From: Chlamydiota bacterium
GTDB taxonomy: Bacteria > Auribacterota > JACPWU01
Assembly: GCA_016196885.1 (NCBI GenBank)
Contig: JACPWU010000058.1
Span: 94 to 32,093, forward strand
DNA length: 32,000 nucleotides
Reading direction: 5' to 3'
Shown: positions 1 through 32,000 of the stretch, piece after piece
How the letters are laid out: every line of letters begins with the position of its first letter
Numbering within the stretch: the first letter of the stretch is position 1
Position numbers and translations under genes: made by a program
The notes under the pieces: generated by a model
Databases searched by the model: none
Seen by the model: only the letters and a program-made list of their open reading frames with translations
What the model was told of the DNA's origin: nothing

Positions 1-107
1 CTCTTGCGTTGCCCGAAGTGATACGTCAAAAATACGCTGGAAATCGAGAGGTGAAAAAAGGCGCATGCCTTTTATTTGAAGATATTGTTGAACAAATAAA
101 GGTTTAA
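1..107 (+). CDS. 3' end of an unidentified CDS (partial, C-terminal 34 codons)
   Basis: Frame 3 is open from the window edge (..LALPEVIRQKYAGNREVKKGACLLFEDIVEQIKV*) with a TAA stop at 105-107. A strong intrinsic terminator follows at 155-189. The product is not recognisable from the fragment. Confidence 0.3.
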   Translation, partial: LALPEVIRQKYAGNREVKKGACLLFEDIVEQIKV

Positions 108-154
108 GTTTTCGCTCCATATAGCGCTAAATATTAAATGTATTATCGAAACCA

Positions 155-189
155 TTGTATCCCATCTTCCAAGGGATACAAGTTTTTTT
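155..189 (+). terminator. Rho-independent terminator
   Basis: 9-bp stem TTGTATCCC (155-163) / GGGATACAA (173-181) with a 9-nt loop, then G plus a T7 run (183-189). It lies about 50 nt after the stop of the upstream partial CDS. Confidence 0.6.
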
Positions 190-324
190 GTTAAGTTCGC
201 TCATGAAGTCATTTTCTCCTTTTCCCGAGAACAAATGGGGTTGGACTCCTTCACAATTTTCCCTGGAAATAAGCCCTTCTTTCTGGTATGGTGACGCCTC
301 TTTACTGATAGAAGGGGAGTCAAA

Positions 325-1242
325 ATGGCTCAAGGGTTTCGTGTCAAAGTGCCTGCTTCAACCAGCAATTTGGGATCAGGTTTTGATACCTTAGGGCTTG
401 CGCTGGAAATGGTTAACGAAGTTGAGATTCATGTATCTGGGAAGTCCCTGTCTTTAAATATTGAAGGGGAAGGTGCTGGGGAGTTACCTGAAAATTCTAA
501 AAATCTCTTCATTCAGGCCATGAATTTGGTTTTTAGAGAGGTGGGGAAGTCTCGTCCCAAGGGCTTACAGATCCGAATGATCAACCGGATTCCTCTGGCT
601 CGAGGGCTGGGAAGCAGTGCCGCGACGATTATTTCAGGGGTTGTGGTAGGCAAGGCGCTTTGTCGTAAGTCTCTGACAGACAATGACCTTCTTAATCTTG
701 CCTTGAAACTTGAAGAGCATCCGGATAATTTGGTTCCTGCTCTAATAGGGGGGCTTTGTCTTTCTACTTTGGATGAAGAAAAAGCTGTTTTTTTGGGCCT
801 TCCTCTTCCGATGGGGATGCAAGTGGTCATGGTGATTCCGGATTTTAAGCTTTCCACGAAAAAGGCCCGAGCCATTCTTCCCAAAAAAGTTCCTTTCAAG
901 GATGCTGTCTTTAATGTAGGACGTTCTTCTTTCTTGACCGCGTCCTTGATAGCGGGTCGTTACGATCTTTTGCCTCTGGCTCTACAGGATCGTTTGCATC
1001 AGCCCTACCGTTTTGAAATGGCTCCCAAAATGAAAAAGATTTTTGAGATTGCATCCCATCTCTGTGGGGGAAGGGCGGCGATGAGTGGCGCTGGCCCCTC
1101 CATTCTCGCATTTACGAATCATCATGAAAATCCTTATGACGTCATACGGGCGCTGTCTGAAAATTTATCGCATCACAAAATTGGGGCTCAAGTGAAGCTT
1201 CTCAATGTGTCTCATCAAGGTGCGGTCGTGGAAGAGATGTAA
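325..1242 (+). CDS. thrB: homoserine kinase (GHMP kinase family)
   Basis: 305 aa. N-terminal VKVPASTSNLGSGFDTLGLAL and the GHMP motif PLARGLGSSAA are characteristic of ThrB. RBS GAAGGGGAG lies at about 311-319. Confidence 0.9.
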   Translation: MAQGFRVKVPASTSNLGSGFDTLGLALEMVNEVEIHVSGKSLSLNIEGEGAGELPENSKNLFIQAMNLVFREVGKSRPKGLQIRMINRIPLARGLGSSAATIISGVVVGKALCRKSLTDNDLLNLALKLEEHPDNLVPALIGGLCLSTLDEEKAVFLGLPLPMGMQVVMVIPDFKLSTKKARAILPKKVPFKDAVFNVGRSSFLTASLIAGRYDLLPLALQDRLHQPYRFEMAPKMKKIFEIASHLCGGRAAMSGAGPSILAFTNHHENPYDVIRALSENLSHHKIGAQVKLLNVSHQGAVVEEM

Positions 1243-1290
1243 GGACAGTTGTGGGTCGTGAGGGATGAGTCGTGAGTTAGAAATAAAAAG

Positions 1291-1319
1291 TTGACTTTCA
1301 GGGGGGCTTGGTCTAAATT
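1291..1319 (+). promoter_or_regulatory. candidate sigma70-type promoter for rpsU
   Basis: TTGACT (1291-1296), 17-nt spacer, TAAATT (1314-1319). It is about 30 nt upstream of the rpsU TTG start. Confidence 0.4.
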
Positions 1320-1347
1320 CTGTGTCACGTTAAGAGGGGAGACAGCT

Positions 1348-1518
1348 TTGACAAAGGTAATTTTAAAAAAAAATGAGTCGGTGGACAAGGCCTTGCGGCG
1401 GCTGAAAAAGAAAATTGATAAAGAGGGCATCATGAAGTCTTTGAAGCAGCATCGCCATTATGAGAAGCCCAGTCAGAAAAAACGCCGCAAGATGAAGGAA
1501 TCTCGGAGGAAGCGATAA
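1348..1518 (+). CDS. rpsU: 30S ribosomal protein S21
   Basis: (M)[55 protein letters not shown] matches the S21 pattern (ENES.D.ALRR.K....K.G......R..YEKPS..R). The TTG start at 1348 is preceded by the RBS AGAGGGGA (1333-1340). The longer ORF from 1291 would add a non-S21 extension. Confidence 0.9.
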
Positions 1519-1592
1519 AAAAGTTTCTCTGGAATCTTTTCAGGATCCTGCTGAGCGGTGGGATCCTTTTTTATGTCTTTACGCGGCCAGAC

Positions 1593-2489
1593 ATGGATTT
1601 TCACGAGATGGGTCGGGCCGTTCGGCAACTTCCGCTCTTCAATCTCGTCACGGCCTTTTCCCTTTACGGTTTGGTTCTTCTCTTGGGATGTCTCAGGTGG
1701 GTTCTTCTCCTTCATGCCTTTCAGATTCGTGTTCGTTTTAACCTTGCCTTTCAACTTCTTTTCATAGGTCTTTTTTTTAACAATATGATGCCGAGCCTTA
1801 CCGGCGGGGATGTGGTGAAGGGTTATTATACGGCGAAGGGGACTTCTAAAAAAATGGAGGCGGTGGCTTCTATTTTATTGGACCGATTCTTTGGATTTTG
1901 TGGGATGTTTACCTTGGCAGCCGTGGGTTCTCTTTTTGCATGGTCTCATCCCGTGCTGGGTGGGGCGGCGAGAATTGTTTTGGTAGGCATCTTTATTTTT
2001 TTTCTGTCGGTCATCCTTTTTTTGAATCAAAAGATTTTTGGAAGGGTTCGTTTTTTGAAAAATGTTTTTGATAAAATCAAAGGCAGGGATGGAATTGTAA
2101 AGTTTTATGAGGCGCTGACAGGGGTCAAACACCATCGGGGGACTGTTCTAAAAGTATGGCTTTTGTCCATCATCATTCAGGCCCTTTTGGTAATTGTTAA
2201 TTTTCTTCTGGCTCGCGGCCTAGGGATTTCGGGTGTCAGCTTCGGACAATTTTTTGTCATCATTCCCATTGCGGCCTGTATCAGTGCGATGCCCATTTCT
2301 TTTGCGGGCTGGGGGATTGGGGAAGGGGCCTATCGTTCTCTTTTCATGATGTTTAACCCCGCCTACGGGGCTGTCGCCGTGATTCTTTCGATTGTCTATC
2401 GGCTGATCTGTTTGATTTATAGCCTCGCAGGGCTGCCGCTTTATTTGATGTATCGGGAAGGGGCGATTGAAAAAGAAGTCGTCAGTTGA
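1593..2489 (+). CDS. flippase-like / lysylphosphatidylglycerol-synthase-TM-domain (UPF0104) family membrane protein
   Basis: Polytopic membrane protein with the family-typical GGDVVKGYY motif. The frame is open back to 1464 and encodes a plausible first TM helix ([21 protein letters not shown]) upstream of the first ATG, so the true start is probably upstream (see finding). Confidence 0.75.
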   Translation: MDFHEMGRAVRQLPLFNLVTAFSLYGLVLLLGCLRWVLLLHAFQIRVRFNLAFQLLFIGLFFNNMMPSLTGGDVVKGYYTAKGTSKKMEAVASILLDRFFGFCGMFTLAAVGSLFAWSHPVLGGAARIVLVGIFIFFLSVILFLNQKIFGRVRFLKNVFDKIKGRDGIVKFYEALTGVKHHRGTVLKVWLLSIIIQALLVIVNFLLARGLGISGVSFGQFFVIIPIAACISAMPISFAGWGIGEGAYRSLFMMFNPAYGAVAVILSIVYRLICLIYSLAGLPLYLMYREGAIEKEVVS

Positions 2490-2588
2490 TCGTCGTTCGT
2501 ATTTCGTTAAAAATGAGAAACAGATAACGAGTAACAACTGAATTTAGAATTTGCTACAATATTGCAAAATTGCTAGGAGACTTTGATT

Positions 2589-3335
2589 ATGAAAGGCATC
2601 ATTTTAGCAGGTGGACTGGGAACACGGCTTTATCCTCTTACGAAAATTACCAACAAACATCTTTTGCCCATTTATGACAAGCCCATGATTTATTATCCCC
2701 TTCAGACGTTAGTGGAGGCAGGGATTGAAGACATCATGATTGTGACGGGCGGAAATCATGCGGGAGATTTCTTGAAGCTTCTGGGCAATGGTAAGGATTT
2801 TGGTTTGAAGGATTTAAATTATACTTATCAAGAGGGAGAAGGAGGAATCGCGGCTGCGCTTGCCCTGACGGAACATTTTTCAGATTCTGAAAAAGTGGTG
2901 GTTATTTTGGGAGATAACATTCTTGAGAAATCTATTAAGGAAGAAGTGAAGGCGTTTGCAAAACAAGCAAAAGGGGCCAGAATTTTATTAAAAAAGGTCT
3001 CGGATCCCGAACGTTTTGGGGTGCCTGCGCTAGAGGGGAAGAAAGTTGTTCGCATTGAAGAGAAACCTAAAGAGCCTCAGAGTCCCTATGCGGTGATTGG
3101 AGTTTATATGTATGATCCCAGTGTGTATGAAATTACGAGAACTTTAAAACCTTCTGGGCGTGGCGAGCTTGAAATCTCAGATGTGAACAATGCCTATATT
3201 CAGCAAGGAACGATGACGTGGAATTCGATTGAGGGTTGGTGGACGGATGCAGGAACTTTTGAATCGCTTTTCCGTGCATCACAATTGGTGGCAGAGAAGA
3301 AATTTCAAGTTTTGGGTTCCGGGTTACGAGTTTGA
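2589..3335 (+). CDS. rmlA: sugar-1-phosphate nucleotidyltransferase, glucose-1-phosphate thymidylyltransferase-like (short form)
   Basis: MKGIILAGGLGTRLYPLTKITNKHLLPIYDKPMIYYPL is the canonical RmlA/NTP-transferase N-terminus. The ATG at 2589 follows the RBS AGGAGA (2575-2580). Substrate specificity is not certain, as the protein is about 248 aa and shorter than classical RmlA. Confidence 0.75.
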   Translation: MKGIILAGGLGTRLYPLTKITNKHLLPIYDKPMIYYPLQTLVEAGIEDIMIVTGGNHAGDFLKLLGNGKDFGLKDLNYTYQEGEGGIAAALALTEHFSDSEKVVVILGDNILEKSIKEEVKAFAKQAKGARILLKKVSDPERFGVPALEGKKVVRIEEKPKEPQSPYAVIGVYMYDPSVYEITRTLKPSGRGELEISDVNNAYIQQGTMTWNSIEGWWTDAGTFESLFRASQLVAEKKFQVLGSGLRV

Positions 3336-3355
3336 AAAATCAATAGGTAGAAATC

Positions 3356-4360
3356 GTGCAAAAATATTTGGTCACAGGCGGAGCAGGCTTCATTGGATCT
3401 AACTTTGTTCATTATCTCCTTTCCAAAAGGAAAGACTGCCAGGTGGTCAATTTGGATAAATTGACTTACGCTGGAAATTTAGAAAATTTGGCCGATTTAA
3501 AAATGGAGGCTCGGTATCAATTTGTGAAAGGGGACATTGCGGATGAAGCTTGTGTGGATCAGATTTTTAAATCTGGGATCGATGTCGTCGTGAATTTTGC
3601 GGCTGAGACCCATGTGGACCGCTCGATTGAAAATCCAACGGATTTTATCAAGACGGATGTCTATGGGACTTATGTCCTTTTGGAGGCGGCCCGCCGATAT
3701 GGCGTGAAAAAATTTATTCAGATTTCGACAGATGAAGTTTATGGAAGCATCGAAAAAGGCTCTTTCCGAGAGACCGATCCTCTGATGCCCAGAAATCCAT
3801 ATTCAGCGAGCAAGGCGGGGGCGGATCGCCTCGCCTATTCTTATTGGGCAACTTATCAATTACCTGTGGTTATCACTCGGGCCTCCAATAATTTTGGGCC
3901 TTATCAATATCCTGAAAAATTTATTTCTCTTTCCGTGACGAATTTGCTAGAGGGAAAAACCATTCCGATTTATGGCGATGGCCGAAATGTGAGGGATTGG
4001 CTTTATGTGGGGGATCATTGTGCGGCCGTTGATTTCCTGGTAGATCAAGGAAAGGATGGCGAGGTCTATAATGTTGCCGGAGGAAATGAAAAAGAAAATA
4101 TCGAGATTGCAAAAGAAATGGTGTGCTATTTAAAGGGTTCTCAAGATTCCATTCAATTTGTGAAGGATCGTTTGGGGCATGACCGCCGTTATTCCTTAAA
4201 TGCGGACAAATTAAAAGTCCTCGGCTGGAAACCAAAATCTTCATTTTTGACGGCTCTTCATGAGACCCTAGATTGGTACCAGAAAAATGAAGTTTGGTGG
4301 AAGAAGATCAAGTCGGGCAAGTTTAAACAGTACTATCAAAAACAGTATGAGCTTAGGTAG
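3356..4360 (+). CDS. rmlB: dTDP-glucose 4,6-dehydratase
   Basis: 334 aa. Carries TGGAGFIGSNF (Rossmann fold), the YSASKAGADRL catalytic YxxxK, and a DEVYG motif. GTG start. Confidence 0.92.
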   Translation: MQKYLVTGGAGFIGSNFVHYLLSKRKDCQVVNLDKLTYAGNLENLADLKMEARYQFVKGDIADEACVDQIFKSGIDVVVNFAAETHVDRSIENPTDFIKTDVYGTYVLLEAARRYGVKKFIQISTDEVYGSIEKGSFRETDPLMPRNPYSASKAGADRLAYSYWATYQLPVVITRASNNFGPYQYPEKFISLSVTNLLEGKTIPIYGDGRNVRDWLYVGDHCAAVDFLVDQGKDGEVYNVAGGNEKENIEIAKEMVCYLKGSQDSIQFVKDRLGHDRRYSLNADKLKVLGWKPKSSFLTALHETLDWYQKNEVWWKKIKSGKFKQYYQKQYELR

Positions 4361-5222
4361 ACAAAGGGTTTTGATATTGGGTGCCAACGGGATGTTGGGT
4401 TCTGATCTCGTTCAAGTTTTGAAAGGCGATTTTGAAGTTTTCCCTTTCAGTCATCACGAGTTAGATATCACTCAGGTCTCTGAAATCGAGAGAACTTTAA
4501 AAACGATTCGGCCGGCCATTCTTATCAATGCGGCTAGTTATACGAAGGTAGATGATTGTGAGACGAAAGAACCTTTGGCCCAGGCTGTGAATGGAGAGGC
4601 TGTGGGCAGTATGGCTCGGCTTTGTCAGGAACAGAACGTTTTTCTCGTCCATTTCAGTACGGATTATGTTTTTGATGGATTGAAAAGGACTCCTTATGTG
4701 GAAGAGGACAAGACCCATCCCATCAATGCTTATGGCCGATCTAAGCTCAAAGGCGAGGAGGCCATTTTCAAGAATTTAAAAAATTTTTTGTTGGTTCGAA
4801 CCTCGTGGCTGTACGGTTTAAAGGGCTCTAATTTTGTAGATAAAATGATAGAATTGGCTCGGTCTAATCCTGAAAAAGGATTGAGGGTGGTGGGTGATCA
4901 AGAGGGGTCTCCGACTTATACGAGAGATTTGGCGAAGGCGATCGTTTTTTTGTTGGGGCATCAGGCCAAAGGTCTTATTCATGTGACGAATTCAGGGATG
5001 TGCAGTTGGTACGATTTTGCGGTTCAAATTTTAAAAGTTGCGGGTCTTGGAAATGTTCCAATTCAAGTAGTGACGTCTGATCAATTTCGCAGTCCCACGC
5101 GTCGCCCTTTCTATTCTGTACTTTCGAATGCCCGGCTCGAGAAAGAATATGGTTTTAAAATGAGGCCTTGGCCGGAGGCTTTGGAAGAATATTTAAAGGT
5201 TCAGAAAGGAGTTCATCCATGA
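4347..5222 (+). CDS. rmlD: dTDP-4-dehydrorhamnose reductase-like (RmlD family SDR)
   Basis: RVLILGANGMLGSDL, NAASYTKVDDCE, FSTDYVFDG and YGRSKLKGE are RmlD hallmarks. I prefer the ATG at 4347 (14-nt overlap with rmlB) to the longest-ORF start at 4287. Confidence 0.88.
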   Translation: MSLGRQRVLILGANGMLGSDLVQVLKGDFEVFPFSHHELDITQVSEIERTLKTIRPAILINAASYTKVDDCETKEPLAQAVNGEAVGSMARLCQEQNVFLVHFSTDYVFDGLKRTPYVEEDKTHPINAYGRSKLKGEEAIFKNLKNFLLVRTSWLYGLKGSNFVDKMIELARSNPEKGLRVVGDQEGSPTYTRDLAKAIVFLLGHQAKGLIHVTNSGMCSWYDFAVQILKVAGLGNVPIQVVTSDQFRSPTRRPFYSVLSNARLEKEYGFKMRPWPEALEEYLKVQKGVHP

Positions 5223-5386
5223 TCGACAAAGAGTTGCTAGACATCTTGGCCTGTCCCGCTTGTCATGGAGATGTCCAGCTGAAAGACGAAAAAATCTGCT
5301 GTCAAAGTTGCGGACGGCGTTATCCTGTTCGGGATGGAATTCCCATCATGTTGGTAGATGAGGCTGAAAAAGGAAGTGGCTCTTAA
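5219..5386 (+). CDS. Trm112/YcaR (UPF0434) family zinc-ribbon protein
   Basis: MIDKELLDILACPACHGDVQLKDEKICCQSCGRRYPVRDGIPIMLVDEA is the family signature. The ATG overlaps the rmlD stop (ATGA at 5219-5222). Confidence 0.8.
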   Translation: MIDKELLDILACPACHGDVQLKDEKICCQSCGRRYPVRDGIPIMLVDEAEKGSGS

Positions 5387-6626
5387 AAAACATCCCTTTC
5401 TAGACGCCTTAAGAATCCACGATGTACGGCTCTTCATCGGTTCTACCGCCTTTTTTACCCTGGCGAGTCGTGCTTTACTCGTCGTCATCGGTTTTCAAAT
5501 TTATCGGCTGACGCACAATCCCCGGGCGCTGGGCTGGCTGGGACTGGTCGAGGCGATCCCCGCCATTTCTCTTGTTTTTTTCGGAGGCTATGTTGCGGAT
5601 TATTTCAACCGCCGAAAAATTCTTCTCATCACCCGGGCTGTCTCGTGTCTTTGCGCCATTTTTCTAGCGTTCCTCTCGTGGAAAGATCATCAAACCTGTT
5701 TGATCGGGTTGTACCTCGTCATTTTTATCGCTGGAGTCGCACGTGGATTTGCGGATCCGGCGAATACCGCTTTTGAATCCCAGGTGGTTCCAAAAAATCT
5801 CACTGTGAATGCAGCGTCGTGGATCAGCAGCACTTGGGTGAGTTGTTCTGTACTGGGTCCTGCCGCAATCGGTTTCATTTTTGATGCCTGGGGGGCCAAG
5901 GGATCCTATCTCATCATTGCATTGGGTTTTGTTCTTTCTTGGATTTGCATGTTCATGATTCCTCTGAAAATTCAAGCCATTCCTCAACAAAGGGAATCTG
6001 TGTTAAAGGGCATTCGGGTAGGATGGCATTTTGTCTTGAAACATCCCTCTCTCTTGGCGGCAATGGCGCTCGATTTATTTGCAGTTCTCTTTGGGGGAGC
6101 GATTGCACTTTTACCTATTTATGCGGATGATATTCTTCATGTTGGGGCCAAGGGTTTGGGACTTTTGAACGCCTCTCCCTCTTTGGGTGCATTGATGATA
6201 AGCCTGATGGCCACCCGTTATCCCCCGATTCACAGGGCCGGTCGCAATCTTCTCTTGGCCGTTTGTGGATTCGGAATCAGCATTGTCGTTTTCGCGTTTT
6301 CAAAACATTTTTGGCTTTCGATGACGGCTCTATTTTTAAGCGGAACCTTTGATGGTGTGAGCGTGGTGATTCGCCGTTCCATGATCCGGCTCTTGTCACC
6401 GGATCATTTGCGCGGGCGCATCGCCTCGGTCGGCTGGGTCTTCATTTGCGCGTCGAACGAATTAGGCGCCTTTGAAAGCGGGATGTTGGCCTCTTGGATC
6501 GGAACCCTTCCCTGCGTGGCCGTGGGTGGTGTGATCACATTGGGAGTGGTGGCCCTTACGGCTACCTTTGCGAAGCAGCTCCGTGTTTTAAGCTTTGATT
6601 CTCGTACGATGGAGCGTGTGATTTAA
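5358..6626 (+). CDS. MFS transporter (MFS_3/EntS-like architecture)
   Basis: 422 aa with about 12 predicted TM helices and the typical N-terminus (RIHDVRLFIGSTAFFTLASR). The start is uncertain (ATG 5358 or GTG 5376), and either choice overlaps the Trm112-like gene. Confidence 0.85.
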   Translation: MRLKKEVALKKHPFLDALRIHDVRLFIGSTAFFTLASRALLVVIGFQIYRLTHNPRALGWLGLVEAIPAISLVFFGGYVADYFNRRKILLITRAVSCLCAIFLAFLSWKDHQTCLIGLYLVIFIAGVARGFADPANTAFESQVVPKNLTVNAASWISSTWVSCSVLGPAAIGFIFDAWGAKGSYLIIALGFVLSWICMFMIPLKIQAIPQQRESVLKGIRVGWHFVLKHPSLLAAMALDLFAVLFGGAIALLPIYADDILHVGAKGLGLLNASPSLGALMISLMATRYPPIHRAGRNLLLAVCGFGISIVVFAFSKHFWLSMTALFLSGTFDGVSVVIRRSMIRLLSPDHLRGRIASVGWVFICASNELGAFESGMLASWIGTLPCVAVGGVITLGVVALTATFAKQLRVLSFDSRTMERVI

Positions 6627-7667
6627 AAGCTTCGCAAAGTTTCGGGAAGCGCGCTTTTTCCAGAGGCCTTTTTCATAGGCATAGGCGGCTAGAATAGGCA
6701 GTGAGAGGGTCGCCTCCGAAAAAACCATTTGCTCGTGAACTGTGCTGACTTTGCCCCAAGAGCTGGCTTCTTTAAGCGTCGAAGAGGAACAGGCGCCGTC
6801 GCGGACGTCGGCAACGGTTATTTGCACCGCATATTTATGAACTGGAACTTCTTTGCCTAGGACTTCTGCACAGACAACGGTGTCTTGAGAAAAGTTCTTT
6901 GGGACACCGCCCCCAATCATGAGAAGTCCTGAATCATGGCTCTTCAATTTAATTTGAGTGAGTTCGGAAAAATCTGCAATGGAATCAATGCTCATGTGTT
7001 TCTTCGGATTTCTGGTTTGGTGGAGTACCAATCCAAAGCCTGCAGAAGAATCGCTGAATGCAGGACAGAAAATGGGGACCTGGTACTCGTAAGCCGTCTG
7101 GACCAATGAATTTTTCTTCTTGGAATTTTTCTTTAGCCATTTTCCCATTTCCCAAATGAAGGCCCTGGAAGAATAGGGGCGGGGCTCTAGTGAATCAGCC
7201 ATTTCTGAAATGGTTTTATCGCAGGCCTGTAACTCTTCTTCATCAATAAAGGTATCGTAAATGCGGTCAATGTAGAGGCTTCTCAAGAGGCTGTCGTCAA
7301 TAAAAGGGGTTCCCTTATAATGTTTGAAGCCGAGGGCCTCAAAAAAATCCATGTCCACAATGGAGGCTCCGGTGGCCACAATGACATCCACCATGTTGTT
7401 TTTGACCATGTCCACATAGACATCCATGCAGCCAGCCGCGCTCGTACTGCCGGCCAGTGTCAGCCACACGGAACAGTTTTCATCTGCAAGCATCATGTTG
7501 TAAATGTCGGCTGCTCGCGCTAAATCCCGAGCAGAAAAAGACATTTTTCGATAGGAATCTACCAGGGATGAGACCTTGAGTTTCTTGATATCAATGTGCT
7601 CAATGGGGACTTTCAGCAATTCTCTTTTTGTCATTTTCATAGTTGGCTCATTTAAATAATGCGACAC
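6588..7667 (-). CDS. deoxyhypusine synthase family protein (DHS/homospermidine-synthase-like)
   Basis: LTLAGSTSAAGCMDVYVDMVKNNMVDVIVATGASIVDMD, MIGGGVPKNF and DGACSSSTLKEASSWGKV match DHS-family motifs. It is the only minus-strand gene. The start is uncertain (GTG 7667, or ATG 7640/7634). Confidence 0.85.
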   Translation of the reverse strand: MSHYLNEPTMKMTKRELLKVPIEHIDIKKLKVSSLVDSYRKMSFSARDLARAADIYNMMLADENCSVWLTLAGSTSAAGCMDVYVDMVKNNMVDVIVATGASIVDMDFFEALGFKHYKGTPFIDDSLLRSLYIDRIYDTFIDEEELQACDKTISEMADSLEPRPYSSRAFIWEMGKWLKKNSKKKNSLVQTAYEYQVPIFCPAFSDSSAGFGLVLHQTRNPKKHMSIDSIADFSELTQIKLKSHDSGLLMIGGGVPKNFSQDTVVCAEVLGKEVPVHKYAVQITVADVRDGACSSSTLKEASSWGKVSTVHEQMVFSEATLSLPILAAYAYEKGLWKKRASRNFAKLLNHTLHRTRIKA

Positions 7668-7713
7668 AAATTAACAATTCTAATTCTAGATTTCAACTGA
7701 TAAATATGTAAAA

Positions 7714-8568
7714 ATGAAAGGAACTTCAGGAATGATCTTCATGGTAAAAAGAGACGTAAGGTCTGAAACGATCATTGATGAGCGCCGCACATGGTTTTTT
7801 TTAGATGGGAAGTCTCTTTTGGGTTATCGAGATCTTCTTTTTCTGATGGTGAGAAGAGAATGGGTGGCGAAGTATAAACAAACCCTTCTGGGCCCTTTTT
7901 GGTTTCTTCTGCAACCCCTTTTGTTGACCTCTGTGTTCAGTCTGGTTTTCGGAAAAATCATTCGAGTCCCGACCCAAGGTATTCCCATGCTTTCGTTTTA
8001 TCTTTGCGGACTCTTGCCCTGGGCTTTTTTTTCGCAATGTCTGAACTCCATCTCTAATTGTTTGGTAGATCAGGCCCCTTTGTTTGCAAAGGTTTATTTT
8101 CCCCGGCTGATCATTCCTTTGTCACTGGTATTGTCTCATTTGATGACCTTTTTAATTCAGGTTATTTTTTTCTTAGGCGTGAGCTTCAGCTTCAGTCCGC
8201 GTTTTCTCATGCTTCCTTTTTGTGTTCTTCACACGGCTCTTTTGGGTTCGGGCGTTGGGCTTTTGTTTTCAGCGATGACGGCGAAGTACCGGGATCTGAA
8301 ATTTCTTCTGGGGTTTTTAACGCAGGTCTGGATGTATGGAACGCCGATTGTTTATCCCCTCACTCTTGTTCCAGAAAAGTGGAGATGGATTTCCGAAATA
8401 AATCCCCTGACAGCTGTGATCGAGGAATATCGGCATTTTTATTTTGGCACGCCCTTTGTGATTCATCCTCAAATGATGGCTCTTTCGATTTTGTTCACCC
8501 TTTTCGTTTTTCTAACAGGACTTTTGATGTTTAACCGAGTGCAAGAAACCTTTGTGGATTTTGTCTAA
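7714..8568 (+). CDS. wzm: ABC-2 type polysaccharide/O-antigen export permease
   Basis: YRDLLFLMVRREWVAKYKQTLLGPFWFLLQPLL is the Wzm/TagG N-terminal signature, and there are 6 TM helices. The start may be the ATG at 7732 or 7741. Confidence 0.85.
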   Translation: MKGTSGMIFMVKRDVRSETIIDERRTWFFLDGKSLLGYRDLLFLMVRREWVAKYKQTLLGPFWFLLQPLLLTSVFSLVFGKIIRVPTQGIPMLSFYLCGLLPWAFFSQCLNSISNCLVDQAPLFAKVYFPRLIIPLSLVLSHLMTFLIQVIFFLGVSFSFSPRFLMLPFCVLHTALLGSGVGLLFSAMTAKYRDLKFLLGFLTQVWMYGTPIVYPLTLVPEKWRWISEINPLTAVIEEYRHFYFGTPFVIHPQMMALSILFTLFVFLTGLLMFNRVQETFVDFV

Positions 8569-9807
8569 ATGGCCAAGGTCATAGAAGTTAAAAACATTTC
8601 AAAACTTTATGCCCTGGGGGTGGTTCAATTCAACACCCTTCGGGATTCCTTGTTAGAGAGGTGGCGCCTCTGGAGAGGTGAGCGAAAGAGCCCTCTCGAG
8701 AGGTCGCTTTCTTCCAATACTTTTTGGGCTTTAAAAGATGTGAGCTTTTCTGTCGAGAGAGGGGAAATTGTCGGGCTCATTGGAAAAAATGCTGCTGGAA
8801 AATCCACGCTCTTAAGAATTTTATCCCACATTACGAAGCCTACCGAAGGACGGGCCATTCTTCGAGGGCGGGTGGGCTCGCTTTTAGAAATTGGAACAGG
8901 ATTTCATCCTGAATTGACCGGCAGGGAAAATATCTATCTCAATGGTGCCATTTTTGGGATGAGGAAGAGCGAGGTGAAAAGAAAGTTGGATGAAATAGTG
9001 GCCTTCGCTGAAATCGAGGCCTTTCTGGACACGCCTGTGAAGCGCTATTCCAGCGGGATGTATGTAAGATTGGCCTTCGCTGTCGCGGCCCATTTGGAGG
9101 CCGAGATCTTATTGGTAGATGAGGTACTGGCCGTCGGAGATATTTCTTTTCAGAGAAAATGTTTGGGAAAAATGGGGGATGTGGTGAAAGAGGGCAGAAC
9201 CATTTTGCTGGTGAGTCATCAAATGGCCGCTGTTGAAAATCTGTGTTCGAGGGCTCTTTTGCTGGAGAAGGGCCGTTTGACACTGGAGGGCTCCACAGAA
9301 GAGGTGATTAAACAATATTTGAAAGGCAATGGGCGATTGTCCGAAAAATTTTTTAAAGGGGAGGCGCAAGGGCATGTTCAAATCAAGATGACCCTGCTTT
9401 CAGAAGACGGCCATCCTGTAGATACCGTTCGTTGTGGCGAAGATGTCACTTTTGTCGTGGAAATCCACACTGAAATTCCTCTTCAGAAGGCAGGCCTTGG
9501 GATTGGTATTTCAGACATGTGGGGTCAGAGGATTGCAACCTTTCACACCCATTATCAGTGCGATTCTAAATGGGAAATTCAAGAGAAGGCGATTTTTAAA
9601 GTTACCTGGCCTGAGAATTTTTTATGCCCAGGGCCGTATTTGATCACGGCCAGTGTTTTTGAAGGGGAGGTCGCGATCAGTTATTGGCCGAATGCGGCCA
9701 CTTTAAACATAGCTCCGAGCGATTACTTTAAAACGGGAAAATTGCCCAATCCCAGTCATCAGGGATATGTTTTGGTCAAGGGAAAATGGGAAGTTAGAGA
9801 CCTCTGA
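8569..9807 (+). CDS. wzt: polysaccharide/O-antigen export ABC ATPase with C-terminal beta-sandwich extension (Wzt_C-like)
   Basis: Walker A GKNAAGKST, signature YSSGMYVRLAF, Walker B ILLVDE. About 150 extra C-terminal residues (HVQIKMTLLSEDGHPVDTVRCGEDVTFVVEIH...) sit where Wzt glycan-terminus-binding domains occur. The start abuts the wzm stop. Confidence 0.88.
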   Translation: MAKVIEVKNISKLYALGVVQFNTLRDSLLERWRLWRGERKSPLERSLSSNTFWALKDVSFSVERGEIVGLIGKNAAGKSTLLRILSHITKPTEGRAILRGRVGSLLEIGTGFHPELTGRENIYLNGAIFGMRKSEVKRKLDEIVAFAEIEAFLDTPVKRYSSGMYVRLAFAVAAHLEAEILLVDEVLAVGDISFQRKCLGKMGDVVKEGRTILLVSHQMAAVENLCSRALLLEKGRLTLEGSTEEVIKQYLKGNGRLSEKFFKGEAQGHVQIKMTLLSEDGHPVDTVRCGEDVTFVVEIHTEIPLQKAGLGIGISDMWGQRIATFHTHYQCDSKWEIQEKAIFKVTWPENFLCPGPYLITASVFEGEVAISYWPNAATLNIAPSDYFKTGKLPNPSHQGYVLVKGKWEVRDL

Positions 9808-9857
9808 AAAAAGCCCATCTTATTGATATTCCTTTTTATCTAAAGGCACGAAGCCAT

Positions 9858-11954
9858 ATGATCAAACGTTTCATCAAAAAAATCTTTCCTCGACGGTATC
9901 GCTTGCTTAAAAGTCCTATTCATCGCCTCGCCTCTTTCGATGAGGGATATTATTTGAGGCGTTATCCGGATGTGAAGGAAGCGGTTCTTCGAGGCCAGTA
10001 TGCCCTAGGTCTGGAGCATTTTTACACGGTCGGCCAGTTTGAGGGCCGCCGGCCGAACGCCCTTTGGAAAATTATTTTTCCTCAAGCAGGAATGACAAAG
10101 AGCAGTGAGAAAGGTAGATTTTTTCCTTCAACAAATCTCGATCTTCTCATCCCTTCCTCTCTCAATCCTGAGTTGAGCATTGTCATGGATGGCTCTGATG
10201 TCCATCAAAATATTTTTCTTCTTCTTTCATCTCTCTTGAGAGAAAAACTGGATTCTTTTGAAATCATAATCGTGAATGGTCAAGATAAAGAGGGGATGAA
10301 ACGGGTTCAGGGCCTCAAAATGATCTCACTTGAGAAGGGTCAATCTTTTTTCGAAAAGACAGTAGAAATCGTAAAAGGAACATATATTTTATTCTTAGCG
10401 GGAGAAATACGCCTCTTTGCAAAAAGTGTTTCCTCGGCTTTAGAAGTGATGAAATCCTCTGAAAGAATGGGTGCAGTGGGAGCGAAGATCATGGATGCAA
10501 GGGGAGTTTTATTAGAGGCGGGGGGAGTGATTTCACAACAAGGGTTGTGTGAGAGTCGTGGGTTTGGGGATTTACCTTTCCGTTCGCAGTATCTCTACAA
10601 AAAAGAAGTAGACTTTTTCTCCCCCTCTTTTTTTCTCACCCGAAAAGATTTTCTGATGAAGTATCAAGAGGCTTTGGCAAGAGATTGGGTCGGCTATTGC
10701 CTGAGGCTTCAAAAGGATGGATGGGAAATCGTTTATCATCCCTCTTCCATGGTGGTTTATTTTGGGGAGTCATTTTTGCAAAGTCAAAAAAAGTTTCAAC
10801 CCCCTGTGAGAAAGATTCAAAATAAAAAAAGGATTTTGTATTTAGATGATCGCATCCCTCACATCTTTCTAGGATCTGGCTTCCCCCGAACCAATGTCAT
10901 TTTAAAACTCATGGTCCAGATGGGATATTTTGTCACCTTTTATCCTAAAACAGATTCCTACGAAAAACTTCCCAGGATTTATCAGGACATTCCTTTAGAA
11001 GCAGAGCTCGTGGTAGACCGAGAGCTTACCCATTTTGAAAAATTTTTGTCTGGAAGAAAAGGCTTCTACGACATTCTGTTCGTCAGCCGTCCTCACAACA
11101 TGCAGACGATTCAGGAGCTGCGTCAAAAAAATCCAGATCTCTTTCGAAATCTAAAAATCATTTATGATGCTGAAGCGGTTTTTGGATTAAGGAAGGTGAG
11201 GGAAATGGAATTGAAGGGTAAACACTTTTCTGAAGAAGAAGTGAAAAAAATGATCTCAAAAGAGATCGAGATCACAAAGAATTGTGATGCCGTGATCTCC
11301 GTTTCAGAGAAAGAGGCCTCACTTTTTCGAAATCAGGGATGTCGTGATGTTCATGTCTTGGGACATGCGGTAGAGGTTTTACCCACCCCCCCTTCCTTTC
11401 ATGAAAGAAAAAATTTTTTATTCGTTGGACCTTTAAACTATTGTCATTCTCCCAATGCAGATGCCGTTCTTTGGTTTTCTCAAAAAATATTTCCTCTGGT
11501 TCTCAAGTCTCTGTCAGAAGAAGTAAACTTCACCCGGGTTGGGTATAATCAGTGCCGTATCATTGAAAGGTTGAAACATTCCAGAATCAGGCAATTGCCC
11601 AGAATAGAGGATTTGAAGGCAACCTATGATGCCTTTAAAATATTTGTGGTTCCCACCCGATTTTCGGCGGGCATCCCACTGAAGGTTTTGGAGGCTGCTG
11701 CCCATGGGATTCCTGTGGTGGCTACTCCCTTGGTAGCTGAGCAGTTGGGCTGGAAGAATGGGTACGAACTTTTGGTGGGACAGGATGAACAAAGATTCGC
11801 GGAACAATGTGTCCGATTGTATCAGGATGAGAAATTATGGAATCACATTCGTCAAAATGCACTTCACAGGGTTCAGCAAGATTGTTCGATGGAAAATTTT
11901 TCTGGGCGTCTTAAGATGGTTTTGGAAGAAACATTGAATAGCGTAAGAGTTTAG
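9858..11954 (+). CDS. multi-module glycosyltransferase (N-terminal YL..YPDV/HY..G..EGR motif, degenerate GT2-like middle, GT4/GT1-like C-terminus)
   Basis: 698 aa. The middle region contains GAKIMDARGVLLEAGGVI (GT2-type). The C-terminus has FVVPTRFSAGIPLKVLEAAAHGIPVVATP (GT4 E-x7-E-region type). Confidence 0.75.
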   Translation: MIKRFIKKIFPRRYRLLKSPIHRLASFDEGYYLRRYPDVKEAVLRGQYALGLEHFYTVGQFEGRRPNALWKIIFPQAGMTKSSEKGRFFPSTNLDLLIPSSLNPELSIVMDGSDVHQNIFLLLSSLLREKLDSFEIIIVNGQDKEGMKRVQGLKMISLEKGQSFFEKTVEIVKGTYILFLAGEIRLFAKSVSSALEVMKSSERMGAVGAKIMDARGVLLEAGGVISQQGLCESRGFGDLPFRSQYLYKKEVDFFSPSFFLTRKDFLMKYQEALARDWVGYCLRLQKDGWEIVYHPSSMVVYFGESFLQSQKKFQPPVRKIQNKKRILYLDDRIPHIFLGSGFPRTNVILKLMVQMGYFVTFYPKTDSYEKLPRIYQDIPLEAELVVDRELTHFEKFLSGRKGFYDILFVSRPHNMQTIQELRQKNPDLFRNLKIIYDAEAVFGLRKVREMELKGKHFSEEEVKKMISKEIEITKNCDAVISVSEKEASLFRNQGCRDVHVLGHAVEVLPTPPSFHERKNFLFVGPLNYCHSPNADAVLWFSQKIFPLVLKSLSEEVNFTRVGYNQCRIIERLKHSRIRQLPRIEDLKATYDAFKIFVVPTRFSAGIPLKVLEAAAHGIPVVATPLVAEQLGWKNGYELLVGQDEQRFAEQCVRLYQDEKLWNHIRQNALHRVQQDCSMENFSGRLKMVLEETLNSVRV

Positions 11955-11960
11955 CTTGTA

Positions 11961-12110
11961 TTTTCCATTCCTGTCATTCCCGCAGGCTTCAACGAAATAG
12001 CCCCTGTGGGGTAAGCGGGAATCCAAAAATGGATCCGTCCCCGAGAGTTTTAGTCGGGGATCCATCTATTTCGGGGATGACAAGGGACGGACACTTAGGA
12101 ATGGCAAAAC
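11961..12110. repeat. structured intergenic element with nested inverted repeats (REP/MITE-like)
   Basis: Outer inverted repeat CCATTCCT (11965-11972) / AGGAATGG (12097-12104). Also GTCATTCCC (11973-11981) / GGGGATGAC (12073-12081). Inner stems are TTCCCGC/GCGGGAA (11977-11983 / 12015-12021) and TCCCCGA/TCGGGGA (12038-12044 / 12054-12060). Confidence 0.5.
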
Positions 12111-12172
12111 CATAGGTCTTTTGAACTGAAGGGTGCAAGCTAAACCGTTATCCAATAACAAGGTGTAATACA

Positions 12173-13090
12173 ATGTCATACAGCATCGTTATTCCCAATT
12201 ACAATGGCTCTGAGATCATCGGGCCTTTGCTAGAACAAATAAAGACTTGGCTTGCCCAGTGGCCCGGCGAAGTCATTGTGGTGGATGATGCAAGCACGGA
12301 TGAGAGTGTTCGTTTCATGCAGGAGAAATTTCCCTTTGTGAAATTAATTTTACATCAGGTGAATGCGGGTTTCTCAAAGACCTCCAACGATGGGATTTCA
12401 GCAGCCCATTTTGATGAAATCCTTTTACTGAACAATGACACCCGTTTACTGGAAGGGAAAATTTTGGATCTCTTTGAACCTTTGAGAAAAGATCCGAATA
12501 CGTTTGTCGTTGTTCCCGTGATTGTAGGAGAAAAAGAGGGAAAGGAAATTTGCGAATCTTCGATGGAACTCATTTTGGGTGAAGGGGGATTTCACATTAG
12601 AAATCTGAGTGCCCCCGATGCCCATTTTCCCAAAAAGGATTTAAGCCCTATTCCTTATGGTACGGCTACGGCCTGCGCCTTTTCAAAGAGGAAATTCCTA
12701 GAGTTGGGAGGCTTTGAATCTTTTTTTGCCCCTGGCTATTACGAAGATGTGGACCTTTCTTTTAAGGCCTTGTCCAAAGAGTGGAAGGTCCTGATTCAGC
12801 CTTCCGTCAAATTTCGTCATTTTACCGCGACCACTTTTTCGAAATATTACTGTAATCGCATGGAAATTTTTGTGAGAAACTGGTGGCTGATGCAATGGCT
12901 TTGGCTGCCGACCTGGAGGCTCGCTTCTCATTTTTTATGGATTCCGTATCACATGATGAAATGTGTTTCGATGAGACAATTTTGGAGAATTCGGAGTTTT
13001 TTGAAGGCCTTGACCCGAATTCATCGTGTTTTTTCGCGGAGAAGAAAATTTATTCCAACAGAGACATTATTTAAAAGATTTTTAAAATGA
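12173..13090 (+). CDS. glycosyltransferase family 2
   Basis: YSIVIPNYNGSEII...VIVVDDASTDES and LLLNNDT are the classic GT2 N-terminal motifs. Confidence 0.85.
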   Translation: MSYSIVIPNYNGSEIIGPLLEQIKTWLAQWPGEVIVVDDASTDESVRFMQEKFPFVKLILHQVNAGFSKTSNDGISAAHFDEILLLNNDTRLLEGKILDLFEPLRKDPNTFVVVPVIVGEKEGKEICESSMELILGEGGFHIRNLSAPDAHFPKKDLSPIPYGTATACAFSKRKFLELGGFESFFAPGYYEDVDLSFKALSKEWKVLIQPSVKFRHFTATTFSKYYCNRMEIFVRNWWLMQWLWLPTWRLASHFLWIPYHMMKCVSMRQFWRIRSFLKALTRIHRVFSRRRKFIPTETLFKRFLK

Positions 13091-13270
13091 ATTAACTCCC
13101 CTCAGCCCAGCAAGGGAGGCTTTTCTACCAGTGGCAGTGCAAAGCCGACTGCGGTAGTAGATGTTTTTTTACAGCTCTCACCTTAAATAAAAGGGGGGCT
13201 CTGCGCTCTTTGGGTGAGGGGAGTTTTTTTACTCTCCCCTTTAGTTAAAAGGGGAGTCGGAGGGGTTAAG
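13091..13270. repeat. composite structured intergenic repeat (MITE-like; imperfect termini TTAACTCCCC / GGAGGGGTTAA)
   Basis: 11-bp perfect inverted repeat AACTCCCCTCA (13094-13104) / TGAGGGGAGTT (13215-13225). Hairpin CTCCCCTTT (13234-13242) / AAAGGGGAG (13248-13256). Both modules recur elsewhere in the window, at 31898-31965 and 31301-31335. Confidence 0.5.
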
Positions 13271-13280
13271 TTTTCCTTAT

Positions 13281-14336
13281 ATGAAAAAAATTCTTTTCCT
13301 AACCCACGGACCCATCGAGGCTGCCTCCAGCCGGGTGAGGGTGTATCAGTTTTTGCCCTATTTAGATGAGCGGGGGATCGCCTATGAGATTCTTCCGGCC
13401 TTGCCTTCCGATGTGTTCCAAAAATATTATCCTTGCTCAAGGTTATTCTCTAAGCTTGCTTTTTGGGGAATGCTTTTTGTGAGGCGATTGAAACATCTTT
13501 TGTTGCTCAAAAGATACGACGTCATTTTTTTGCAAAGGGAGGTAATGCCTTACCTGCCGCCTTTTTTTGAAAAAATCATTCGTCGAAAAGCCTCGCGCTT
13601 GATCTTTGATTTTGACGATGCCATTTATCTCTCCAGAAAAACAGGATTTTGGGCGCGTCTTCAGAGACAAAAAATTGAAAAGATCGTTTGTTGGAGCGAT
13701 CAAATCATTGTGGGAAATGAATATTTGGCCTCTTTTGCAAAATCACTCAACTCACATGTAAAAGTGATTCCTTCCTGTGTGGATACGGAGCGATATGTTC
13801 CGCTCGCTCAGAAAAATTCTCTTCCCATCGTTGTTTGGGTGGGGACTCCCAGTTCTCTTCCCTATTTGAAGATGATGCAGGGGATTTTAAGACGATTCAG
13901 TTCTCAAGAGAATTTTGTGATGCGGGTGGTGGGGGCAGATCCTCGAGACTCTCTGGGAATTCCGGTTCAATTTCTTCCTTGGGATCTCCAGAGAGAAGGG
14001 GGGGATTTGCGAACGGCAGACATTGGAATCATGCCGCTTGCAAACGGAGAAAGAGAGTGCGGTAAGTGTGGGTACAAATTGCTTCAATACATGGCCTGCG
14101 GGCTCCCTGTGATTGCATCCGATGTGGGCGTTAATAGCGAGATTGTTTTAGAAGGGGTCACTGGATTTCTCGTTTGCAGTGAAGCTGAATGGGAGGAGAA
14201 ACTCAAATTGCTTTTACGAGATGAAAAATTGAGAGAAAAAATGGGGGCTGAGGGAAGAAAGAGGGCAGAGTCTTTGTATTCTCTGAAGCGTTTTTCACAA
14301 GAATGGGTTTCGATGGTTGAAGAGGAGTCATCGTGA
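13281..14336 (+). CDS. glycosyltransferase family 4/1 (GT-B fold)
   Basis: 351 aa. The C-terminal half carries the GT1 motif region (KLLQYMACGLPVIASDVGVNSEIVLEGVTGFLV). Confidence 0.8.
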   Translation: MKKILFLTHGPIEAASSRVRVYQFLPYLDERGIAYEILPALPSDVFQKYYPCSRLFSKLAFWGMLFVRRLKHLLLLKRYDVIFLQREVMPYLPPFFEKIIRRKASRLIFDFDDAIYLSRKTGFWARLQRQKIEKIVCWSDQIIVGNEYLASFAKSLNSHVKVIPSCVDTERYVPLAQKNSLPIVVWVGTPSSLPYLKMMQGILRRFSSQENFVMRVVGADPRDSLGIPVQFLPWDLQREGGDLRTADIGIMPLANGERECGKCGYKLLQYMACGLPVIASDVGVNSEIVLEGVTGFLVCSEAEWEEKLKLLLRDEKLREKMGAEGRKRAESLYSLKRFSQEWVSMVEEESS

Positions 14337-15427
14337 AATACAAATTGTGTATCTTAACCACGGATTCATCGTGGGGCGGAACAGAAAAAATGATTGAGAC
14401 CCTTGTCAAAGGTCTTTTCACTTCTTATGAGATTTCTGTCGTAAGCTTGAGAGGGGATGGAACCCTGATCCATCGTGTTCGCCCCTTTTGCAAGGAAGCG
14501 GTCAATCTACAAATGCGTTCTAAATGGGATGTCGGGGCCCTTTACCGACTTTGGAAATTTTTAAAAAAGGGGCATTACGAAATTCTTCACACCTTTCTTT
14601 TTCACGCCAATATTTTGGGAAGAATCTTGGGCAAACTTTTGAGAGTCGCTGTCATCATTTCTTCTCAAAGAAATGTAGACCCTTGGCGAAAAATCCATCA
14701 TGTGTGGCTGGACCGCTGGACCTCTTCTTTCAGTGATGTTGTGATTTCGAATTCTAAGGCGGGTCAGGACCGCTTGGTCTCGATAGAAAAAATTCCGTCT
14801 CAAAAGATAGAAGTGGTTTACAACGGCTTGGATTTCTCTGAAATTCCTGTAAAAAATAAACATGTTTCATCAGATCATTATGGCGTGGGAATGGTTGGAA
14901 ATTTTTGGGGAATGAAGGGAGAGGCCAAGGGGTATTTTTACTTTATCGAGGCGGCTCAAAGGCTTTTGAAAATTCGGGAGGATGTTTATTTTTTGCTTGT
15001 GGGTGCGGGTGACAGGCAAAAATATGAAAAAAGGGTGAGCGAGCTTGGCCTCCAAAATCATTTTCGTTTTCTGGGCGGGGTCACTTCTATTTATGAGGCC
15101 TTGGCGTTGATGGATGTTTTTGTGCTTCCTTCCGAGTGGGAGGGTTTTCCTGTAAGCATCTTAGAGGCGATGGCGTTTGGCGTTCCCGTGATTGCAACAC
15201 AGGTAGGGGGCATTCCTGAACTGATTGAAAATGGTGAAACGGGCCTTTTGATTCCTCCTCGAGACCCTCTTGCGATCGAGGAGGCCATTTTAAGATTGTT
15301 GGACAATCCTGTTTTGAGGGAGCGATTGGTTAAGAACGCAAAGAAAATAGTTTCAGAGCATTTTCGACAAGAGAGAATGATTGAGGAGACTCAGAAAATT
15401 TATTTGAGGCTGTTAAATAGCTTATGA
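14333..15427 (+). CDS. glycosyltransferase family 4
   Basis: PSEWEGFPVSILEAMAFGVPVIATQVGGIPELIENGETGLL is the GT4 EX7E motif. The GTG start overlaps the upstream stop (GTGA). Confidence 0.85.
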   Translation: MKYKLCILTTDSSWGGTEKMIETLVKGLFTSYEISVVSLRGDGTLIHRVRPFCKEAVNLQMRSKWDVGALYRLWKFLKKGHYEILHTFLFHANILGRILGKLLRVAVIISSQRNVDPWRKIHHVWLDRWTSSFSDVVISNSKAGQDRLVSIEKIPSQKIEVVYNGLDFSEIPVKNKHVSSDHYGVGMVGNFWGMKGEAKGYFYFIEAAQRLLKIREDVYFLLVGAGDRQKYEKRVSELGLQNHFRFLGGVTSIYEALALMDVFVLPSEWEGFPVSILEAMAFGVPVIATQVGGIPELIENGETGLLIPPRDPLAIEEAILRLLDNPVLRERLVKNAKKIVSEHFRQERMIEETQKIYLRLLNSL

Positions 15428-16608
15428 CATCAAAAATTAAAGTCTGTCACGTGATTACCCGTTTGATCATCGGAGGGGCACAGGAGAATACCCTTTTCAC
15501 GGTAGAGGGTTTATCTCAAAAAAATGATTTTGACGTGACCTTGGTTTATGGTCCAGAAAAGGGACCCGAGGGAGATTTAAGTTTGAAAATGAAGTCGCCC
15601 GCGCGTTTTAGGACAAGGGTCGAACCCTTCTTGAGAAGGAATATTCATCCCCTCTATGATGCGATGGCCTTTTTGAGACTTCTTATTTTTTTTCGCAAAG
15701 AGCATTTTCAAATTGTGCACACGCACAGTTCCAAGGCTGGTATTTTGGCCCGCCTCGCTGCCTTTTGTGCAGGTGTTCCTGTCATTGTTCATACCATTCA
15801 TGGCCTCCCATTCCACGCCTTTCAAAATATTTGGGTGAATCGTTTGTACCGATGGCTTGAGCGTGTGTCGGCCCTTTGGACACAACGCATCATTGCTGTT
15901 GCGGATGCCATGACGCGGCAGGCAGTCCAGGCCAGGGTTGCCCCCCAAGAAAAATTTATGACCATTCACAGCGGGATGGACTTGGACGTTTTTATTCATC
16001 CCCCCAGAGATGTTCAAATGATCCGAGAAAAGTGGGGACTCTCTCCCACCGATTGGGTGGTGGGAAAAATTGCGCGGCTCTTTTATCTTAAAGGACATGA
16101 ATATCTCATTCAAGCGGCCTCAAAGGTGGTGAACGAATTTCCCAAGGTGAAATTTTTGCTGGTGGGAGATGGTATTTTAAAAGATGATTTAAAGAAAAAA
16201 ATTGCAGAGTCAGGATTGGAAAAAAATTTTATTTTTGCAGGCCTCGTTTCTCCCGAGCAAATCCCCTCCATGATTGCTATCATGGATGTGGTGGTGCATG
16301 TTTCTTTGCGGGAAGGCTTGGCCAAGGTTTTGCCTCAGAGCTTGGCTTCGGGCAAGCCCGTGATTGCCTTTGATTTGGACGGTGCCAATGAAGTGGTGCG
16401 GGATGGGGTGAATGGATTTCTCATTCGTCCTTTTGATATTTCTTCTTTAAGCGAGGCCATTTTAAAATTAAAAAGAGATCCAGGGCTTTCCCGTCGTTTA
16501 GGTCAACGGGGTCTTGAAACCGTGGATCCTTATTTTAGGAAAGAGTACATGGTGGGGAGGATTGAGGAAGTTTATAGGGGGTTGATAGGGATTGATGATA
16601 GAATATAA
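15424..16608 (+). CDS. glycosyltransferase family 4
   Basis: N-terminal VCHVITRLIIGGAQ and C-terminal SLREGLAKVLPQSLASGKPVIAFDLDGANEVVRDGVNGFL. The ATG overlaps the upstream stop (ATGA). Confidence 0.85.
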   Translation: MTSKIKVCHVITRLIIGGAQENTLFTVEGLSQKNDFDVTLVYGPEKGPEGDLSLKMKSPARFRTRVEPFLRRNIHPLYDAMAFLRLLIFFRKEHFQIVHTHSSKAGILARLAAFCAGVPVIVHTIHGLPFHAFQNIWVNRLYRWLERVSALWTQRIIAVADAMTRQAVQARVAPQEKFMTIHSGMDLDVFIHPPRDVQMIREKWGLSPTDWVVGKIARLFYLKGHEYLIQAASKVVNEFPKVKFLLVGDGILKDDLKKKIAESGLEKNFIFAGLVSPEQIPSMIAIMDVVVHVSLREGLAKVLPQSLASGKPVIAFDLDGANEVVRDGVNGFLIRPFDISSLSEAILKLKRDPGLSRRLGQRGLETVDPYFRKEYMVGRIEEVYRGLIGIDDRI

Positions 16609-16749
16609 AATGAGTTTAATAACCAATAACCAATTTCAAATGACAAATGAATAATCCAATGTCCAATTCCCAACGATTTAAGCCTTGGGAAATTAGCGTT
16701 GGTCCTTGGAATTAATTTGTCATTGATAATTGAGAATTTGTCATTCGCT
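16609..16749. repeat. AT-rich low-complexity intergenic repeats containing a thrice-repeated 10-mer
   Basis: AATGACAAAT at 16639-16648, with its reverse complement ATTTGTCATT at 16715-16724 and 16736-16745. Also CCAAT-type short repeats and a direct repeat CCTTGG(G)AA(A)TTA at 16683-16695 / 16704-16714. Confidence 0.45.
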
Positions 16750-17853
16750 ATGTGGTCACTCGTTTATATTTATCTTTTGCTCTTTTCTTTCGCGGTGTCT
16801 TGGCTTTGCGTTCATTTTTGCGCAAGGCTGGCTTTGAAATTAAACCTAATGGATGAGCCAGGGCCTCGGAAGATTCAGAAGAAGTCCATTCCTCTCTTGG
16901 GAGGTTTAGGGATGATCTTGGCGTTTGTAATCACGGTTTGGATCAGTTTAGTTTTATTAAAAATATTTTCTCATCATGCTTTTTTTCTCTCCCATTTTCC
17001 AACTGAGCTTCTCAGGTATGTGCCAGGTGTCTTGAAGGTTTCTCATAAGTTATGGGCCATTGCCTGGGGGAGTTTTCTCGTTTTTTTGGTGGGTTTGGTA
17101 GATGATTTTAGGGAACTGGGCGCTTGGCCAAAACTCATTGTTCAAATCATCGCTGCCAGCCTTCTCTTTTTTGCGGGGGTGCGAATCACCATTTTCTCTT
17201 CGCATTTGATGGTGAGTTTACCCTTGACGGTTCTGTGGGTGGTGGCCATCACCAATGCCTTTAATCTCTTGGACAACATGGACGGTCTTTCAGCGGGCAT
17301 TGCATGGATCGGTTGTTTTTTTCTCCTGGTGATTACCGCTTCTCAAAATCAGTATTTTGTGAGCGTTTTGATTTGCGTTTTGATGGGGGCCCTCGGGGGA
17401 TTCTTGAAGTTAAATTTTAATCCTGCGAAAATTTTCATGGGGGATGCCGGTAGCTATTGGATTGGGTATCTCATGGCCAGCGTGACCCTGTTGGCCACTT
17501 ATTATGGGAAGGGAAATCCCAATTTCTTCTCTGTTCTGAAACCCGTTTTTATCTTGGGGGTTCCCCTTTATGATCTTTGCAGTGTGATTCTGATTCGGCT
17601 CTATCAAGGACGCTCCATTTTTGAGGCAGATCGTCAGCATTTCTCTCATCGTTTGATCGCCTTGGGCATGGGACAAGGGGGGGCCGTTCTTTTCCTTTAC
17701 TTGCTCTCCTTTTCCTTTGGGACTTCCTCTCTCTTTCTCGAAAAAATTTCTAAATGGCAACTTTATTTTGTAGGACTGCAGGCGTTATCCTTTGTGTCAA
17801 TCATAGCCCTTCTTGAATATTTTGGACGCAAAAGGGAGAATTCGTCCACTTGA
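16750..17853 (+). CDS. wecA: polyprenyl-phosphate HexNAc-1-phosphate transferase (WecA/MraY family, initiating enzyme)
   Basis: VGLVDDFRELG, NAFNLLDNMDGLSAG and FMGDAGS are MraY/WecA motifs, and there are about 10-11 TM helices. I prefer the ATG at 16750 to the TTG at 16699, which lies inside the repeat region. Confidence 0.85.
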   Translation: MWSLVYIYLLLFSFAVSWLCVHFCARLALKLNLMDEPGPRKIQKKSIPLLGGLGMILAFVITVWISLVLLKIFSHHAFFLSHFPTELLRYVPGVLKVSHKLWAIAWGSFLVFLVGLVDDFRELGAWPKLIVQIIAASLLFFAGVRITIFSSHLMVSLPLTVLWVVAITNAFNLLDNMDGLSAGIAWIGCFFLLVITASQNQYFVSVLICVLMGALGGFLKLNFNPAKIFMGDAGSYWIGYLMASVTLLATYYGKGNPNFFSVLKPVFILGVPLYDLCSVILIRLYQGRSIFEADRQHFSHRLIALGMGQGGAVLFLYLLSFSFGTSSLFLEKISKWQLYFVGLQALSFVSIIALLEYFGRKRENSST

Positions 17854-19736
17854 TTTCAACTGCAAAGGCCCACTCGATTCTGGACCGTATTCTAAAAAAA
17901 ACATTGTCATACGGTCTGATCCTGCTGATGACTCTTCGTCCCTTGGTTTCAGGAATGGCAGAGCCGTCTTCAAATGTTTTCTTTTTTGTTGGAGCCCTCT
18001 TTCTCTTTTTCGTTTGGTTTTTAAAGTCTGTTTTAAGAGGCGAGATTTTTTTTCGAAAGACTCCCCTTGATTTTTTACACCTCATTTTTTTGTGCGCCCT
18101 CGGCTTGTCATGGTCTCAATCCATCCATCGCTATGAAGGGATTCCATTTATTCTCAATATGCTCACGGTCATTCTTGTTTACTGTTTAATCATTCAAACG
18201 CATGAAAATGAGGCAGATTCGGCCCGCCTGATTTTATTTTTATTGATGACGGCAAGTATCGTTAGCTTCTATGCCCTTTATCAAAGGCTTTTTGGGCTTC
18301 ATGAAACCTTTCAATATTTGGTAGAACACCATGTCCAGATTGAGAAATTAACCACGGCTTTTAAACATCGTTTAACGAGCCCTCGCGTCTTTGCAACATT
18401 GATTTATCCCAACGCCTTGGCTGGGTATTTGCTAAGCATTATTCCTTTAGCGCTTTCAACGATCCTCATTAAAAAAGGAGGGTTTTATCGGAAAGTGGCC
18501 ATTGTTTCTATCATGGGAGGTGTGTTGGTTTTTCTTTTGTGTGAGAAACCTCTTTGGATGATCGCGGGCGGGGTGCTGGGCATTTTTTATCCTTTTCTTT
18601 ACCTTCTTGCTTTTTTTCTGACCCTTTCAAAAGGGGGATGGGCCGTTTTCTTTTTGATGAGAGTCATGGCCTATTTTCTTTTTTATCGAGAAATCTCCCC
18701 TCGTTTTAAAAAACTATTTCTCTTGGGGGTTGGATTGTTAGAAATGGGGGGATGTTTTTTTCTCATGAGACATGATCCCGATTTTCTTTTCAAGGCTTTT
18801 AAATCTTTTGAGGTGCGCTGTCAGTATTGGCAGGCGGCAGGCGGGATGGTGAGGGATTATCTGGGTTTGGGGGTGGGACCTGCGGCCTTCGGTTCTCTTT
18901 ATGCGCATTATCAATTGCCTAGCGCAGAGGAGACGCGCATGGCGCACAATAATTTTTTGCAAGTGGCCTCGGAATTGGGAATCATCGGGGGTGTTGCTTT
19001 TCTTCTGATTTGGCTTGTTCCCCTCATCAAGGGTTTGAAGAAATTCCAATTTTCTTCTCCCATTGAGAGAGGAGCTCTTTTTGCAAGTTTAGCCTTCGTC
19101 CTGCATGGGCTCGTAGATTTTGATCTTTATGAGCCTGCCCTGGCGATGAATGCCTGGGCATTCTTGGCGCTTTTATCGTGCGGGCATTCGGAAAAAAGGC
19201 ATGGGTTTTCCTTTCGATGTGAGAGTTCCAAAATGAAGGGGGCTCTGATGATCGCGGGTCAAGTTGTGGCCGTTTCTTTGATTTTGCTCGTGCGGTCTTA
19301 TGATCAGGCTGAGAATTATTTTAGGCAGGCTGTCGAGGCCCGGGCTCAAAAAAAATGGGAAGAGGCCGGGTGGGCTGTGGAAAGATCTCTCCAATTTTGT
19401 CATTTGAATCCCCAAGCCTATGTCTTGAAGGCAACTCTCAACGAGCGTGAAAAAAAATGGCATGAAGCCATCGCTTCGTATGAAGAGGCCATCCAAAGAG
19501 ATTCACATAATCCCCTTTTTCCCTATCGTCAGTCGCTTCTTTATGAACGTTTGGAAAAAGAAGAGGGTAAAAGTTATGCTTCCCAGATTGAGGCGTGTTT
19601 AAAGAAAGCGATTTTTGATTATCCATCCCATGCCTCTTTGCATCTTGCCCTAGCCCATTTTTATCAAAGGGTTGGACGGCGTGAAGAGGCCTTGGTAGAA
19701 TATAAAGAAGCGACTCGCTTGGGTCGTAACCCCTAA
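17850..19736 (+). CDS. O-antigen ligase/polymerase (Wzy_C) family membrane protein with C-terminal TPR repeats
   Basis: Polytopic N-terminal region with the Wzy_C-type motif AHNNFLQVASELGIIGG. The C-terminal ~130 aa are TPR-like (AYVLKATLNEREKKWHEAIASYEEAIQRD..., LALAHFYQRVGRREEALVEYKEA). The TTG start overlaps the wecA stop (TTGA). Confidence 0.8.
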   Translation: MISTAKAHSILDRILKKTLSYGLILLMTLRPLVSGMAEPSSNVFFFVGALFLFFVWFLKSVLRGEIFFRKTPLDFLHLIFLCALGLSWSQSIHRYEGIPFILNMLTVILVYCLIIQTHENEADSARLILFLLMTASIVSFYALYQRLFGLHETFQYLVEHHVQIEKLTTAFKHRLTSPRVFATLIYPNALAGYLLSIIPLALSTILIKKGGFYRKVAIVSIMGGVLVFLLCEKPLWMIAGGVLGIFYPFLYLLAFFLTLSKGGWAVFFLMRVMAYFLFYREISPRFKKLFLLGVGLLEMGGCFFLMRHDPDFLFKAFKSFEVRCQYWQAAGGMVRDYLGLGVGPAAFGSLYAHYQLPSAEETRMAHNNFLQVASELGIIGGVAFLLIWLVPLIKGLKKFQFSSPIERGALFASLAFVLHGLVDFDLYEPALAMNAWAFLALLSCGHSEKRHGFSFRCESSKMKGALMIAGQVVAVSLILLVRSYDQAENYFRQAVEARAQKKWEEAGWAVERSLQFCHLNPQAYVLKATLNEREKKWHEAIASYEEAIQRDSHNPLFPYRQSLLYERLEKEEGKSYASQIEACLKKAIFDYPSHASLHLALAHFYQRVGRREEALVEYKEATRLGRNP

Positions 19737-19780
19737 CCCCTCCCATCACCCCGGAAGGGGCCGTTTCACGGAGGGAGGGG
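19734..19780. repeat. short structured repeat overlapping the stop codon (possible terminator-like element without U-tract)
   Basis: CCCCTCCC (19737-19744) / GGGAGGGG (19773-19780) enclose CCCC-GGAA-GGGG (19749-19760). It contains TAACCCCTCC (19734-19743), the reverse complement of the GGAGGGGTTA 10-mer found at 13259-13268 and 31326-31335. Confidence 0.4.
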
Positions 19781-19834
19781 AAAACAAGAGTTTTCGGACG
19801 GTCTCAATAAAACGGGAGGAAAAAAGGAATTCAC

Positions 19835-20275
19835 ATGTCTAAAATTTTTGTCATCCATGGCCCCAATCTGGCGCTTCTCGGAGAGCGAGAGCCGGAAATT
19901 TACGGCCACGTTTCTTTGAAGGCCATTAATGAGGCCATGAAAAAAAAGGCGCAAGACTTGAACTTTCAGATTGATTTTTTTCAATCGGATCATGAAGGAG
20001 AAATTGTTTCTAAAATTGGGAGCCTTATAAAATTAGGGATTGATTATTTAATCATCAACCCTGCAGCCTACACCCATACCAGTGTCGCGATTCGGGATGC
20101 GATTGGCGCAGTGAAAATTCCTACGATTGAAGTTCATCTTTCCAATGTTTATGCCCGTGAAGAATTCCGCCATAAGTCTTTGATCGCCCCTGTAGCTGTG
20201 GGGCAGATCTCCGGCTTTGGAGTTCAAAGTTATATTTTGGCCATGGAGGCGATTGCGACGCTCGGGTTGAAATAG
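19835..20275 (+). CDS. aroQ: type II 3-dehydroquinate dehydratase
   Basis: IFVIHGPNLALLGEREPEIYG, INPAAYTHTSVAIRDA and EVHLSNVYAREEFRH are AroQ signatures. Confidence 0.92.
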   Translation: MSKIFVIHGPNLALLGEREPEIYGHVSLKAINEAMKKKAQDLNFQIDFFQSDHEGEIVSKIGSLIKLGIDYLIINPAAYTHTSVAIRDAIGAVKIPTIEVHLSNVYAREEFRHKSLIAPVAVGQISGFGVQSYILAMEAIATLGLK

Positions 20276-20469
20276 TGACAAAGCGAATACGGCGGTTTCT
20301 GAAATTATTCTGTGGTTGGTCTCTTCTTGCTATTGGAATAGTCGGTTTATTCCTTCCCTTTCTTCAAGGGATTCTCATGATCGTGAGTGGTTTGGCACTC
20401 TTAGCGACAGAATACCCTTGGGCAAAGGGCTGGCTTGAGGGAATCAAAAAGAAGATAAAGAAAAAATGA
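20275..20469 (+). CDS. small two-TM membrane protein, PGPGW-like
   Basis: 64 aa. IGIVGLFLPFLQGILMIVSGLALLATEYPWAKGWL resembles the PGPGW family, but LPFLQG replaces PGPG. The GTG start overlaps the aroQ stop and the stop overlaps the next start (ATGA). Confidence 0.5.
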   Translation: MTKRIRRFLKLFCGWSLLAIGIVGLFLPFLQGILMIVSGLALLATEYPWAKGWLEGIKKKIKKK

Positions 20470-21509
20470 AGACGAAAGTCATCGCCGTTCTAGGGATGCA
20501 TCGAAGCGGAACTTCTGTGATTACTCGTGCCCTGAATTTAGGGGGGGTCTATTTGGGTGAGCCAGGTGATCTCATGGAAGGTGCTTCAGATAATTCCGAA
20601 GGTTTTTGGGAACACAAGGGGATCGTAGATCTTAACGAGCGGATTTTACAGGCCCTCAAAAGGACATGGGACAGTGTTCTCCCGCTTCCTCACGAGTGGC
20701 ATCTTTCGAAAGACTTTCAACCGTTCAAATCCGAGATGGTGAGACTGATCAAAAGTTGTTTTTTGAATCGTCCCCTTTGGGGATGGAAGGATCCACGAAC
20801 CTCTTTAACCTTTGATCTTTGGAAAGAGGCCCTTCGTGAATTGGGGATGGACTGTGTCTCTCTCGTTATGATTCGAAATCCTTTAGACGTCGCAAAATCT
20901 CTTTTGAAACGGAATGGTTTTTCTCAAGGTAAATCATTTGGGATGTGGCTTCATTACAACCTTTCTATTCTTCAAACGACCCAAGGGCTTCAGCGGACCT
21001 TTCTCTTCTATGATCTATTTCTGGAAAATTGGGAAAAGGAAATGAAAAATTGTTTTTCAAAAATGGGTCTAGATTGGCCCCGTGAAAACAATGTTTTGAA
21101 TGAAGAAATGAATGCGTTGATTCGCCTGGACCTTCGCCACAGCCAATCAAAATTTGAGGAGCTCAAAAAAAGAGAGGCCTCTCTTCCCCTTGTCACTGTA
21201 TATGAATTTCTTGAAATGCTGAGTCAGTCCTCTCAAGACTCCGTGTTTCAAATGAAAATAGAAACAGGGTGTAAAGACTTCTTGAACTATGCCCGTTATT
21301 TTCAAGAAGATATAGAATCTCTCTGGAAAGAAAAACAGCAATGTCAGATACTTGGCCAACATCTTTTGAAAGTAGAAAAGGCATTGTTGGAAGCGCAACA
21401 GGCACTCATCCTTCAACAAAAGGAGCTCCAGGCATTTTTGAATTCCCGCAGTTGGAAACTCACAGCACCTCTGAGGATGTTCTCTCGCCTCTTAAGGTTT
21501 AGGAAATGA
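20466..21509 (+). CDS. sulfotransferase family protein with C-terminal coiled coil
   Basis: VLGMHRSGTSVITR (5'-PSB-like P-loop) and VMIRNPLDVAKSLLKR (3'-PB-like RxPxDxxxS). The C-terminal ~60 aa are heptad-like and Q/L/K/E-rich, followed by SRSWKLTAPLR. Confidence 0.75.
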   Translation: MKTKVIAVLGMHRSGTSVITRALNLGGVYLGEPGDLMEGASDNSEGFWEHKGIVDLNERILQALKRTWDSVLPLPHEWHLSKDFQPFKSEMVRLIKSCFLNRPLWGWKDPRTSLTFDLWKEALRELGMDCVSLVMIRNPLDVAKSLLKRNGFSQGKSFGMWLHYNLSILQTTQGLQRTFLFYDLFLENWEKEMKNCFSKMGLDWPRENNVLNEEMNALIRLDLRHSQSKFEELKKREASLPLVTVYEFLEMLSQSSQDSVFQMKIETGCKDFLNYARYFQEDIESLWKEKQQCQILGQHLLKVEKALLEAQQALILQQKELQAFLNSRSWKLTAPLRMFSRLLRFRK

Positions 21510-21573
21510 CGCGAAGTGTCATTTCTGAGACAAAAGTATCCCTTTTTTCTTTAGACTCCTGTTGAAACGAAAG

Positions 21574-21582
21574 TGCTATAAT
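21574..21582 (+). promoter_or_regulatory. candidate extended -10 promoter (TGcTATAAT)
   Basis: TGCTATAAT at 21574-21582. There is no good -35 at 17 nt. It would give a leader of about 150 nt for the 21740 gene. Confidence 0.3.
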
Positions 21583-21641
21583 TATCCTAACCTGATAAGA
21601 GAGATAAAATAAGAGAAGCAGAGATGAGACCTTTTTTCTTG

Positions 21642-21717
21642 AGTCCACAGAGGGTCGTCTAAAATCCACGGGACAGTGGTTTCGTGGACTATGGACTATC
21701 GACTGTGGACTTTTTTT
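21642..21717 (+). terminator. leader hairpin plus U-tract (attenuator-like or terminator)
   Basis: AGTCCACA (21642-21649) / TGTGGACT (21704-21711) and GTCG/CGAC (21654-57 / 21700-03), followed by T7 (21711-21717). Inner hairpin TCCACG (21665-70) / CGTGGA (21683-88). GTGGACT-like segments repeat three times, allowing alternative pairings. Confidence 0.4.
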
Positions 21718-21739
21718 AAAGTAAATAGGAGATGATGCC

Positions 21740-22876
21740 ATGATCAGCTTTCGACAAATAGAAGAATTGATCAACATGAAAACAGATTCTCTCCCCTTGG
21801 TCAGTTTTTATTTAGGCATGGAGGGGAGCCGTTATTCAAAAAAGAATTGCGAAAATGCCTTGAAGGATTTGATGAAAGAAAGAGAGAAGGATATTCAGAA
21901 TTTTGAAAAGAATAAAAATCATAAACTCTCTTTAGAAAAAGATTTTGAAAAAATTCGTCAATATGTGAAAAATGAATTGGATTGGAAAGGGAAAAAAGGT
22001 GTGGCCATTTTTTCTTCTTCCTCTATGAATTTCTGGCAAGTTTATTTTTTGCCCAGTTCTGTGAAAAATACTTTGGTCATTGATCATACACCTTACATTC
22101 GTCCGTTGATTGCCCTTTTTGATGAATATCGCCGATTTTGCATGGTCTTGGTGGATAAATCCAAGGCGAGAATTTTTGAGGTGTTCTTGGGCGAAATTGA
22201 AGAACATACAGAGTTTACAGATGCCTTGCCTCGAAAAGCCAAAGCAGGGGGCTGGAAGGGATATGAAGAAAATCGTATTCAGCGGCATTTAACAGAAGAG
22301 GTACGGAAGCATTTTAAAAAGGTTGCGGATTCACTTACGGATCTTTTTAAGTTGCATCATTTTGATTGGTTGATTTTAGGAGGGCATCGGGCAGAGTTTC
22401 CTGAGTTTGAGAAAGAGCTACGTCCTTTTTTAGAGGACAGAATTGTGGCTCGTTTGGAAATGGATTTACGCGCTTCTCAGGAAAATATTTTGGAGAAGGC
22501 GCTGAAGGTTGAGAAGGAGATTTCCAAAGAGCATGGCGAGACTTCTGTGAAAAATCTTTTAGAACTCACAGGAGAAAGGCAAGCCGTGACAGGCGTTCTC
22601 GGAACTTTAACAGCTTTTCGAAGAGGGCAGGTTCACAGCCTTGTGGTCAGCCGCGATTATCAGGTGCCTGGAATGCGGTGTTTGAAATGCGGTTATTTGG
22701 ATCAAGAACATAAGAATTGTCCTCAGTGTAAAGAGCCTTTACAGGCGATTCCTGATTTGGTGGACGATTTGGTAGAGGCAGCCGTCACTCAAGGGTGTAA
22801 GGTTGAGTATGTTTCTGGAAATGGTCGGGATCGTCAGTGGGGTGGGATCGGGGCGATTTTGAGGTTTAAAGGTTGA
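21740..22876 (+). CDS. bacterial eRF1/Pelota-like protein (baeRF-type) with GGW in place of GGQ and a zinc-ribbon insert
   Basis: The M-domain-like stretch RFCMVLVDKSKARIFEV...ALPRKAKAGGWKG aligns with eRF1 YGFIVMDGSGALFG...DLPKKHGRGGQS. The C-domain has AVTGVLGTLTAFRRGQVHSLVVS and a terminal GGIGAILRF (eRF1/Pelota GGIGGILRY-type). CLKCG...CPQC sits at the mini-domain position. RBS AGGAGA at 21727-21732. Confidence 0.7.
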   Translation: MISFRQIEELINMKTDSLPLVSFYLGMEGSRYSKKNCENALKDLMKEREKDIQNFEKNKNHKLSLEKDFEKIRQYVKNELDWKGKKGVAIFSSSSMNFWQVYFLPSSVKNTLVIDHTPYIRPLIALFDEYRRFCMVLVDKSKARIFEVFLGEIEEHTEFTDALPRKAKAGGWKGYEENRIQRHLTEEVRKHFKKVADSLTDLFKLHHFDWLILGGHRAEFPEFEKELRPFLEDRIVARLEMDLRASQENILEKALKVEKEISKEHGETSVKNLLELTGERQAVTGVLGTLTAFRRGQVHSLVVSRDYQVPGMRCLKCGYLDQEHKNCPQCKEPLQAIPDLVDDLVEAAVTQGCKVEYVSGNGRDRQWGGIGAILRFKG

Positions 22877-22986
22877 AGGATTACAAGTACAGGACGGTTT
22901 CATTTAGAGTTTTGAATTTGAGTTTTAGAATTTGTTTCGGATTTCGAATTTCGTGCTTCGGATTTGGTATTTTAATTTGATCATTG

Positions 22987-22995
22987 TGATATAAT
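22987..22995 (+). promoter_or_regulatory. candidate extended -10 promoter (TGaTATAAT) for the CBS-korAB operon
   Basis: TGATATAAT at 22987-22995, preceded by about 80 nt of phased A/T-tract repeats (GAGTTTTGAATTT / GAGTTTTAGAATTT / CGGATTTCGAATTTCG...). Confidence 0.35.
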
Positions 22996-23029
22996 GCCGT
23001 CCTGTTTATTAAGAGAGGTATGTCAAGAT

Positions 23030-23509
23030 ATGCCTACATCAAAGCCGGTGGAAGTATTGCTGAAAGAAAAGAAAATTTATGAGATTGTGAATCCAAGGCT
23101 TGTCCAGGCTGGGCCGGATATTTCTATCAAAGAGGCCATTCGTTTGATGCAGGAGCGTCATGCGGGTTATATCGTGATTGCGAAGGATCAAAAAGTGGTG
23201 GGTCTTTTTGCGGAAAATGAAGTGGTGTTAAAAATTTTAGAAAATAACGTGGATTGGGATCAACCGGTGAGTTTGTTCATGAATTCGAGTCCTGTGACTT
23301 TGAATATCAAAGATCCTGTGGGGAAGGCGATTGATTTGATGGGACATGGGAATTTTTATCATATCCCGCTGGTAGATGAAAATAATCATTTGATGAATGT
23401 TTTATCTGTTCGTACCCTCATTCGTTTCTTGTCTGAATTCTACCCGACAGAGGTCTATAACTTACCGCCCAAGCACGATCAGATTATACTGACACAAGAA
23501 GGGGGGTAA
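23030..23509 (+). CDS. CBS domain pair protein
   Basis: Two CBS repeats (..ISIKEAIRLMQERHAGYIVIAKDQKVVGLFAENEV.. and ..VGKAIDLMGHGNFYHIPLVDENNHLMNVLSVRTLI..). I prefer the ATG at 23030, because the ATG at 22994 lies inside the candidate -10 element. Confidence 0.8.
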   Translation: MPTSKPVEVLLKEKKIYEIVNPRLVQAGPDISIKEAIRLMQERHAGYIVIAKDQKVVGLFAENEVVLKILENNVDWDQPVSLFMNSSPVTLNIKDPVGKAIDLMGHGNFYHIPLVDENNHLMNVLSVRTLIRFLSEFYPTEVYNLPPKHDQIILTQEGG

Positions 23510-23517
23510 GTTTTTGT

Positions 23518-25356
23518 ATGGTTGCTGTTAAGTCCAAAACTTCTGCCAATACGATTACCATCCGTTTTGCCGGTGATTCAGGAGATGGGATGCAGCTCAC
23601 CGGGGATCAATTCACCGATACCACGGCTGTGATGGGAAATGATTTTGCTACTTTTCCAGATTATCCTGCTGAAATTCGTGCGCCTCAAGGAACCTTGCCG
23701 GGTGTCTCCAGCTTTCAAATCCAATTTTCTGATAACATCATTTTTACACCTGGAGACCAAGCCGATGTCTTGGTCGCGATGAATCCAGCCGCCTTGAAGG
23801 TGAATTTGAAGACGGTTAAAAAGGGCGGGCTGATTATTGTAAATGAAAATTCCTTTGGCGAAGATCATTTGAAAAAAGCAGCTTGGAAGACGAACCCCTT
23901 GGCAGACAATACGCTGAAAGATTTTCAGGTGCTTAAAGTTGCTCTCACCGATTTGACACGCAATGCTTTAAAGGATCATCCCTTGAAGGGTCAAGAAGTG
24001 GATCGCTGTAAAAATTTCTTTGCCTTGGGGATGATGTTTTGGATGTATGACCGAAGGTTTGAACATACAGTCGCGTGGATTGAAAAACGCTTTGCAAAAA
24101 GACCTGAGATGGTTGCTGCTAACATTGCGACATTGAAGGCGGGATTCAATTTTGCGGATATTACAGAGACTTTGCAGACCCAAATTCATGTGCCCAAGGC
24201 CCAATTAGAACCGGGTGTCTATCGGAAGATTACTGGAAATGAGGCGACTGCGATTGGATTTGTGACGGCGGCCCAGCTTGCAGGAAAAACTTTGTTTTAT
24301 GGTTCGTATCCGATTACGCCCGCGAGTTCTATTTTGCATGAGTTGGCCAAGCACAAAGTTTATGGGGTGAAAACTTTTCAGGCGGAAGACGAGATTGCAG
24401 CCATAGGCGCGGCGATTGGAGCTTCTTTTGGAGGACAGTTAGGAATTACGGGAACGAGCGGCCCGGGTGTTTGCCTGAAATCAGAGGCCTTGAATTTAGC
24501 GGTGATGACAGAGCTTCCCCTGGTGGTGATTGATGTTCAGCGGGCGGGTCCTAGCACGGGAATGCCGACCAAGACGGAACAGGGAGATTTACTCCAAGTA
24601 ATGTACGGCCGTAACGGCGATTCTCCTGTTGCTGTCATTGCACCCAAGACTCCTTCTGACTGTTTTCAAATGGCTCTTGAAGCCGTTCGTTTGGCGGTGA
24701 AATACATGACGCCAGTGATCTTTTTATCCGAAGGTTATTTGGCTGAGGCGGCCGAGCCTTGGAAACTTCCAGAAATAGAAAAGTTGCCCAAAATCGAAAT
24801 TCGTCATCCCAAAGAAGAAAAAGATCCGTTTTTACCTTACTCAAGAAATCCTGAAACACTGGCCCGTCCATGGGCTGTTCCGGGCACTCCGGGTCTGGGG
24901 CATCGGATCGGAGGATTGTCCAAAGCTGATTTAACGGGCAATGTGAGCTATGACCCTGACAACAATCAGAAAATGATTCTTTTGCGCCGAGAAAAAGTCG
25001 CGAAAATCGCCAATGATATTCCAGACCTGACAGTAGAAGGACCCGGATCAGGAAAATTATTGGTGTTGGGATGGGGTGGGACTTTCGGAGCCATTTATCA
25101 AGCAATTTCTGATTTGACTCAGGAGGGTGTCAAGGTTTCTCATGCCCATTTGAATTATTTAAATCCCTTTCCCAAAAATTTGAAGAATGTGTTATCTCGT
25201 TTTGAAAAAATTTTAGTTCCAGAATTAAACATGGGACAGTTGATTATGATTTTACGTGATCATTTTCCGGGTGTGAATTTTTTAGGTCTCAATAAAATGC
25301 AAGGGCATCCGTTTTCGGTTTTTGAAATGAAAAATAAAATTAGGGAATTACTATGA
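23518..25356 (+). CDS. korA: 2-oxoacid:ferredoxin oxidoreductase subunit alpha (fused gamma-alpha, KorA-type)
   Basis: 612 aa. Gamma-domain start ITIRFAGDSGDGMQLTG, then the alpha domain (YPITPASSILHEL, GTSGPGVCLKSEAL, VIDVQRAGPSTGMPT). Confidence 0.9.
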   Translation: MVAVKSKTSANTITIRFAGDSGDGMQLTGDQFTDTTAVMGNDFATFPDYPAEIRAPQGTLPGVSSFQIQFSDNIIFTPGDQADVLVAMNPAALKVNLKTVKKGGLIIVNENSFGEDHLKKAAWKTNPLADNTLKDFQVLKVALTDLTRNALKDHPLKGQEVDRCKNFFALGMMFWMYDRRFEHTVAWIEKRFAKRPEMVAANIATLKAGFNFADITETLQTQIHVPKAQLEPGVYRKITGNEATAIGFVTAAQLAGKTLFYGSYPITPASSILHELAKHKVYGVKTFQAEDEIAAIGAAIGASFGGQLGITGTSGPGVCLKSEALNLAVMTELPLVVIDVQRAGPSTGMPTKTEQGDLLQVMYGRNGDSPVAVIAPKTPSDCFQMALEAVRLAVKYMTPVIFLSEGYLAEAAEPWKLPEIEKLPKIEIRHPKEEKDPFLPYSRNPETLARPWAVPGTPGLGHRIGGLSKADLTGNVSYDPDNNQKMILLRREKVAKIANDIPDLTVEGPGSGKLLVLGWGGTFGAIYQAISDLTQEGVKVSHAHLNYLNPFPKNLKNVLSRFEKILVPELNMGQLIMILRDHFPGVNFLGLNKMQGHPFSVFEMKNKIRELL

Positions 25357-26375
25357 GTGAAGCTGTTTTGAAATTACCATACACCAAAGAAGATTTTGTT
25401 TCAGGTCAAGAGGTGAGGTGGTGTCCAGGCTGTGGAGATTATTCTATTCTCGCCACCATGCAAAGAACCTTGTCCAAATTTGATTTGCCTATTGAAAAAT
25501 ATGTTTTTGTTTCAGGAATTGGTTGTTCGAGCCGGTTTCCTTATTACATGAATACGTATGGATTTCATACCATTCATGGACGGGCGCCTACGATTGCGAC
25601 GGGCTTGAGATGCGTGAACCCTGAGCTTTCGATTTGGGTGATTACAGGAGATGGGGATGGCCTTAGCATTGGAGGGAATCATTTGATTCACTGCATGCGC
25701 CGAAATGTGGATATTAATATTTTGCTTGTGAACAATCGGATTTATGGATTGACGAAAGGGCAGTATTCTCCGACTTCTGAAAAAGGAAAAATCACCAAGT
25801 CTTCTCCCTATGGAACGATTGAGCAGCCGATCAATGCACTTTGTGTTGCCATTGCCTCAGAGGCCACTTTTATTGCGAGAACCCTGGATACTGATCCCAC
25901 CCACATGAGTTATATTTTGGAGCGGGCGGCCAAGCATAAAGGTGTTTCCTTTGTCGAGATTTATCAAAATTGTTTGATCTTTAATGACAAGGCCTTTGTC
26001 CCAGTGACCGGTCGAGAGACGCGTGAGGACCGCATGGTTTATTTAAAAGATGGACAGCCTCTCGTATTCGGTAAGAAAAAAGACAAGGCCATTCGATTGA
26101 AGGGGCTTTATCCTGAAGAGGTGAATTACACAGCGGGGGGAGACACGAAAGATCTCTTGATTCACAATGAGAAGGATGAGAATCCGCATTATGCCTATTT
26201 TTTGACTCAAATGGAACATCCTGAAATGCCGGTTCCTTTTGGTGTTTTTCGAGCCATCGAAAAACCGACCTATGATGAAATGTTGGATGAGCAGATTCGG
26301 CAAGCTCAAGTGAAAGGGAAAGGGGATTTGAAAAGCTTGATTTATGGGCCTAACACATGGAAGGTGGGATCATGA
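25353..26375 (+). CDS. korB: 2-oxoacid:ferredoxin oxidoreductase subunit beta (TPP-binding, KorB-type)
   Basis: RWCPGCGDYSIL, GIGCSSRFPYY and GDGDGLSIGGNH (TPP motif). The ATG overlaps the korA stop (ATGA). Confidence 0.9.
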   Translation: MSEAVLKLPYTKEDFVSGQEVRWCPGCGDYSILATMQRTLSKFDLPIEKYVFVSGIGCSSRFPYYMNTYGFHTIHGRAPTIATGLRCVNPELSIWVITGDGDGLSIGGNHLIHCMRRNVDINILLVNNRIYGLTKGQYSPTSEKGKITKSSPYGTIEQPINALCVAIASEATFIARTLDTDPTHMSYILERAAKHKGVSFVEIYQNCLIFNDKAFVPVTGRETREDRMVYLKDGQPLVFGKKKDKAIRLKGLYPEEVNYTAGGDTKDLLIHNEKDENPHYAYFLTQMEHPEMPVPFGVFRAIEKPTYDEMLDEQIRQAQVKGKGDLKSLIYGPNTWKVGS

Positions 26376-26902
26376 ATACCATTCAATGTCCAGCCTGTGG
26401 TTCTCAAAATCTAGCAGGGGAAGACAGGTGTGAGCAGTGCTTTCATTCGCTTATGCAAAGAGATTTGCCTCGAGCGAAAAAGGATGATGCGATTCAATCT
26501 GTGATGATGACAGCTCCCATTTTAGAGCTTCTCACGGGAAAAGATTTGCTGGTCGCAAGTACAACCGATACTGTTCAAAAAATTGTAAAGATTTTTCAGA
26601 AGGAAAATAAAAATTGCATCTTGGTTTATAAGAAGAAAAAAATGGTTGGTATTATCAGCTTTCGGGACCTTTTGTTAAAAGTCACTGGGAAAATTGAAGA
26701 TCTCTCCAAAGTGAAAGCCGAAGCTATCATGACCCCCAACCCCGAATATGTTCGGGCCGAAGACCCCATTGCCTATGCCGTAAATAAAATGGCCATGGGC
26801 GGCTTTAGACATCTTCCAGTTTTGGCTCGAGATGGGACCCCCTTGAGCATTATCATGATCAAGGATGTATTGAAATACCTCTCTAAGAGAAAAGAGAAGT
26901 AG
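26372..26902 (+). CDS. zinc-ribbon plus CBS domain pair protein
   Basis: N-terminal CPACGSQNLAGEDRCEQC zinc ribbon followed by two CBS repeats. The ATG at 26372 overlaps the korB stop (ATGA). Confidence 0.8.
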   Translation: MNTIQCPACGSQNLAGEDRCEQCFHSLMQRDLPRAKKDDAIQSVMMTAPILELLTGKDLLVASTTDTVQKIVKIFQKENKNCILVYKKKKMVGIISFRDLLLKVTGKIEDLSKVKAEAIMTPNPEYVRAEDPIAYAVNKMAMGGFRHLPVLARDGTPLSIIMIKDVLKYLSKRKEK

Positions 26903-26943
26903 AATTAATCTTTCCCCAATAGACTACAAACTCAATAATCGTA

Positions 26944-26972
26944 TTGACTTTATGCGAGTAATTATGTATATA
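26944..26972 (+). promoter_or_regulatory. candidate sigma70-type promoter for the ATPase gene
   Basis: TTGACT (26944-26949), 17-nt spacer, TATATA (26967-26972). Confidence 0.4.
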
Positions 26973-26996
26973 TAAAGTATATATTTATATATACAT
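26964..26996. promoter_or_regulatory. perfect 12-bp-arm palindrome overlapping the -10 and the start codon
   Basis: ATGTATATATAA (26964-26975), a 9-nt spacer, then TTATATATACAT (26985-26996). The right arm contains the first two nucleotides of the annotated ATG (26995-26997). Confidence 0.45.
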
Positions 26997-28134
26997 GTAT
27001 AAGAGAATATTAACCTTAGATAAGTTTTCTCATGAGAGTTCTTTCTTGTGGGGACCCCGTCAAACTGGGAAGAGTACTCTGTTAGAGCAGCTTTTTCCTG
27101 ATGCGCCTTATTATGATCTTTTACTTTCAGATGTGGTCACTCGTTTCCAAGTGAAACCCTCGCTTTTAAGGGAAGAGCTTTTATCCAGTCCCCCTCACGG
27201 GCCAGTCATTCTCGATGAAATCCAGAAGGTTCCAGAACTTTTAGATGAAATCCAGTGGCTGATGACTAAGAAAAATATCCATTTTATTCTGTGTGGATCT
27301 AGTGCAAGAAAACTGAAAAGGACGGGAGCTAATCTTTTGGGAGGCAGGGCCATTCGGTATCAACTTTATCCTCTCGTGTTTCCTGAAATCTCTGATTTTG
27401 ATCTCATAAAGGCTTTGAATCATGGTTTGCTCCCACGTCATTATCTTTCTAAAGAGCCACAGGAACTCGTCGAGTCCTATATTGCCGATTACCTTCAACA
27501 TGAAATCGCTGCGGAGTCTCTTGTACGTAATCTCCCTTCCTTTCACCGCTTTCTTGAAGTGGCGGCTTTCAGCAATGGTGAGATTCCTGTTTTTAGTAAC
27601 ATTGCGTCAGATTGTGGTGTGAGCTCTCCCACCGTGAGGGAGTATTTTGAAATTCTACAGGATACTCTGATAGGCTCTTTTTGTCCGGCCTATCTGAAAC
27701 GGCTTAAGCGTCGTTTAATTCAGTCACCTAAATTTTATTATTTTGATGTGGGGATCGCAAATTTTCTTCTTAAAAGAGGTTTTATTCAATATGGATCGGA
27801 ATCTTTTGGGAGAGCTTTTGAACATTTTATCTACCAAGAAGTAATAGCTCATTCGCAATACTCTCGCAAGAAGTACCCTGTCAGTTATTGGAGAACTTCT
27901 TCAGAATACGAAGTGGACTTTATTCTGGGGGACGCCATGATTGCACTAGAGGTGAAAGGAGTCCCGCTGGTCAATTCAAAACACCTTAAAGGTCTTCAGA
28001 TGTTTTGCGAAGATTATGCAGTGAAAAAAGCTATAGTGGTTTCGCTGGATCCCCGGCCTAGAAAAATGGGTGACATTGAAATTCTTCCCTGGAAAAAATT
28101 TCTTGAAGCGCTTTGGTCTGGAGAACTTATTTAA
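26995..28134 (+). CDS. AAA_14 ATPase with DUF4143 C-terminal domain (PD-(D/E)xK nuclease-like motif visible)
   Basis: Walker A GPRQTGKSTLL and Walker B-like VILDEIQ. C-terminal YEVDFILGDAMIALEVKG has the D...E-x-K arrangement typical of restriction-endonuclease-fold domains. No SD precedes the ATG. Confidence 0.85.
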   Translation: MYKRILTLDKFSHESSFLWGPRQTGKSTLLEQLFPDAPYYDLLLSDVVTRFQVKPSLLREELLSSPPHGPVILDEIQKVPELLDEIQWLMTKKNIHFILCGSSARKLKRTGANLLGGRAIRYQLYPLVFPEISDFDLIKALNHGLLPRHYLSKEPQELVESYIADYLQHEIAAESLVRNLPSFHRFLEVAAFSNGEIPVFSNIASDCGVSSPTVREYFEILQDTLIGSFCPAYLKRLKRRLIQSPKFYYFDVGIANFLLKRGFIQYGSESFGRAFEHFIYQEVIAHSQYSRKKYPVSYWRTSSEYEVDFILGDAMIALEVKGVPLVNSKHLKGLQMFCEDYAVKKAIVVSLDPRPRKMGDIEILPWKKFLEALWSGELI

Positions 28135-28225
28135 ACATGATTTCTCACAAATTGAAACGATCGTCAGAAAAAGAGTAAGTGGGTCGAAGCGAGAGGGGGA
28201 ACTCAGGACAGGTGCAAATAAATTC

Positions 28226-28254
28226 TTGACAGTTTTTCAATTCTCATTTAGATT
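28226..28254 (+). promoter_or_regulatory. candidate sigma70-type promoter of the Fur-family gene
   Basis: TTGACA (28226-28231), 17-nt spacer, TAGATT (28249-28254). Confidence 0.5.
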
Positions 28255-28260
28255 CTATCC

Positions 28261-28281
28261 AATTTAGATTTAGTCTCAATT
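28261..28281. promoter_or_regulatory. candidate Fur-family operator (10-1-10 palindrome), autoregulatory position
   Basis: AATTTAGATT-T-AGTCTCAATT, with arms complementary at 8 of 10 positions. It lies immediately downstream of the -10 and shares architecture and sequence with the box at 28751-28771. Confidence 0.5.
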
Positions 28282-28283
28282 AA

Positions 28284-28730
28284 ATGAAAACTCAAACGGA
28301 TATGCCAAATCGGTTTACTTCATTTCTTGAGGATAGAGGTCTTAAGTTGACGTACGAGCGGAGATATCTTTTTGAAAAAGTCTCGCGTTTGAAAGGACAC
28401 TTTAATGCAGATTCTCTTTATGAGTCTCTTCAGAGAGACAAGGCTCGCATTGCTCGGGGGACGGTTTACCGGACCATTCCGCTTCTTTTGGAGAGTGGGG
28501 TCATTCAGAAGTCGGTAGGTGAGGGAAAAAGAGAGTTTTTCGAGAGCCAGACGGGAAAAGAGCATCACGATCATCTGGTATGTTTGAAATGTCATAAAGT
28601 GATTGAGTTTCACTCGGATGAGATTGAGAAGTTTCAAGATCAGATTTGTGAAAAATATGACTTTGAAATGGTTTTTCATGATCACCGAATGTATGGACAC
28701 TGCGGGAGTTGTAAGGAAAAAAAGAAGTAG
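28284..28730 (+). CDS. fur: Fur family transcriptional regulator (metal specificity unknown)
   Basis: wHTH region (RGTVYRTIPLLLESGVI), HHDHLVCLKCHKVIEF and a C-terminal CGSC (two CxxC pairs). The start could be the ATG at 28302. Confidence 0.85.
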   Translation: MKTQTDMPNRFTSFLEDRGLKLTYERRYLFEKVSRLKGHFNADSLYESLQRDKARIARGTVYRTIPLLLESGVIQKSVGEGKREFFESQTGKEHHDHLVCLKCHKVIEFHSDEIEKFQDQICEKYDFEMVFHDHRMYGHCGSCKEKKK

Positions 28731-28750
28731 GGAAATTTTTTTTAATTTTC

Positions 28751-28771
28751 AATTGAGACTCTGTCTCAATT
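28751..28771. promoter_or_regulatory. candidate Fur-family operator upstream of the OMP/FMN-bind/apbE operon
   Basis: AATTGAGACT-C-TGTCTCAATT, with arms complementary at 9 of 10 positions. It lies 22 nt upstream of the ATG at 28793 (RBS AAGGAGG at 28781-28787). Confidence 0.55.
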
Positions 28772-28792
28772 AGAACAAGAAAGGAGGATGTT

Positions 28793-29746
28793 ATGAGGTT
28801 TGAAAATAAGGTGAAGAAGGTTTATCGTGGGTTAGGATTAAAAATCTCTTTGTTTGCAATAGGGGTCTTGGGCTTTGCGGCATCTGCTTTTGCACATGAA
28901 AGTGTTTTCGCTTGGACATATACGACAGATTTGTTACCCAAAGGGAGATGGGAGATTGAGCATTGGACGACGGCTCGATTGGAAAAAGAGCATGGAACTT
29001 ACAACGTCGTTGATTTTCGTGAGGAGTTTGAGTACGGGGTCACAGATAATTTTGGTGTGTCCCTCTATTTGAACCATCATGATGTGAATGCTAAAGAGAG
29101 TGTTCCTCAAGAGGATCCCAATAACTCAGGGCATCGCTTGCCCGGAAGCTTTGAAACGGGAGGCGAAGACATACACGCGGATCATGATCCCTCTCTTCCT
29201 TTTGATTCTTATCATTTTGAATCTGTTTCGGTGGAACTTATTTATCGGATTTTAAGCCCCTATAAGGATCCAATCGGTTTGGCTTTGTATTTAGAGCCCG
29301 AGTTTGGGGATGAAGAGACAGAGATAGAATCAAAAATTCTTTTGCAAAAAAATTGGTTGGAGGATCAGTTGGTCTGGGCGCTCAACTTGAATTATGCACT
29401 TGAATTTGAAAAGGAGGAGGAAGGGGAATACGAAAGGGACGCCAAATTTGAATGGTTTACGGGGCTTTCGTATCGTTTTATTTCAAACTGGTCCTTTGGT
29501 TTAGAATTCTGGAATCATCATGAATTTGCGGATGCAACAGAGCATGAGCATTCTGCTTATTTTCTTGGGCCGACGCTGCATTATGGAGCCAAAAATTGGT
29601 GGGCATCCTTAGGATTTTTACATCAGCTTCCAATTGGACAGGCAATTTCCGAAGACAATAAAGAATTTGCTGAGCACGATGGCTATATTTTTGGCGATGA
29701 ACATGAAAAGTATTATATTCGCCTGAAGATCGGGATTAATTTCTAA
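28793..29746 (+). CDS. putative outer-membrane beta-barrel protein, His/Glu-rich
   Basis: Signal peptide (..ISLFAIGVLGFAASAFA/HE). Alternating amphipathic segments. C-terminus ..YYIRLKIGINF ends in Phe, which is OMP-typical. About 17 His by my count, often in HxH, HH or EH clusters. Confidence 0.55.
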   Translation: MRFENKVKKVYRGLGLKISLFAIGVLGFAASAFAHESVFAWTYTTDLLPKGRWEIEHWTTARLEKEHGTYNVVDFREEFEYGVTDNFGVSLYLNHHDVNAKESVPQEDPNNSGHRLPGSFETGGEDIHADHDPSLPFDSYHFESVSVELIYRILSPYKDPIGLALYLEPEFGDEETEIESKILLQKNWLEDQLVWALNLNYALEFEKEEEGEYERDAKFEWFTGLSYRFISNWSFGLEFWNHHEFADATEHEHSAYFLGPTLHYGAKNWWASLGFLHQLPIGQAISEDNKEFAEHDGYIFGDEHEKYYIRLKIGINF

Positions 29747-29756
29747 GAGGCACAAT

Positions 29757-30296
29757 ATGAAAAGGTTTGGGAAAACTTTAAGATGGTTGACAGTGCCTGG
29801 GATTGTCATTGTGATGGATGCTCCTTCTTATGCTGAAGTGTATTTAAGTGTGGAGCAAGCGCAGCAAGTCATTTTTCCTGGAGAAGGCTTCTCAGAAATA
29901 CCTTTACAATTGAGCAGCTATCAAAAAGCTGAGATTAAGAAGCGCTCTGGGATTGCAGTTCGAGATCGCGGGATGCGCGTCTGGAAAACAGGCAAAGGAG
30001 ATTTTTTGATTGTAGATACGGTGCTTGGAAAACATGAGTTTATTACCTATGCAGTGGGGATTCTTTCTGATGGAACGGTCCGTCAAATTGAAATCATGGA
30101 TTATCGAGAAACTTATGGTTATCAAATACGGGATGAGGTTTGGCGTAAACAATTTGTTGGGAAGAATGCACAATCTGAGTTAATGCTGGATAAAGATATT
30201 AAGAATATCAGTGGGGCGACTCTTTCGTGTCGTCACATCACAGATGGGGTGAAGCGACTGCTGGCAACTTATGAGACCGTCTTTCGAAAAAAATAA
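29757..30296 (+). CDS. secreted FMN-binding domain protein (ApbE substrate type)
   Basis: N-terminal signal sequence (LRWLTVPGIVIVMDAPSYA/EV) and a C-terminal FMN_bind motif DIKNISGATLSCRHI ([S/T]GAT flavinylation site). Confidence 0.8.
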   Translation: MKRFGKTLRWLTVPGIVIVMDAPSYAEVYLSVEQAQQVIFPGEGFSEIPLQLSSYQKAEIKKRSGIAVRDRGMRVWKTGKGDFLIVDTVLGKHEFITYAVGILSDGTVRQIEIMDYRETYGYQIRDEVWRKQFVGKNAQSELMLDKDIKNISGATLSCRHITDGVKRLLATYETVFRKK

Positions 30297-31128
30297 TCGG
30301 ATTAGAAGAGCGAGACCTTTGTTGGGGACTTTTGTTGAAGTGTCCCTCTTGGAATCTGAGTCTCAAAAGACGCAAGAAGCCATTGATCAGGCTTTTGAAG
30401 TGATTTATCAAGTTCATTGCTTGATGAGTTTTCACAATTCGATGAGTGATGTGTCGAGGCTTAACCGTGGGGCCTTTCAGGAACCGGTGAAAGTGCATCC
30501 CTGGACTTATGAAGTTTTGAAAAAGTCAGCGGAACTTTCTCTTTTAACAAAAGGTCTTTTTGATTGCACGGTTGCTCCTCAATTGGTTAAGTGGGAATAT
30601 TTGCCAGGACAGGTTGAAAAGAAGAGCAAGAGTTGGGGTTCTTACGAGGATATTAAATTTTTAAGTGCCCATAAAATCAGTTTTAGAAATCCCTTGATGA
30701 TTGATCTAGGAGGGATTGCCAAAGGGTTTGCAGTGGACCAGGCGGTGACCGTTCTAAAGTCAGCGGGAATGAAGAACGGTTCTGTGAATGCTGGAGGGGA
30801 TCTTAAAATTTTTGGTCGAAAAAATCAGCCTGTGTATGTGAAGTCTCCAAGTCGCCCGAGCGATCTTGTGTTAATAGGGGAAGTCAAAGAGATGTCTGTG
30901 GCAACTTCCTCCCATTATTATTCGAGAAAATATTTAAAGGGTCGTCAGGTGAGTTCCATTATGAATCCTCTCCAAAATAAACCTTGTCTCAAAAAATGGA
31001 GCGTTTCTGTTATGGCTTCCTCTTGCATGACAGCGGATGCCTTGACAAAGGTGGTGATGCTAGCTGGAGATGCTGCAAAATCATTTTTGGAAAAATATGA
31101 GGCACGGGCGGTGATTATTAGAAAATAG
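30271..31128 (+). CDS. apbE: FAD:protein FMN transferase (ApbE family)
   Basis: RPLLGTFVEVSL, MIDLGGIAKGFAVDQAV, NAGGDL and TADALTK are ApbE motifs. It overlaps the FMN-binding gene by 26 nt. No signal peptide or lipobox is visible. Confidence 0.88.
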   Translation: MRPSFEKNNRIRRARPLLGTFVEVSLLESESQKTQEAIDQAFEVIYQVHCLMSFHNSMSDVSRLNRGAFQEPVKVHPWTYEVLKKSAELSLLTKGLFDCTVAPQLVKWEYLPGQVEKKSKSWGSYEDIKFLSAHKISFRNPLMIDLGGIAKGFAVDQAVTVLKSAGMKNGSVNAGGDLKIFGRKNQPVYVKSPSRPSDLVLIGEVKEMSVATSSHYYSRKYLKGRQVSSIMNPLQNKPCLKKWSVSVMASSCMTADALTKVVMLAGDAAKSFLEKYEARAVIIRK

Positions 31129-31334
31129 GACTATGGAAAATGAAGTAACTCCCCCATCCCCTCTTGTTATGCGTTTTGTAGTCGCCCCATTTATGGGGCT
31201 GCCCGATGAATCGGGCGACTACAAAAAAACATAATGGGGAGGACTTTCATCCTCTACGATGATCTCGAAAGATCATTGGAATTAAACTAAGAGGGGAGAG
31301 ACTCTCCCCTTAGATAAGGGGAGTTGGAGGGGTT
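31129..31334. repeat. composite structured intergenic repeat (second copy of the TAACTCCCC...GGAGGGGTTA type element with a different internal module)
   Basis: 14-bp stem TTTTGTAGTCGCCC (31174-31187) / GGGCGACTACAAAA (31213-31226) encloses GCCCGA-TGAA-TCGGGC (31201-31216). Hairpin ATGATCT-CGAA-AGATCAT (31259-31276). The terminal module ACTCTCCCCTTAGATAAGGGGAGTTGGAGGGGTTA (31301-31335) is homologous to 13231-13268. Confidence 0.5.
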
Positions 31335-31829
31335 ATGGGTTGTTCCAGCACCATGAAAATTCCTAAAAAGCAAAGATCCATTCTATATATCAGCTTAATC
31401 ATTCTTTTTTTGTCCGGAGCGATTTGGTGGGGTGCCAACTTTTTGATAAAACCTGAAACAGAAATAGATAGCTTTATTTATACCTCTCGTTCCCTCAGTC
31501 TGGAAATTCATGGGGGAGTGGCGATGGTGGTTTTAATGGTTTTAGGATCTCTTATCCCAAATCATATTCTAAAATCATGGAGGGCCAAGTTAAATAGGAG
31601 AAGCGGGGTTCTTCTCATCACTGTTTTTGTCCTTCTCATTCTAACGGGATATTTTCTCTACTATGCAGATGAAAATTTAAGAAATTTTTCAAGCACCCTT
31701 CATCTTGTTCTGGGATTTCTTTTGCCTTTTTTTGTGATAGGTCATATTTTGAGAAGTCGCGCTTTTCGGCGTAAGGAGAATAAGAGGAGGGTCGGTCGTG
31801 TTAAAATACAAGAACGAGCTGTCTTATGA
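31335..31829 (+). CDS. 4-TM membrane protein with four intramembrane His (possible di-heme cytochrome b-like, DUF4405-like)
   Basis: 164 aa with four hydrophobic helices. His residues sit at both ends of TM2 (EIHGG...IPNH) and TM4 (LHLVLG...VIGH). The start may be the ATG at 31353. Confidence 0.55.
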   Translation: MGCSSTMKIPKKQRSILYISLIILFLSGAIWWGANFLIKPETEIDSFIYTSRSLSLEIHGGVAMVVLMVLGSLIPNHILKSWRAKLNRRSGVLLITVFVLLILTGYFLYYADENLRNFSSTLHLVLGFLLPFFVIGHILRSRAFRRKENKRRVGRVKIQERAVL

Positions 31830-31875
31830 AAATGGAACGGGTCTGGATCGTATATTTAGAAGTGTGTCCTTTTAA

Positions 31876-31965
31876 GAGGAGGCGGGTCCTGTCCCTCCTC
31901 ACCCAGCAAGGTAGGTTTTTCTGCCGGTGGCAGAAAAACCTTCCGCGGTAGTAAATGTTATTTTT
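31876..31965. repeat. structured intergenic repeat, second copy of the family seen at 13101-13170
   Basis: GAGGAGG (31876-31882) / CCTCCTC (31894-31900). Perfect hairpin GTTTTTCTGCC-GGT-GGCAGAAAAAC (about 31915-31939). 31898-31965 aligns with 13101-13170 at roughly three-quarters identity by eye. Confidence 0.45.
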
Positions 31966-32000
31966 CGTTTATCAACTGACGGCACAGAGGTTATAGCCCC

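Follow-up and report, generated by a model that had tools for sequence, protein, structure and literature searches.

The 347-residue protein encoded at positions 20466-21509 of the 32-kb stretch of DNA analyzed here (the window; all features described below are located on its + strand) probably acts as terminator of the chains assembled by the ABC-transporter-dependent glycan locus at 7714-19736, a reading to which we assign a probability of about 0.6. The protein would act by adding a sulfate cap, and would combine the layout of the E. coli terminator WbdD with a different catalytic head. This reading rests on the WbdD-like stalk and tail of the protein, on the wzm/wzt neighborhoods of its homologues, on fusions between homologues and glycosyltransferases, on the Wzt_C module encoded in the window, and on the homology of a 698-residue glycosyltransferase of the window with a glycosyltransferase of a homologous locus (L004; homologous loci are designated by L numbers). 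The coiled-coil terminator scaffold is a known one and the sulfate chemistry is most likely the new part.

Predicted sulfotransferase head, stalk and tail

The N-terminal head of the protein (residues 1-255 approximately, 20466..21230) is most likely a PAPS-dependent sulfotransferase, as judged from structure prediction, homologues, and motifs. The sequence-only reading had proposed an AlphaFold model as a check, and the model obtained (pLDDT 91.6, pTM 0.84) displays with confidence a sulfotransferase fold followed by one long C-terminal helix. Comparison of the 347-residue model with the PDB by Foldseek returned PAPS sulfotransferases for all of the best 45 matches (best E value of 1.2e-5). 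The matches of the head included tyrosylprotein sulfotransferases, the sulfotransferase domains of CurM and of the olefin synthase, and cytosolic sulfotransferases (E values of 1e-5 to 1e-3). Solved PAPS sulfotransferases (tyrosylprotein sulfotransferase, 3AP1 and 8W5Z; CurM, 4GBM; olefin synthase, 4GOX; mycobacterial Stf0, 1TEX) share the predicted fold (Foldseek probability of ca. 1.0, E values of 1e-5 to 4e-3) and both PAPS-binding motifs, with only 10-18% identity. In contrast to the window protein, these enzymes, which act on proteins, polyketide intermediates, or trehalose, have neither a coiled-coil stalk nor the tail described below.

The two PAPS-binding-type motifs that had been recognized from the sequence were located at residues 10-17 (GMHRSGTS, 20493..20516; 5'-phosphosulfate-binding loop) and 137-145 (RNPLDVAKS, 20874..20900; 3'-phosphate-binding motif). 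Both motifs are conserved in 28 homologues, among which H12, R13, S14, G15, T16, S17, R137, P139, and S145 are invariant. In the profile of homologues, vvRnPldvakS aligned with IVRNPKDTAVS of SULT7A1, which is the canonical 3'-phosphate motif (RNPKDxxxS). Direct searches with the 347-residue protein were below the Pfam threshold for Sulfotransfer_3 (E value of 0.16, 12.7 bits versus 27), a score that counts against the terminator reading, and provided no match in NCBIfam and no significant match in a sequence search of the PDB. The assignment therefore rests on homologues, on the profile and motifs, and on the predicted fold. The protein has 1762 homologues, several of which have PF13469; PF13469 or PF00685 was detected in homologues displaying 34-45% identity, and many pass the Pfam Sulfotransfer_3 threshold. 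The best match in a collection of species-representative genomes, from which the source genome is absent, was 40% identical.

It was considered that the protein might be catalytically idle, for example in a genome devoid of PAPS, and be kept as an assembly scaffold or as a relic displaced from wzt. Consistent with this possibility, the gene is located away from wzt, unlike its counterparts in homologous loci, and the source of the DNA is labelled Chlamydiae. In addition, profiles of APS kinase, cysD, and cysN had no match in the 32-kb window, which also counts against the terminator reading, whereas APS kinase or cysD/cysN genes are present inside homologous loci L004 to L007, L009, and L012. 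However, no PAPS genes were found within 10 kb of the sulfotransferase gene in L018, L024, L088, and L211, indicating that these genes are often unlinked. Idleness appears improbable in view of the invariant PAPS-binding residues, which are all intact, of the full-length open reading frame ending with the conserved tail, and of the presence of the identical protein sequence in three separate assemblies of the organism (GCA_016178005.1, SRR12113387, and SRR12113416).

The head is followed by a predicted coiled-coil stalk, of about 40-67 residues, that corresponds to an uninterrupted helix of 67 residues in the AlphaFold model (a single DSSP helix, residues 259-325, 21240..21440). One heptad position of this helix is hydrophobic along the whole stalk (I F F L C L L L L), in agreement with the C-terminal coiled coil of ca. 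60 residues previously proposed. Among 47 homologues, the spacer between head and tail varied from 83 to 349 residues (median of 102), and comprised 106 residues in the window protein, the stalk of which is thus short next to those of the long-stalk homologues. This approximately four-fold variation in the length of the stalk fits the expectation for a ruler.

The stalk leads to a conserved tail, NSRSWKLTAPLR (residues N326 to R337, 21441..21476), for which the consensus in homologues is SxSWKITxPLR. The sequence-only reading had associated the tail with other polysaccharide-modifying enzymes, and it was indeed found after the coiled coil of E. coli O8 WbdD, as NSRSWRITQPLR (BLASTP comparison with NSRSWKLTAPLR, 10/15 identities, E value of 2e-5). 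Many further enzymes of glycan synthesis, including glycosyltransferases, methyltransferases, and pyruvyltransferases, have this motif at their end or at a junction between their parts. No Pfam model of the copy searched covers the SxSW(K/R)ITxPLR tail, and no other tail-bearing protein was found in the window locus. We rejected the possibility that the tail is a signature specific for terminators since it ends ordinary glycosyltransferases encoded by the same clusters as the sulfotransferases (WbsX enzymes in L006, GT2/GT4 enzymes in L089 and L213). The tail therefore appears to mark membership of the assembly complex rather than termination as such.

The protein ends with a basic and hydrophobic segment, MFSRLLRFRK (21477..21509 including the stop codon), which may act as a membrane-proximal anchor. 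The tail was followed by 4-18 basic or hydrophobic residues in 45 of the 47 homologues, and by 37 and 41 residues in the other two. In the latter homologue (P0008, 41 residues), the chain runs on into a hydrophobic stretch resembling a transmembrane segment.

Glycan locus and aroQ operon of the window

The putative exporter of the glycan locus comprises an ABC-2 permease, Wzm (7714..8568; Pfam ABC2_membrane, 7e-21), and an ATPase, Wzt (8569..9807; ABC_tran, 1.4e-21). The sequence-only reading had attributed a cap-binding-type domain to Wzt, and a C-terminal carbohydrate-binding module was confirmed at approximately 9352-9807 (Wzt_C, 2.3e-12). Its nearest solved relative is the carbohydrate-binding domain of Aquifex aeolicus Wzt (E value of 1.5e-3). 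Downstream from wzt, the locus encodes the 698-residue two-module glycosyltransferase, a candidate polymerase with a C-terminal GT4-type domain (9858..11954), followed by one GT2 and three GT4 enzymes according to Pfam (12173-13090, 13281-14336, 14333-15427, and 15424-16608). A WecA/MraY-family initiating transferase (16699..17853; Glycos_transf_4, 2.3e-34) and an O-antigen-ligase-like membrane protein with C-terminal TPR repeats (17850..19736; Wzy_C, 4.5e-15, and several TPR families) complete the locus. Homologues of rmlA, rmlB, and rmlD, for dTDP-sugar precursors, are located at 2583..5222 (NTP_transferase, 1e-55; GDP_Man_Dehyd/Epimerase, 9e-83; RmlD_sub_bind, 2e-92). The 698-residue glycosyltransferase shares 32% identity, along its entire length (E value of 5e-108), with a 739-residue GT2+GT1 protein encoded directly after the sulfotransferase in L004.

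The sulfotransferase gene is not adjacent to the transporter genes. It is located 10.7 kb downstream from wzt, on the same strand and behind aroQ, a distance that is counted against the terminator reading. The gene belongs to the same operon as aroQ, encoding a type II 3-dehydroquinate dehydratase (19835..20275; Pfam DHquinase_II, 3e-58; aroQ equivalog TIGR01088 of NCBIfam, 194.6 bits, above the cut-off of 169.85), and a gene encoding a 64-residue membrane protein of the PGPGW family with two helices (20275..20469; PF09656, 5.2e-14, 52 bits versus a gathering threshold of 23.3). The latter protein was below the cut-off of the related TIGR02611 model (30.3 versus 70.6). The TAG stop codon of aroQ (20273-20275) and the GTG start codon of the second gene (20275-20277) overlap by 1 nucleotide (TAGTG, 20273-20277), and the TGA stop codon of the second gene (20467-20469) and the ATG start codon of the sulfotransferase gene at 20466 overlap by 4 nucleotides (ATGA, 20466-20469). 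All the coordinates proposed for these overlaps hold, and the same three genes are delineated by NCBI in the contig from which the DNA derives (JACOUD010000009.1, from a metagenome-assembled genome labelled 'Chlamydiae bacterium').

This arrangement raised the possibility that the three genes form a functional unit of their own, the substrate of the sulfotransferase being a small molecule, a lipid, or a protein rather than a glycan. The unit is compact, is separated from the glycan genes by a gap of 98 bp, and is followed by a long hairpin and a U run (21641..21717), which is likely to be its transcription end. The RNA fold of 21500-21745 reached -72 kcal/mol (z = -3.8; none of 200 shuffled sequences folded as well). 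No Rfam family matched the hairpin, neither Rfam families nor tRNAs were detected in the window, and scans of 19500-21900 for promoter and terminator consensus sequences provided counts that were not above those of shuffled sequence. RNA folding gave no signal of structure in the gap upstream from aroQ (z = -0.45). Overlaps of 4 nucleotides are nonetheless routine in the window, being present at at least five other co-directional junctions (14333/14336, 15424/15427, 17850/17853, 25353/25356, and one in the NCBI calls). The overlaps between the three genes are therefore ordinary, no more than chance. Profiles built from the window copies of aroQ and of the PGPGW gene were used to search 86 loci, and partners were detected beside the sulfotransferase only in contigs of the organism itself (L001 and L002). 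On this basis, we rejected a functional link with aroQ. The sequence-only reading was thus correct in describing a partnership for aroQ, since the genes are truly joined, and the unusual character that it attributed to this partnership is confined to one organism, has no evident functional meaning, and is probably incidental with respect to the sulfotransferase. A non-glycan substrate is very improbable, considering also that all nine close homologues are encoded within wzm/wzt glycan loci and that the stalk and tail are typical of glycan-assembly enzymes.

Genomic neighborhoods of homologous sulfotransferases

Absence of co-occurrence with wzm/wzt had been set beforehand as an outcome that would refute the terminator hypothesis. 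Co-occurrence was observed for the nine close homologues examined (9/9), and Wzt harbored a Wzt_C module in seven of these loci (the exceptions being L089 and L212). In the more distant species-level loci, wzm/wzt were detected within 10 kb in 17 of 80. The sulfotransferase gene directly follows wzt in five of the nine close-homologue loci (L004, L006, L089, L211, and L213) and is itself followed by glycosyltransferase genes, which are multi-module in three of the five. This arrangement corresponds to the E. coli order wzm-wzt-wbdD-wbdA, and the succession wzm-wzt-terminator-polymerase is matched in L004, L006, and L211. In addition, genes located directly after wzt in L012, L036, L068, and L074 encode fusions of 939-1161 residues, in which a sulfotransferase and a coiled coil are combined with two glycosyltransferase modules (GT2+GT2 or GT2+GT4). 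The same format, a sulfotransferase, a coiled coil, and two glycosyltransferases, is also present in L023 and L030.

At least 593 species-level genomes encode relatives of the protein; these genomes belong, among others, to Deltaproteobacteria, Nitrospirota, Verrucomicrobia, Planctomycetes, Acidobacteria, Chloroflexi, Actinomycetota, and Bacillota. The cultured hosts include Paenibacillus sedimenti and P. oryzisoli, in which the gene is located directly after wzt.

The same neighborhoods bear on a different role, in which the sulfotransferase, tethered to the assembly complex by its stalk and tail, would decorate internal residues of the glycan and make no contribution to chain length or export. 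Several observations are consistent with such a decorating enzyme, and count against the terminator reading: the tail is common to ordinary glycosyltransferases of the same loci, as described above; Wzt is devoid of a carbohydrate-binding module in L089, L212, and the fusion loci L068 and L074; and small methyltransferases encoded in L005, L006, L211, L212, and L213 could supply a methyl cap. Alignment of 12 Wzt carbohydrate-binding modules from sulfotransferase-linked loci also provided no support for a 'sulfate-specific' clade of modules, since most were only 10-25% identical (41-52% for the trio from L018, L024, and L006) and shared no basic pocket or sulfate-binding signature, which is again counted against a terminator. 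However, the head-stalk-tail order and the position of the genes after wzt are those of WbdD, and loci encoding several sulfotransferases contain stalk-less enzymes to which internal sulfation can be ascribed more readily. The homologue of the window protein is the only one with the stalk and tail in L213. In L087, this homologue comprises 340 residues, versus 283 and 297 for the others, with the qualification that it lacks the tail. In the window itself, Wzt has a carbohydrate-binding module, yet Pfam revealed no methyltransferase or other candidate capping enzyme in the locus. Finally, in all characterized systems, termination is the function of the modifying enzyme that a coiled coil bears at its far end (PMC11231755). 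Internal decoration therefore appears rather unlikely, and the sulfate would probably be located at the non-reducing end of the chain.

Comparison with characterized terminators and proposed mechanism

The closest counterpart of the window protein is the WbdD methyltransferase of E. coli O8 (425 residues; WP_000535779.1, strain IAI1), also a stand-alone chain terminator. Both proteins consist of an N-terminal head and a coiled coil (ca. 65 residues in O8 WbdD), after which come the motif NSRSW(K/R)(I/L)TxPLR and, at the C-terminus, a basic region, and in both systems the partner Wzt has a C-terminal carbohydrate-binding module. The two systems differ by the location of the gene, which adjoins wzt in E. 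coli O8 (wzm-wzt-wbdD-wbdA) but not in the window, by the number of residues past the tail (ca. 100 versus 10), and by the head, which is a SAM methyltransferase in O8 WbdD and a predicted PAPS sulfotransferase in the window protein. A sulfate cap, rather than an O-methyl cap, would therefore be expected. The proposal that the architecture mirrors that of WbdD is thus borne out as a partial homology, in which the head differs and the tail after the coiled coil is common to both proteins.

In WbdD, the catalytic sites are N-terminal, a coiled coil acts as a ruler, and the C-terminal part provides a membrane helix and a site for recruitment of the polymerase; capped systems are recognized by the combination of a coiled-coil protein and a Wzt with a carbohydrate-binding module (PMC11231755; PMC3482155). 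In the kinase-methyltransferase WbdD of E. coli O9a and Klebsiella pneumoniae O3, the terminating activity is located at the far end of the coiled coil, as proposed for the window protein; the C-terminus, close to the membrane, serves to recruit the polymerase, and Wzt reads the cap through its carbohydrate-binding module (PMC3482155; PMC11231755). This WbdD has two catalytic domains and produces an anionic methyl-phosphate cap, whereas the window protein has only one catalytic domain, the predicted sulfotransferase, and the function of the coiled coil as a ruler is established experimentally for WbdD and deduced by analogy for the window protein. A third format is found in WbbB of K. pneumoniae O12 and Raoultella terrigena and in ORF6 of K. 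pneumoniae O7, in which terminator, coiled coil, and polymerase are present in one polypeptide. This format is matched in L012, L036, L068, L074, L023, and L030 by relatives of the window protein, which itself has the stand-alone format. The terminator module is a beta-Kdo glycosyltransferase in WbbB, a methyltransferase-kinase in ORF6, and a sulfotransferase in these relatives.

The caps listed as stopping chains of O-antigens and related glycans and licensing their export are methyl, methyl-phosphate, and Kdo (PMC9445017; PMC11231755). The chains of Klebsiella O1 also end in pyruvate, which is not needed for chain length or export. The sequence-only reading knew of no characterized Wzm/Wzt system with a sulfate cap, and our search of the full-text literature, the coverage of which extends neither to the 2019 terminator census (Mann, Kimber and Whitfield, Glycobiology 29:822) nor to a 2020 JBC review, similarly found no sulfotransferase terminator or sulfate cap. 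In the O-antigen cluster of Aeromonas salmonicida, ORF19 ('Hyp', 216 residues) has a sulfotransferase domain and is encoded between wzt, which its gene directly follows, and the gene of a WbbB-like multi-glycosyltransferase (PMC4483657). Its presence was left unexplained by the authors, since no sulfate had been observed in the structure of the O-antigen (PMC4483657). Compared by description only, ORF19 is shorter than the window protein (216 versus 347 residues), so that the stalk is probably absent.

The mechanism that we propose is deduced from homology at every step. A WecA-like enzyme would start the glycan on undecaprenyl phosphate, and chain extension, on the cytoplasmic side of the membrane, would be the task of the GT2 and GT4 enzymes together with the 698-residue two-module glycosyltransferase. 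The sulfotransferase would oligomerize via its stalk, and would be retained by its tail both at the membrane and within the assembly complex. On arrival of the growing non-reducing end, the head would sulfate it from PAPS, thereby blocking further extension. The capped end would be recognized by the carbohydrate-binding module of Wzt, leading to export of the chain by Wzm/Wzt, and the Wzy_C/TPR ligase-like protein would join the chain to its acceptor. The products of aroQ and of the PGPGW gene, as co-transcribed neighbors, would have no role in this pathway.

Extension of this mechanism to the family is a tentative proposal, which we hold at slightly less than even odds. Sulfate would be a cap chemistry beyond methyl, methyl-phosphate, and Kdo, added by widespread sulfotransferases built on the WbdD scaffold and read by the Wzt module, and the SxSW(K/R)ITxPLR tail would be a common element for docking to the membrane or the complex, including in the E. 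coli prototype. If so, a strongly anionic sulfate would join the known caps, and the existence of Wzt carbohydrate-binding modules recognizing sulfated sugars would be implied. A sulfate cap may also explain puzzling sulfotransferase genes located beside wzt, such as that of A. salmonicida (PMC4483657); one sulfate at the end of each chain is readily overlooked. The size of the family and its cultured members make the idea testable. The tail motif provides a simple sequence handle for enzymes of assembly complexes in unannotated genomes, and exchanging heads on a common scaffold of stalk and tail could serve for engineering the length and end-groups of glycans. As for the organism itself, an uncultured bacterium with the label Chlamydiae, our analysis points to the production of a surface glycan of controlled length that may be sulfated.

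Sulfotransferase head and coiled-coil stalk

The 347-aa protein (20466–21509, plus strand) is predicted to be a sulfotransferase on the basis of the Pfam domains of its homologues, invariant residues, a profile match to SULT7A1, and the fold of its structural model. On its own, the protein was below every curated Pfam threshold (Sulfotransfer_3, E 0.16) and had no match in NCBIfam or, by sequence, in the PDB. Homologues numbered 1762 at E ≤ 1e-3, and several of them contained PF13469 or PF00685. The residues H12-R-S-G-T-S17, W105, W107, K108, P110, R137, P139, S145, and H225 were invariant when 28 homologues were aligned. The profile derived from this alignment placed RNPLDVAKS opposite IVRNPKDTAVS of SULT7A1, the canonical 3'-phosphate-binding motif. 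The AlphaFold model was confident (pLDDT 91.6, pTM 0.84) and displayed a sulfotransferase fold and a long helix. Its best 45 Foldseek matches in the PDB were PAPS sulfotransferases in all 45 cases, including tyrosylprotein sulfotransferases, CurM and olefin-synthase domains, cytosolic sulfotransferases, and Stf0. The assignment of PAPS-binding-type motifs in the sequence-only reading is in agreement with both the invariant residues and the fold. The protein is improbable as an idle relic.

In the model, residues 259–325 form one helix, followed by two short helices. One heptad position of the long helix is hydrophobic all along (I F F L C L L L L), in keeping with the C-terminal coiled coil of ~60 aa that had been proposed from the sequence. 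The stalk is followed by a conserved tail, SxSWKITxPLR in the family. Among 47 tail-bearing homologues, the conserved LRHS motif was separated from the tryptophan of the tail by 83 to 349 residues (median 102; 106 in the window protein). The tail was followed by 4 to 18 residues, mostly basic or hydrophobic, in 45 of the 47 homologues, and by 37 and 41 residues in the other two. In one of the latter, P0008, the tail precedes a hydrophobic stretch resembling a transmembrane segment. Three homologues from Paenibacillus and Cohnella (P0084, P0093, and P0116; 518–589 aa) contain an additional ~100–200 residues between head and stalk, a segment possibly similar to the carbohydrate-binding-like domain described for the Klebsiella O7 terminator (PMC11231755).

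Tail motif in WbdD and other polysaccharide enzymes

In published descriptions, WbdD has its catalytic sites at the N-terminus, a coiled coil that serves as ruler, and, at the C-terminus, a membrane-associated helix with a site for recruiting the polymerase, and the hallmarks of capped systems are a coiled-coil protein and a Wzt with a carbohydrate-binding module (PMC11231755). The prototype methyltransferase terminator is O8 WbdD (PMC3482155). The O8 cluster of E. coli IAI1 (NC_011741.1) contains, in this order, wzm, wzt, a gene for a 'class I SAM-dependent methyltransferase' (WbdD; locus L210, 43456–44733, minus strand), and the gene for the large glycosyltransferase WbdA. O8 WbdD consists of a methyltransferase head and a coiled coil followed by '...LHNSRSWRITQPLRWLSLQRQLL...'. 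BLASTP comparison of this protein with the C-terminus of the window protein gave 10 identities out of 15 positions (E 2e-5). The same tail after a coiled coil and the BLASTP match therefore indicate a non-catalytic scaffold common to the two proteins, as expected from the WbdD-like architecture claimed earlier, whereas the heads differ, being a methyltransferase in WbdD and a predicted sulfotransferase in the window protein.

The motif SxSW(K/R)ITxPLR behind a coiled coil is very widespread. In locus L006, the tail ends two WbsX glycosyltransferases and is also internal to a 1221-aa multi-glycosyltransferase; in L010, L089, and L213, GT2 or GT4 enzymes terminate in it, and in L023 and L030 it links modules of the sulfotransferase and glycosyltransferase types. 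The DNA pattern encoding exactly WKITAPLR was present in at least 120 metagenome stretches. Among the matches listed (L090–L209), the full [S/T/A]x[S/T/C/A]WKITAPLR context was present in 94 of 111 in-frame matches. A Pfam scan of the 75 ORFs of at least 250 aa with this context, again among the matches listed, assigned GT2 to 25 ORFs, SAM methyltransferases to about 14, FkbM-type methyltransferases and GT4 to 5 each, Methyltransf_24 to 4, sulfotransferases to 3 (10 of the 111 in-frame ORFs with the family profile), and pyruvyltransferases, RgpF, and 2OG oxygenases to 2 each. The sequence-only reading had linked the tail to other polysaccharide-modifying enzymes, and these assignments bear this out. 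It was covered by no model in the Pfam copy searched; PF27881 and PF28019, precomputed on the protein P0026 and absent from that copy, may describe it.

Single clusters encode three or four different enzymes that terminate in this tail (L006, 10001–17870; L213, 4863–12561; L089, 10001–12021), namely a sulfotransferase plus WbsX, GT2, or GT4 glycosyltransferases. The common tail suggests that the members of a multi-enzyme complex share an element for docking or membrane anchoring, possibly via mixed coiled coils.

Linkage to wzm/wzt and the window locus

Nine close homologues with retrieved contigs (34–49% identity) were all located in wzm/wzt loci, with Wzt_C on Wzt in seven of the nine, the co-occurrence with Wzt_C-bearing transporters for which the sequence-only reading had called. 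The gene orders were APS kinase, wzm, wzt, sulfotransferase, and GT2+GT1 in L004; wzm, wzt, methyltransferase, APS kinase, and sulfotransferase in L005; wzm, sulfate transporter, APS kinase, cysD, cysNC, and, further on, wzt, sulfotransferase, and a 1216-aa glycosyltransferase in L006; wzm, a second sulfotransferase, wzt, one ORF, and sulfotransferase in L087; wzm, wzt, two glycosyltransferases, and sulfotransferase in L088; wzm, wzt, sulfotransferase, and multi-module glycosyltransferases in L211; and wzm, wzt, and sulfotransferase in L213, Wzt_C being present in these seven loci. The Wzt of the remaining two is devoid of the carbohydrate-binding module: L089 contains wzm, wzt, and sulfotransferase, and in L212 the sulfotransferase gene is 3.4 kb upstream of wzm/wzt.

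Scanning species-representative genomes revealed at least 593 stretches with relatives of the sulfotransferase. With our own profiles, wzm/wzt was detected within 10 kb in 17 of the best 80 loci, and these 17 cluster among the most similar. With few wzm/wzt loci per genome, a random gene would be within 10 kb of one ~1–2% of the time. A sulfotransferase gene in some form starts directly after wzt in L012, L018, L024, L036, L068, L074, and L082. In L012, L036, L068, and L074, it encodes a protein of 939–1161 aa in which a sulfotransferase and a coiled coil are combined with two glycosyltransferase modules, the one-polypeptide format of WbbB. Among the best 80 loci, short Bacillota forms (280–300 aa) lacking stalk and tail had no wzm/wzt link.

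Two or three sulfotransferases are encoded in some homologous loci (L087, 5054–7806; L213, 8205–9089; L088, 1249–3819), and L088 additionally encodes a sulfatase. Among the sulfotransferases of L213, only the homologue of the window protein has stalk and tail, which suggests that internal sulfation and end-capping are divided between the enzymes of one locus. The corresponding homologue in L087 is the longest (340 aa versus 283 and 297) and has no tail.

The glycan locus of the window (7714–19736, all genes on the plus strand) encodes Wzm, a Wzt with Wzt_C (the cap-binding-type domain read from the sequence), a 698-aa glycosyltransferase, one GT2, three GT4, a WecA-like initiating transferase, and a Wzy_C/TPR ligase-like protein. 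Because the 698-aa enzyme matches the GT2+GT1 protein encoded beside the sulfotransferase of L004 over its full length (32% identity, E 5e-108), the two loci are homologous, and the window sulfotransferase gene has moved to the cluster end, behind aroQ. The locus encodes no methyltransferase and no other tail-bearing protein, and the sulfotransferase is thus the only capping-enzyme candidate for this Wzt. The profile search detected no PAPS-synthesis genes within the 32-kb window.

The aroQ gene (19835–20275, plus strand) encodes a genuine type II dehydroquinase; its TAG stop shares a single base (20275) with the GTG start of a 64-aa ORF for a PGPGW-family membrane hairpin (20275–20469, plus strand), which is joined to the 347-aa ORF by ATGA (20466–20469). 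The NCBI gene calls contain the same three ORFs (JACOUD010000009.1, MAG GCA_016178005.1, labelled 'Chlamydiae bacterium'). The positions and overlaps had been described correctly, but the overlaps are nothing special, since at least five further gene junctions in the window have 4-nt overlaps. That the sulfotransferase function is tied to aroQ is very improbable.

Downstream of the sulfotransferase gene and ahead of the following one, an imperfect 72-nt hairpin rich in GTGGAC/GTCCAC repeats precedes a U-run (21641–21717; fold z = -3.8). It matched no Rfam family and is probably an intrinsic terminator, though a simple terminator scan gave no call there. The next gene (21740–22876) has no relation to the glycan locus; its product, a protein with C-terminal CxxC pairs, is a bacterial member of the archaeo-eukaryotic release factor 1 homologues (Pfam baeRF_family10, 1.3e-35). 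Upstream of wzm/wzt are homologues of rmlA, rmlB, and rmlD (2583–5222); no ORF of at least 100 aa in the window corresponded to the epimerase gene rmlC, and the product may be a 6-deoxyhexose other than L-rhamnose, or rmlC may be elsewhere. A lysyl-phosphatidylglycerol-synthase-type transmembrane-domain protein without the synthase domain is encoded just upstream of the rml genes (1593–2489; LPG_synthase_TM, 5.6e-38). The sole minus-strand gene here (6588–7667; DS, 9e-96), of the deoxyhypusine-synthase family, is located between the rml and MFS transporter genes and wzm. Classical Chlamydiaceae are known to make no more than a short lipooligosaccharide containing Kdo; if the label Chlamydiae is correct for this genome, the presence of a whole ABC-transporter-dependent glycan locus that includes a gene resembling O-antigen ligase is surprising.

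Candidate sulfate-adding chain terminator

The main rival explanation is internal decoration of the glycan by a complex-tethered sulfotransferase. Plain glycosyltransferases bear the tail too, Wzt lacks the carbohydrate-binding module in some loci, and several homologous loci encode small methyltransferases that might supply the cap; we consider this explanation possible although rather unlikely. The Wzt modules of sulfotransferase-linked transporters are too divergent for a sulfate pocket to be discerned. We favor, with a probability of roughly 0.6, a WbdD-type terminator that would place sulfate on the non-reducing end of the glycan, each step being deduced from homology. The head would transfer sulfate to this end, the stalk and tail would fix the distance between the head and the membrane-bound polymerase, and the sulfate cap would be read by the carbohydrate-binding module of Wzt.

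The caps described in the papers covered are methyl, methyl-phosphate, and Kdo (PMC9445017; PMC11231755); the terminal pyruvate of Klebsiella O1 is needed neither for chain length nor for export (PMC11231755). In agreement with the sequence-only reading, no sulfate cap or sulfotransferase terminator was found in the full-text literature searched, though the 2019 bioinformatic terminator census of Mann, Kimber, and Whitfield may contain such candidates. The only trace was an unexplained Aeromonas salmonicida ORF with a sulfotransferase domain after wzt (PMC4483657). As far as established, the new element, experimentally uncharacterised in the literature found, would be the chemistry of the head carried by a known type of coiled-coil terminator.

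What the first reader, a model, noticed from the sequence alone, without database searches (positions are those of the whole stretch)
21740..22876. Bacterial eRF1/Pelota-fold protein with the catalytic GGQ replaced by GGW
Residues ~130-378 align convincingly by eye with the eRF1 M and C domains. LPRKAKAGGWKG corresponds to eRF1 LPKKHGRGGQS, LILGGHRAEF to LVLAGSADF, and the terminal GGIGAILRF to GGIGGILRY.

Bacteria normally use the unrelated RF1/RF2 fold. eRF1-like ('baeRF') proteins in bacteria are rare and have no experimentally defined role. Here the Gln that coordinates the hydrolytic water is a Trp, so the protein may bind stalled ribosomes or tRNA without hydrolysing peptidyl-tRNA (Pelota-like), or may use different chemistry.

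A CxxC...CxxC ribbon is inserted at the mini-domain position. The N-terminal ~125 aa show no NIKS-type codon-recognition motif. The gene is monocistronic, so partners are not obvious.
Basis: partly seen in the sequence, partly recalled or inferred. Interest (0 to 1): 0.65.

Follow-up and report, generated by a model that had tools for sequence, protein, structure and literature searches.

The report
Balon-type ribosome hibernation factor homologue
This gene encodes a bacterial relative of the archaeal/eukaryotic release factor eRF1 in which Trp replaces the catalytic Gln; it belongs to the protein family shown in 2024 to park idle ribosomes (Balon), so it is a new member of a known kind, not an orphan.

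Summary
ORF 21740..22876 (+, 378 aa) is a real three-domain aeRF1-fold protein. Profile alignment places its GGW exactly on the GGQ of aRF1/eRF1. NIKS is absent, and a conserved 4-Cys ribbon sits at the aRF1 zinc-ribbon insertion site.

The claim that such proteins are rare and uncharacterised is out of date. The protein is a Pfam baeRF_family10 member (123 bits). So is Msmeg1130 (124.6 bits), a Balon ribosome hibernation factor solved on the ribosome. The AF2 model (pLDDT 88) matches ribosome-bound Msmeg1130 best (TM 0.84/0.85), against about 0.5 for eRF1. A second solved Balon, Rv2629, carries the same loop type (AGW-N-GY against GGW-K-GY).

The family is large: 13,645 cluster representatives. 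G-G-aromatic is its commonest loop motif (W/F/Y in 164 of 242), and four Cys occur in 222 of 242.

The most likely function is a non-hydrolytic, mRNA-independent A-site binder that stores ribosomes under stress. Ribosome binding itself is inferred, not shown.

No conserved partner gene exists. A CBS-pair gene follows only in the nearest orthologue, and Hsp20 precedes another.

Verdict: new member of a known kind, modest interest. Side finding: some archaeal aRF1s keep NIKS but read GGWSQ.

The parts
21740..22876 (+). Complete gene for a 378-aa baeRF_family10 / Balon-like protein
   Evidence: ORF. Pfam PF18854 at 123 bits against a cut-off of 27.1. AF2 model pLDDT 88.3. Best fold match is Msmeg1130 Balon, TM 0.84/0.85.
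21740..22114 (+). N-terminal domain (residues 1-125). It has no NIKS motif, and the tip of its helical hairpin (about residues 47-63) is variable.
   Evidence: The profile aligns it to the aRF1 N domain, with the NIKS position falling in a non-conserved helical stretch. Secondary structure. Variability of residues 47-63.
22091..22108 (+). P-Y-I-R-P-L motif at the N/M domain junction (residues 118-123). P122 and L123 are about 93-94% conserved. It aligns with 'PFIHPL' of Msmeg1130 and the 'KFHTEAL' region of eRF1.
22115..22519 (+). Middle domain (RNase H-like; residues 126-260), equivalent to the eRF1 M domain
   Evidence: Pfam baeRF_family10 covers residues 118-258 and eRF1_2 covers 133-213. 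Alignment to eRF1.
22229..22273 (+). Loop PRKAKAGGWKGYEEN (residues 164-178), homologous to the eRF1 GGQ loop. The GGW codons are 22247-22255. The loop contains no Gln.
   Evidence: Translation. Column-for-column alignment to GGQ of aRF1/eRF1 and to AGW of Rv2629. G171 is 85% conserved; position 172 is W in 123, F in 35 and Y in 6 of 242 relatives. The model has pLDDT below 50 only at residues 170-172, so this is a flexible loop.
22274..22291 (+). Start of the basic helix after the loop, R-I-Q-R-H-L (residues 179-184). It corresponds to eRF1 'RFARLR'; R182 is 85% conserved.
22520..22873 (+). C-terminal (Pelota/eRF1_3-type) domain, residues 261-378
   Evidence: Pfam eRF1_3 covers residues 279-377 (20 bits, sub-threshold). 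The profile aligns to the eRF1 and aRF1 C domains.
22670..22750 (+). Four-Cys zinc ribbon (C314, C317, C327, C330) inserted in the C domain. The Cys codons span 22679-22729.
   Evidence: Translation. Each Cys is 95-98% conserved, and all four are present in 222 of 242 relatives. It aligns with the aRF1 zinc-ribbon insert and with the Cys-less hairpin of Msmeg1130 and Rv2629. pLDDT is about 92-95.
22841..22867 (+). C-terminal GGIGAILRF motif, equivalent to eRF1 GGIGGILRY
21727..21731 (+). Shine-Dalgarno sequence AGGAG, 8 nt before the ATG
   Evidence: The same box is present in orthologous loci.
21641..21717 (+). Long imperfect hairpin followed by a T7 run in the 230-nt upstream spacer. It is either the terminator of the upstream gene or a leader/attenuator of this gene.
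   Evidence: MFE -44.6 kcal/mol, z = -3.2, none of 200 shuffles as stable. Sequence. No Rfam match. Not conserved in orthologous loci.
22994..23509 (+). Downstream CBS-pair gene (the public gene call starts at 23030). Possible but unproven partner.
   Evidence: Pfam CBS at 66 bits. The same arrangement, with a 63%-identical CBS protein, occurs next to the 66%-identical orthologue. It is absent from more distant loci.

Best explanation
The gene encodes a Balon-type ribosome hibernation factor. This is a bacterial descendant of archaeal aRF1 that keeps the three-domain, tRNA-shaped fold but has lost stop-codon reading (no NIKS) and the catalytic Gln (GGW).

By analogy with the solved Balon complexes, it would enter the A site of vacant or stalled 70S ribosomes without reading mRNA. 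The N domain would contact the decoding centre. The flexible G-G-Trp loop and the basic helix behind it would sit at the entrance of the peptidyl-transferase centre without hydrolysing peptidyl-tRNA. The C domain would contact EF-Tu; its zinc ribbon occupies the site of Balon's EF-Tu-binding beta-hairpin. The outcome would be translation silenced and ribosomes protected during starvation or stress.

Shown here: homology, family membership, fold, the W-for-Q replacement, absence of any Gln in the loop, and conservation of the ribbon. Inferred: ribosome binding, lack of hydrolysis, EF-Tu contact through the ribbon, and a stress role.
For: - **Family.** Pfam baeRF_family10 scores 123 bits. Msmeg1130, solved on the ribosome as Balon (8V9J/8V9L), is in the same Pfam family at 124.6 bits.
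- **Sequence matches to solved structures.** The best PDB sequence matches are Balon Msmeg1130 and Rv2629. With the family profile, Msmeg1130 scores 123.6 bits, above aRF1 at 94.9.
- **Fold.** The AF2 model (pLDDT 88.3) superposes best on ribosome-bound Msmeg1130 (TM 0.84/0.85, rmsd 3.4 A). It also matches P. urativorans Balon and Rv2629 (TM 0.72-0.75), against about 0.5 for eRF1/aRF1 and 0.45 or less for Pelota.
- **Loop.** Rv2629 has the same loop type, AGW-N-G-Y against GGW-K-G-Y. It binds the A site and was assayed alongside RaiA in a GFP reporter translation assay (PMC10901736).
- **No catalytic residue.** No Gln occurs in the loop of the query or of its relatives at 52% identity or more, and there is no NIKS.
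- **Loop length.** Loop length is unconstrained across the family (9, 12, 13, 17-18 and up to 36 residues). Burroughs & Aravind associate this pattern with non-catalytic clades (PMC6514570).
- **rRNA-contact residues.** The basic residues R179, R182 and H183 behind the loop are conserved.
- **Context.** Stress-type neighbours occur in close orthologues: Hsp20 directly upstream and a CBS-pair gene downstream.
Against: - No experiment exists for this subfamily.
- Scores against all three NCBIfam hibernation-factor equivalog models are far below their cut-offs (79/480, 78.5/330, 52.7/320).
- Identity to solved Balons is only 16-19%.
- The EF-Tu-binding hairpin is a full zinc ribbon here, so EF-Tu engagement may differ.
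- No RaiA/HPF gene is in the window or in the sampled loci. The Balon paper names RaiA as the most frequent neighbour.
- The two glycines and the eRF1-like basic flank are retained, which is not what a relaxed, purely steric loop would predict.
Confidence: 0.72

Rival explanations
1. It is a codon-independent peptidyl-tRNA hydrolase, a rescue-type release factor. The retained G-G turn would place the backbone amide of residue 172 in the peptidyl-transferase centre, and Trp would replace Gln without abolishing hydrolysis.
For: - G170 and G171 are 74-86% conserved, and the eRF1-like 'P-K/R-K/R-x-K-x-G-G' flank is kept.
- Loop length is constant among the 20 closest relatives, with a single one-residue exception.
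- Burroughs & Aravind singled out family 10 as possibly catalytic.
- Sister subgroups read GGW[SA]Q (36 of 242). This matches the GGxSQ pattern that Burroughs & Aravind report for two VLRF-1 families, a clade they treat as catalytic.
- From my own knowledge (Shaw & Green 2007 and later RF structures, not checked here): in bacterial RFs the Gln side chain is largely dispensable for hydrolysis by water.
Against: - The query's loop has no Gln at all, and it carries two acidic residues (E176, E177) after a 3-residue insertion.
- Rv2629, which has the same loop type, was solved as a hibernation factor.
- Msmeg1130 keeps a Gln at this position (AGQ) and was still characterised as a hibernation factor.
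- There is no codon-reading or mRNA-channel-probing element.
Confidence: 0.12
2. It is a Pelota/Dom34-like non-catalytic rescue factor. It would recognise stalled ribosomes and promote subunit splitting or recycling, rather than long-term storage.
For: - It shares the fold superfamily with Pelota, and there are significant Foldseek hits to Pelota/Dom34 (E about 1e-11 to 1e-7).
- It has no catalytic Gln.
- Burroughs & Aravind proposed a Dom34-like role for baeRF-1 proteins.
Against: - Pelota matches are much weaker (TM 0.45 or less) than Balon matches (0.72-0.85).
- Profile hits to Pelota cover only part of the M and C domains.
- No Pelota-type loop or N domain was detected by Pfam.
- From my own knowledge: bacteria lack the ABCE1 splitting partner.
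Confidence: 0.1
3. It is a component of a conflict or defence system, or has another role away from the ribosome.
For: - Burroughs & Aravind link the innovation of baeRF-1 to biological conflicts.
- An ATPase 4 kb downstream matches the PADLOC candidate system PDC-S01.
- Patchy phyletic spread suggests horizontal transfer.
Against: - The protein and its immediate neighbours have no PADLOC hit.
- Neighbours in the window are housekeeping or metabolic genes: aroQ and a 2-oxoacid:ferredoxin oxidoreductase.
- No defence-type gene recurs next to homologues.
Confidence: 0.04

Closest known systems
Msmeg1130 (MSMEG_1130), Balon-type hibernation factor of Mycobacterium smegmatis, PDB 8V9J/8V9L
   Same: - Same Pfam family, baeRF_family10 (124.6 against 123.2 bits).
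- Best sequence and fold match (TM 0.84/0.85 over the whole chain).
- Three-domain architecture of similar length, no NIKS.
- Shared P-x-I-x-P-L junction motif and C-terminal G-x-A-A-x-L-R motif.
   Different: - Only 17% identity.
- The NCBIfam MSMEG_1130 model scores 79 bits against a cut-off of 480.
- Its loop is 'ERAGQMR', shorter and with Gln retained, against 'KAGGWKGYEE'.
- Its C-domain insert has no cysteines, where the query has a four-Cys ribbon.
Rv2629, Balon-type factor of M. tuberculosis, PDB 8V9K
   Same: - Same loop type, with Trp at the GGQ-Gln position followed by x-G-Y: 'TAGWNGY' against 'AGGWKGY'.
- Same fold (TM 0.73/0.75).
- No NIKS and no GGQ.
   Different: - Its best Pfam family is baeRF_family2 (145 bits); family 10 scores only 40 bits.
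- It has no zinc ribbon.
- The NCBIfam Rv2629 model scores 52.7 bits against a cut-off of 320.
Balon of Psychrobacter urativorans (AOC03_06830), PDB 8RD8/8RDV/8RDW
   Same: - aeRF1-like fold (TM 0.72/0.75).
- It is the founding member of the functional class: an mRNA-independent A-site hibernation factor acting with EF-Tu(GDP).
   Different: - It is the weakest sequence relative among the solved Balons (44.6 bits with the family profile).
- The NCBIfam model scores 78.5 bits against a cut-off of 330.
- Its lasso loop, bL27 trap and beta-hairpin are described only structurally and could not be mapped here.
Archaeal aRF1 (e.g. PDB 4AF1) and eukaryotic eRF1
   Same: - Full-length profile alignment to aRF1 (E=5.5e-26).
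- G-G at the same columns, a basic 'PKKH'-like flank and an 'R-F-x-R' helix.
- A zinc-ribbon insert at the same site of the C domain.
- The GGIGAILRF terminus.
   Different: - Trp instead of the catalytic Gln, and a 3-residue longer loop.
- No NIKS and no eRF1_1 domain hit.
- TIGR03676 scores 67.5 bits against a cut-off of 234.7.
- The overall superposition is poorer (TM about 0.5).
Pelota/Dom34
   Same: Same superfamily. A non-catalytic A-site factor lacking the Gln.
   Different: - Much weaker fold and sequence similarity.
- Different N domain.
- Works with Hbs1/aEF1alpha-GTP and ABCE1 (my own knowledge).

Membership tests
Pfam PF18854 baeRF_family10 | Score at or above the curated gathering threshold (27.1 bits) for the family HMM | tested here: met
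   123.2 bits, E=1.3e-35, residues 118-258 covering model positions 1-142 of 143.
Balon-type ribosome hibernation factors (Helena-Bueno et al. 2024) | Three-domain aeRF1-like architecture, 360-420 aa | tested here: met
   378 aa. AF2 model pLDDT 88.3. Whole-chain TM 0.84/0.85 to Msmeg1130 and 0.72-0.75 to the other two Balons. The length criterion comes from the preprint.
Balon-type ribosome hibernation factors (Helena-Bueno et al. 2024) | Absence of the NIKS stop-codon-recognition motif | tested here: met
   There is no NIKS-like string in residues 1-125. The aRF1 NIKS position aligns to a non-conserved helical stretch.
Balon-type ribosome hibernation factors (Helena-Bueno et al. 2024) | Absence of the GGQ motif | tested here: met
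   GGW sits at the aligned position, and the loop (residues 165-178) contains no Gln.
Balon-type ribosome hibernation factors (Helena-Bueno et al. 2024) | HP motif (N-terminal insertion contacting A1492/A1913) | tested here: inconclusive
   The papers give no residue numbers. The query has R-P where Msmeg1130 has H-P in the conserved P-x-I-x-P-L motif. Whether that is the HP motif is unknown.
Balon-type ribosome hibernation factors (Helena-Bueno et al. 2024) | Lasso loop around A2602 and the bL27 trap in the middle domain | not testable with these tools
   These are defined only in ribosome-bound structures, and no coordinates were available for superposition.
Balon-type ribosome hibernation factors (Helena-Bueno et al. 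2024) | Beta-hairpin insertion in the C domain that binds EF-Tu(GDP) | tested here: inconclusive
   An insertion exists at the same site, but it is a four-Cys zinc ribbon. Burroughs & Aravind regard the 2-strand insert as a possibly degenerate zinc ribbon. EF-Tu contact was not tested.
Balon-type ribosome hibernation factors (Helena-Bueno et al. 2024) | Binds the ribosomal A site and inhibits translation | not testable with these tools
   This needs biochemistry or cryo-EM.
Balon-type ribosome hibernation factors (Helena-Bueno et al. 2024) | Stress-response gene neighbourhood (RaiA, Hsp20, etc.). This is typical of the family, not strictly defining. | tested here: inconclusive
   No RaiA/HPF gene in the window. 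Hsp20 lies upstream of the 52%-identical orthologue. A CBS-pair gene lies downstream in the window and next to the nearest orthologue. Neighbours are otherwise variable.
NCBIfam hibernation-factor equivalogs NF052288 (MSMEG_1130), NF052287 (AOC03_06830) and NF052289 (Rv2629) | Score at or above the curated cut-off (480, 330 and 320 bits) | tested here: not met
   79.2, 78.5 and 52.7 bits. The protein is a distant relative, not an equivalog of any of the three.
Classical aRF1/eRF1 (TIGR03676; Pfam eRF1_1/2/3) | Curated cut-offs, plus the GGQ and NIKS motifs | tested here: not met
   TIGR03676 scores 67.5 bits against 234.7. eRF1_2 (25.4) and eRF1_3 (20) are below their gathering thresholds, and there is no eRF1_1 hit. 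GGQ and NIKS are absent.
Pelota/Dom34 | Closest fold and sequence relationship to Pelota | tested here: not met
   TM is 0.45 or less, and profile matches are partial (E=1e-5 to 1e-10) and restricted to the M and C domains.

The most novel reading that the evidence does not exclude
The conserved G-G-Trp turn is not a dead remnant but a working element. One version: it keeps backbone-mediated, codon-independent peptidyl-tRNA hydrolysis, making this zinc-ribbon clade a stress-time release or rescue factor. Another version: the Trp is a specific plug that stacks on a peptidyl-transferase-centre base, with the retained aRF1-type zinc ribbon giving a different (aRF1-like, or zinc/redox-sensitive) mode of EF-Tu engagement from the solved Balons. 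The clade would then be a functional intermediate between aRF1 and Balon.
Probability: 0.12. Interest if true: 0.6.

Novelty: new member of a known kind. Interest (0 to 1): 0.3.

Why it matters
The protein itself is an ordinary, uncharacterised member of the Balon/baeRF10 family from an uncultured bacterium, so its existence changes nothing.

What is useful is the family picture that came from checking it. First, a large clade found almost entirely in MAGs keeps two ancestral aRF1 features that the solved Balons have lost or altered: the G-G turn with its basic flank, and the four-Cys ribbon. Second, an aromatic residue, usually Trp, is the preferred replacement for the catalytic Gln. It is also present in Rv2629, whose ribosome complex is already solved. 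That gives a concrete, testable question: what does the Trp contact at the peptidyl-transferase centre?

The side observation that some archaeal aRF1s with an intact NIKS read GGWSQ instead of GGQ may interest people working on termination.

Tried and rejected
- **Conserved partner gene.** Eight look-ups of homologue contigs and a Pfam tally of 79 neighbours from 25 genome loci found no universal partner. The recurrent AcrB/HlyD pair in Aminicenantes is on the opposite strand in most of those loci and looks like lineage synteny. The CBS and Hsp20 neighbours are confined to the window's nearest relatives.
- **Link between the CBS neighbour and mycobacterial Hrp1.** I recalled Hrp1 as a CBS protein, but it is not among the PDB sequence matches. 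The archaeal Sri hibernation factors (9ZNF and others) do match, but more weakly than generic CBS-pair proteins. This stays a lead only.
- **Genome scan with the 96-sequence alignment.** It failed because the alignment had no stretch conserved enough to search with. It was repeated with 20 sequences. The pattern used was the C-terminal motif, so archaeal aRF1s were also returned.
- **Rfam and conservation of the upstream hairpin.** No family match and no sequence conservation.
- **Defence-system reading.** No PADLOC hit for the protein or its adjacent genes.
- **Literature on 'GGW', 'GGWSQ' or 'GGF motif' in this context.** Nothing relevant in the library.
- **The 'well-conserved glutamine' of family 10 (Burroughs & Aravind).** I could not see their figure. 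Candidates are Q of 'AGQ' in Msmeg1130, Q of 'GGW[SA]Q', the Q before G-G (position 169; 84 of 242) and Q181 (136 of 242). This is unresolved.
Full report
**1. The observation**

An AGGAG box lies 8 nt before the ATG. The quoted motifs translate as stated.

An identical protein is annotated as hypothetical in a MAG labelled Chlamydiae (GCA_016178005.1, contig JACOUD010000009.1, 32,384 bp). Roughly 100 full-length homologues were recovered by word-indexed search. The gene is real.

**2. What it is**

*Profile searches.* Pfam assigns the protein to baeRF_family10 (PF18854) at 123.2 bits against a cut-off of 27.1. eRF1_2 (25.4 bits) and eRF1_3 (20 bits) fall just below theirs.

The best PDB sequence matches are not release factors. 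They are 'Ribosome hibernation factor Balon': MSMEG_1130 at E=8e-8 over the full length, and Rv2629 at E=3e-4.

NCBIfam shows the same relatives, far below the equivalog cut-offs: 79/480, 78.5/330 and 52.7/320. aRF1_eRF1 scores 67.5 against 234.7.

I rebuilt the two mycobacterial sequences from the alignment and scanned them. Msmeg1130 is itself a family-10 member at 124.6 bits, the same score as the query. Rv2629 is family 2.

*Structure.* An AF2 model built from 96 homologues has pLDDT 88.3 and pTM 0.77. Only residues 170-172 (GGW) fall below pLDDT 50. Foldseek against the PDB gave the following:

| Target | TM score | Note |
|---|---|---|
| Msmeg1130, ribosome-bound | 0.84/0.85 | rmsd 3.4 A, ranked first |
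| P. urativorans Balon | 0.72/0.75 | |
| Rv2629 | 0.73/0.75 | |
| aRF1/eRF1 | about 0.5 | |
| Pelota/Dom34 | 0.45 or less | |

**3. Is GGW the GGQ loop?**

Yes. The family profile aligns 'vpkrvkqgGWsg...ariqrh' to aRF1 'VPGKQRKGGQSA...RFARLR' and to eRF1 'LPKKHGRGGQSA...RFARLR' at high posterior confidence. A four-way hmmalign gives:

| Protein | Loop |
|---|---|
| Query | AG.GW-KGY |
| Rv2629 | TA.GW-NGY |
| Msmeg1130 | RaGQ-MR |
| eRF1 | RG.GQ-SA |

So Trp sits at the Gln position. One solved Balon already has Trp there, with the same x-G-Y extension. Another solved Balon keeps a Gln and was still characterised as a hibernation factor (PMC10901736).

**4. Conservation**

The census covered 242 relatives: the first set plus the best 150 of 13,645 cluster representatives found by a full HMMER scan, of which 2,391 had E<=1e-30. 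Results:
- The tripeptide is GGW in 95, GGF in 28 and AGW in 12.
- Position 172 is W in 123, F in 35 and Y in 6.
- GGQ occurs twice.
- All four Cys are present in 222 of 242.

Loops fall into types:
- The query's long type, 'GG[WFY]-x-G', with no nearby Gln (50 sequences).
- A short 'GGW[SA]Q' type (36 sequences).
- Others.

G171-to-R182 length is bimodal at 9 and 12 residues, with outliers to 36. The query and its relatives at 52% identity or more have no Gln anywhere in the loop.

In species-representative genomes, every hit is a MAG: Aminicenantes, Deferribacteres, Acidobacteriota, Chloroflexota and others. GGW persists in Acidobacteriota and Chloroflexota members that have lost the cysteines.

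**5. The zinc ribbon**

The CxxC...CxxC insert aligns with the insert of archaeal aRF1 ('YECPNDH...CSDC'). It also aligns with the Cys-less segment of Msmeg1130 and Rv2629.

Burroughs & Aravind describe exactly this. Classical aeRF-1 has a zinc ribbon in the Pelota domain, and many baeRF-1 families carry a two-strand insert there that may be a degenerate ribbon. In Balon, a beta-hairpin insertion in the C domain binds EF-Tu(GDP). That the ribbon plays the hairpin's role here is inference.

With the family profile, aRF1 (94.9 bits) scores between Msmeg1130 (123.6) and Rv2629 (66.5) or P. urativorans Balon (44.6). This clade is therefore a conservative, aRF1-like branch of the Balon radiation.

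**6. Context**

*Gene order.* All genes are on the + strand:
1. aroQ
2. a PGPGW membrane protein
3. a 347-aa ORF with no family match
4. this gene
5. a CBS-pair gene
6. 2-oxoacid:ferredoxin oxidoreductase alpha and beta
7. a second CBS-pair gene

.

*Upstream.* The 230-nt spacer holds a TGcTATAAT box and a long hairpin ending in a T-run.

*Downstream.* There is no terminator-like site before the CBS gene.

*Conservation of neighbours.* The CBS neighbour recurs only beside the 66%-identical orthologue. Hsp20 precedes the 52%-identical one. More distant loci differ. No RaiA/HPF gene was seen.

**7. Mechanism**

Published work shows that Balon binds the A site independently of mRNA. It lacks NIKS and GGQ, keeps the peptidyl-transferase centre inert, and associates with EF-Tu(GDP).

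Membership of the same Pfam family, the fold match to the ribosome-bound conformation and the Rv2629-type loop make the same mode of action the best reading (confidence about 0.7). Ribosome binding, absence of hydrolysis and EF-Tu contact are inferred.

The main rival is residual hydrolase activity through the retained G-G turn. It is not excluded, but it is disfavoured by the Gln-free, acidic, lengthened loop and by the Rv2629 precedent.

**8. Novelty**

But bacterial aeRF1 homologues are neither rare nor uncharacterised since 2024, and GG-aromatic is the commonest loop motif of the clade.

This is a new member of a known kind. The zinc-ribbon/GGW subfamily has no experimentally studied representative, which gives it modest interest. 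No paper in the searchable library discusses the Trp.

**9. Side finding**

Two archaeal MAG loci (L075 Micrarchaeota, L086) encode canonical aRF1s. They have eRF1_1/2/3 domains and an intact NIKS, but their loop reads KGGWSQ rather than GGQS. Thermoplasmata and Methanomassiliicoccales MAGs carry family-10-type proteins with GGMSQ.

Noticed in passing
L075:3935-5170 (+) (CAZOFO010000007.1, Candidatus Micrarchaeota MAG) and L086:4046-5176 (+) (CAZYHQ010000007.1, uncultured archaeon MAG): These are canonical aRF1s (Pfam eRF1_1 + eRF1_2 + eRF1_3) with an intact NIKS motif ('AANIKSKSTRKH', 'ASNIKSKSTRKN'). Their catalytic loop reads 'KGGWSQKRFE' / 'KGGWSQSRYE' instead of GGQS. That is the GGxSQ pattern, with Trp at the usual Gln position. 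Whether these archaea also have a GGQ aRF1 is unknown.
   Followed up: partly
L048:3764-4939, L049:3812-4987, L050, L051 (Thermoplasmata / Methanomassiliicoccales MAGs): These are archaeal members of the 'bacterial' family. baeRF_family10 is the best Pfam hit for the two proteins scanned, L048 and L049 (70-75 bits), and those two have no eRF1_1 domain. Their loop is 'KHKKGGMSQMRFQRLR'; the hmmalign table shows GGM, four Cys and a P-[YF]-I-R-P-L motif in all four.
   Followed up: partly
P0018 (L007:5001-6146) and P0194: These are the only two of 242 relatives in the zinc-ribbon clade that have a true GGQ at the aligned position ('NDGGQGGRDE', 'KAGGQQAEKN').
   Followed up: no
window 21574-21582 and 21641-21717: There is an extended -10-like box TGcTATAAT. 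Downstream of it is a 72-nt imperfect hairpin ending in a T7 run, about 10 nt before the Shine-Dalgarno of the baeRF10 gene (MFE -44.6 kcal/mol, z = -3.2). It is either the terminator of the upstream gene or a leader/attenuator. It has no Rfam match and is not conserved in orthologous loci.
   Followed up: partly
window 22994-23509 (+) and 26357-26902 (+): Two CBS-pair genes, 20% identical to each other, bracket the 2-oxoacid:ferredoxin oxidoreductase genes. The first directly follows the Balon-like gene, and this arrangement is conserved next to the closest orthologue. CBS-domain proteins are ribosome hibernation factors in archaea (Sri, Hib). The first CBS protein matches Sri chains of 9ZNF, but more weakly than it matches generic CBS proteins.
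   Followed up: partly
window 20466-21509 (+): A 347-aa ORF has no Pfam or PADLOC match. It sits between the PGPGW membrane-protein gene and the baeRF10 gene. No counterpart of this ORF was listed between the PGPGW gene and the baeRF10 gene in the orthologous locus L002.
   Followed up: no
window 6588-7667 (-): A deoxyhypusine synthase homologue (Pfam DS, 321 bits) lies on the opposite strand within a sugar-nucleotide / O-antigen-type cluster.
   Followed up: no
window 26995-28134 (+): An AAA_14/DUF4143 ATPase matches the PADLOC candidate defence system PDC-S01 (183 bits).
   Followed up: no
L014, L016, L020-L024, L028, L034, L063 (Aminicenantes MAGs), downstream of the homologue: A recurrent AcrB-type RND pump plus HlyD-type fusion protein lies next to the baeRF10 gene (11 members matched each family). 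It is probably lineage synteny rather than an operon.
   Followed up: partly
window 2583-19736 (+): A long same-strand cluster covers sugar-nucleotide synthesis (NTP transferase, dehydratase, RmlD), an ABC-2/Wzt exporter, several glycosyltransferases and a Wzy_C-TPR protein. This is a polysaccharide/O-antigen-type locus upstream of the finding.
   Followed up: no

Follow-up and report, generated by a model that had tools for sequence, protein, structure and literature searches.

A 21-bp palindrome flanking a fur gene of Candidatus Auribacterota as a putative lineage-specific Fur operator

A 32,000-nucleotide stretch of DNA from an uncultured bacterium of Candidatus Auribacterota (hereafter the window) carries a 21-bp palindrome at the promoter of a Fur-family gene and a second copy in front of the operon downstream of that gene. 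This raises the question of which regulator recognizes the two copies, and in response to which signal. Our comparative data indicated, with a probability of about 80%, that the palindromes are operators (Fur boxes) of the Fur protein encoded between them, which would regulate its own gene and the adjacent operon through a lineage-specific box. From the comparisons described below, we infer the binding of Fur to the sites, iron as the effector, the mode of repression at the downstream site, and the function of the operon.

Palindromic sites and promoter layout

The preliminary description of the window had reported the same palindrome at both places, and both positions were confirmed: site 1 (O1b; AATTTAGATTTAGTCTCAATT) at 28261–28281 and site 2 (O2; AATTGAGACTCTGTCTCAATT) at 28751–28771. 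They differ from the shared pattern AATTGAGACnnnGTCTCAATT at two and zero positions, respectively. At up to three mismatches, this pattern gave 0.03 matches per shuffled window, and none of 100 shuffles gave three matches; the repeated palindrome is real and non-random. O2 has perfect 9-bp arms around a 3-nt spacer, and O1b is symmetrical at 8 of 10 positions. A third, weaker copy (O1a; CATTTAGATTCTATCCAATTT, 28245–28265), which had gone unnoticed, starts 16 bp upstream of O1b, overlaps it by 5 bp, and covers the -10 hexamer of the fur promoter; stronger copies occupy the orthologous position in four related loci (L001, L007, L008, and L010). With a position matrix trained on the fur-proximal regions of the clade (the clade matrix), O1b, O2, and O1a scored 27.0, 23.9, and 14.2 bits, respectively, and these were the only positions above 10 bits in the 32 kb scanned, compared with 0.1 sites above 14 bits in simulated windows. 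No partner site was found 16 bp to either side of O2, which is thus a single copy.

The promoter proposed for the regulator gene was borne out by a consensus scan (10/12; 28226–28254, forward strand), with a -35 hexamer TTGACA (28226–28231) separated by 17 nt from a -10 hexamer TAGATT (28249–28254) that lies inside the left half-site of O1a. O1b begins 7 nt past the -10 hexamer, covers the likely transcription start, and ends 3 nt before the fur ATG (28284). O2 is situated between fur and the gene for a predicted outer-membrane protein; the distance from its end is 11 nt to the GGAGG and 21 nt to the ATG (28793) of the latter gene. In the locus alignments, the conserved footprint comprised the -35 and -10 hexamers and the two operators, with TTGAC invariant in a five-locus alignment (A3), and sequences 5′ of the -35 hexamer could not be aligned. 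A scan upstream of O2 for a sigma-70 promoter belonging to the outer-membrane protein gene itself gave nothing convincing, and an Rfam search of 28000–32000 returned no credible family. A run of T residues preceding O2 was conserved in five loci.

The regulator and the genes behind its candidate box

The gene between the sites (28284–28730, forward strand) encodes a Fur-family protein of 148 aa, as indicated by Pfam and NCBIfam models, matches to solved structures, and its metal ligands. PF01475 covered residues 18–135 with 102 bits (cut-off, 23.1). The ferric Fur model PRK09462 ranked first among the NCBIfam models with 89.9 bits, under its equivalog cut-off of 146, and by these scores the regulator is too divergent for Fur equivalog status. 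Lower scores were obtained for two PerR models (73.6 and 47.9 bits; cut-offs, 180 and 200), Bacillus-type Fur (71.7 bits), Zur (37.9 bits; cut-off, 167), and Irr (36.9 bits; cut-off, 170). Among solved structures, the nearest relatives are without exception ferric Fur proteins (Vibrio cholerae, 2w57; Campylobacter jejuni, 4ets; Escherichia coli, 8j6w; Magnetospirillum gryphiswaldense, 4raz). Residues H39, E87, H95, and H97 align with the regulatory metal ligands H33, E81, H88, and H90 of V. cholerae Fur, as do H94, D96, E115, and H132 with its ligands H87, D89, E108, and H125, and all of them are invariant among 42 clade members. The structural Cys4 zinc site, formed by two CxxC pairs (C100, C103, C140, and C143), is likewise invariant in the clade. 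Base reading by M. gryphiswaldense Fur (MgFur) involves Tyr56-Arg57, with Lys15 in the minor groove (PMC4506495); the equivalents here, Y62-R63 and K21, are invariant and at least 90% conserved in the clade, respectively.

The motif was conserved beside orthologous fur genes in metagenome-assembled genomes (MAGs) of Candidatus Auribacterota, Omnitrophota, and Bdellovibrionota, yielding the clade consensus AATTnAGAYTwARTCTnAATT. Overlapping tandem copies were frequent, with a spacing of 16 bp (21 cases, the commonest) or 17 bp (6 cases), and the median distance from the center of an upstream site to the start codon of fur was 42 nt. In orthologous loci encoding Fur proteins 62–80% identical to ours (L001, L007, L008/L003, and L010/L004), the motif occurred at the same two places, while the downstream genes varied (DUF6662-FMN_bind-ApbE-cytochrome b, hemP, or cupredoxin-FTR1); O2 was kept in L001, L007, L008, and L010 despite diverging flanks. 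A matrix built from the two window sites alone and applied to 69 clade loci at a threshold of at least 12 bits found 52 sites in the 25 kb beside fur and 5 in 313 kb elsewhere (odds ratio, 130; p = 5e-53). At a threshold of 17 bits, the clade matrix gave 64 sites, which judging from the coordinate list all lie near a fur gene, a result to be read in light of the fur-proximal training set of this matrix. The difference between the best proximal and the best distal score per locus was not significant (p = 0.07) in a comparison that included many site-less loci and much larger distal regions. A motif-first, exact-pattern scan of metagenomes returned at least 80 loci; it was noisy, with many matches within open reading frames of AT-rich DNA, and the matches taken as informative were those on G+C-rich contigs or beside iron or Fur genes. 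Among the 80 loci listed, four had a Fur-family gene beside the site and three had porin/FMN_bind(/ApbE) operons; the matches listed also included FTR1, a BFD-like gene, HmuY, and rubrerythrin. The box appears to be used with more distant Fur proteins of other uncultured lineages as well, some of them G+C-rich.

By comparative genomics, the predicted regulon consists of iron-acquisition genes. Among 22 loci with sites, fur was followed by a TonB-dependent receptor (6), FTR1 (5), FeoA (2), hemP, or DUF6662 gene in at least 15, and other genes near sites encode ExbB/TonB, FTR1-FtrD, FMN_bind-ApbE, and a ferric-type ABC transporter. Site-less loci mostly had PAP2, NUDIX, or HAD genes after fur. 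About 28 of 70 clade loci had no site near fur, so autoregulation would not be universal in the clade. Recognition helices did not separate subfamilies with and without the motif: the helices hardly differ, and loci of both kinds are interspersed, which argues that a missing site reflects locus context rather than a different specificity. Two or three clade members occurred within single MAGs (CAZOOM, CAYGIT, CAZKMJ, and CAYWRU).

Canonical ligands, ferric Fur relatives, and iron-uptake genes behind the motif together point to an autoregulated iron-responsive Fur with a lineage-specific box. Of the overall reading in the preliminary description, an autoregulated Fur-family repressor controlling the downstream operon is thus retained: the motif is conserved at orthologous loci in both places, its enrichment beside clade fur genes is about 130-fold, and Fur genes and outer-membrane protein/FMN_bind/ApbE operons were recovered from the motif alone. 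No support emerged for the suggested non-canonical paralog of unknown effector, in view of the full set of Fur metal ligands, the ferric Fur proteins among the best matches, and the iron-uptake genes.

An improbable alternative is that the protein is a Fur-family sensor of manganese (Mur), zinc (Zur), nickel (Nur), or peroxide (PerR), with an operon serving that function. The better PerR model scored about as high as Bacillus-type Fur, all under their cut-offs, the box differs from the classical Fur box, one metagenome match precedes a gene for rubrerythrin, a typical PerR target, and in one locus (L209) the four-gene module adjoins an Nramp transporter and a DtxR-type repressor fragment. However, the genes found behind the motif were FeoA, FTR1, TonB-dependent receptors, hemP, and ExbB/TonB, with no znuABC-type, nickel, or catalase/ahpC gene among them; ferric Fur proteins lead the PDB matches, and the Zur and Irr models reached just 37–38 bits. 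PerR proteins carry Asp at the ligand equivalent to V. cholerae E108, whereas E115 at this position is an invariant Glu here.

Still less probable is a different transcription factor, encoded elsewhere, that binds the palindromes and regulates fur. The link between protein and sites is drawn from sequence comparison and many clade fur genes have no site, but more than 40 loci, drawn from several phyla, combine the site with a Fur-family gene, a Fur gene lay beside the site in four of the listed loci found by motif alone, and no second regulator family recurred among the neighbors. The palindromes also resemble Fur-type operators (PMC4506495) in their dyad symmetry, their AT-rich flanks, the single invariant G of each half-site, and their overlap with a promoter. 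We consider it highly unlikely that the palindromes are RNA hairpins (terminator, attenuator, or stabilizer) or copies of a small mobile repeat. In the transcript, O2 can fold into a hairpin of 9 bp shortly upstream of the ribosome-binding site, although folding was no better than in shuffled sequences (z = -0.86 for O2 and +0.89 for O1b), O1b pairs poorly, and neither a U-tract nor a terminator was detected. Conservation concerns specific bases (T4, G7, A8, and their mirror positions) and not pairing, with the variable position 5/17 often non-complementary (e.g., T5/C17 in O1b), and the copies are restricted to fur neighborhoods, contrary to a mobile repeat.

Comparison with known Fur-family operators

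The box had been described as unlike the classical Fur, PerR, and Zur boxes, and none of these was found near fur in the window, although the 7-1-7 and 9-1-9 schemes of Fur boxes still fit it. The PerR box TTATAATnATTATAA, a Zur box, and a classical 7-1-7 Fur box at up to two mismatches were absent from the window, the Irr iron control element (ICE) at up to two mismatches was absent near fur, and the classical 19-mer at five mismatches had a single match in the window at 1120, far from fur. In its 7-1-7 form, the clade box reads TnAGAYT-n-ARTCTnA with AAT/ATT flanks and shares with the classical box (E. coli, GATAATGATAATCATTATC; B. subtilis 7-1-7, TGATAATnATTATCA) an AT-rich dyad with a one-base center, T at -7, A at -5, A at -3, and T at -1, overlap with the promoters of fur and iron-uptake genes, and several dimers per operator. 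The clade half-site matches TGATAAT at five of seven positions and differs at the fourth and sixth, having an invariant G instead of T at -4 and C/T instead of A at -2; the classical G at -6 is present in the window's own sites but is not conserved across the clade. Clade copies lie 16–17 bp apart with only the outer AATT in common, whereas overlapping classical 7-1-7 sites are shifted by 6 bp (PMC545781).

Lineage-specific Fur boxes have precedents (PMC545781). The dFUR-box of metal-reducing delta-proteobacteria (WTGAAAATNATTTTCAW; Rodionov et al. 2004, PMC545781), also defined by comparative genomics, is likewise a lineage-specific 7-1-7 dyad with tandem boxes, lies upstream of fur and feoAB, and precedes hypothetical porins, including Porin_O_P-like ones, as the clade box does in L097. 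It has A where the clade box has G at -4 and A where the clade box has Y at -2, and it belongs to another protein clade: Fur proteins from Deltaproteobacteria-labelled MAGs were only 36–41% identical and came without the motif. The M. gryphiswaldense feoAB1 operator (AATTGCAAATCATTTGCAATT within a 25-mer; PDB 4rb1/4rb3; PMC4506495) is identical to O2 in its outer AATTG...CAATT and, by hand count, at 13 of 21 positions; its inner half-site is GCAAAT, compared with GAGACT here. The window protein retains both the Tyr-Arg pair that reads bases and the Lys that enters the minor groove in the MgFur complex. MgFur reads G at -6 with Arg57 (PMC4506495), whereas the invariant G of the clade is at -4. 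Since the clade as a whole does not keep the G at -6, base readout must differ in detail from that of MgFur; the guanine that the conserved Arg most likely reads has moved. The Irr ICE (TTTAGAA-N3-TTCTAAA / TTTRGAAYNRTTCYAAA; PMC1698941) resembles the clade box in TT at -8/-7, A/R at -5, G at -4, and A at -3, and the TTTAGAT half-sites in O1a and O1b are one base off TTTAGAA. Positions -2 and -1 differ, and, in contrast to Irr, the regulator has HHDH and four Cys ligands and its source is not an alpha-proteobacterium.

A search of the searchable papers for the box sequence, or for Fur boxes of PVC bacteria, Omnitrophica, or Bdellovibrio, returned no description. Most likely the mechanism is ordinary textbook Fur autoregulation and the operator sequence is undescribed. 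The half-site position -4 (in the 7-1-7 form) is T, A, or G by lineage, pointing to a drift of Fur specificity. The position matrix may be usable for predicting the iron regulons of Auribacterota, Omnitrophota, and much of Bdellovibrionota, phyla known from metagenomes only, where scanning with the Fur box of E. coli would miss everything.

Proposed mechanism and the downstream module

Under iron-replete conditions, metal-loaded Fur dimers would occupy the overlapping O1a and O1b. Together these cover the -10 hexamer, the transcription start, and the fur leader, and we therefore propose that RNA polymerase is blocked and fur autoregulated. Another dimer at O2 may occlude a weak internal promoter or act as a roadblock to read-through from the fur promoter. 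Under iron-poor conditions, Fur would leave the DNA and the four proteins of the operon would be made, namely, a DUF6662 barrel, a flavinylated periplasmic FMN protein, ApbE, and a four-His membrane cytochrome, probably forming a reductive iron-uptake chain.

The operon begins with the predicted outer-membrane protein gene (DUF6662; 28793–29746; PF20367, 59.8 bits), which likewise follows fur and O2 in L001 and L003; no description of DUF6662 was found in searchable papers. It is followed by genes for a predicted secreted FMN-binding protein (29757–30296; PF04205, 49 bits) with the flavinylation motif SGAT at residues 152–155, the ApbE flavin transferase (30271–31128; PF02424, 172 bits), and a small four-His membrane protein resembling cytochrome b561/DUF4405 (31335–31829; PF01292, 32.4 bits; cut-off, 30.1), all on the forward strand. 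ApbE, FMN_bind with [S/T]GA[S/T], and a membrane electron-transfer partner, the set for ApbE-dependent extracytosolic flavinylation, are thus present in one cluster, and the four-gene module is conserved in several phyla.

The flavinylation-associated assimilatory iron reductase systems of Meheust et al. 2021 (PepSY-like, MsrQ-like, and P19/FTR1-associated; PMC8238504) similarly combine ApbE, a secreted SGAT FMN-binding protein, and a membrane electron-transfer partner, and share the genomic tie to iron uptake and Fur. A PepSY_TM version of the flavinylation system lies beneath the same box in L097. The window's module differs from the systems in the main text of that catalogue by its small four-His cytochrome b561/DUF4405-like partner and by the DUF6662 barrel; PF01292, PF14358, and "cytochrome b" were absent from that main text (PMC8238504).

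We tentatively suggest, at somewhat below even odds, that the box represents an unrecognized class of Fur operator, marked by the invariant G at -4 and 16–17-bp tandem dimer steps, in several deep lineages (PVC-group Candidatus Auribacterota, Omnitrophota, Bdellovibrionota, and some G+C-rich uncultured bacteria). The hallmark target of this box would be a conserved module of a DUF6662/porin barrel with a flavinylated FMN protein, ApbE, and a four-His cytochrome b, constituting an uncatalogued two-membrane reductive iron-uptake system. This flavin/cytochrome b/outer-membrane module, apparently controlled by Fur, is a candidate iron-acquisition system and the more interesting by-product of the analysis. 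A word-index homolog search with the cytochrome b-like protein gave three matches only, and pairwise BLAST and alignment showed homology to its partners in L139 and L207–L210; the four His residues align across eight loci from several lineages. Secretion of the FMN-binding protein was read from an N-terminal hydrophobic stretch in its sequence.

Putative operators at fur and in front of the adjacent operon

Direct reading of the sequence confirmed both palindromes where the preliminary description had placed them: 28261-28281 is AATTTAGATTTAGTCTCAATT (site 1, operator O1b), with two mismatches to AATTGAGACnnnGTCTCAATT, and 28751-28771 is AATTGAGACTCTGTCTCAATT (site 2, operator O2), with none. 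A further match with three mismatches at 3502 was unrelated, and 0.03 matches were expected by chance in shuffled windows. The repeat finder paired sites 1 and 2 as direct repeats of 23 nt at a distance of 490 bp, and it classed site 2 by itself as an inverted repeat with perfect arms (9-3-9). The TTGACA-17-TAGATT promoter (28226-28254), also recognized earlier, was the best promoter-like site of the region (10/12). Its -10 hexamer is included in a weaker copy of the palindrome, O1a (28245-28265; 14.2 bits), located 16 bp before site 1; across the whole window, only O1a, site 1, and site 2 exceeded 10 bits.

The gene downstream of this promoter encodes a Fur-family protein of 148 aa (28284-28730; PF01475, 102 bits), preceded on the same strand by an unrelated AAA_14/DUF4143 ATPase gene. 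It is directly followed by genes for a DUF6662 protein whose N-terminus resembles a signal peptide, an FMN_bind protein, ApbE, and, 206 nt farther on, a small cytochrome b561/DUF4405-like membrane protein. The annotated fur ATG (28284) has no Shine-Dalgarno sequence and would leave a leader of only about 22 nt from the predicted start site; another ATG in the same frame follows at 28302, and AGGA/GGAG precede the start codons of the orthologs in two related loci (L007 and L010). The true start codon is uncertain by a few codons.

Together, O1a and O1b span the -10 element, the point where transcription probably starts, and the brief leader, and binding there should shut out RNA polymerase, as in classical Fur autoregulation. 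Neither a terminator between fur and the outer-membrane protein gene nor a good promoter before the latter was found, and O2 would therefore either overlap a weak promoter or block read-through. A role of the palindromes as RNA hairpins found no support.

Conservation and distinctness of the box

The nearest relative of the window Fur came from a Ca. Auribacterota MAG (80%), followed by Omnitrophota and Bdellovibrionota MAGs (49-66%), pointing to an uncultured member of the PVC group as the source. The motif was kept at orthologous loci, lying 3' of fur, before the next gene, in 3/3 close relatives found via their Fur proteins (L001, L003, and L004). What follows fur differs among them: the same DUF6662-FMN_bind-ApbE-cytochrome operon as in the window in L001, hemP and then DUF6662 and FMN_bind in L003, and cupredoxin-FTR1 in L004; L001 and L003 also carry a divergent ferric-type ABC transporter beside fur.

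For a wider scan, an alignment of 42 clade members was searched against one genome per species, yielding 80 loci, and a position matrix iterated on fur-proximal regions converged on AATTnAGAYTwARTCTnAATT. In this consensus, practically no variation occurs at T4, G7, A8, or the positions that mirror them, and position 5/17 is free to vary, being G in the window and A, C, or T at other loci. Sites scoring more than 8 bits were present in 42/70 clade regions, and adjacent copies followed one another at 16 bp in 21 cases and at 17 bp in 6, with the outer AATT shared between them. The window operators fit this plan, and stronger copies occupy the position orthologous to O1a in L001, L007, L008, and L010. 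Across roughly 450 kb of loci, 64 sites reached 17 bits, and all lay near fur as judged by eye from the coordinate list, a count that is partly circular because the matrix had been trained on fur-proximal regions. The matrix was therefore rebuilt from the two window sites alone, and at 12 bits or more it gave 52 sites in the 25 kb beside fur vs 5 in 313 kb elsewhere (odds ratio 130, p = 5e-53). Best proximal and distal scores compared locus by locus did not differ significantly (p = 0.07), with about 40% of the loci site-free and distal regions about 10 times larger.

In a five-locus alignment, TTGAC, the -10 element, and the two operators were kept and everything 5' of the -35 element was unalignable, a phylogenetic footprint. 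On the 3' side of fur, the conserved elements were the operator and a T-run before it. This run of 6-8 T directly 5' of O2 (window 28735-28750) is invariant in the window, L001, L007, L008, and L010, stands in diverging intergenic sequence, and is not accounted for by the operator matrix; an UP-like or curved-DNA element is one possibility.

In several Omnitrophota-type MAGs, the clade is represented by two or three Fur members on different contigs (L025/L064/L067, L017/L021, L030/L057, and L049/L070), and paralogs therefore exist within it; the box lies upstream of some of these genes and not of others. In a Nitrospirae MAG locus (L077; Fur 38% identical), repeated copies of a 24-nt element that includes AATTGAGAC lie 2-2.7 kb upstream of fur (293-316 and 583-606; also 818 and 943), spaced by about 290 bp.

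The box was originally proposed to be distinct from the classical Fur, PerR, and Zur boxes; in a scan of the window, these boxes and the dFUR-box were absent except for a match to the classical 19-mer with five mismatches at 1120, far from fur. In a 7-1-7 frame, the half-sites are TGATAAT for classical Fur, TGAAAAT for the delta-proteobacterial dFUR-box (PMC545781), TGCAAAT for the MgFur crystal operator, and TnAGAYT for this clade (TGAGACT in site 2). All four share T at -7, A at -3, and T at -1, whereas position -4 varies by lineage, being an invariant G here, and a pyrimidine at -2 occurs in this clade only. The outer AATTG/CAATT of the MgFur operator is identical to that of site 2. The Irr ICE, TTTAGAA-N3-TTCTAAA (PMC1698941), resembles the clade core, but the window protein is not Irr-like. 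No description of the clade consensus was found in the searchable literature. The palindromes are well explained as a lineage-specific sequence version of the operator that an autoregulated iron-Fur would use, and the box has practical value for regulon reconstruction in uncultured phyla.

The regulator and its probable effector

Among solved structures, the best matches were without exception ferric Fur proteins, led by that of V. cholerae (2w57; E = 8e-23) and followed by those of C. jejuni, E. coli, and M. gryphiswaldense. By alignment, H39, E87, H94, H95, D96, H97, E115, and H132 of the window Fur correspond to V. cholerae H33, E81, H87, H88, D89, H90, E108, and H125; across the clade, variation is absent or nearly so at these eight residues, two CxxC pairs, Y62-R63, and K21. 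In the complexes of MgFur with DNA, contacts to thymines come from Tyr56, Arg57 recognizes a guanine, and a narrow minor groove is read by Lys15 (PMC4506495). NCBIfam scores put ferric Fur ahead of PerR and well ahead of Zur and Irr; every model stayed under its equivalog cut-off.

Gene context is the strongest argument on what the regulator senses. In site-bearing loci, the gene after fur encodes a TonB-dependent receptor (6), FTR1 (5), FeoA (2), hemP, or DUF6662, and ExbB/TonB, an FTR1-FtrD-YHS fusion, and FMN_bind-ApbE-cytochrome genes also occur; in site-free loci, fur is mostly followed by PAP2, NUDIX, or HAD genes. Recognition helices did not differ between the two kinds of loci; a missing site means that fur does not adjoin a target there. 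The autoregulated Fur-family model gains from the placement of the box at orthologous loci and from its fur-proximal enrichment; in place of the unspecified effector of the preliminary description, we infer iron from the iron-uptake gene context and the conserved metal ligands.

In a motif-first test, metagenome contigs were scanned for exact matches to AATTNAGAYNNNRTCTNAATT; the result was noisy, many matches falling within ORFs of AT-rich DNA. Among the matches listed (80 loci), Fur-family genes adjoined the site in L139 (Fur 42% identical to that of the window; 64% G+C contig), L125, L116, and L094 (a different subfamily). Three outer-membrane protein/FMN_bind operons were also among them: L139 (Fur-FTR1-ApbE-unknown-FMN_bind-four-His protein), L097 (two sites, then a Porin_O_P-like gene, FMN_bind, PepSY_TM, and ApbE), and L137 (porin-FMN_bind). 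Other listed matches preceded FTR1 (65% G+C), a BFD-like gene, an HmuY-like gene, and rubrerythrin. By our estimate, the chance of a match is about 2e-11 per position at 65% G+C; matches in G+C-rich contigs are thus unlikely to be fortuitous, which argues that the box is used beyond the sequence-defined clade. In L094 (4567-5052; 57% G+C), the perfect palindrome AATTGAGACTAAGTCTCAATT lies 59 bp before a Fur-family gene whose product is only 26% identical to the window Fur and has no HHDH motif, and a different Fur subfamily may use the same box.

The flavin/cytochrome/outer-membrane module

The conserved module that the box putatively controls is a more interesting by-product than the operator itself. 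Residues 152-155 of the FMN-binding protein form the flavinylation motif SGAT, and the small membrane protein has exactly four His (59, 77, 123, and 137), all kept in homologs from eight loci. The FMN-binding family is very large and well conserved, with 7,200 matches at E <= 1e-8, the best 120 of which are at least 55% identical. The four-gene module (window 28793-31829; L001, L007, L139, and L207-L210) is kept in several lineages, some named by source labels, e.g., Ca. Binatia. The main text of the 2021 flavinylation survey (PMC8238504) links flavinylation systems to iron assimilation and does not mention a cytochrome b561/DUF4405 partner; for DUF6662, no mention was found in the searchable literature.

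Four FMN_bind family members on long contigs (L207-L210) all sit in a DUF6662-FMN_bind-ApbE-small membrane protein cluster, L209 without a called ApbE. In L207, the module is preceded by Fur-hemP-FTR1, and three weak sites follow one another every 16 bp; that of L209 adjoins Nramp and a DtxR-type fragment, and that of L210 has a ferric-type binding protein nearby. L208-L210 have other palindromes instead of this box, so the module predates its regulation by the box. Upstream of the L208 module (about 4033-4053; 55% G+C genome), a different perfect palindrome, TGCTATTGA-TTC-TCAATAGCA, stands just after a TTGACG hexamer, and GAATGATACTGCTTCTCAATA occupies the equivalent place in L209; through these two palindromes, other iron regulators may control the same module.

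The spacer of 206 nt that separates ApbE from the cytochrome b-like gene (31129-31334) had no Rfam match and folds into multiple hairpins (-93.1 kcal/mol; z = -7.7 vs shuffles), the long hairpin GTAGTCGCCCCATTTATGGGGCTGCCCGATGAATCGGGCGACTAC among them. The ApbE and cytochrome genes of L001 are 4 nt apart, so the spacer in the window is an insertion.

Follow-up and report, generated by a model that had tools for sequence, protein, structure and literature searches.

A window of 32,000 nucleotides from a genome deposited as Chlamydiota bacterium and placed in the Auribacterota by GTDB (contig JACPWU010000058.1) holds four co-oriented genes, encoding an outer-membrane protein with a DUF6662 domain, a secreted FMN_bind protein, an ApbE flavin transferase and a small protein with four transmembrane (TM) helices, which recur as an ordered cassette in diverse bacteria. 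We place this cassette with the known flavinylation-linked systems for extracytosolic electron transfer, where it is most likely a reductive iron-uptake module, and give a probability of about 0.55 to its being a self-contained unit that reduces iron outside the cytoplasm and spans three envelope compartments. To our knowledge, just a few systems for bacterial Fe(III) reduction outside the cytoplasm have been described. Hundreds of species carry this compact, portable cassette, the dominant soil genus Udaeobacter among them, and its cultured carriers (Ralstonia, Sphingobium, Luteibacter) make it directly testable; the cassette would also extend flavin-based extracytosolic electron transfer by a component in the outer membrane.

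The four gene products

An open reading frame check placed all four genes on the plus strand, the last of them ending about 170 bp before the end of the contig. The remaining content of the window is O-antigen/LPS biosynthesis, KorAB and CBS proteins, and no iron or ferrous transporter gene is encoded in it. An initial annotation, made from the sequence alone, had assigned an identity to each cassette gene, and all four assignments are borne out by Pfam profiles, motifs, residue conservation and structural models; in the HMM searches that it proposed as a check, DUF6662, FMN_bind and ApbE scored above their cut-offs and DUF4405, its suggestion for the 4-TM protein, below.

The first gene (28793-29746, plus strand, 317 aa) encodes what had been described as a signal-peptide-bearing, His-rich, barrel-like protein ending in Phe, a description that holds in every part: the signal peptide covers approximately residues 1-34 and ends in AFA, followed by HE, the C-terminal residue is Phe, the protein has exactly 17 His and 56 acidic versus 26 basic residues, and AlphaFold models it as a confident beta-barrel of some 13-14 strands (mean pLDDT 90.2). 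Pfam identifies DUF6662 (PF20367; 4e-16, 59.8 bits against a cut-off of 27), present in all full-length members among 366 homologs, and returns no match to PF13557. Seven invariant Glu and conserved His map to polar strand faces, and the barrel may bind metal. Its Foldseek matches (E ~1e-9 to 1e-7, TM ~0.55) are FapF, NanC and the COG4313 channel; no mention of DUF6662 was found in the literature searched. A porin-cytochrome-like conduit, with the flavoprotein lodged inside the barrel, was considered and rejected because a barrel of 12-14 strands is probably too narrow.

The second gene (29757-30296, plus strand, 179 aa) encodes an FMN_bind protein (PF04205; 8.5e-13, 49.2 bits, cut-off 22) with weak RnfG/NqrC matches. 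The secreted protein with a NISGAT flavinylation motif that had been proposed here is indeed found: the predicted acceptor, T155, lies within D147-IKN-ISGAT (motif form D-x-x-N-x-S-G-A-T), and D147, N150, G153, A154 and T155, together with H93 and H160, do not vary among 68 homologs; T155 would carry the FMN covalently. The protein has a Sec-type signal peptide, and its homologs conserve Sec-like signals with AxA sites; export by the Tat route was rejected, the twin-arginine motif being absent from all homolog N-termini.

The third gene, apbE (30271-31128, plus strand, 285 aa), overlaps the second by 26 nt. The flavin transferase assignment is upheld by the match to PF02424 (2e-50, 172.3 bits against a cut-off of 25.6, residues 18-279 of 285) and by intact catalytic motifs, GGIAKG, AGGD, A-x-S and AD..TK, which we take to be those for FAD and Mg binding; D145, G147-G152, A174-D177, A211, S213, A255, D256, T259 and K260 are unchanged across 56 cassette ApbEs. 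An extracytosolic location, as a lipoprotein or through a Sec/Tat signal, is typical of characterized periplasmic ApbEs without strictly defining them. Here, in the alignment to the E. coli ApbE model, residue 18 falls at position 42 and, in the window as in essentially all cassette loci, the reading frame opens only 6-17 residues ahead of the domain (typically about 10-12), which leaves no room for a signal peptide, and none was detected in any of these. The cassette ApbE is thus predicted to be cytoplasmic and its substrate secreted, a pairing that the initial annotation missed and its scheme did not address, and which raises the question of where and when covalent flavinylation happens. Cytoplasmic ApbEs are known, yet they act on cytoplasmic substrates (PMC12052999). 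Two ways around the mismatch were discarded. In the first, a programmed frameshift would fuse FMN_bind to ApbE and export the latter behind the signal peptide of the former, but the gene overlap is not conserved, apbE starting after the FMN_bind stop codon in some loci (e.g., L025 and L035). In the second, ApbE would have another, cytoplasmic substrate; the barrel and the 4-TM protein both lack the [ST]GA[ST] motif and also have no invariant Ser/Thr in cytoplasmic loops.

The fourth gene (31335-31829, plus strand) encodes the 164-aa 4-TM protein, a putative di-heme cytochrome b for which the initial annotation had suggested a DUF4405/cytochrome-b-like identity and two bis-His-ligated b hemes, naming poor conservation of the His residues as a possible refutation. 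All four (H59, H77, H123 and H137) are invariant in 70 diverse relatives, and also in 55 sequences, and its family ties are marginal: the score for DUF4405 (PF14358; 0.004, 18.0 bits) falls below the Pfam threshold of 26.7, and the protein is a marginal member of PF01292 (Ni_hydr_CYTB; 1e-7, 32.4 bits against a cut-off of 30.1, residues 75-139 only). Among the 70 relatives, PF01292 matches 40 at E <= 0.01 and PF14358, even at that level, just 15. The AlphaFold model comprises four helices (pLDDT 93.6), with hydrogenase-1 cytochrome b and cytochrome b6 as top structural matches, and sets H59/H123 near the outer face and H77/H137 near the inner face, each pair at matching membrane depths; a sequence-profile search of the PDB with the family gave no meaningful matches. 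NCBI calls a 158-aa product for this gene, labeled 'DUF4405 domain-containing', and an exact-sequence look-up of the 164-aa product consequently came back empty. The family exceeds 1000 clusters at 50% identity, and the cassette would supply a function for these small cytochrome-like proteins as well as for DUF6662.

A structured intergenic insert of 207 bp (31129..31334, no strand assigned; MFE -93 kcal/mol) separates the 4-TM gene from apbE. It is a genome-specific repeat outside the conserved cassette, with segments recurring at 13091-13280 and 31830-32000, and is missing in other loci, where the 4-TM gene abuts or overlaps apbE. An Rfam search of 28000-32000 yielded sub-threshold chance matches only and no family for the insert. 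In this genome, the insert could leave the cytochrome gene uncoupled from the rest of the operon.

Conservation, neighboring genes and regulation

The full ordered cassette is kept in 62 of the 69 loci with enough DNA, from at least five phyla, in lineages that include Verrucomicrobiota, Omnitrophota, Auribacterota and Alpha-, Beta- and Gammaproteobacteria, among others. Synteny had been put forward as a check on the initial annotation, and conservation on this scale argues strongly that the four genes form one functional module. The metal link drawn by that annotation likewise gains support from neighboring genes in other lineages, namely FTR1, hemP, feoAB, fur and a copper island. FTR1 (PF03239, 8e-27) lies directly upstream and co-oriented in seven Burkholderiales loci, hemP (PF10636) is upstream in eight loci, feoA-feoB directly downstream in two from Omnitrophota (L038 and L067), and L053 carries a cytochrome c-FTR1 fusion after the cassette; a near-consensus Fur box (2/19 mismatches) stands 54 bp upstream in a Rickettsiales MAG (L066). 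The flanks of about 40 Verrucomicrobiota loci hold housekeeping genes (rpoBC, cobalamin adenosyltransferase, rpsB and tsf among them) that give no functional clue. Of the features that mark flavinylation-associated iron-assimilation clusters (PMC8238504), the window provides a signal-bearing flavoprotein and a putative transmembrane electron carrier; an iron transporter is absent up to the contig end and is encoded, as FTR1 or FeoAB, in related loci.

Just upstream of the cassette, at 28284-28730 on the plus strand, a gene encodes a 148-aa metalloregulator with HHDH and two CxxC motifs that matches FUR (PF01475, 3e-29). Its best NCBIfam match is Fur, with a best equivalog score of 89.9 against a cut-off of 146, and PerR is also among its profile matches; by its sequence, we treat it as a Fur-family member and do not assign it as Fur in the strict sense. 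A consensus scan picked out a sigma-70-like promoter candidate for fur (28226..28254, plus strand; TTGACA-17-TAGATT, 10/12 consensus matches). A candidate operator, the perfect 9-3-9 palindrome AATTGAGAC-TCT-GTCTCAATT (28751..28771, no strand assigned), precedes the start codon of the outer-membrane protein gene by 22 bp, and an operator-like site, AATTTAGATTTAGTCTCAATT (28261..28281, likewise unstranded), with two mismatches to it, follows the -10 hexamer and precedes the fur ATG. At up to three mismatches, the palindrome has three matches in the window versus 0.03 expected. The operator pair is conserved in another Auribacterota locus (L002), which has an equivalent site upstream of fur and a near-identical palindrome just after fur. 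The palindrome of the window differs from the classical 19-bp Fur box, a second respect, besides the equivalog score, in which the regulator departs from strict Fur. As to the proposed Fur-family control, fur is adjacent in the window, but such adjacency is the exception across cassette loci, where it occurs in three (L001, L002 and L073).

Proposed electron path and its alternatives

In the mechanism that we favor, the 4-TM protein would hold two b hemes, at H77/H137 on the inner side and H59/H123 on the outer. Through it, electrons would reach the periplasmic face from a donor in the membrane or the cytoplasm, which is probably quinol. The FMN_bind protein, its FMN installed on T155 by the neighboring ApbE, would take up these electrons and reduce Fe(III), whether free or in a chelate, to Fe(II). 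The DUF6662 barrel, its interior lined with conserved Glu and His, would most likely admit the metal substrate through the outer membrane, and Fe(II) would then be taken up by a ferrous transporter, which would be FTR1 or FeoAB in loci that carry their genes beside the cassette and, in this organism, one with its gene elsewhere. The Fur-family repressor in this genome probably controls its own gene and the cassette through the shared palindromic operator. Counting against this scheme, electron transfer from quinol to flavin is uphill at typical flavin potentials, and the window without a ferrous transporter, the ApbE without a signal and the insert before the cytochrome gene were weighed on the same side.

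A more ambitious version, tentative and rather doubtful, has ApbE attach the flavin to the Sec-targeted precursor while this is still in the cytoplasm, and makes the cassette an autonomous three-compartment pathway of iron reduction that is a principal iron route of Udaeobacter, an abundant group of soil Verrucomicrobiota; the outer membrane would contribute a metal-selective channel, the periplasm a covalent flavoprotein, and a minimal di-heme cytochrome b would complete the path. We know of no description of covalent flavinylation before export, which, if true, would spare the cell from supplying FAD to the periplasm.

Iron may not be the only or universal substrate, given the copper-island context in Ralstonia and the CusRS-like one in Sphingobium. 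On plasmids of Ralstonia pickettii, R. insidiosa and Ralstonia sp., the cassette sits inside a copper-resistance island, directly after a copper P-type ATPase with a heavy-metal-binding domain and flanked by copAB, copABCD, a four-helix-bundle copper-binding protein and a heavy-metal sensor kinase/regulator pair; a CusRS-like two-component system is divergently adjacent in three Sphingomonadales loci, and a Tn3-family transposase flanks the cassette in a Polaromonas locus (L081). These contexts, and a His/Glu-rich barrel that suits Cu(II) as well as iron, would fit a general or copper-specific metal reductase, forming Cu(I) from Cu(II) or otherwise handling copper redox chemistry in the periplasm, with lineages recruiting the cassette for copper homeostasis or iron uptake, much as yeast Fre reductases serve both metals. 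We consider this reading unlikely: the iron-specific neighbors (FTR1, FeoAB, hemP, Fur) are more numerous and occur in more lineages, the window regulator is of the Fur and not the CusR/CopR type, and Cu(I) made in the periplasm would raise toxicity unless coupled to export. The copper-island copies suggest reuse of a single redox unit for more than one metal.

The presence of FTR1 directly upstream in seven loci, and of the cytochrome c-FTR1 fusion, bears on the direction of electron flow. In known systems, FTR1 permeases are paired with an oxidizing partner, to which FtrABCD adds a membrane electron-transfer subunit, and by analogy with Fet3/Ftr1, EfeUOB and FtrABCD the cassette might run in reverse as a ferroxidase-type partner, periplasmic Fe(II) being oxidized at the flavoprotein, Fe(III) fed to the permease and electrons sent through the cytochrome b to the quinone pool. 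This appears quite improbable, as flavins oxidize Fe(II) poorly and reduce Fe(III) well, the feoAB genes beside the cassette in Omnitrophota fit a pathway that makes Fe(II), not one that consumes it, and most cassettes have no FTR1 nearby. Least probable of all is a role in envelope redox maintenance unrelated to metal transport, a CybB- or MsrPQ-like detoxification of superoxide or peroxide or repair of oxidized envelope components, with the barrel as a structural or substrate-entry partner and the metal regulators reflecting coincident metal and oxidative stress: the 4-TM protein is nearest to prokaryotic cytochrome b561, whose family includes a superoxide:quinone oxidoreductase, and Fur- and CusRS-family regulators include peroxide sensors (PerR, matched here, and HprRS), but the cassette encodes neither a reductase partner such as MsrP nor a peroxidase, and co-oriented, abutting ferrous-iron transporter genes would be hard to explain.

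Relation to known systems

The initial annotation did not recognize the four-gene combination as a characterized system, and searches of the literature on DUF6662, on ApbE with FTR1 or hemP and on ApbE with copper resistance, two flavinylation surveys included, found no description of it. For its individual parts, relatives are known. FapF, the COG4313/MetA-pathway channel (PDB 4rl8) and NanC are 12-stranded, plugged outer-membrane channels, which the DUF6662 protein resembles in being a small, monomer-sized barrel with an N-terminal segment before the first strand; it differs from them in sequence (just 7-11% identity), in the conserved Glu/His set of its interior, and in its partners, which are redox proteins and not amyloid-secretion or aromatic-uptake genes.

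The prokaryotic cytochrome b561 family (PF01292; HyaC, FdnI, CybB), which provides the best Pfam match and the best structural matches of the 4-TM protein, shares with it four TM helices in about 160-180 aa and a His pair on the last helix with a spacing of 14 residues. In the 4-TM protein, by contrast, the other two His are both on TM2, 18 residues apart, and a flavoprotein takes the place of the hydrogenase or formate dehydrogenase as partner. The flavinylation-associated DUF4405-type cytochromes (Huang, Meheust, Barquera and Light, mSystems 2024; PMC11334425) also have four conserved His, are encoded beside apbE and a flavinylated protein and, like the 4-TM protein here, are proposed to carry electrons across the cytoplasmic membrane; one relative, co-localized with apbE, was shown by experiment to bind heme b. 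That protein has six TM helices and is encoded, together with Flavodoxin_4 and an ECF flavin transporter, in a cluster of Gram-positive origin, whereas the window protein has four and scores slightly better with PF01292; no outer-membrane partner is described for the DUF4405-type cytochromes (PMC11334425).

At the level of the whole cassette, a comparison can be made with flavinylation clusters linked to iron reduction and assimilation, of the PepSY-like (FoxB/VciB), MsrQ-like and P19/FTR1 kinds (Meheust et al., eLife 2021; PMC8238504). In the cassette, the membrane protein has no match to PF03929, PF16357 or PF01794, the substrate domain is FMN_bind instead of DUF2271, a dedicated DUF6662 barrel stands in place of a TonB-dependent receptor, and ApbE has no signal peptide. 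Each combines ApbE with a flavinylated protein outside the cytosol and a membrane protein with two hemes (both predicted here), and common to them are also co-location with ferrous iron transporters (for the cassette, in related loci), Fur regulation (probable here) and a proposed role as an assimilatory iron reductase (PMC8238504).

Composition and spread of the cassette

All four reading frames that the initial annotation had described in the window are present, on the + strand, at 28793-31829. They encode a DUF6662 outer-membrane barrel of 317 aa (28793-29746; Pfam, 4e-16), an FMN_bind protein of 179 aa (29757-30296; Pfam, 8.5e-13, with weak RnfG/NqrC matches in NCBIfam), an ApbE flavin transferase of 285 aa whose gene overlaps that of FMN_bind by 26 nt (30271-31128; Pfam, 2e-50), and a 164-aa protein with four transmembrane segments (4-TM; 31335-31829), assigned by Pfam to Ni_hydr_CYTB/prokaryotic cytochrome b561 (1e-7; 32.4 bits, cut-off 30.1). 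Pfam supports the FMN_bind and ApbE assignments; for the 4-TM protein, initially described as DUF4405/cytochrome-b-like, the cytochrome b561 match is positive, if marginal, and that to DUF4405 is sub-threshold (18 bits versus a cut-off of 26.7). A Fur-family gene (148 aa, 28284-28730; FUR 3e-29, Pfam) lies 62 bp upstream of the cassette. The contig stops ~170 bp past the 4-TM gene, so no downstream neighbours are visible; the remaining window genes, for O-antigen/LPS biosynthesis, a dehydroquinase, a baeRF-family protein, CBS proteins and a 2-oxoacid:ferredoxin oxidoreductase, include no iron transporter. The baeRF family 10 protein (bacterial eRF1-like) and the CBS-domain protein after it (21740-23509) are encoded upstream of the oxidoreductase genes and are unrelated to the cassette.

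With one genome scanned per species, 527 barrel relatives were found, and the loci of the best 80 were examined. The ordered barrel-FMN_bind-ApbE-4-TM arrangement, on one strand, is conserved in 62 of the 69 with at least 2.3 kb of downstream sequence. Among the carriers are Verrucomicrobiota (many of them Candidatus Udaeobacter), Omnitrophota, Auribacterota and MAGs of Rickettsiales, as well as Sphingobium bisphenolivorans, S. fuliginis, Ralstonia flaminis, Luteibacter yeojuensis, Perlucidibaca, Polaromonas, Dechloromonas and several Burkholderiales MAGs. The cassette appears mobile, since it is plasmid-borne in Ralstonia (R. pickettii plasmid pRp12D0, locus L082, record 52765-57927, in a copper-resistance island) and in Polaromonas (locus L081, 9703-12666) adjoins a Tn3-family transposase, together with a P-type ATPase gene fragment. 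Three loci labelled Ralstonia and Rhodobacteraceae (L061-L063) are near-identical.

The 4-TM gene overlaps or abuts apbE in almost all carrier loci, and only in this genome, among the loci compared, are the two split by an insert of ~206-207 bp (31129-31334; predicted structure very stable, -93 kcal/mol). The insert matched no Rfam family and has segments in common with the intergenic stretch 13091-13280 and the contig tail 31830-32000; the three stretches, predicted to fold into very stable hairpins, look like members of a palindromic intergenic repeat family specific to this genome.

Barrel, flavoprotein, transferase and cytochrome

The barrel protein has the features first ascribed to it, namely a signal peptide (ending AFA↓HE), 17 His and a C-terminal Phe, with 56 acidic versus 26 basic residues. 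Its AlphaFold model, from a 39-sequence alignment, is indeed a barrel, with ~13-14 predicted strands (mean pLDDT 90.2), and among solved structures it comes closest to those of small plugged channels, namely FapF, NanC and the Pseudomonas putida COG4313 channel (E ~1e-9 to 1e-7, TM ~0.55, 7-11% identity); among 366 homologs, full-length ones carry DUF6662 as their sole annotation. H242, H253, H263, H304 and, partly, H67 are kept family-wide or in most members, and conservation of the remaining His is restricted to the clade closest to the window. Residue alternation along the predicted strands places seven invariant Glu (E54, E56, E78, E80, E148, E168, E179), along with R76, R152, K181, E238, H242, H253 and H263, on polar strand faces that we take to be the barrel interior. 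Such a strongly acidic, His-bearing conserved interior would be compatible with, though not proof of, a cation or metal channel. In some Verrucomicrobiota cassettes a second, divergent DUF6662 paralog lies between the first barrel gene and that of FMN_bind (L005, L008, L013 and L020 at about 7945-8840; L009 at 8481-8978). The window barrel shares 70-77% identity with the type found in Verrucomicrobiota and Auribacterota, which has a 13-residue loop insert at about residues 105-117, and just 39% with those of the Omnitrophota loci L064 and L073, where the window FMN_bind, ApbE and cytochrome have their closest counterparts (phmmer E 5e-74, 1e-92 and 3e-33, respectively, in L064); these differing affinities suggest that the barrel gene was swapped between cassette lineages.

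In the FMN_bind protein, D147, N150, G153, A154, T155, L156 and S157 are invariant across 68 homologs from related loci, and therefore the acceptor Thr of D-x-x-S-G-A-T, T155, is fixed; it lies in the flavinylation motif noted initially. H93 and H160 (codons at 30033-30035 and 30234-30236) are likewise invariant in the 68 cassette flavoproteins and could form a metal site beside the flavin; H160 stands five residues past the flavinylated Thr. The protein is probably secreted, as had been proposed: homolog N-termini all resemble Sec signal peptides, each with a cleavage site of the AxA type (AFA↓VQYL and AHA↓TVYL in homologs, SYA↓EVYL in the window), and a twin-arginine motif was absent from every one checked. 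The NCBI gene call of 160 aa, which starts past the hydrophobic segment (29757-29813), is probably too short and the longer start at 29757 right, because homologs keep the Sec-type signal peptide.

ApbE retains its catalytic motifs in 56/56 sequences compared. In the window and essentially all cassettes, its frame opens just 6-17 residues ahead of the first conserved strand, R-R-x-R-P-L-L-G-T; residue 18 of the window protein pairs with position 42 in the NCBIfam model of the E. coli enzyme. This leaves no space for a signal peptide or lipobox. Cytoplasmic ApbEs exist but act on cytoplasmic substrates (PMC12052999), and the sole cassette product with a flavinylation motif is the secreted FMN_bind protein, so that the compartment mismatch between enzyme and substrate is a real puzzle. 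A frameshift fusion and an alternative ApbE substrate were both examined and rejected. It is possible that the unfolded FMN_bind precursor is flavinylated ahead of Sec export, which, if true, would be new.

Relatives of the 4-TM protein numbered just three by word-based search and 1746 cluster representatives by exhaustive HMMER search (E <= 0.001), 1041 of them at E <= 1e-10. Aligning 70 relatives (26-52% identity to the window protein) shows no variation at the four His proposed as potential heme ligands, H59, H77, H123 and H137, nor at G60, G71, Y110, R116 and G127, and the same His are invariant in 55 cassette-encoded copies. AlphaFold predicts four long helices (pLDDT 93.6). By the positive-inside rule, the N-terminus, TM2-TM3 loop and C-terminus read as cytoplasmic, which would place H59/H123 near the outer and H77/H137 near the inner face of the membrane. 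The top structural matches of the model, E. coli hydrogenase-1 cytochrome b and cytochrome b6, are weak (E 0.07, TM 0.53), and no sequence relatives of the family were found in the PDB. PF01292 is matched by 40/70 family members and PF14358 by 15/70 (both at E <= 0.01), and we therefore regard the 4-TM proteins as a distinct small family bordering both. Heme binding is likely by analogy with the six-TM DUF4405 protein of an Oscillospiraceae apbE cluster, for which heme b binding has been demonstrated (PMC11334425).

Candidate operators and gene neighbourhoods

A perfect 9-3-9 palindrome, AATTGAGAC-TCT-GTCTCAATT, lies 22 bp before the barrel ATG (28751-28771), and a copy with two mismatches (28261-28281) follows a promoter-like -10 hexamer and precedes the fur ATG. 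Matches in the window at up to three mismatches number 3 against 0.03 expected; the third, with three mismatches, is at 3502-3522. The site pair recurs at equivalent positions in the Auribacterota locus L002, and its placement before fur and barrel fits a model in which the adjacent Fur-family protein would control its own gene and the cassette through these candidate operators. As the palindrome is not a Fur box of the classical kind and the regulator scores under every NCBIfam equivalog cut-off, the regulator can be placed in the Fur family but not assigned to a particular metal.

Among neighbours that point to iron, fur adjoins the cassette in the window, L002 and L073. In the Rickettsiales locus L066 a Fur box (2/19 mismatches) precedes the barrel gene by 54 bp, and within 300 bp upstream of barrel genes Fur-box-like sites occur at ~10x their density across the loci as a whole, although numbers are small. 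Seven Burkholderiales loci have a co-oriented FTR1 permease gene (PF03239, 8e-27) directly upstream of the cassette, usually with hemP (PF10636) ahead of it; in L002, L064 and L073 it is hemP that comes directly before the barrel gene. Two Omnitrophota loci have a small DUF2292 (YezD-like) gene, not hemP, in that position (L055, 2725-2916; L067, 6727-6897). The 4-TM gene is directly followed by feoA-feoB in Omnitrophota L038 and L067, and by a cytochrome c-FTR1 fusion in L053, while a TonB-dependent receptor is encoded close to the Sphingobium cassette.

A putative electron route and its relation to known systems

We favour, at roughly 55%, a scheme in which the 4-TM cytochrome would receive electrons from quinol or another donor at its inner heme, from which they would cross to the outer heme and on to FMN covalently bound on the periplasmic protein; Fe(III) admitted via the DUF6662 barrel would be reduced by flavoprotein electrons, and the resulting Fe(II) imported by FTR1 or Feo. 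The analysis shows which domains are present, how far they are conserved, their predicted folds, their synteny and their neighbouring genes; cofactor occupancy, donor, direction of flow, substrate and regulation are inferred. Copper genes also flank some cassettes: in three Ralstonia plasmids a copper P-type ATPase gene directly precedes the cassette, with copAB, a copper-binding four-helix-bundle protein, a heavy-metal sensor kinase/regulator pair and copABCD in the flanks, and a CusRS-like pair is divergent from, and adjoins, the cassette in three Sphingomonadales loci. The Verrucomicrobiota flanks (rpoBC, rpsB-tsf) are uninformative on function. A copper or general metal reductase is an unlikely reading. 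The same FTR1 genes could be served by electrons flowing in reverse, as in a ferroxidase, which we consider less probable still. Metal-independent redox maintenance of the envelope is the least probable.

The cassette falls among the ApbE-linked systems of extracytosolic electron transfer, a class surveyed in two studies (PMC8238504, PMC11334425) that already tie clusters of this kind to iron reduction and name DUF4405-like cytochromes as partners. The combination of barrel, FMN_bind, ApbE and 4-TM protein, initially taken to be uncharacterised, is described in neither Meheust et al. (PMC8238504) nor Huang et al. (PMC11334425), and the literature searched yielded no mention of DUF6662. The cassette is widespread, and some of its carriers are cultured strains in which it could be tested. 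It differs from the systems in those two studies in its dedicated DUF6662 outer-membrane barrel, its minimal four-helix cytochrome, its FMN_bind substrate in place of DUF2271 or flavodoxin, and its ApbE devoid of a signal peptide.
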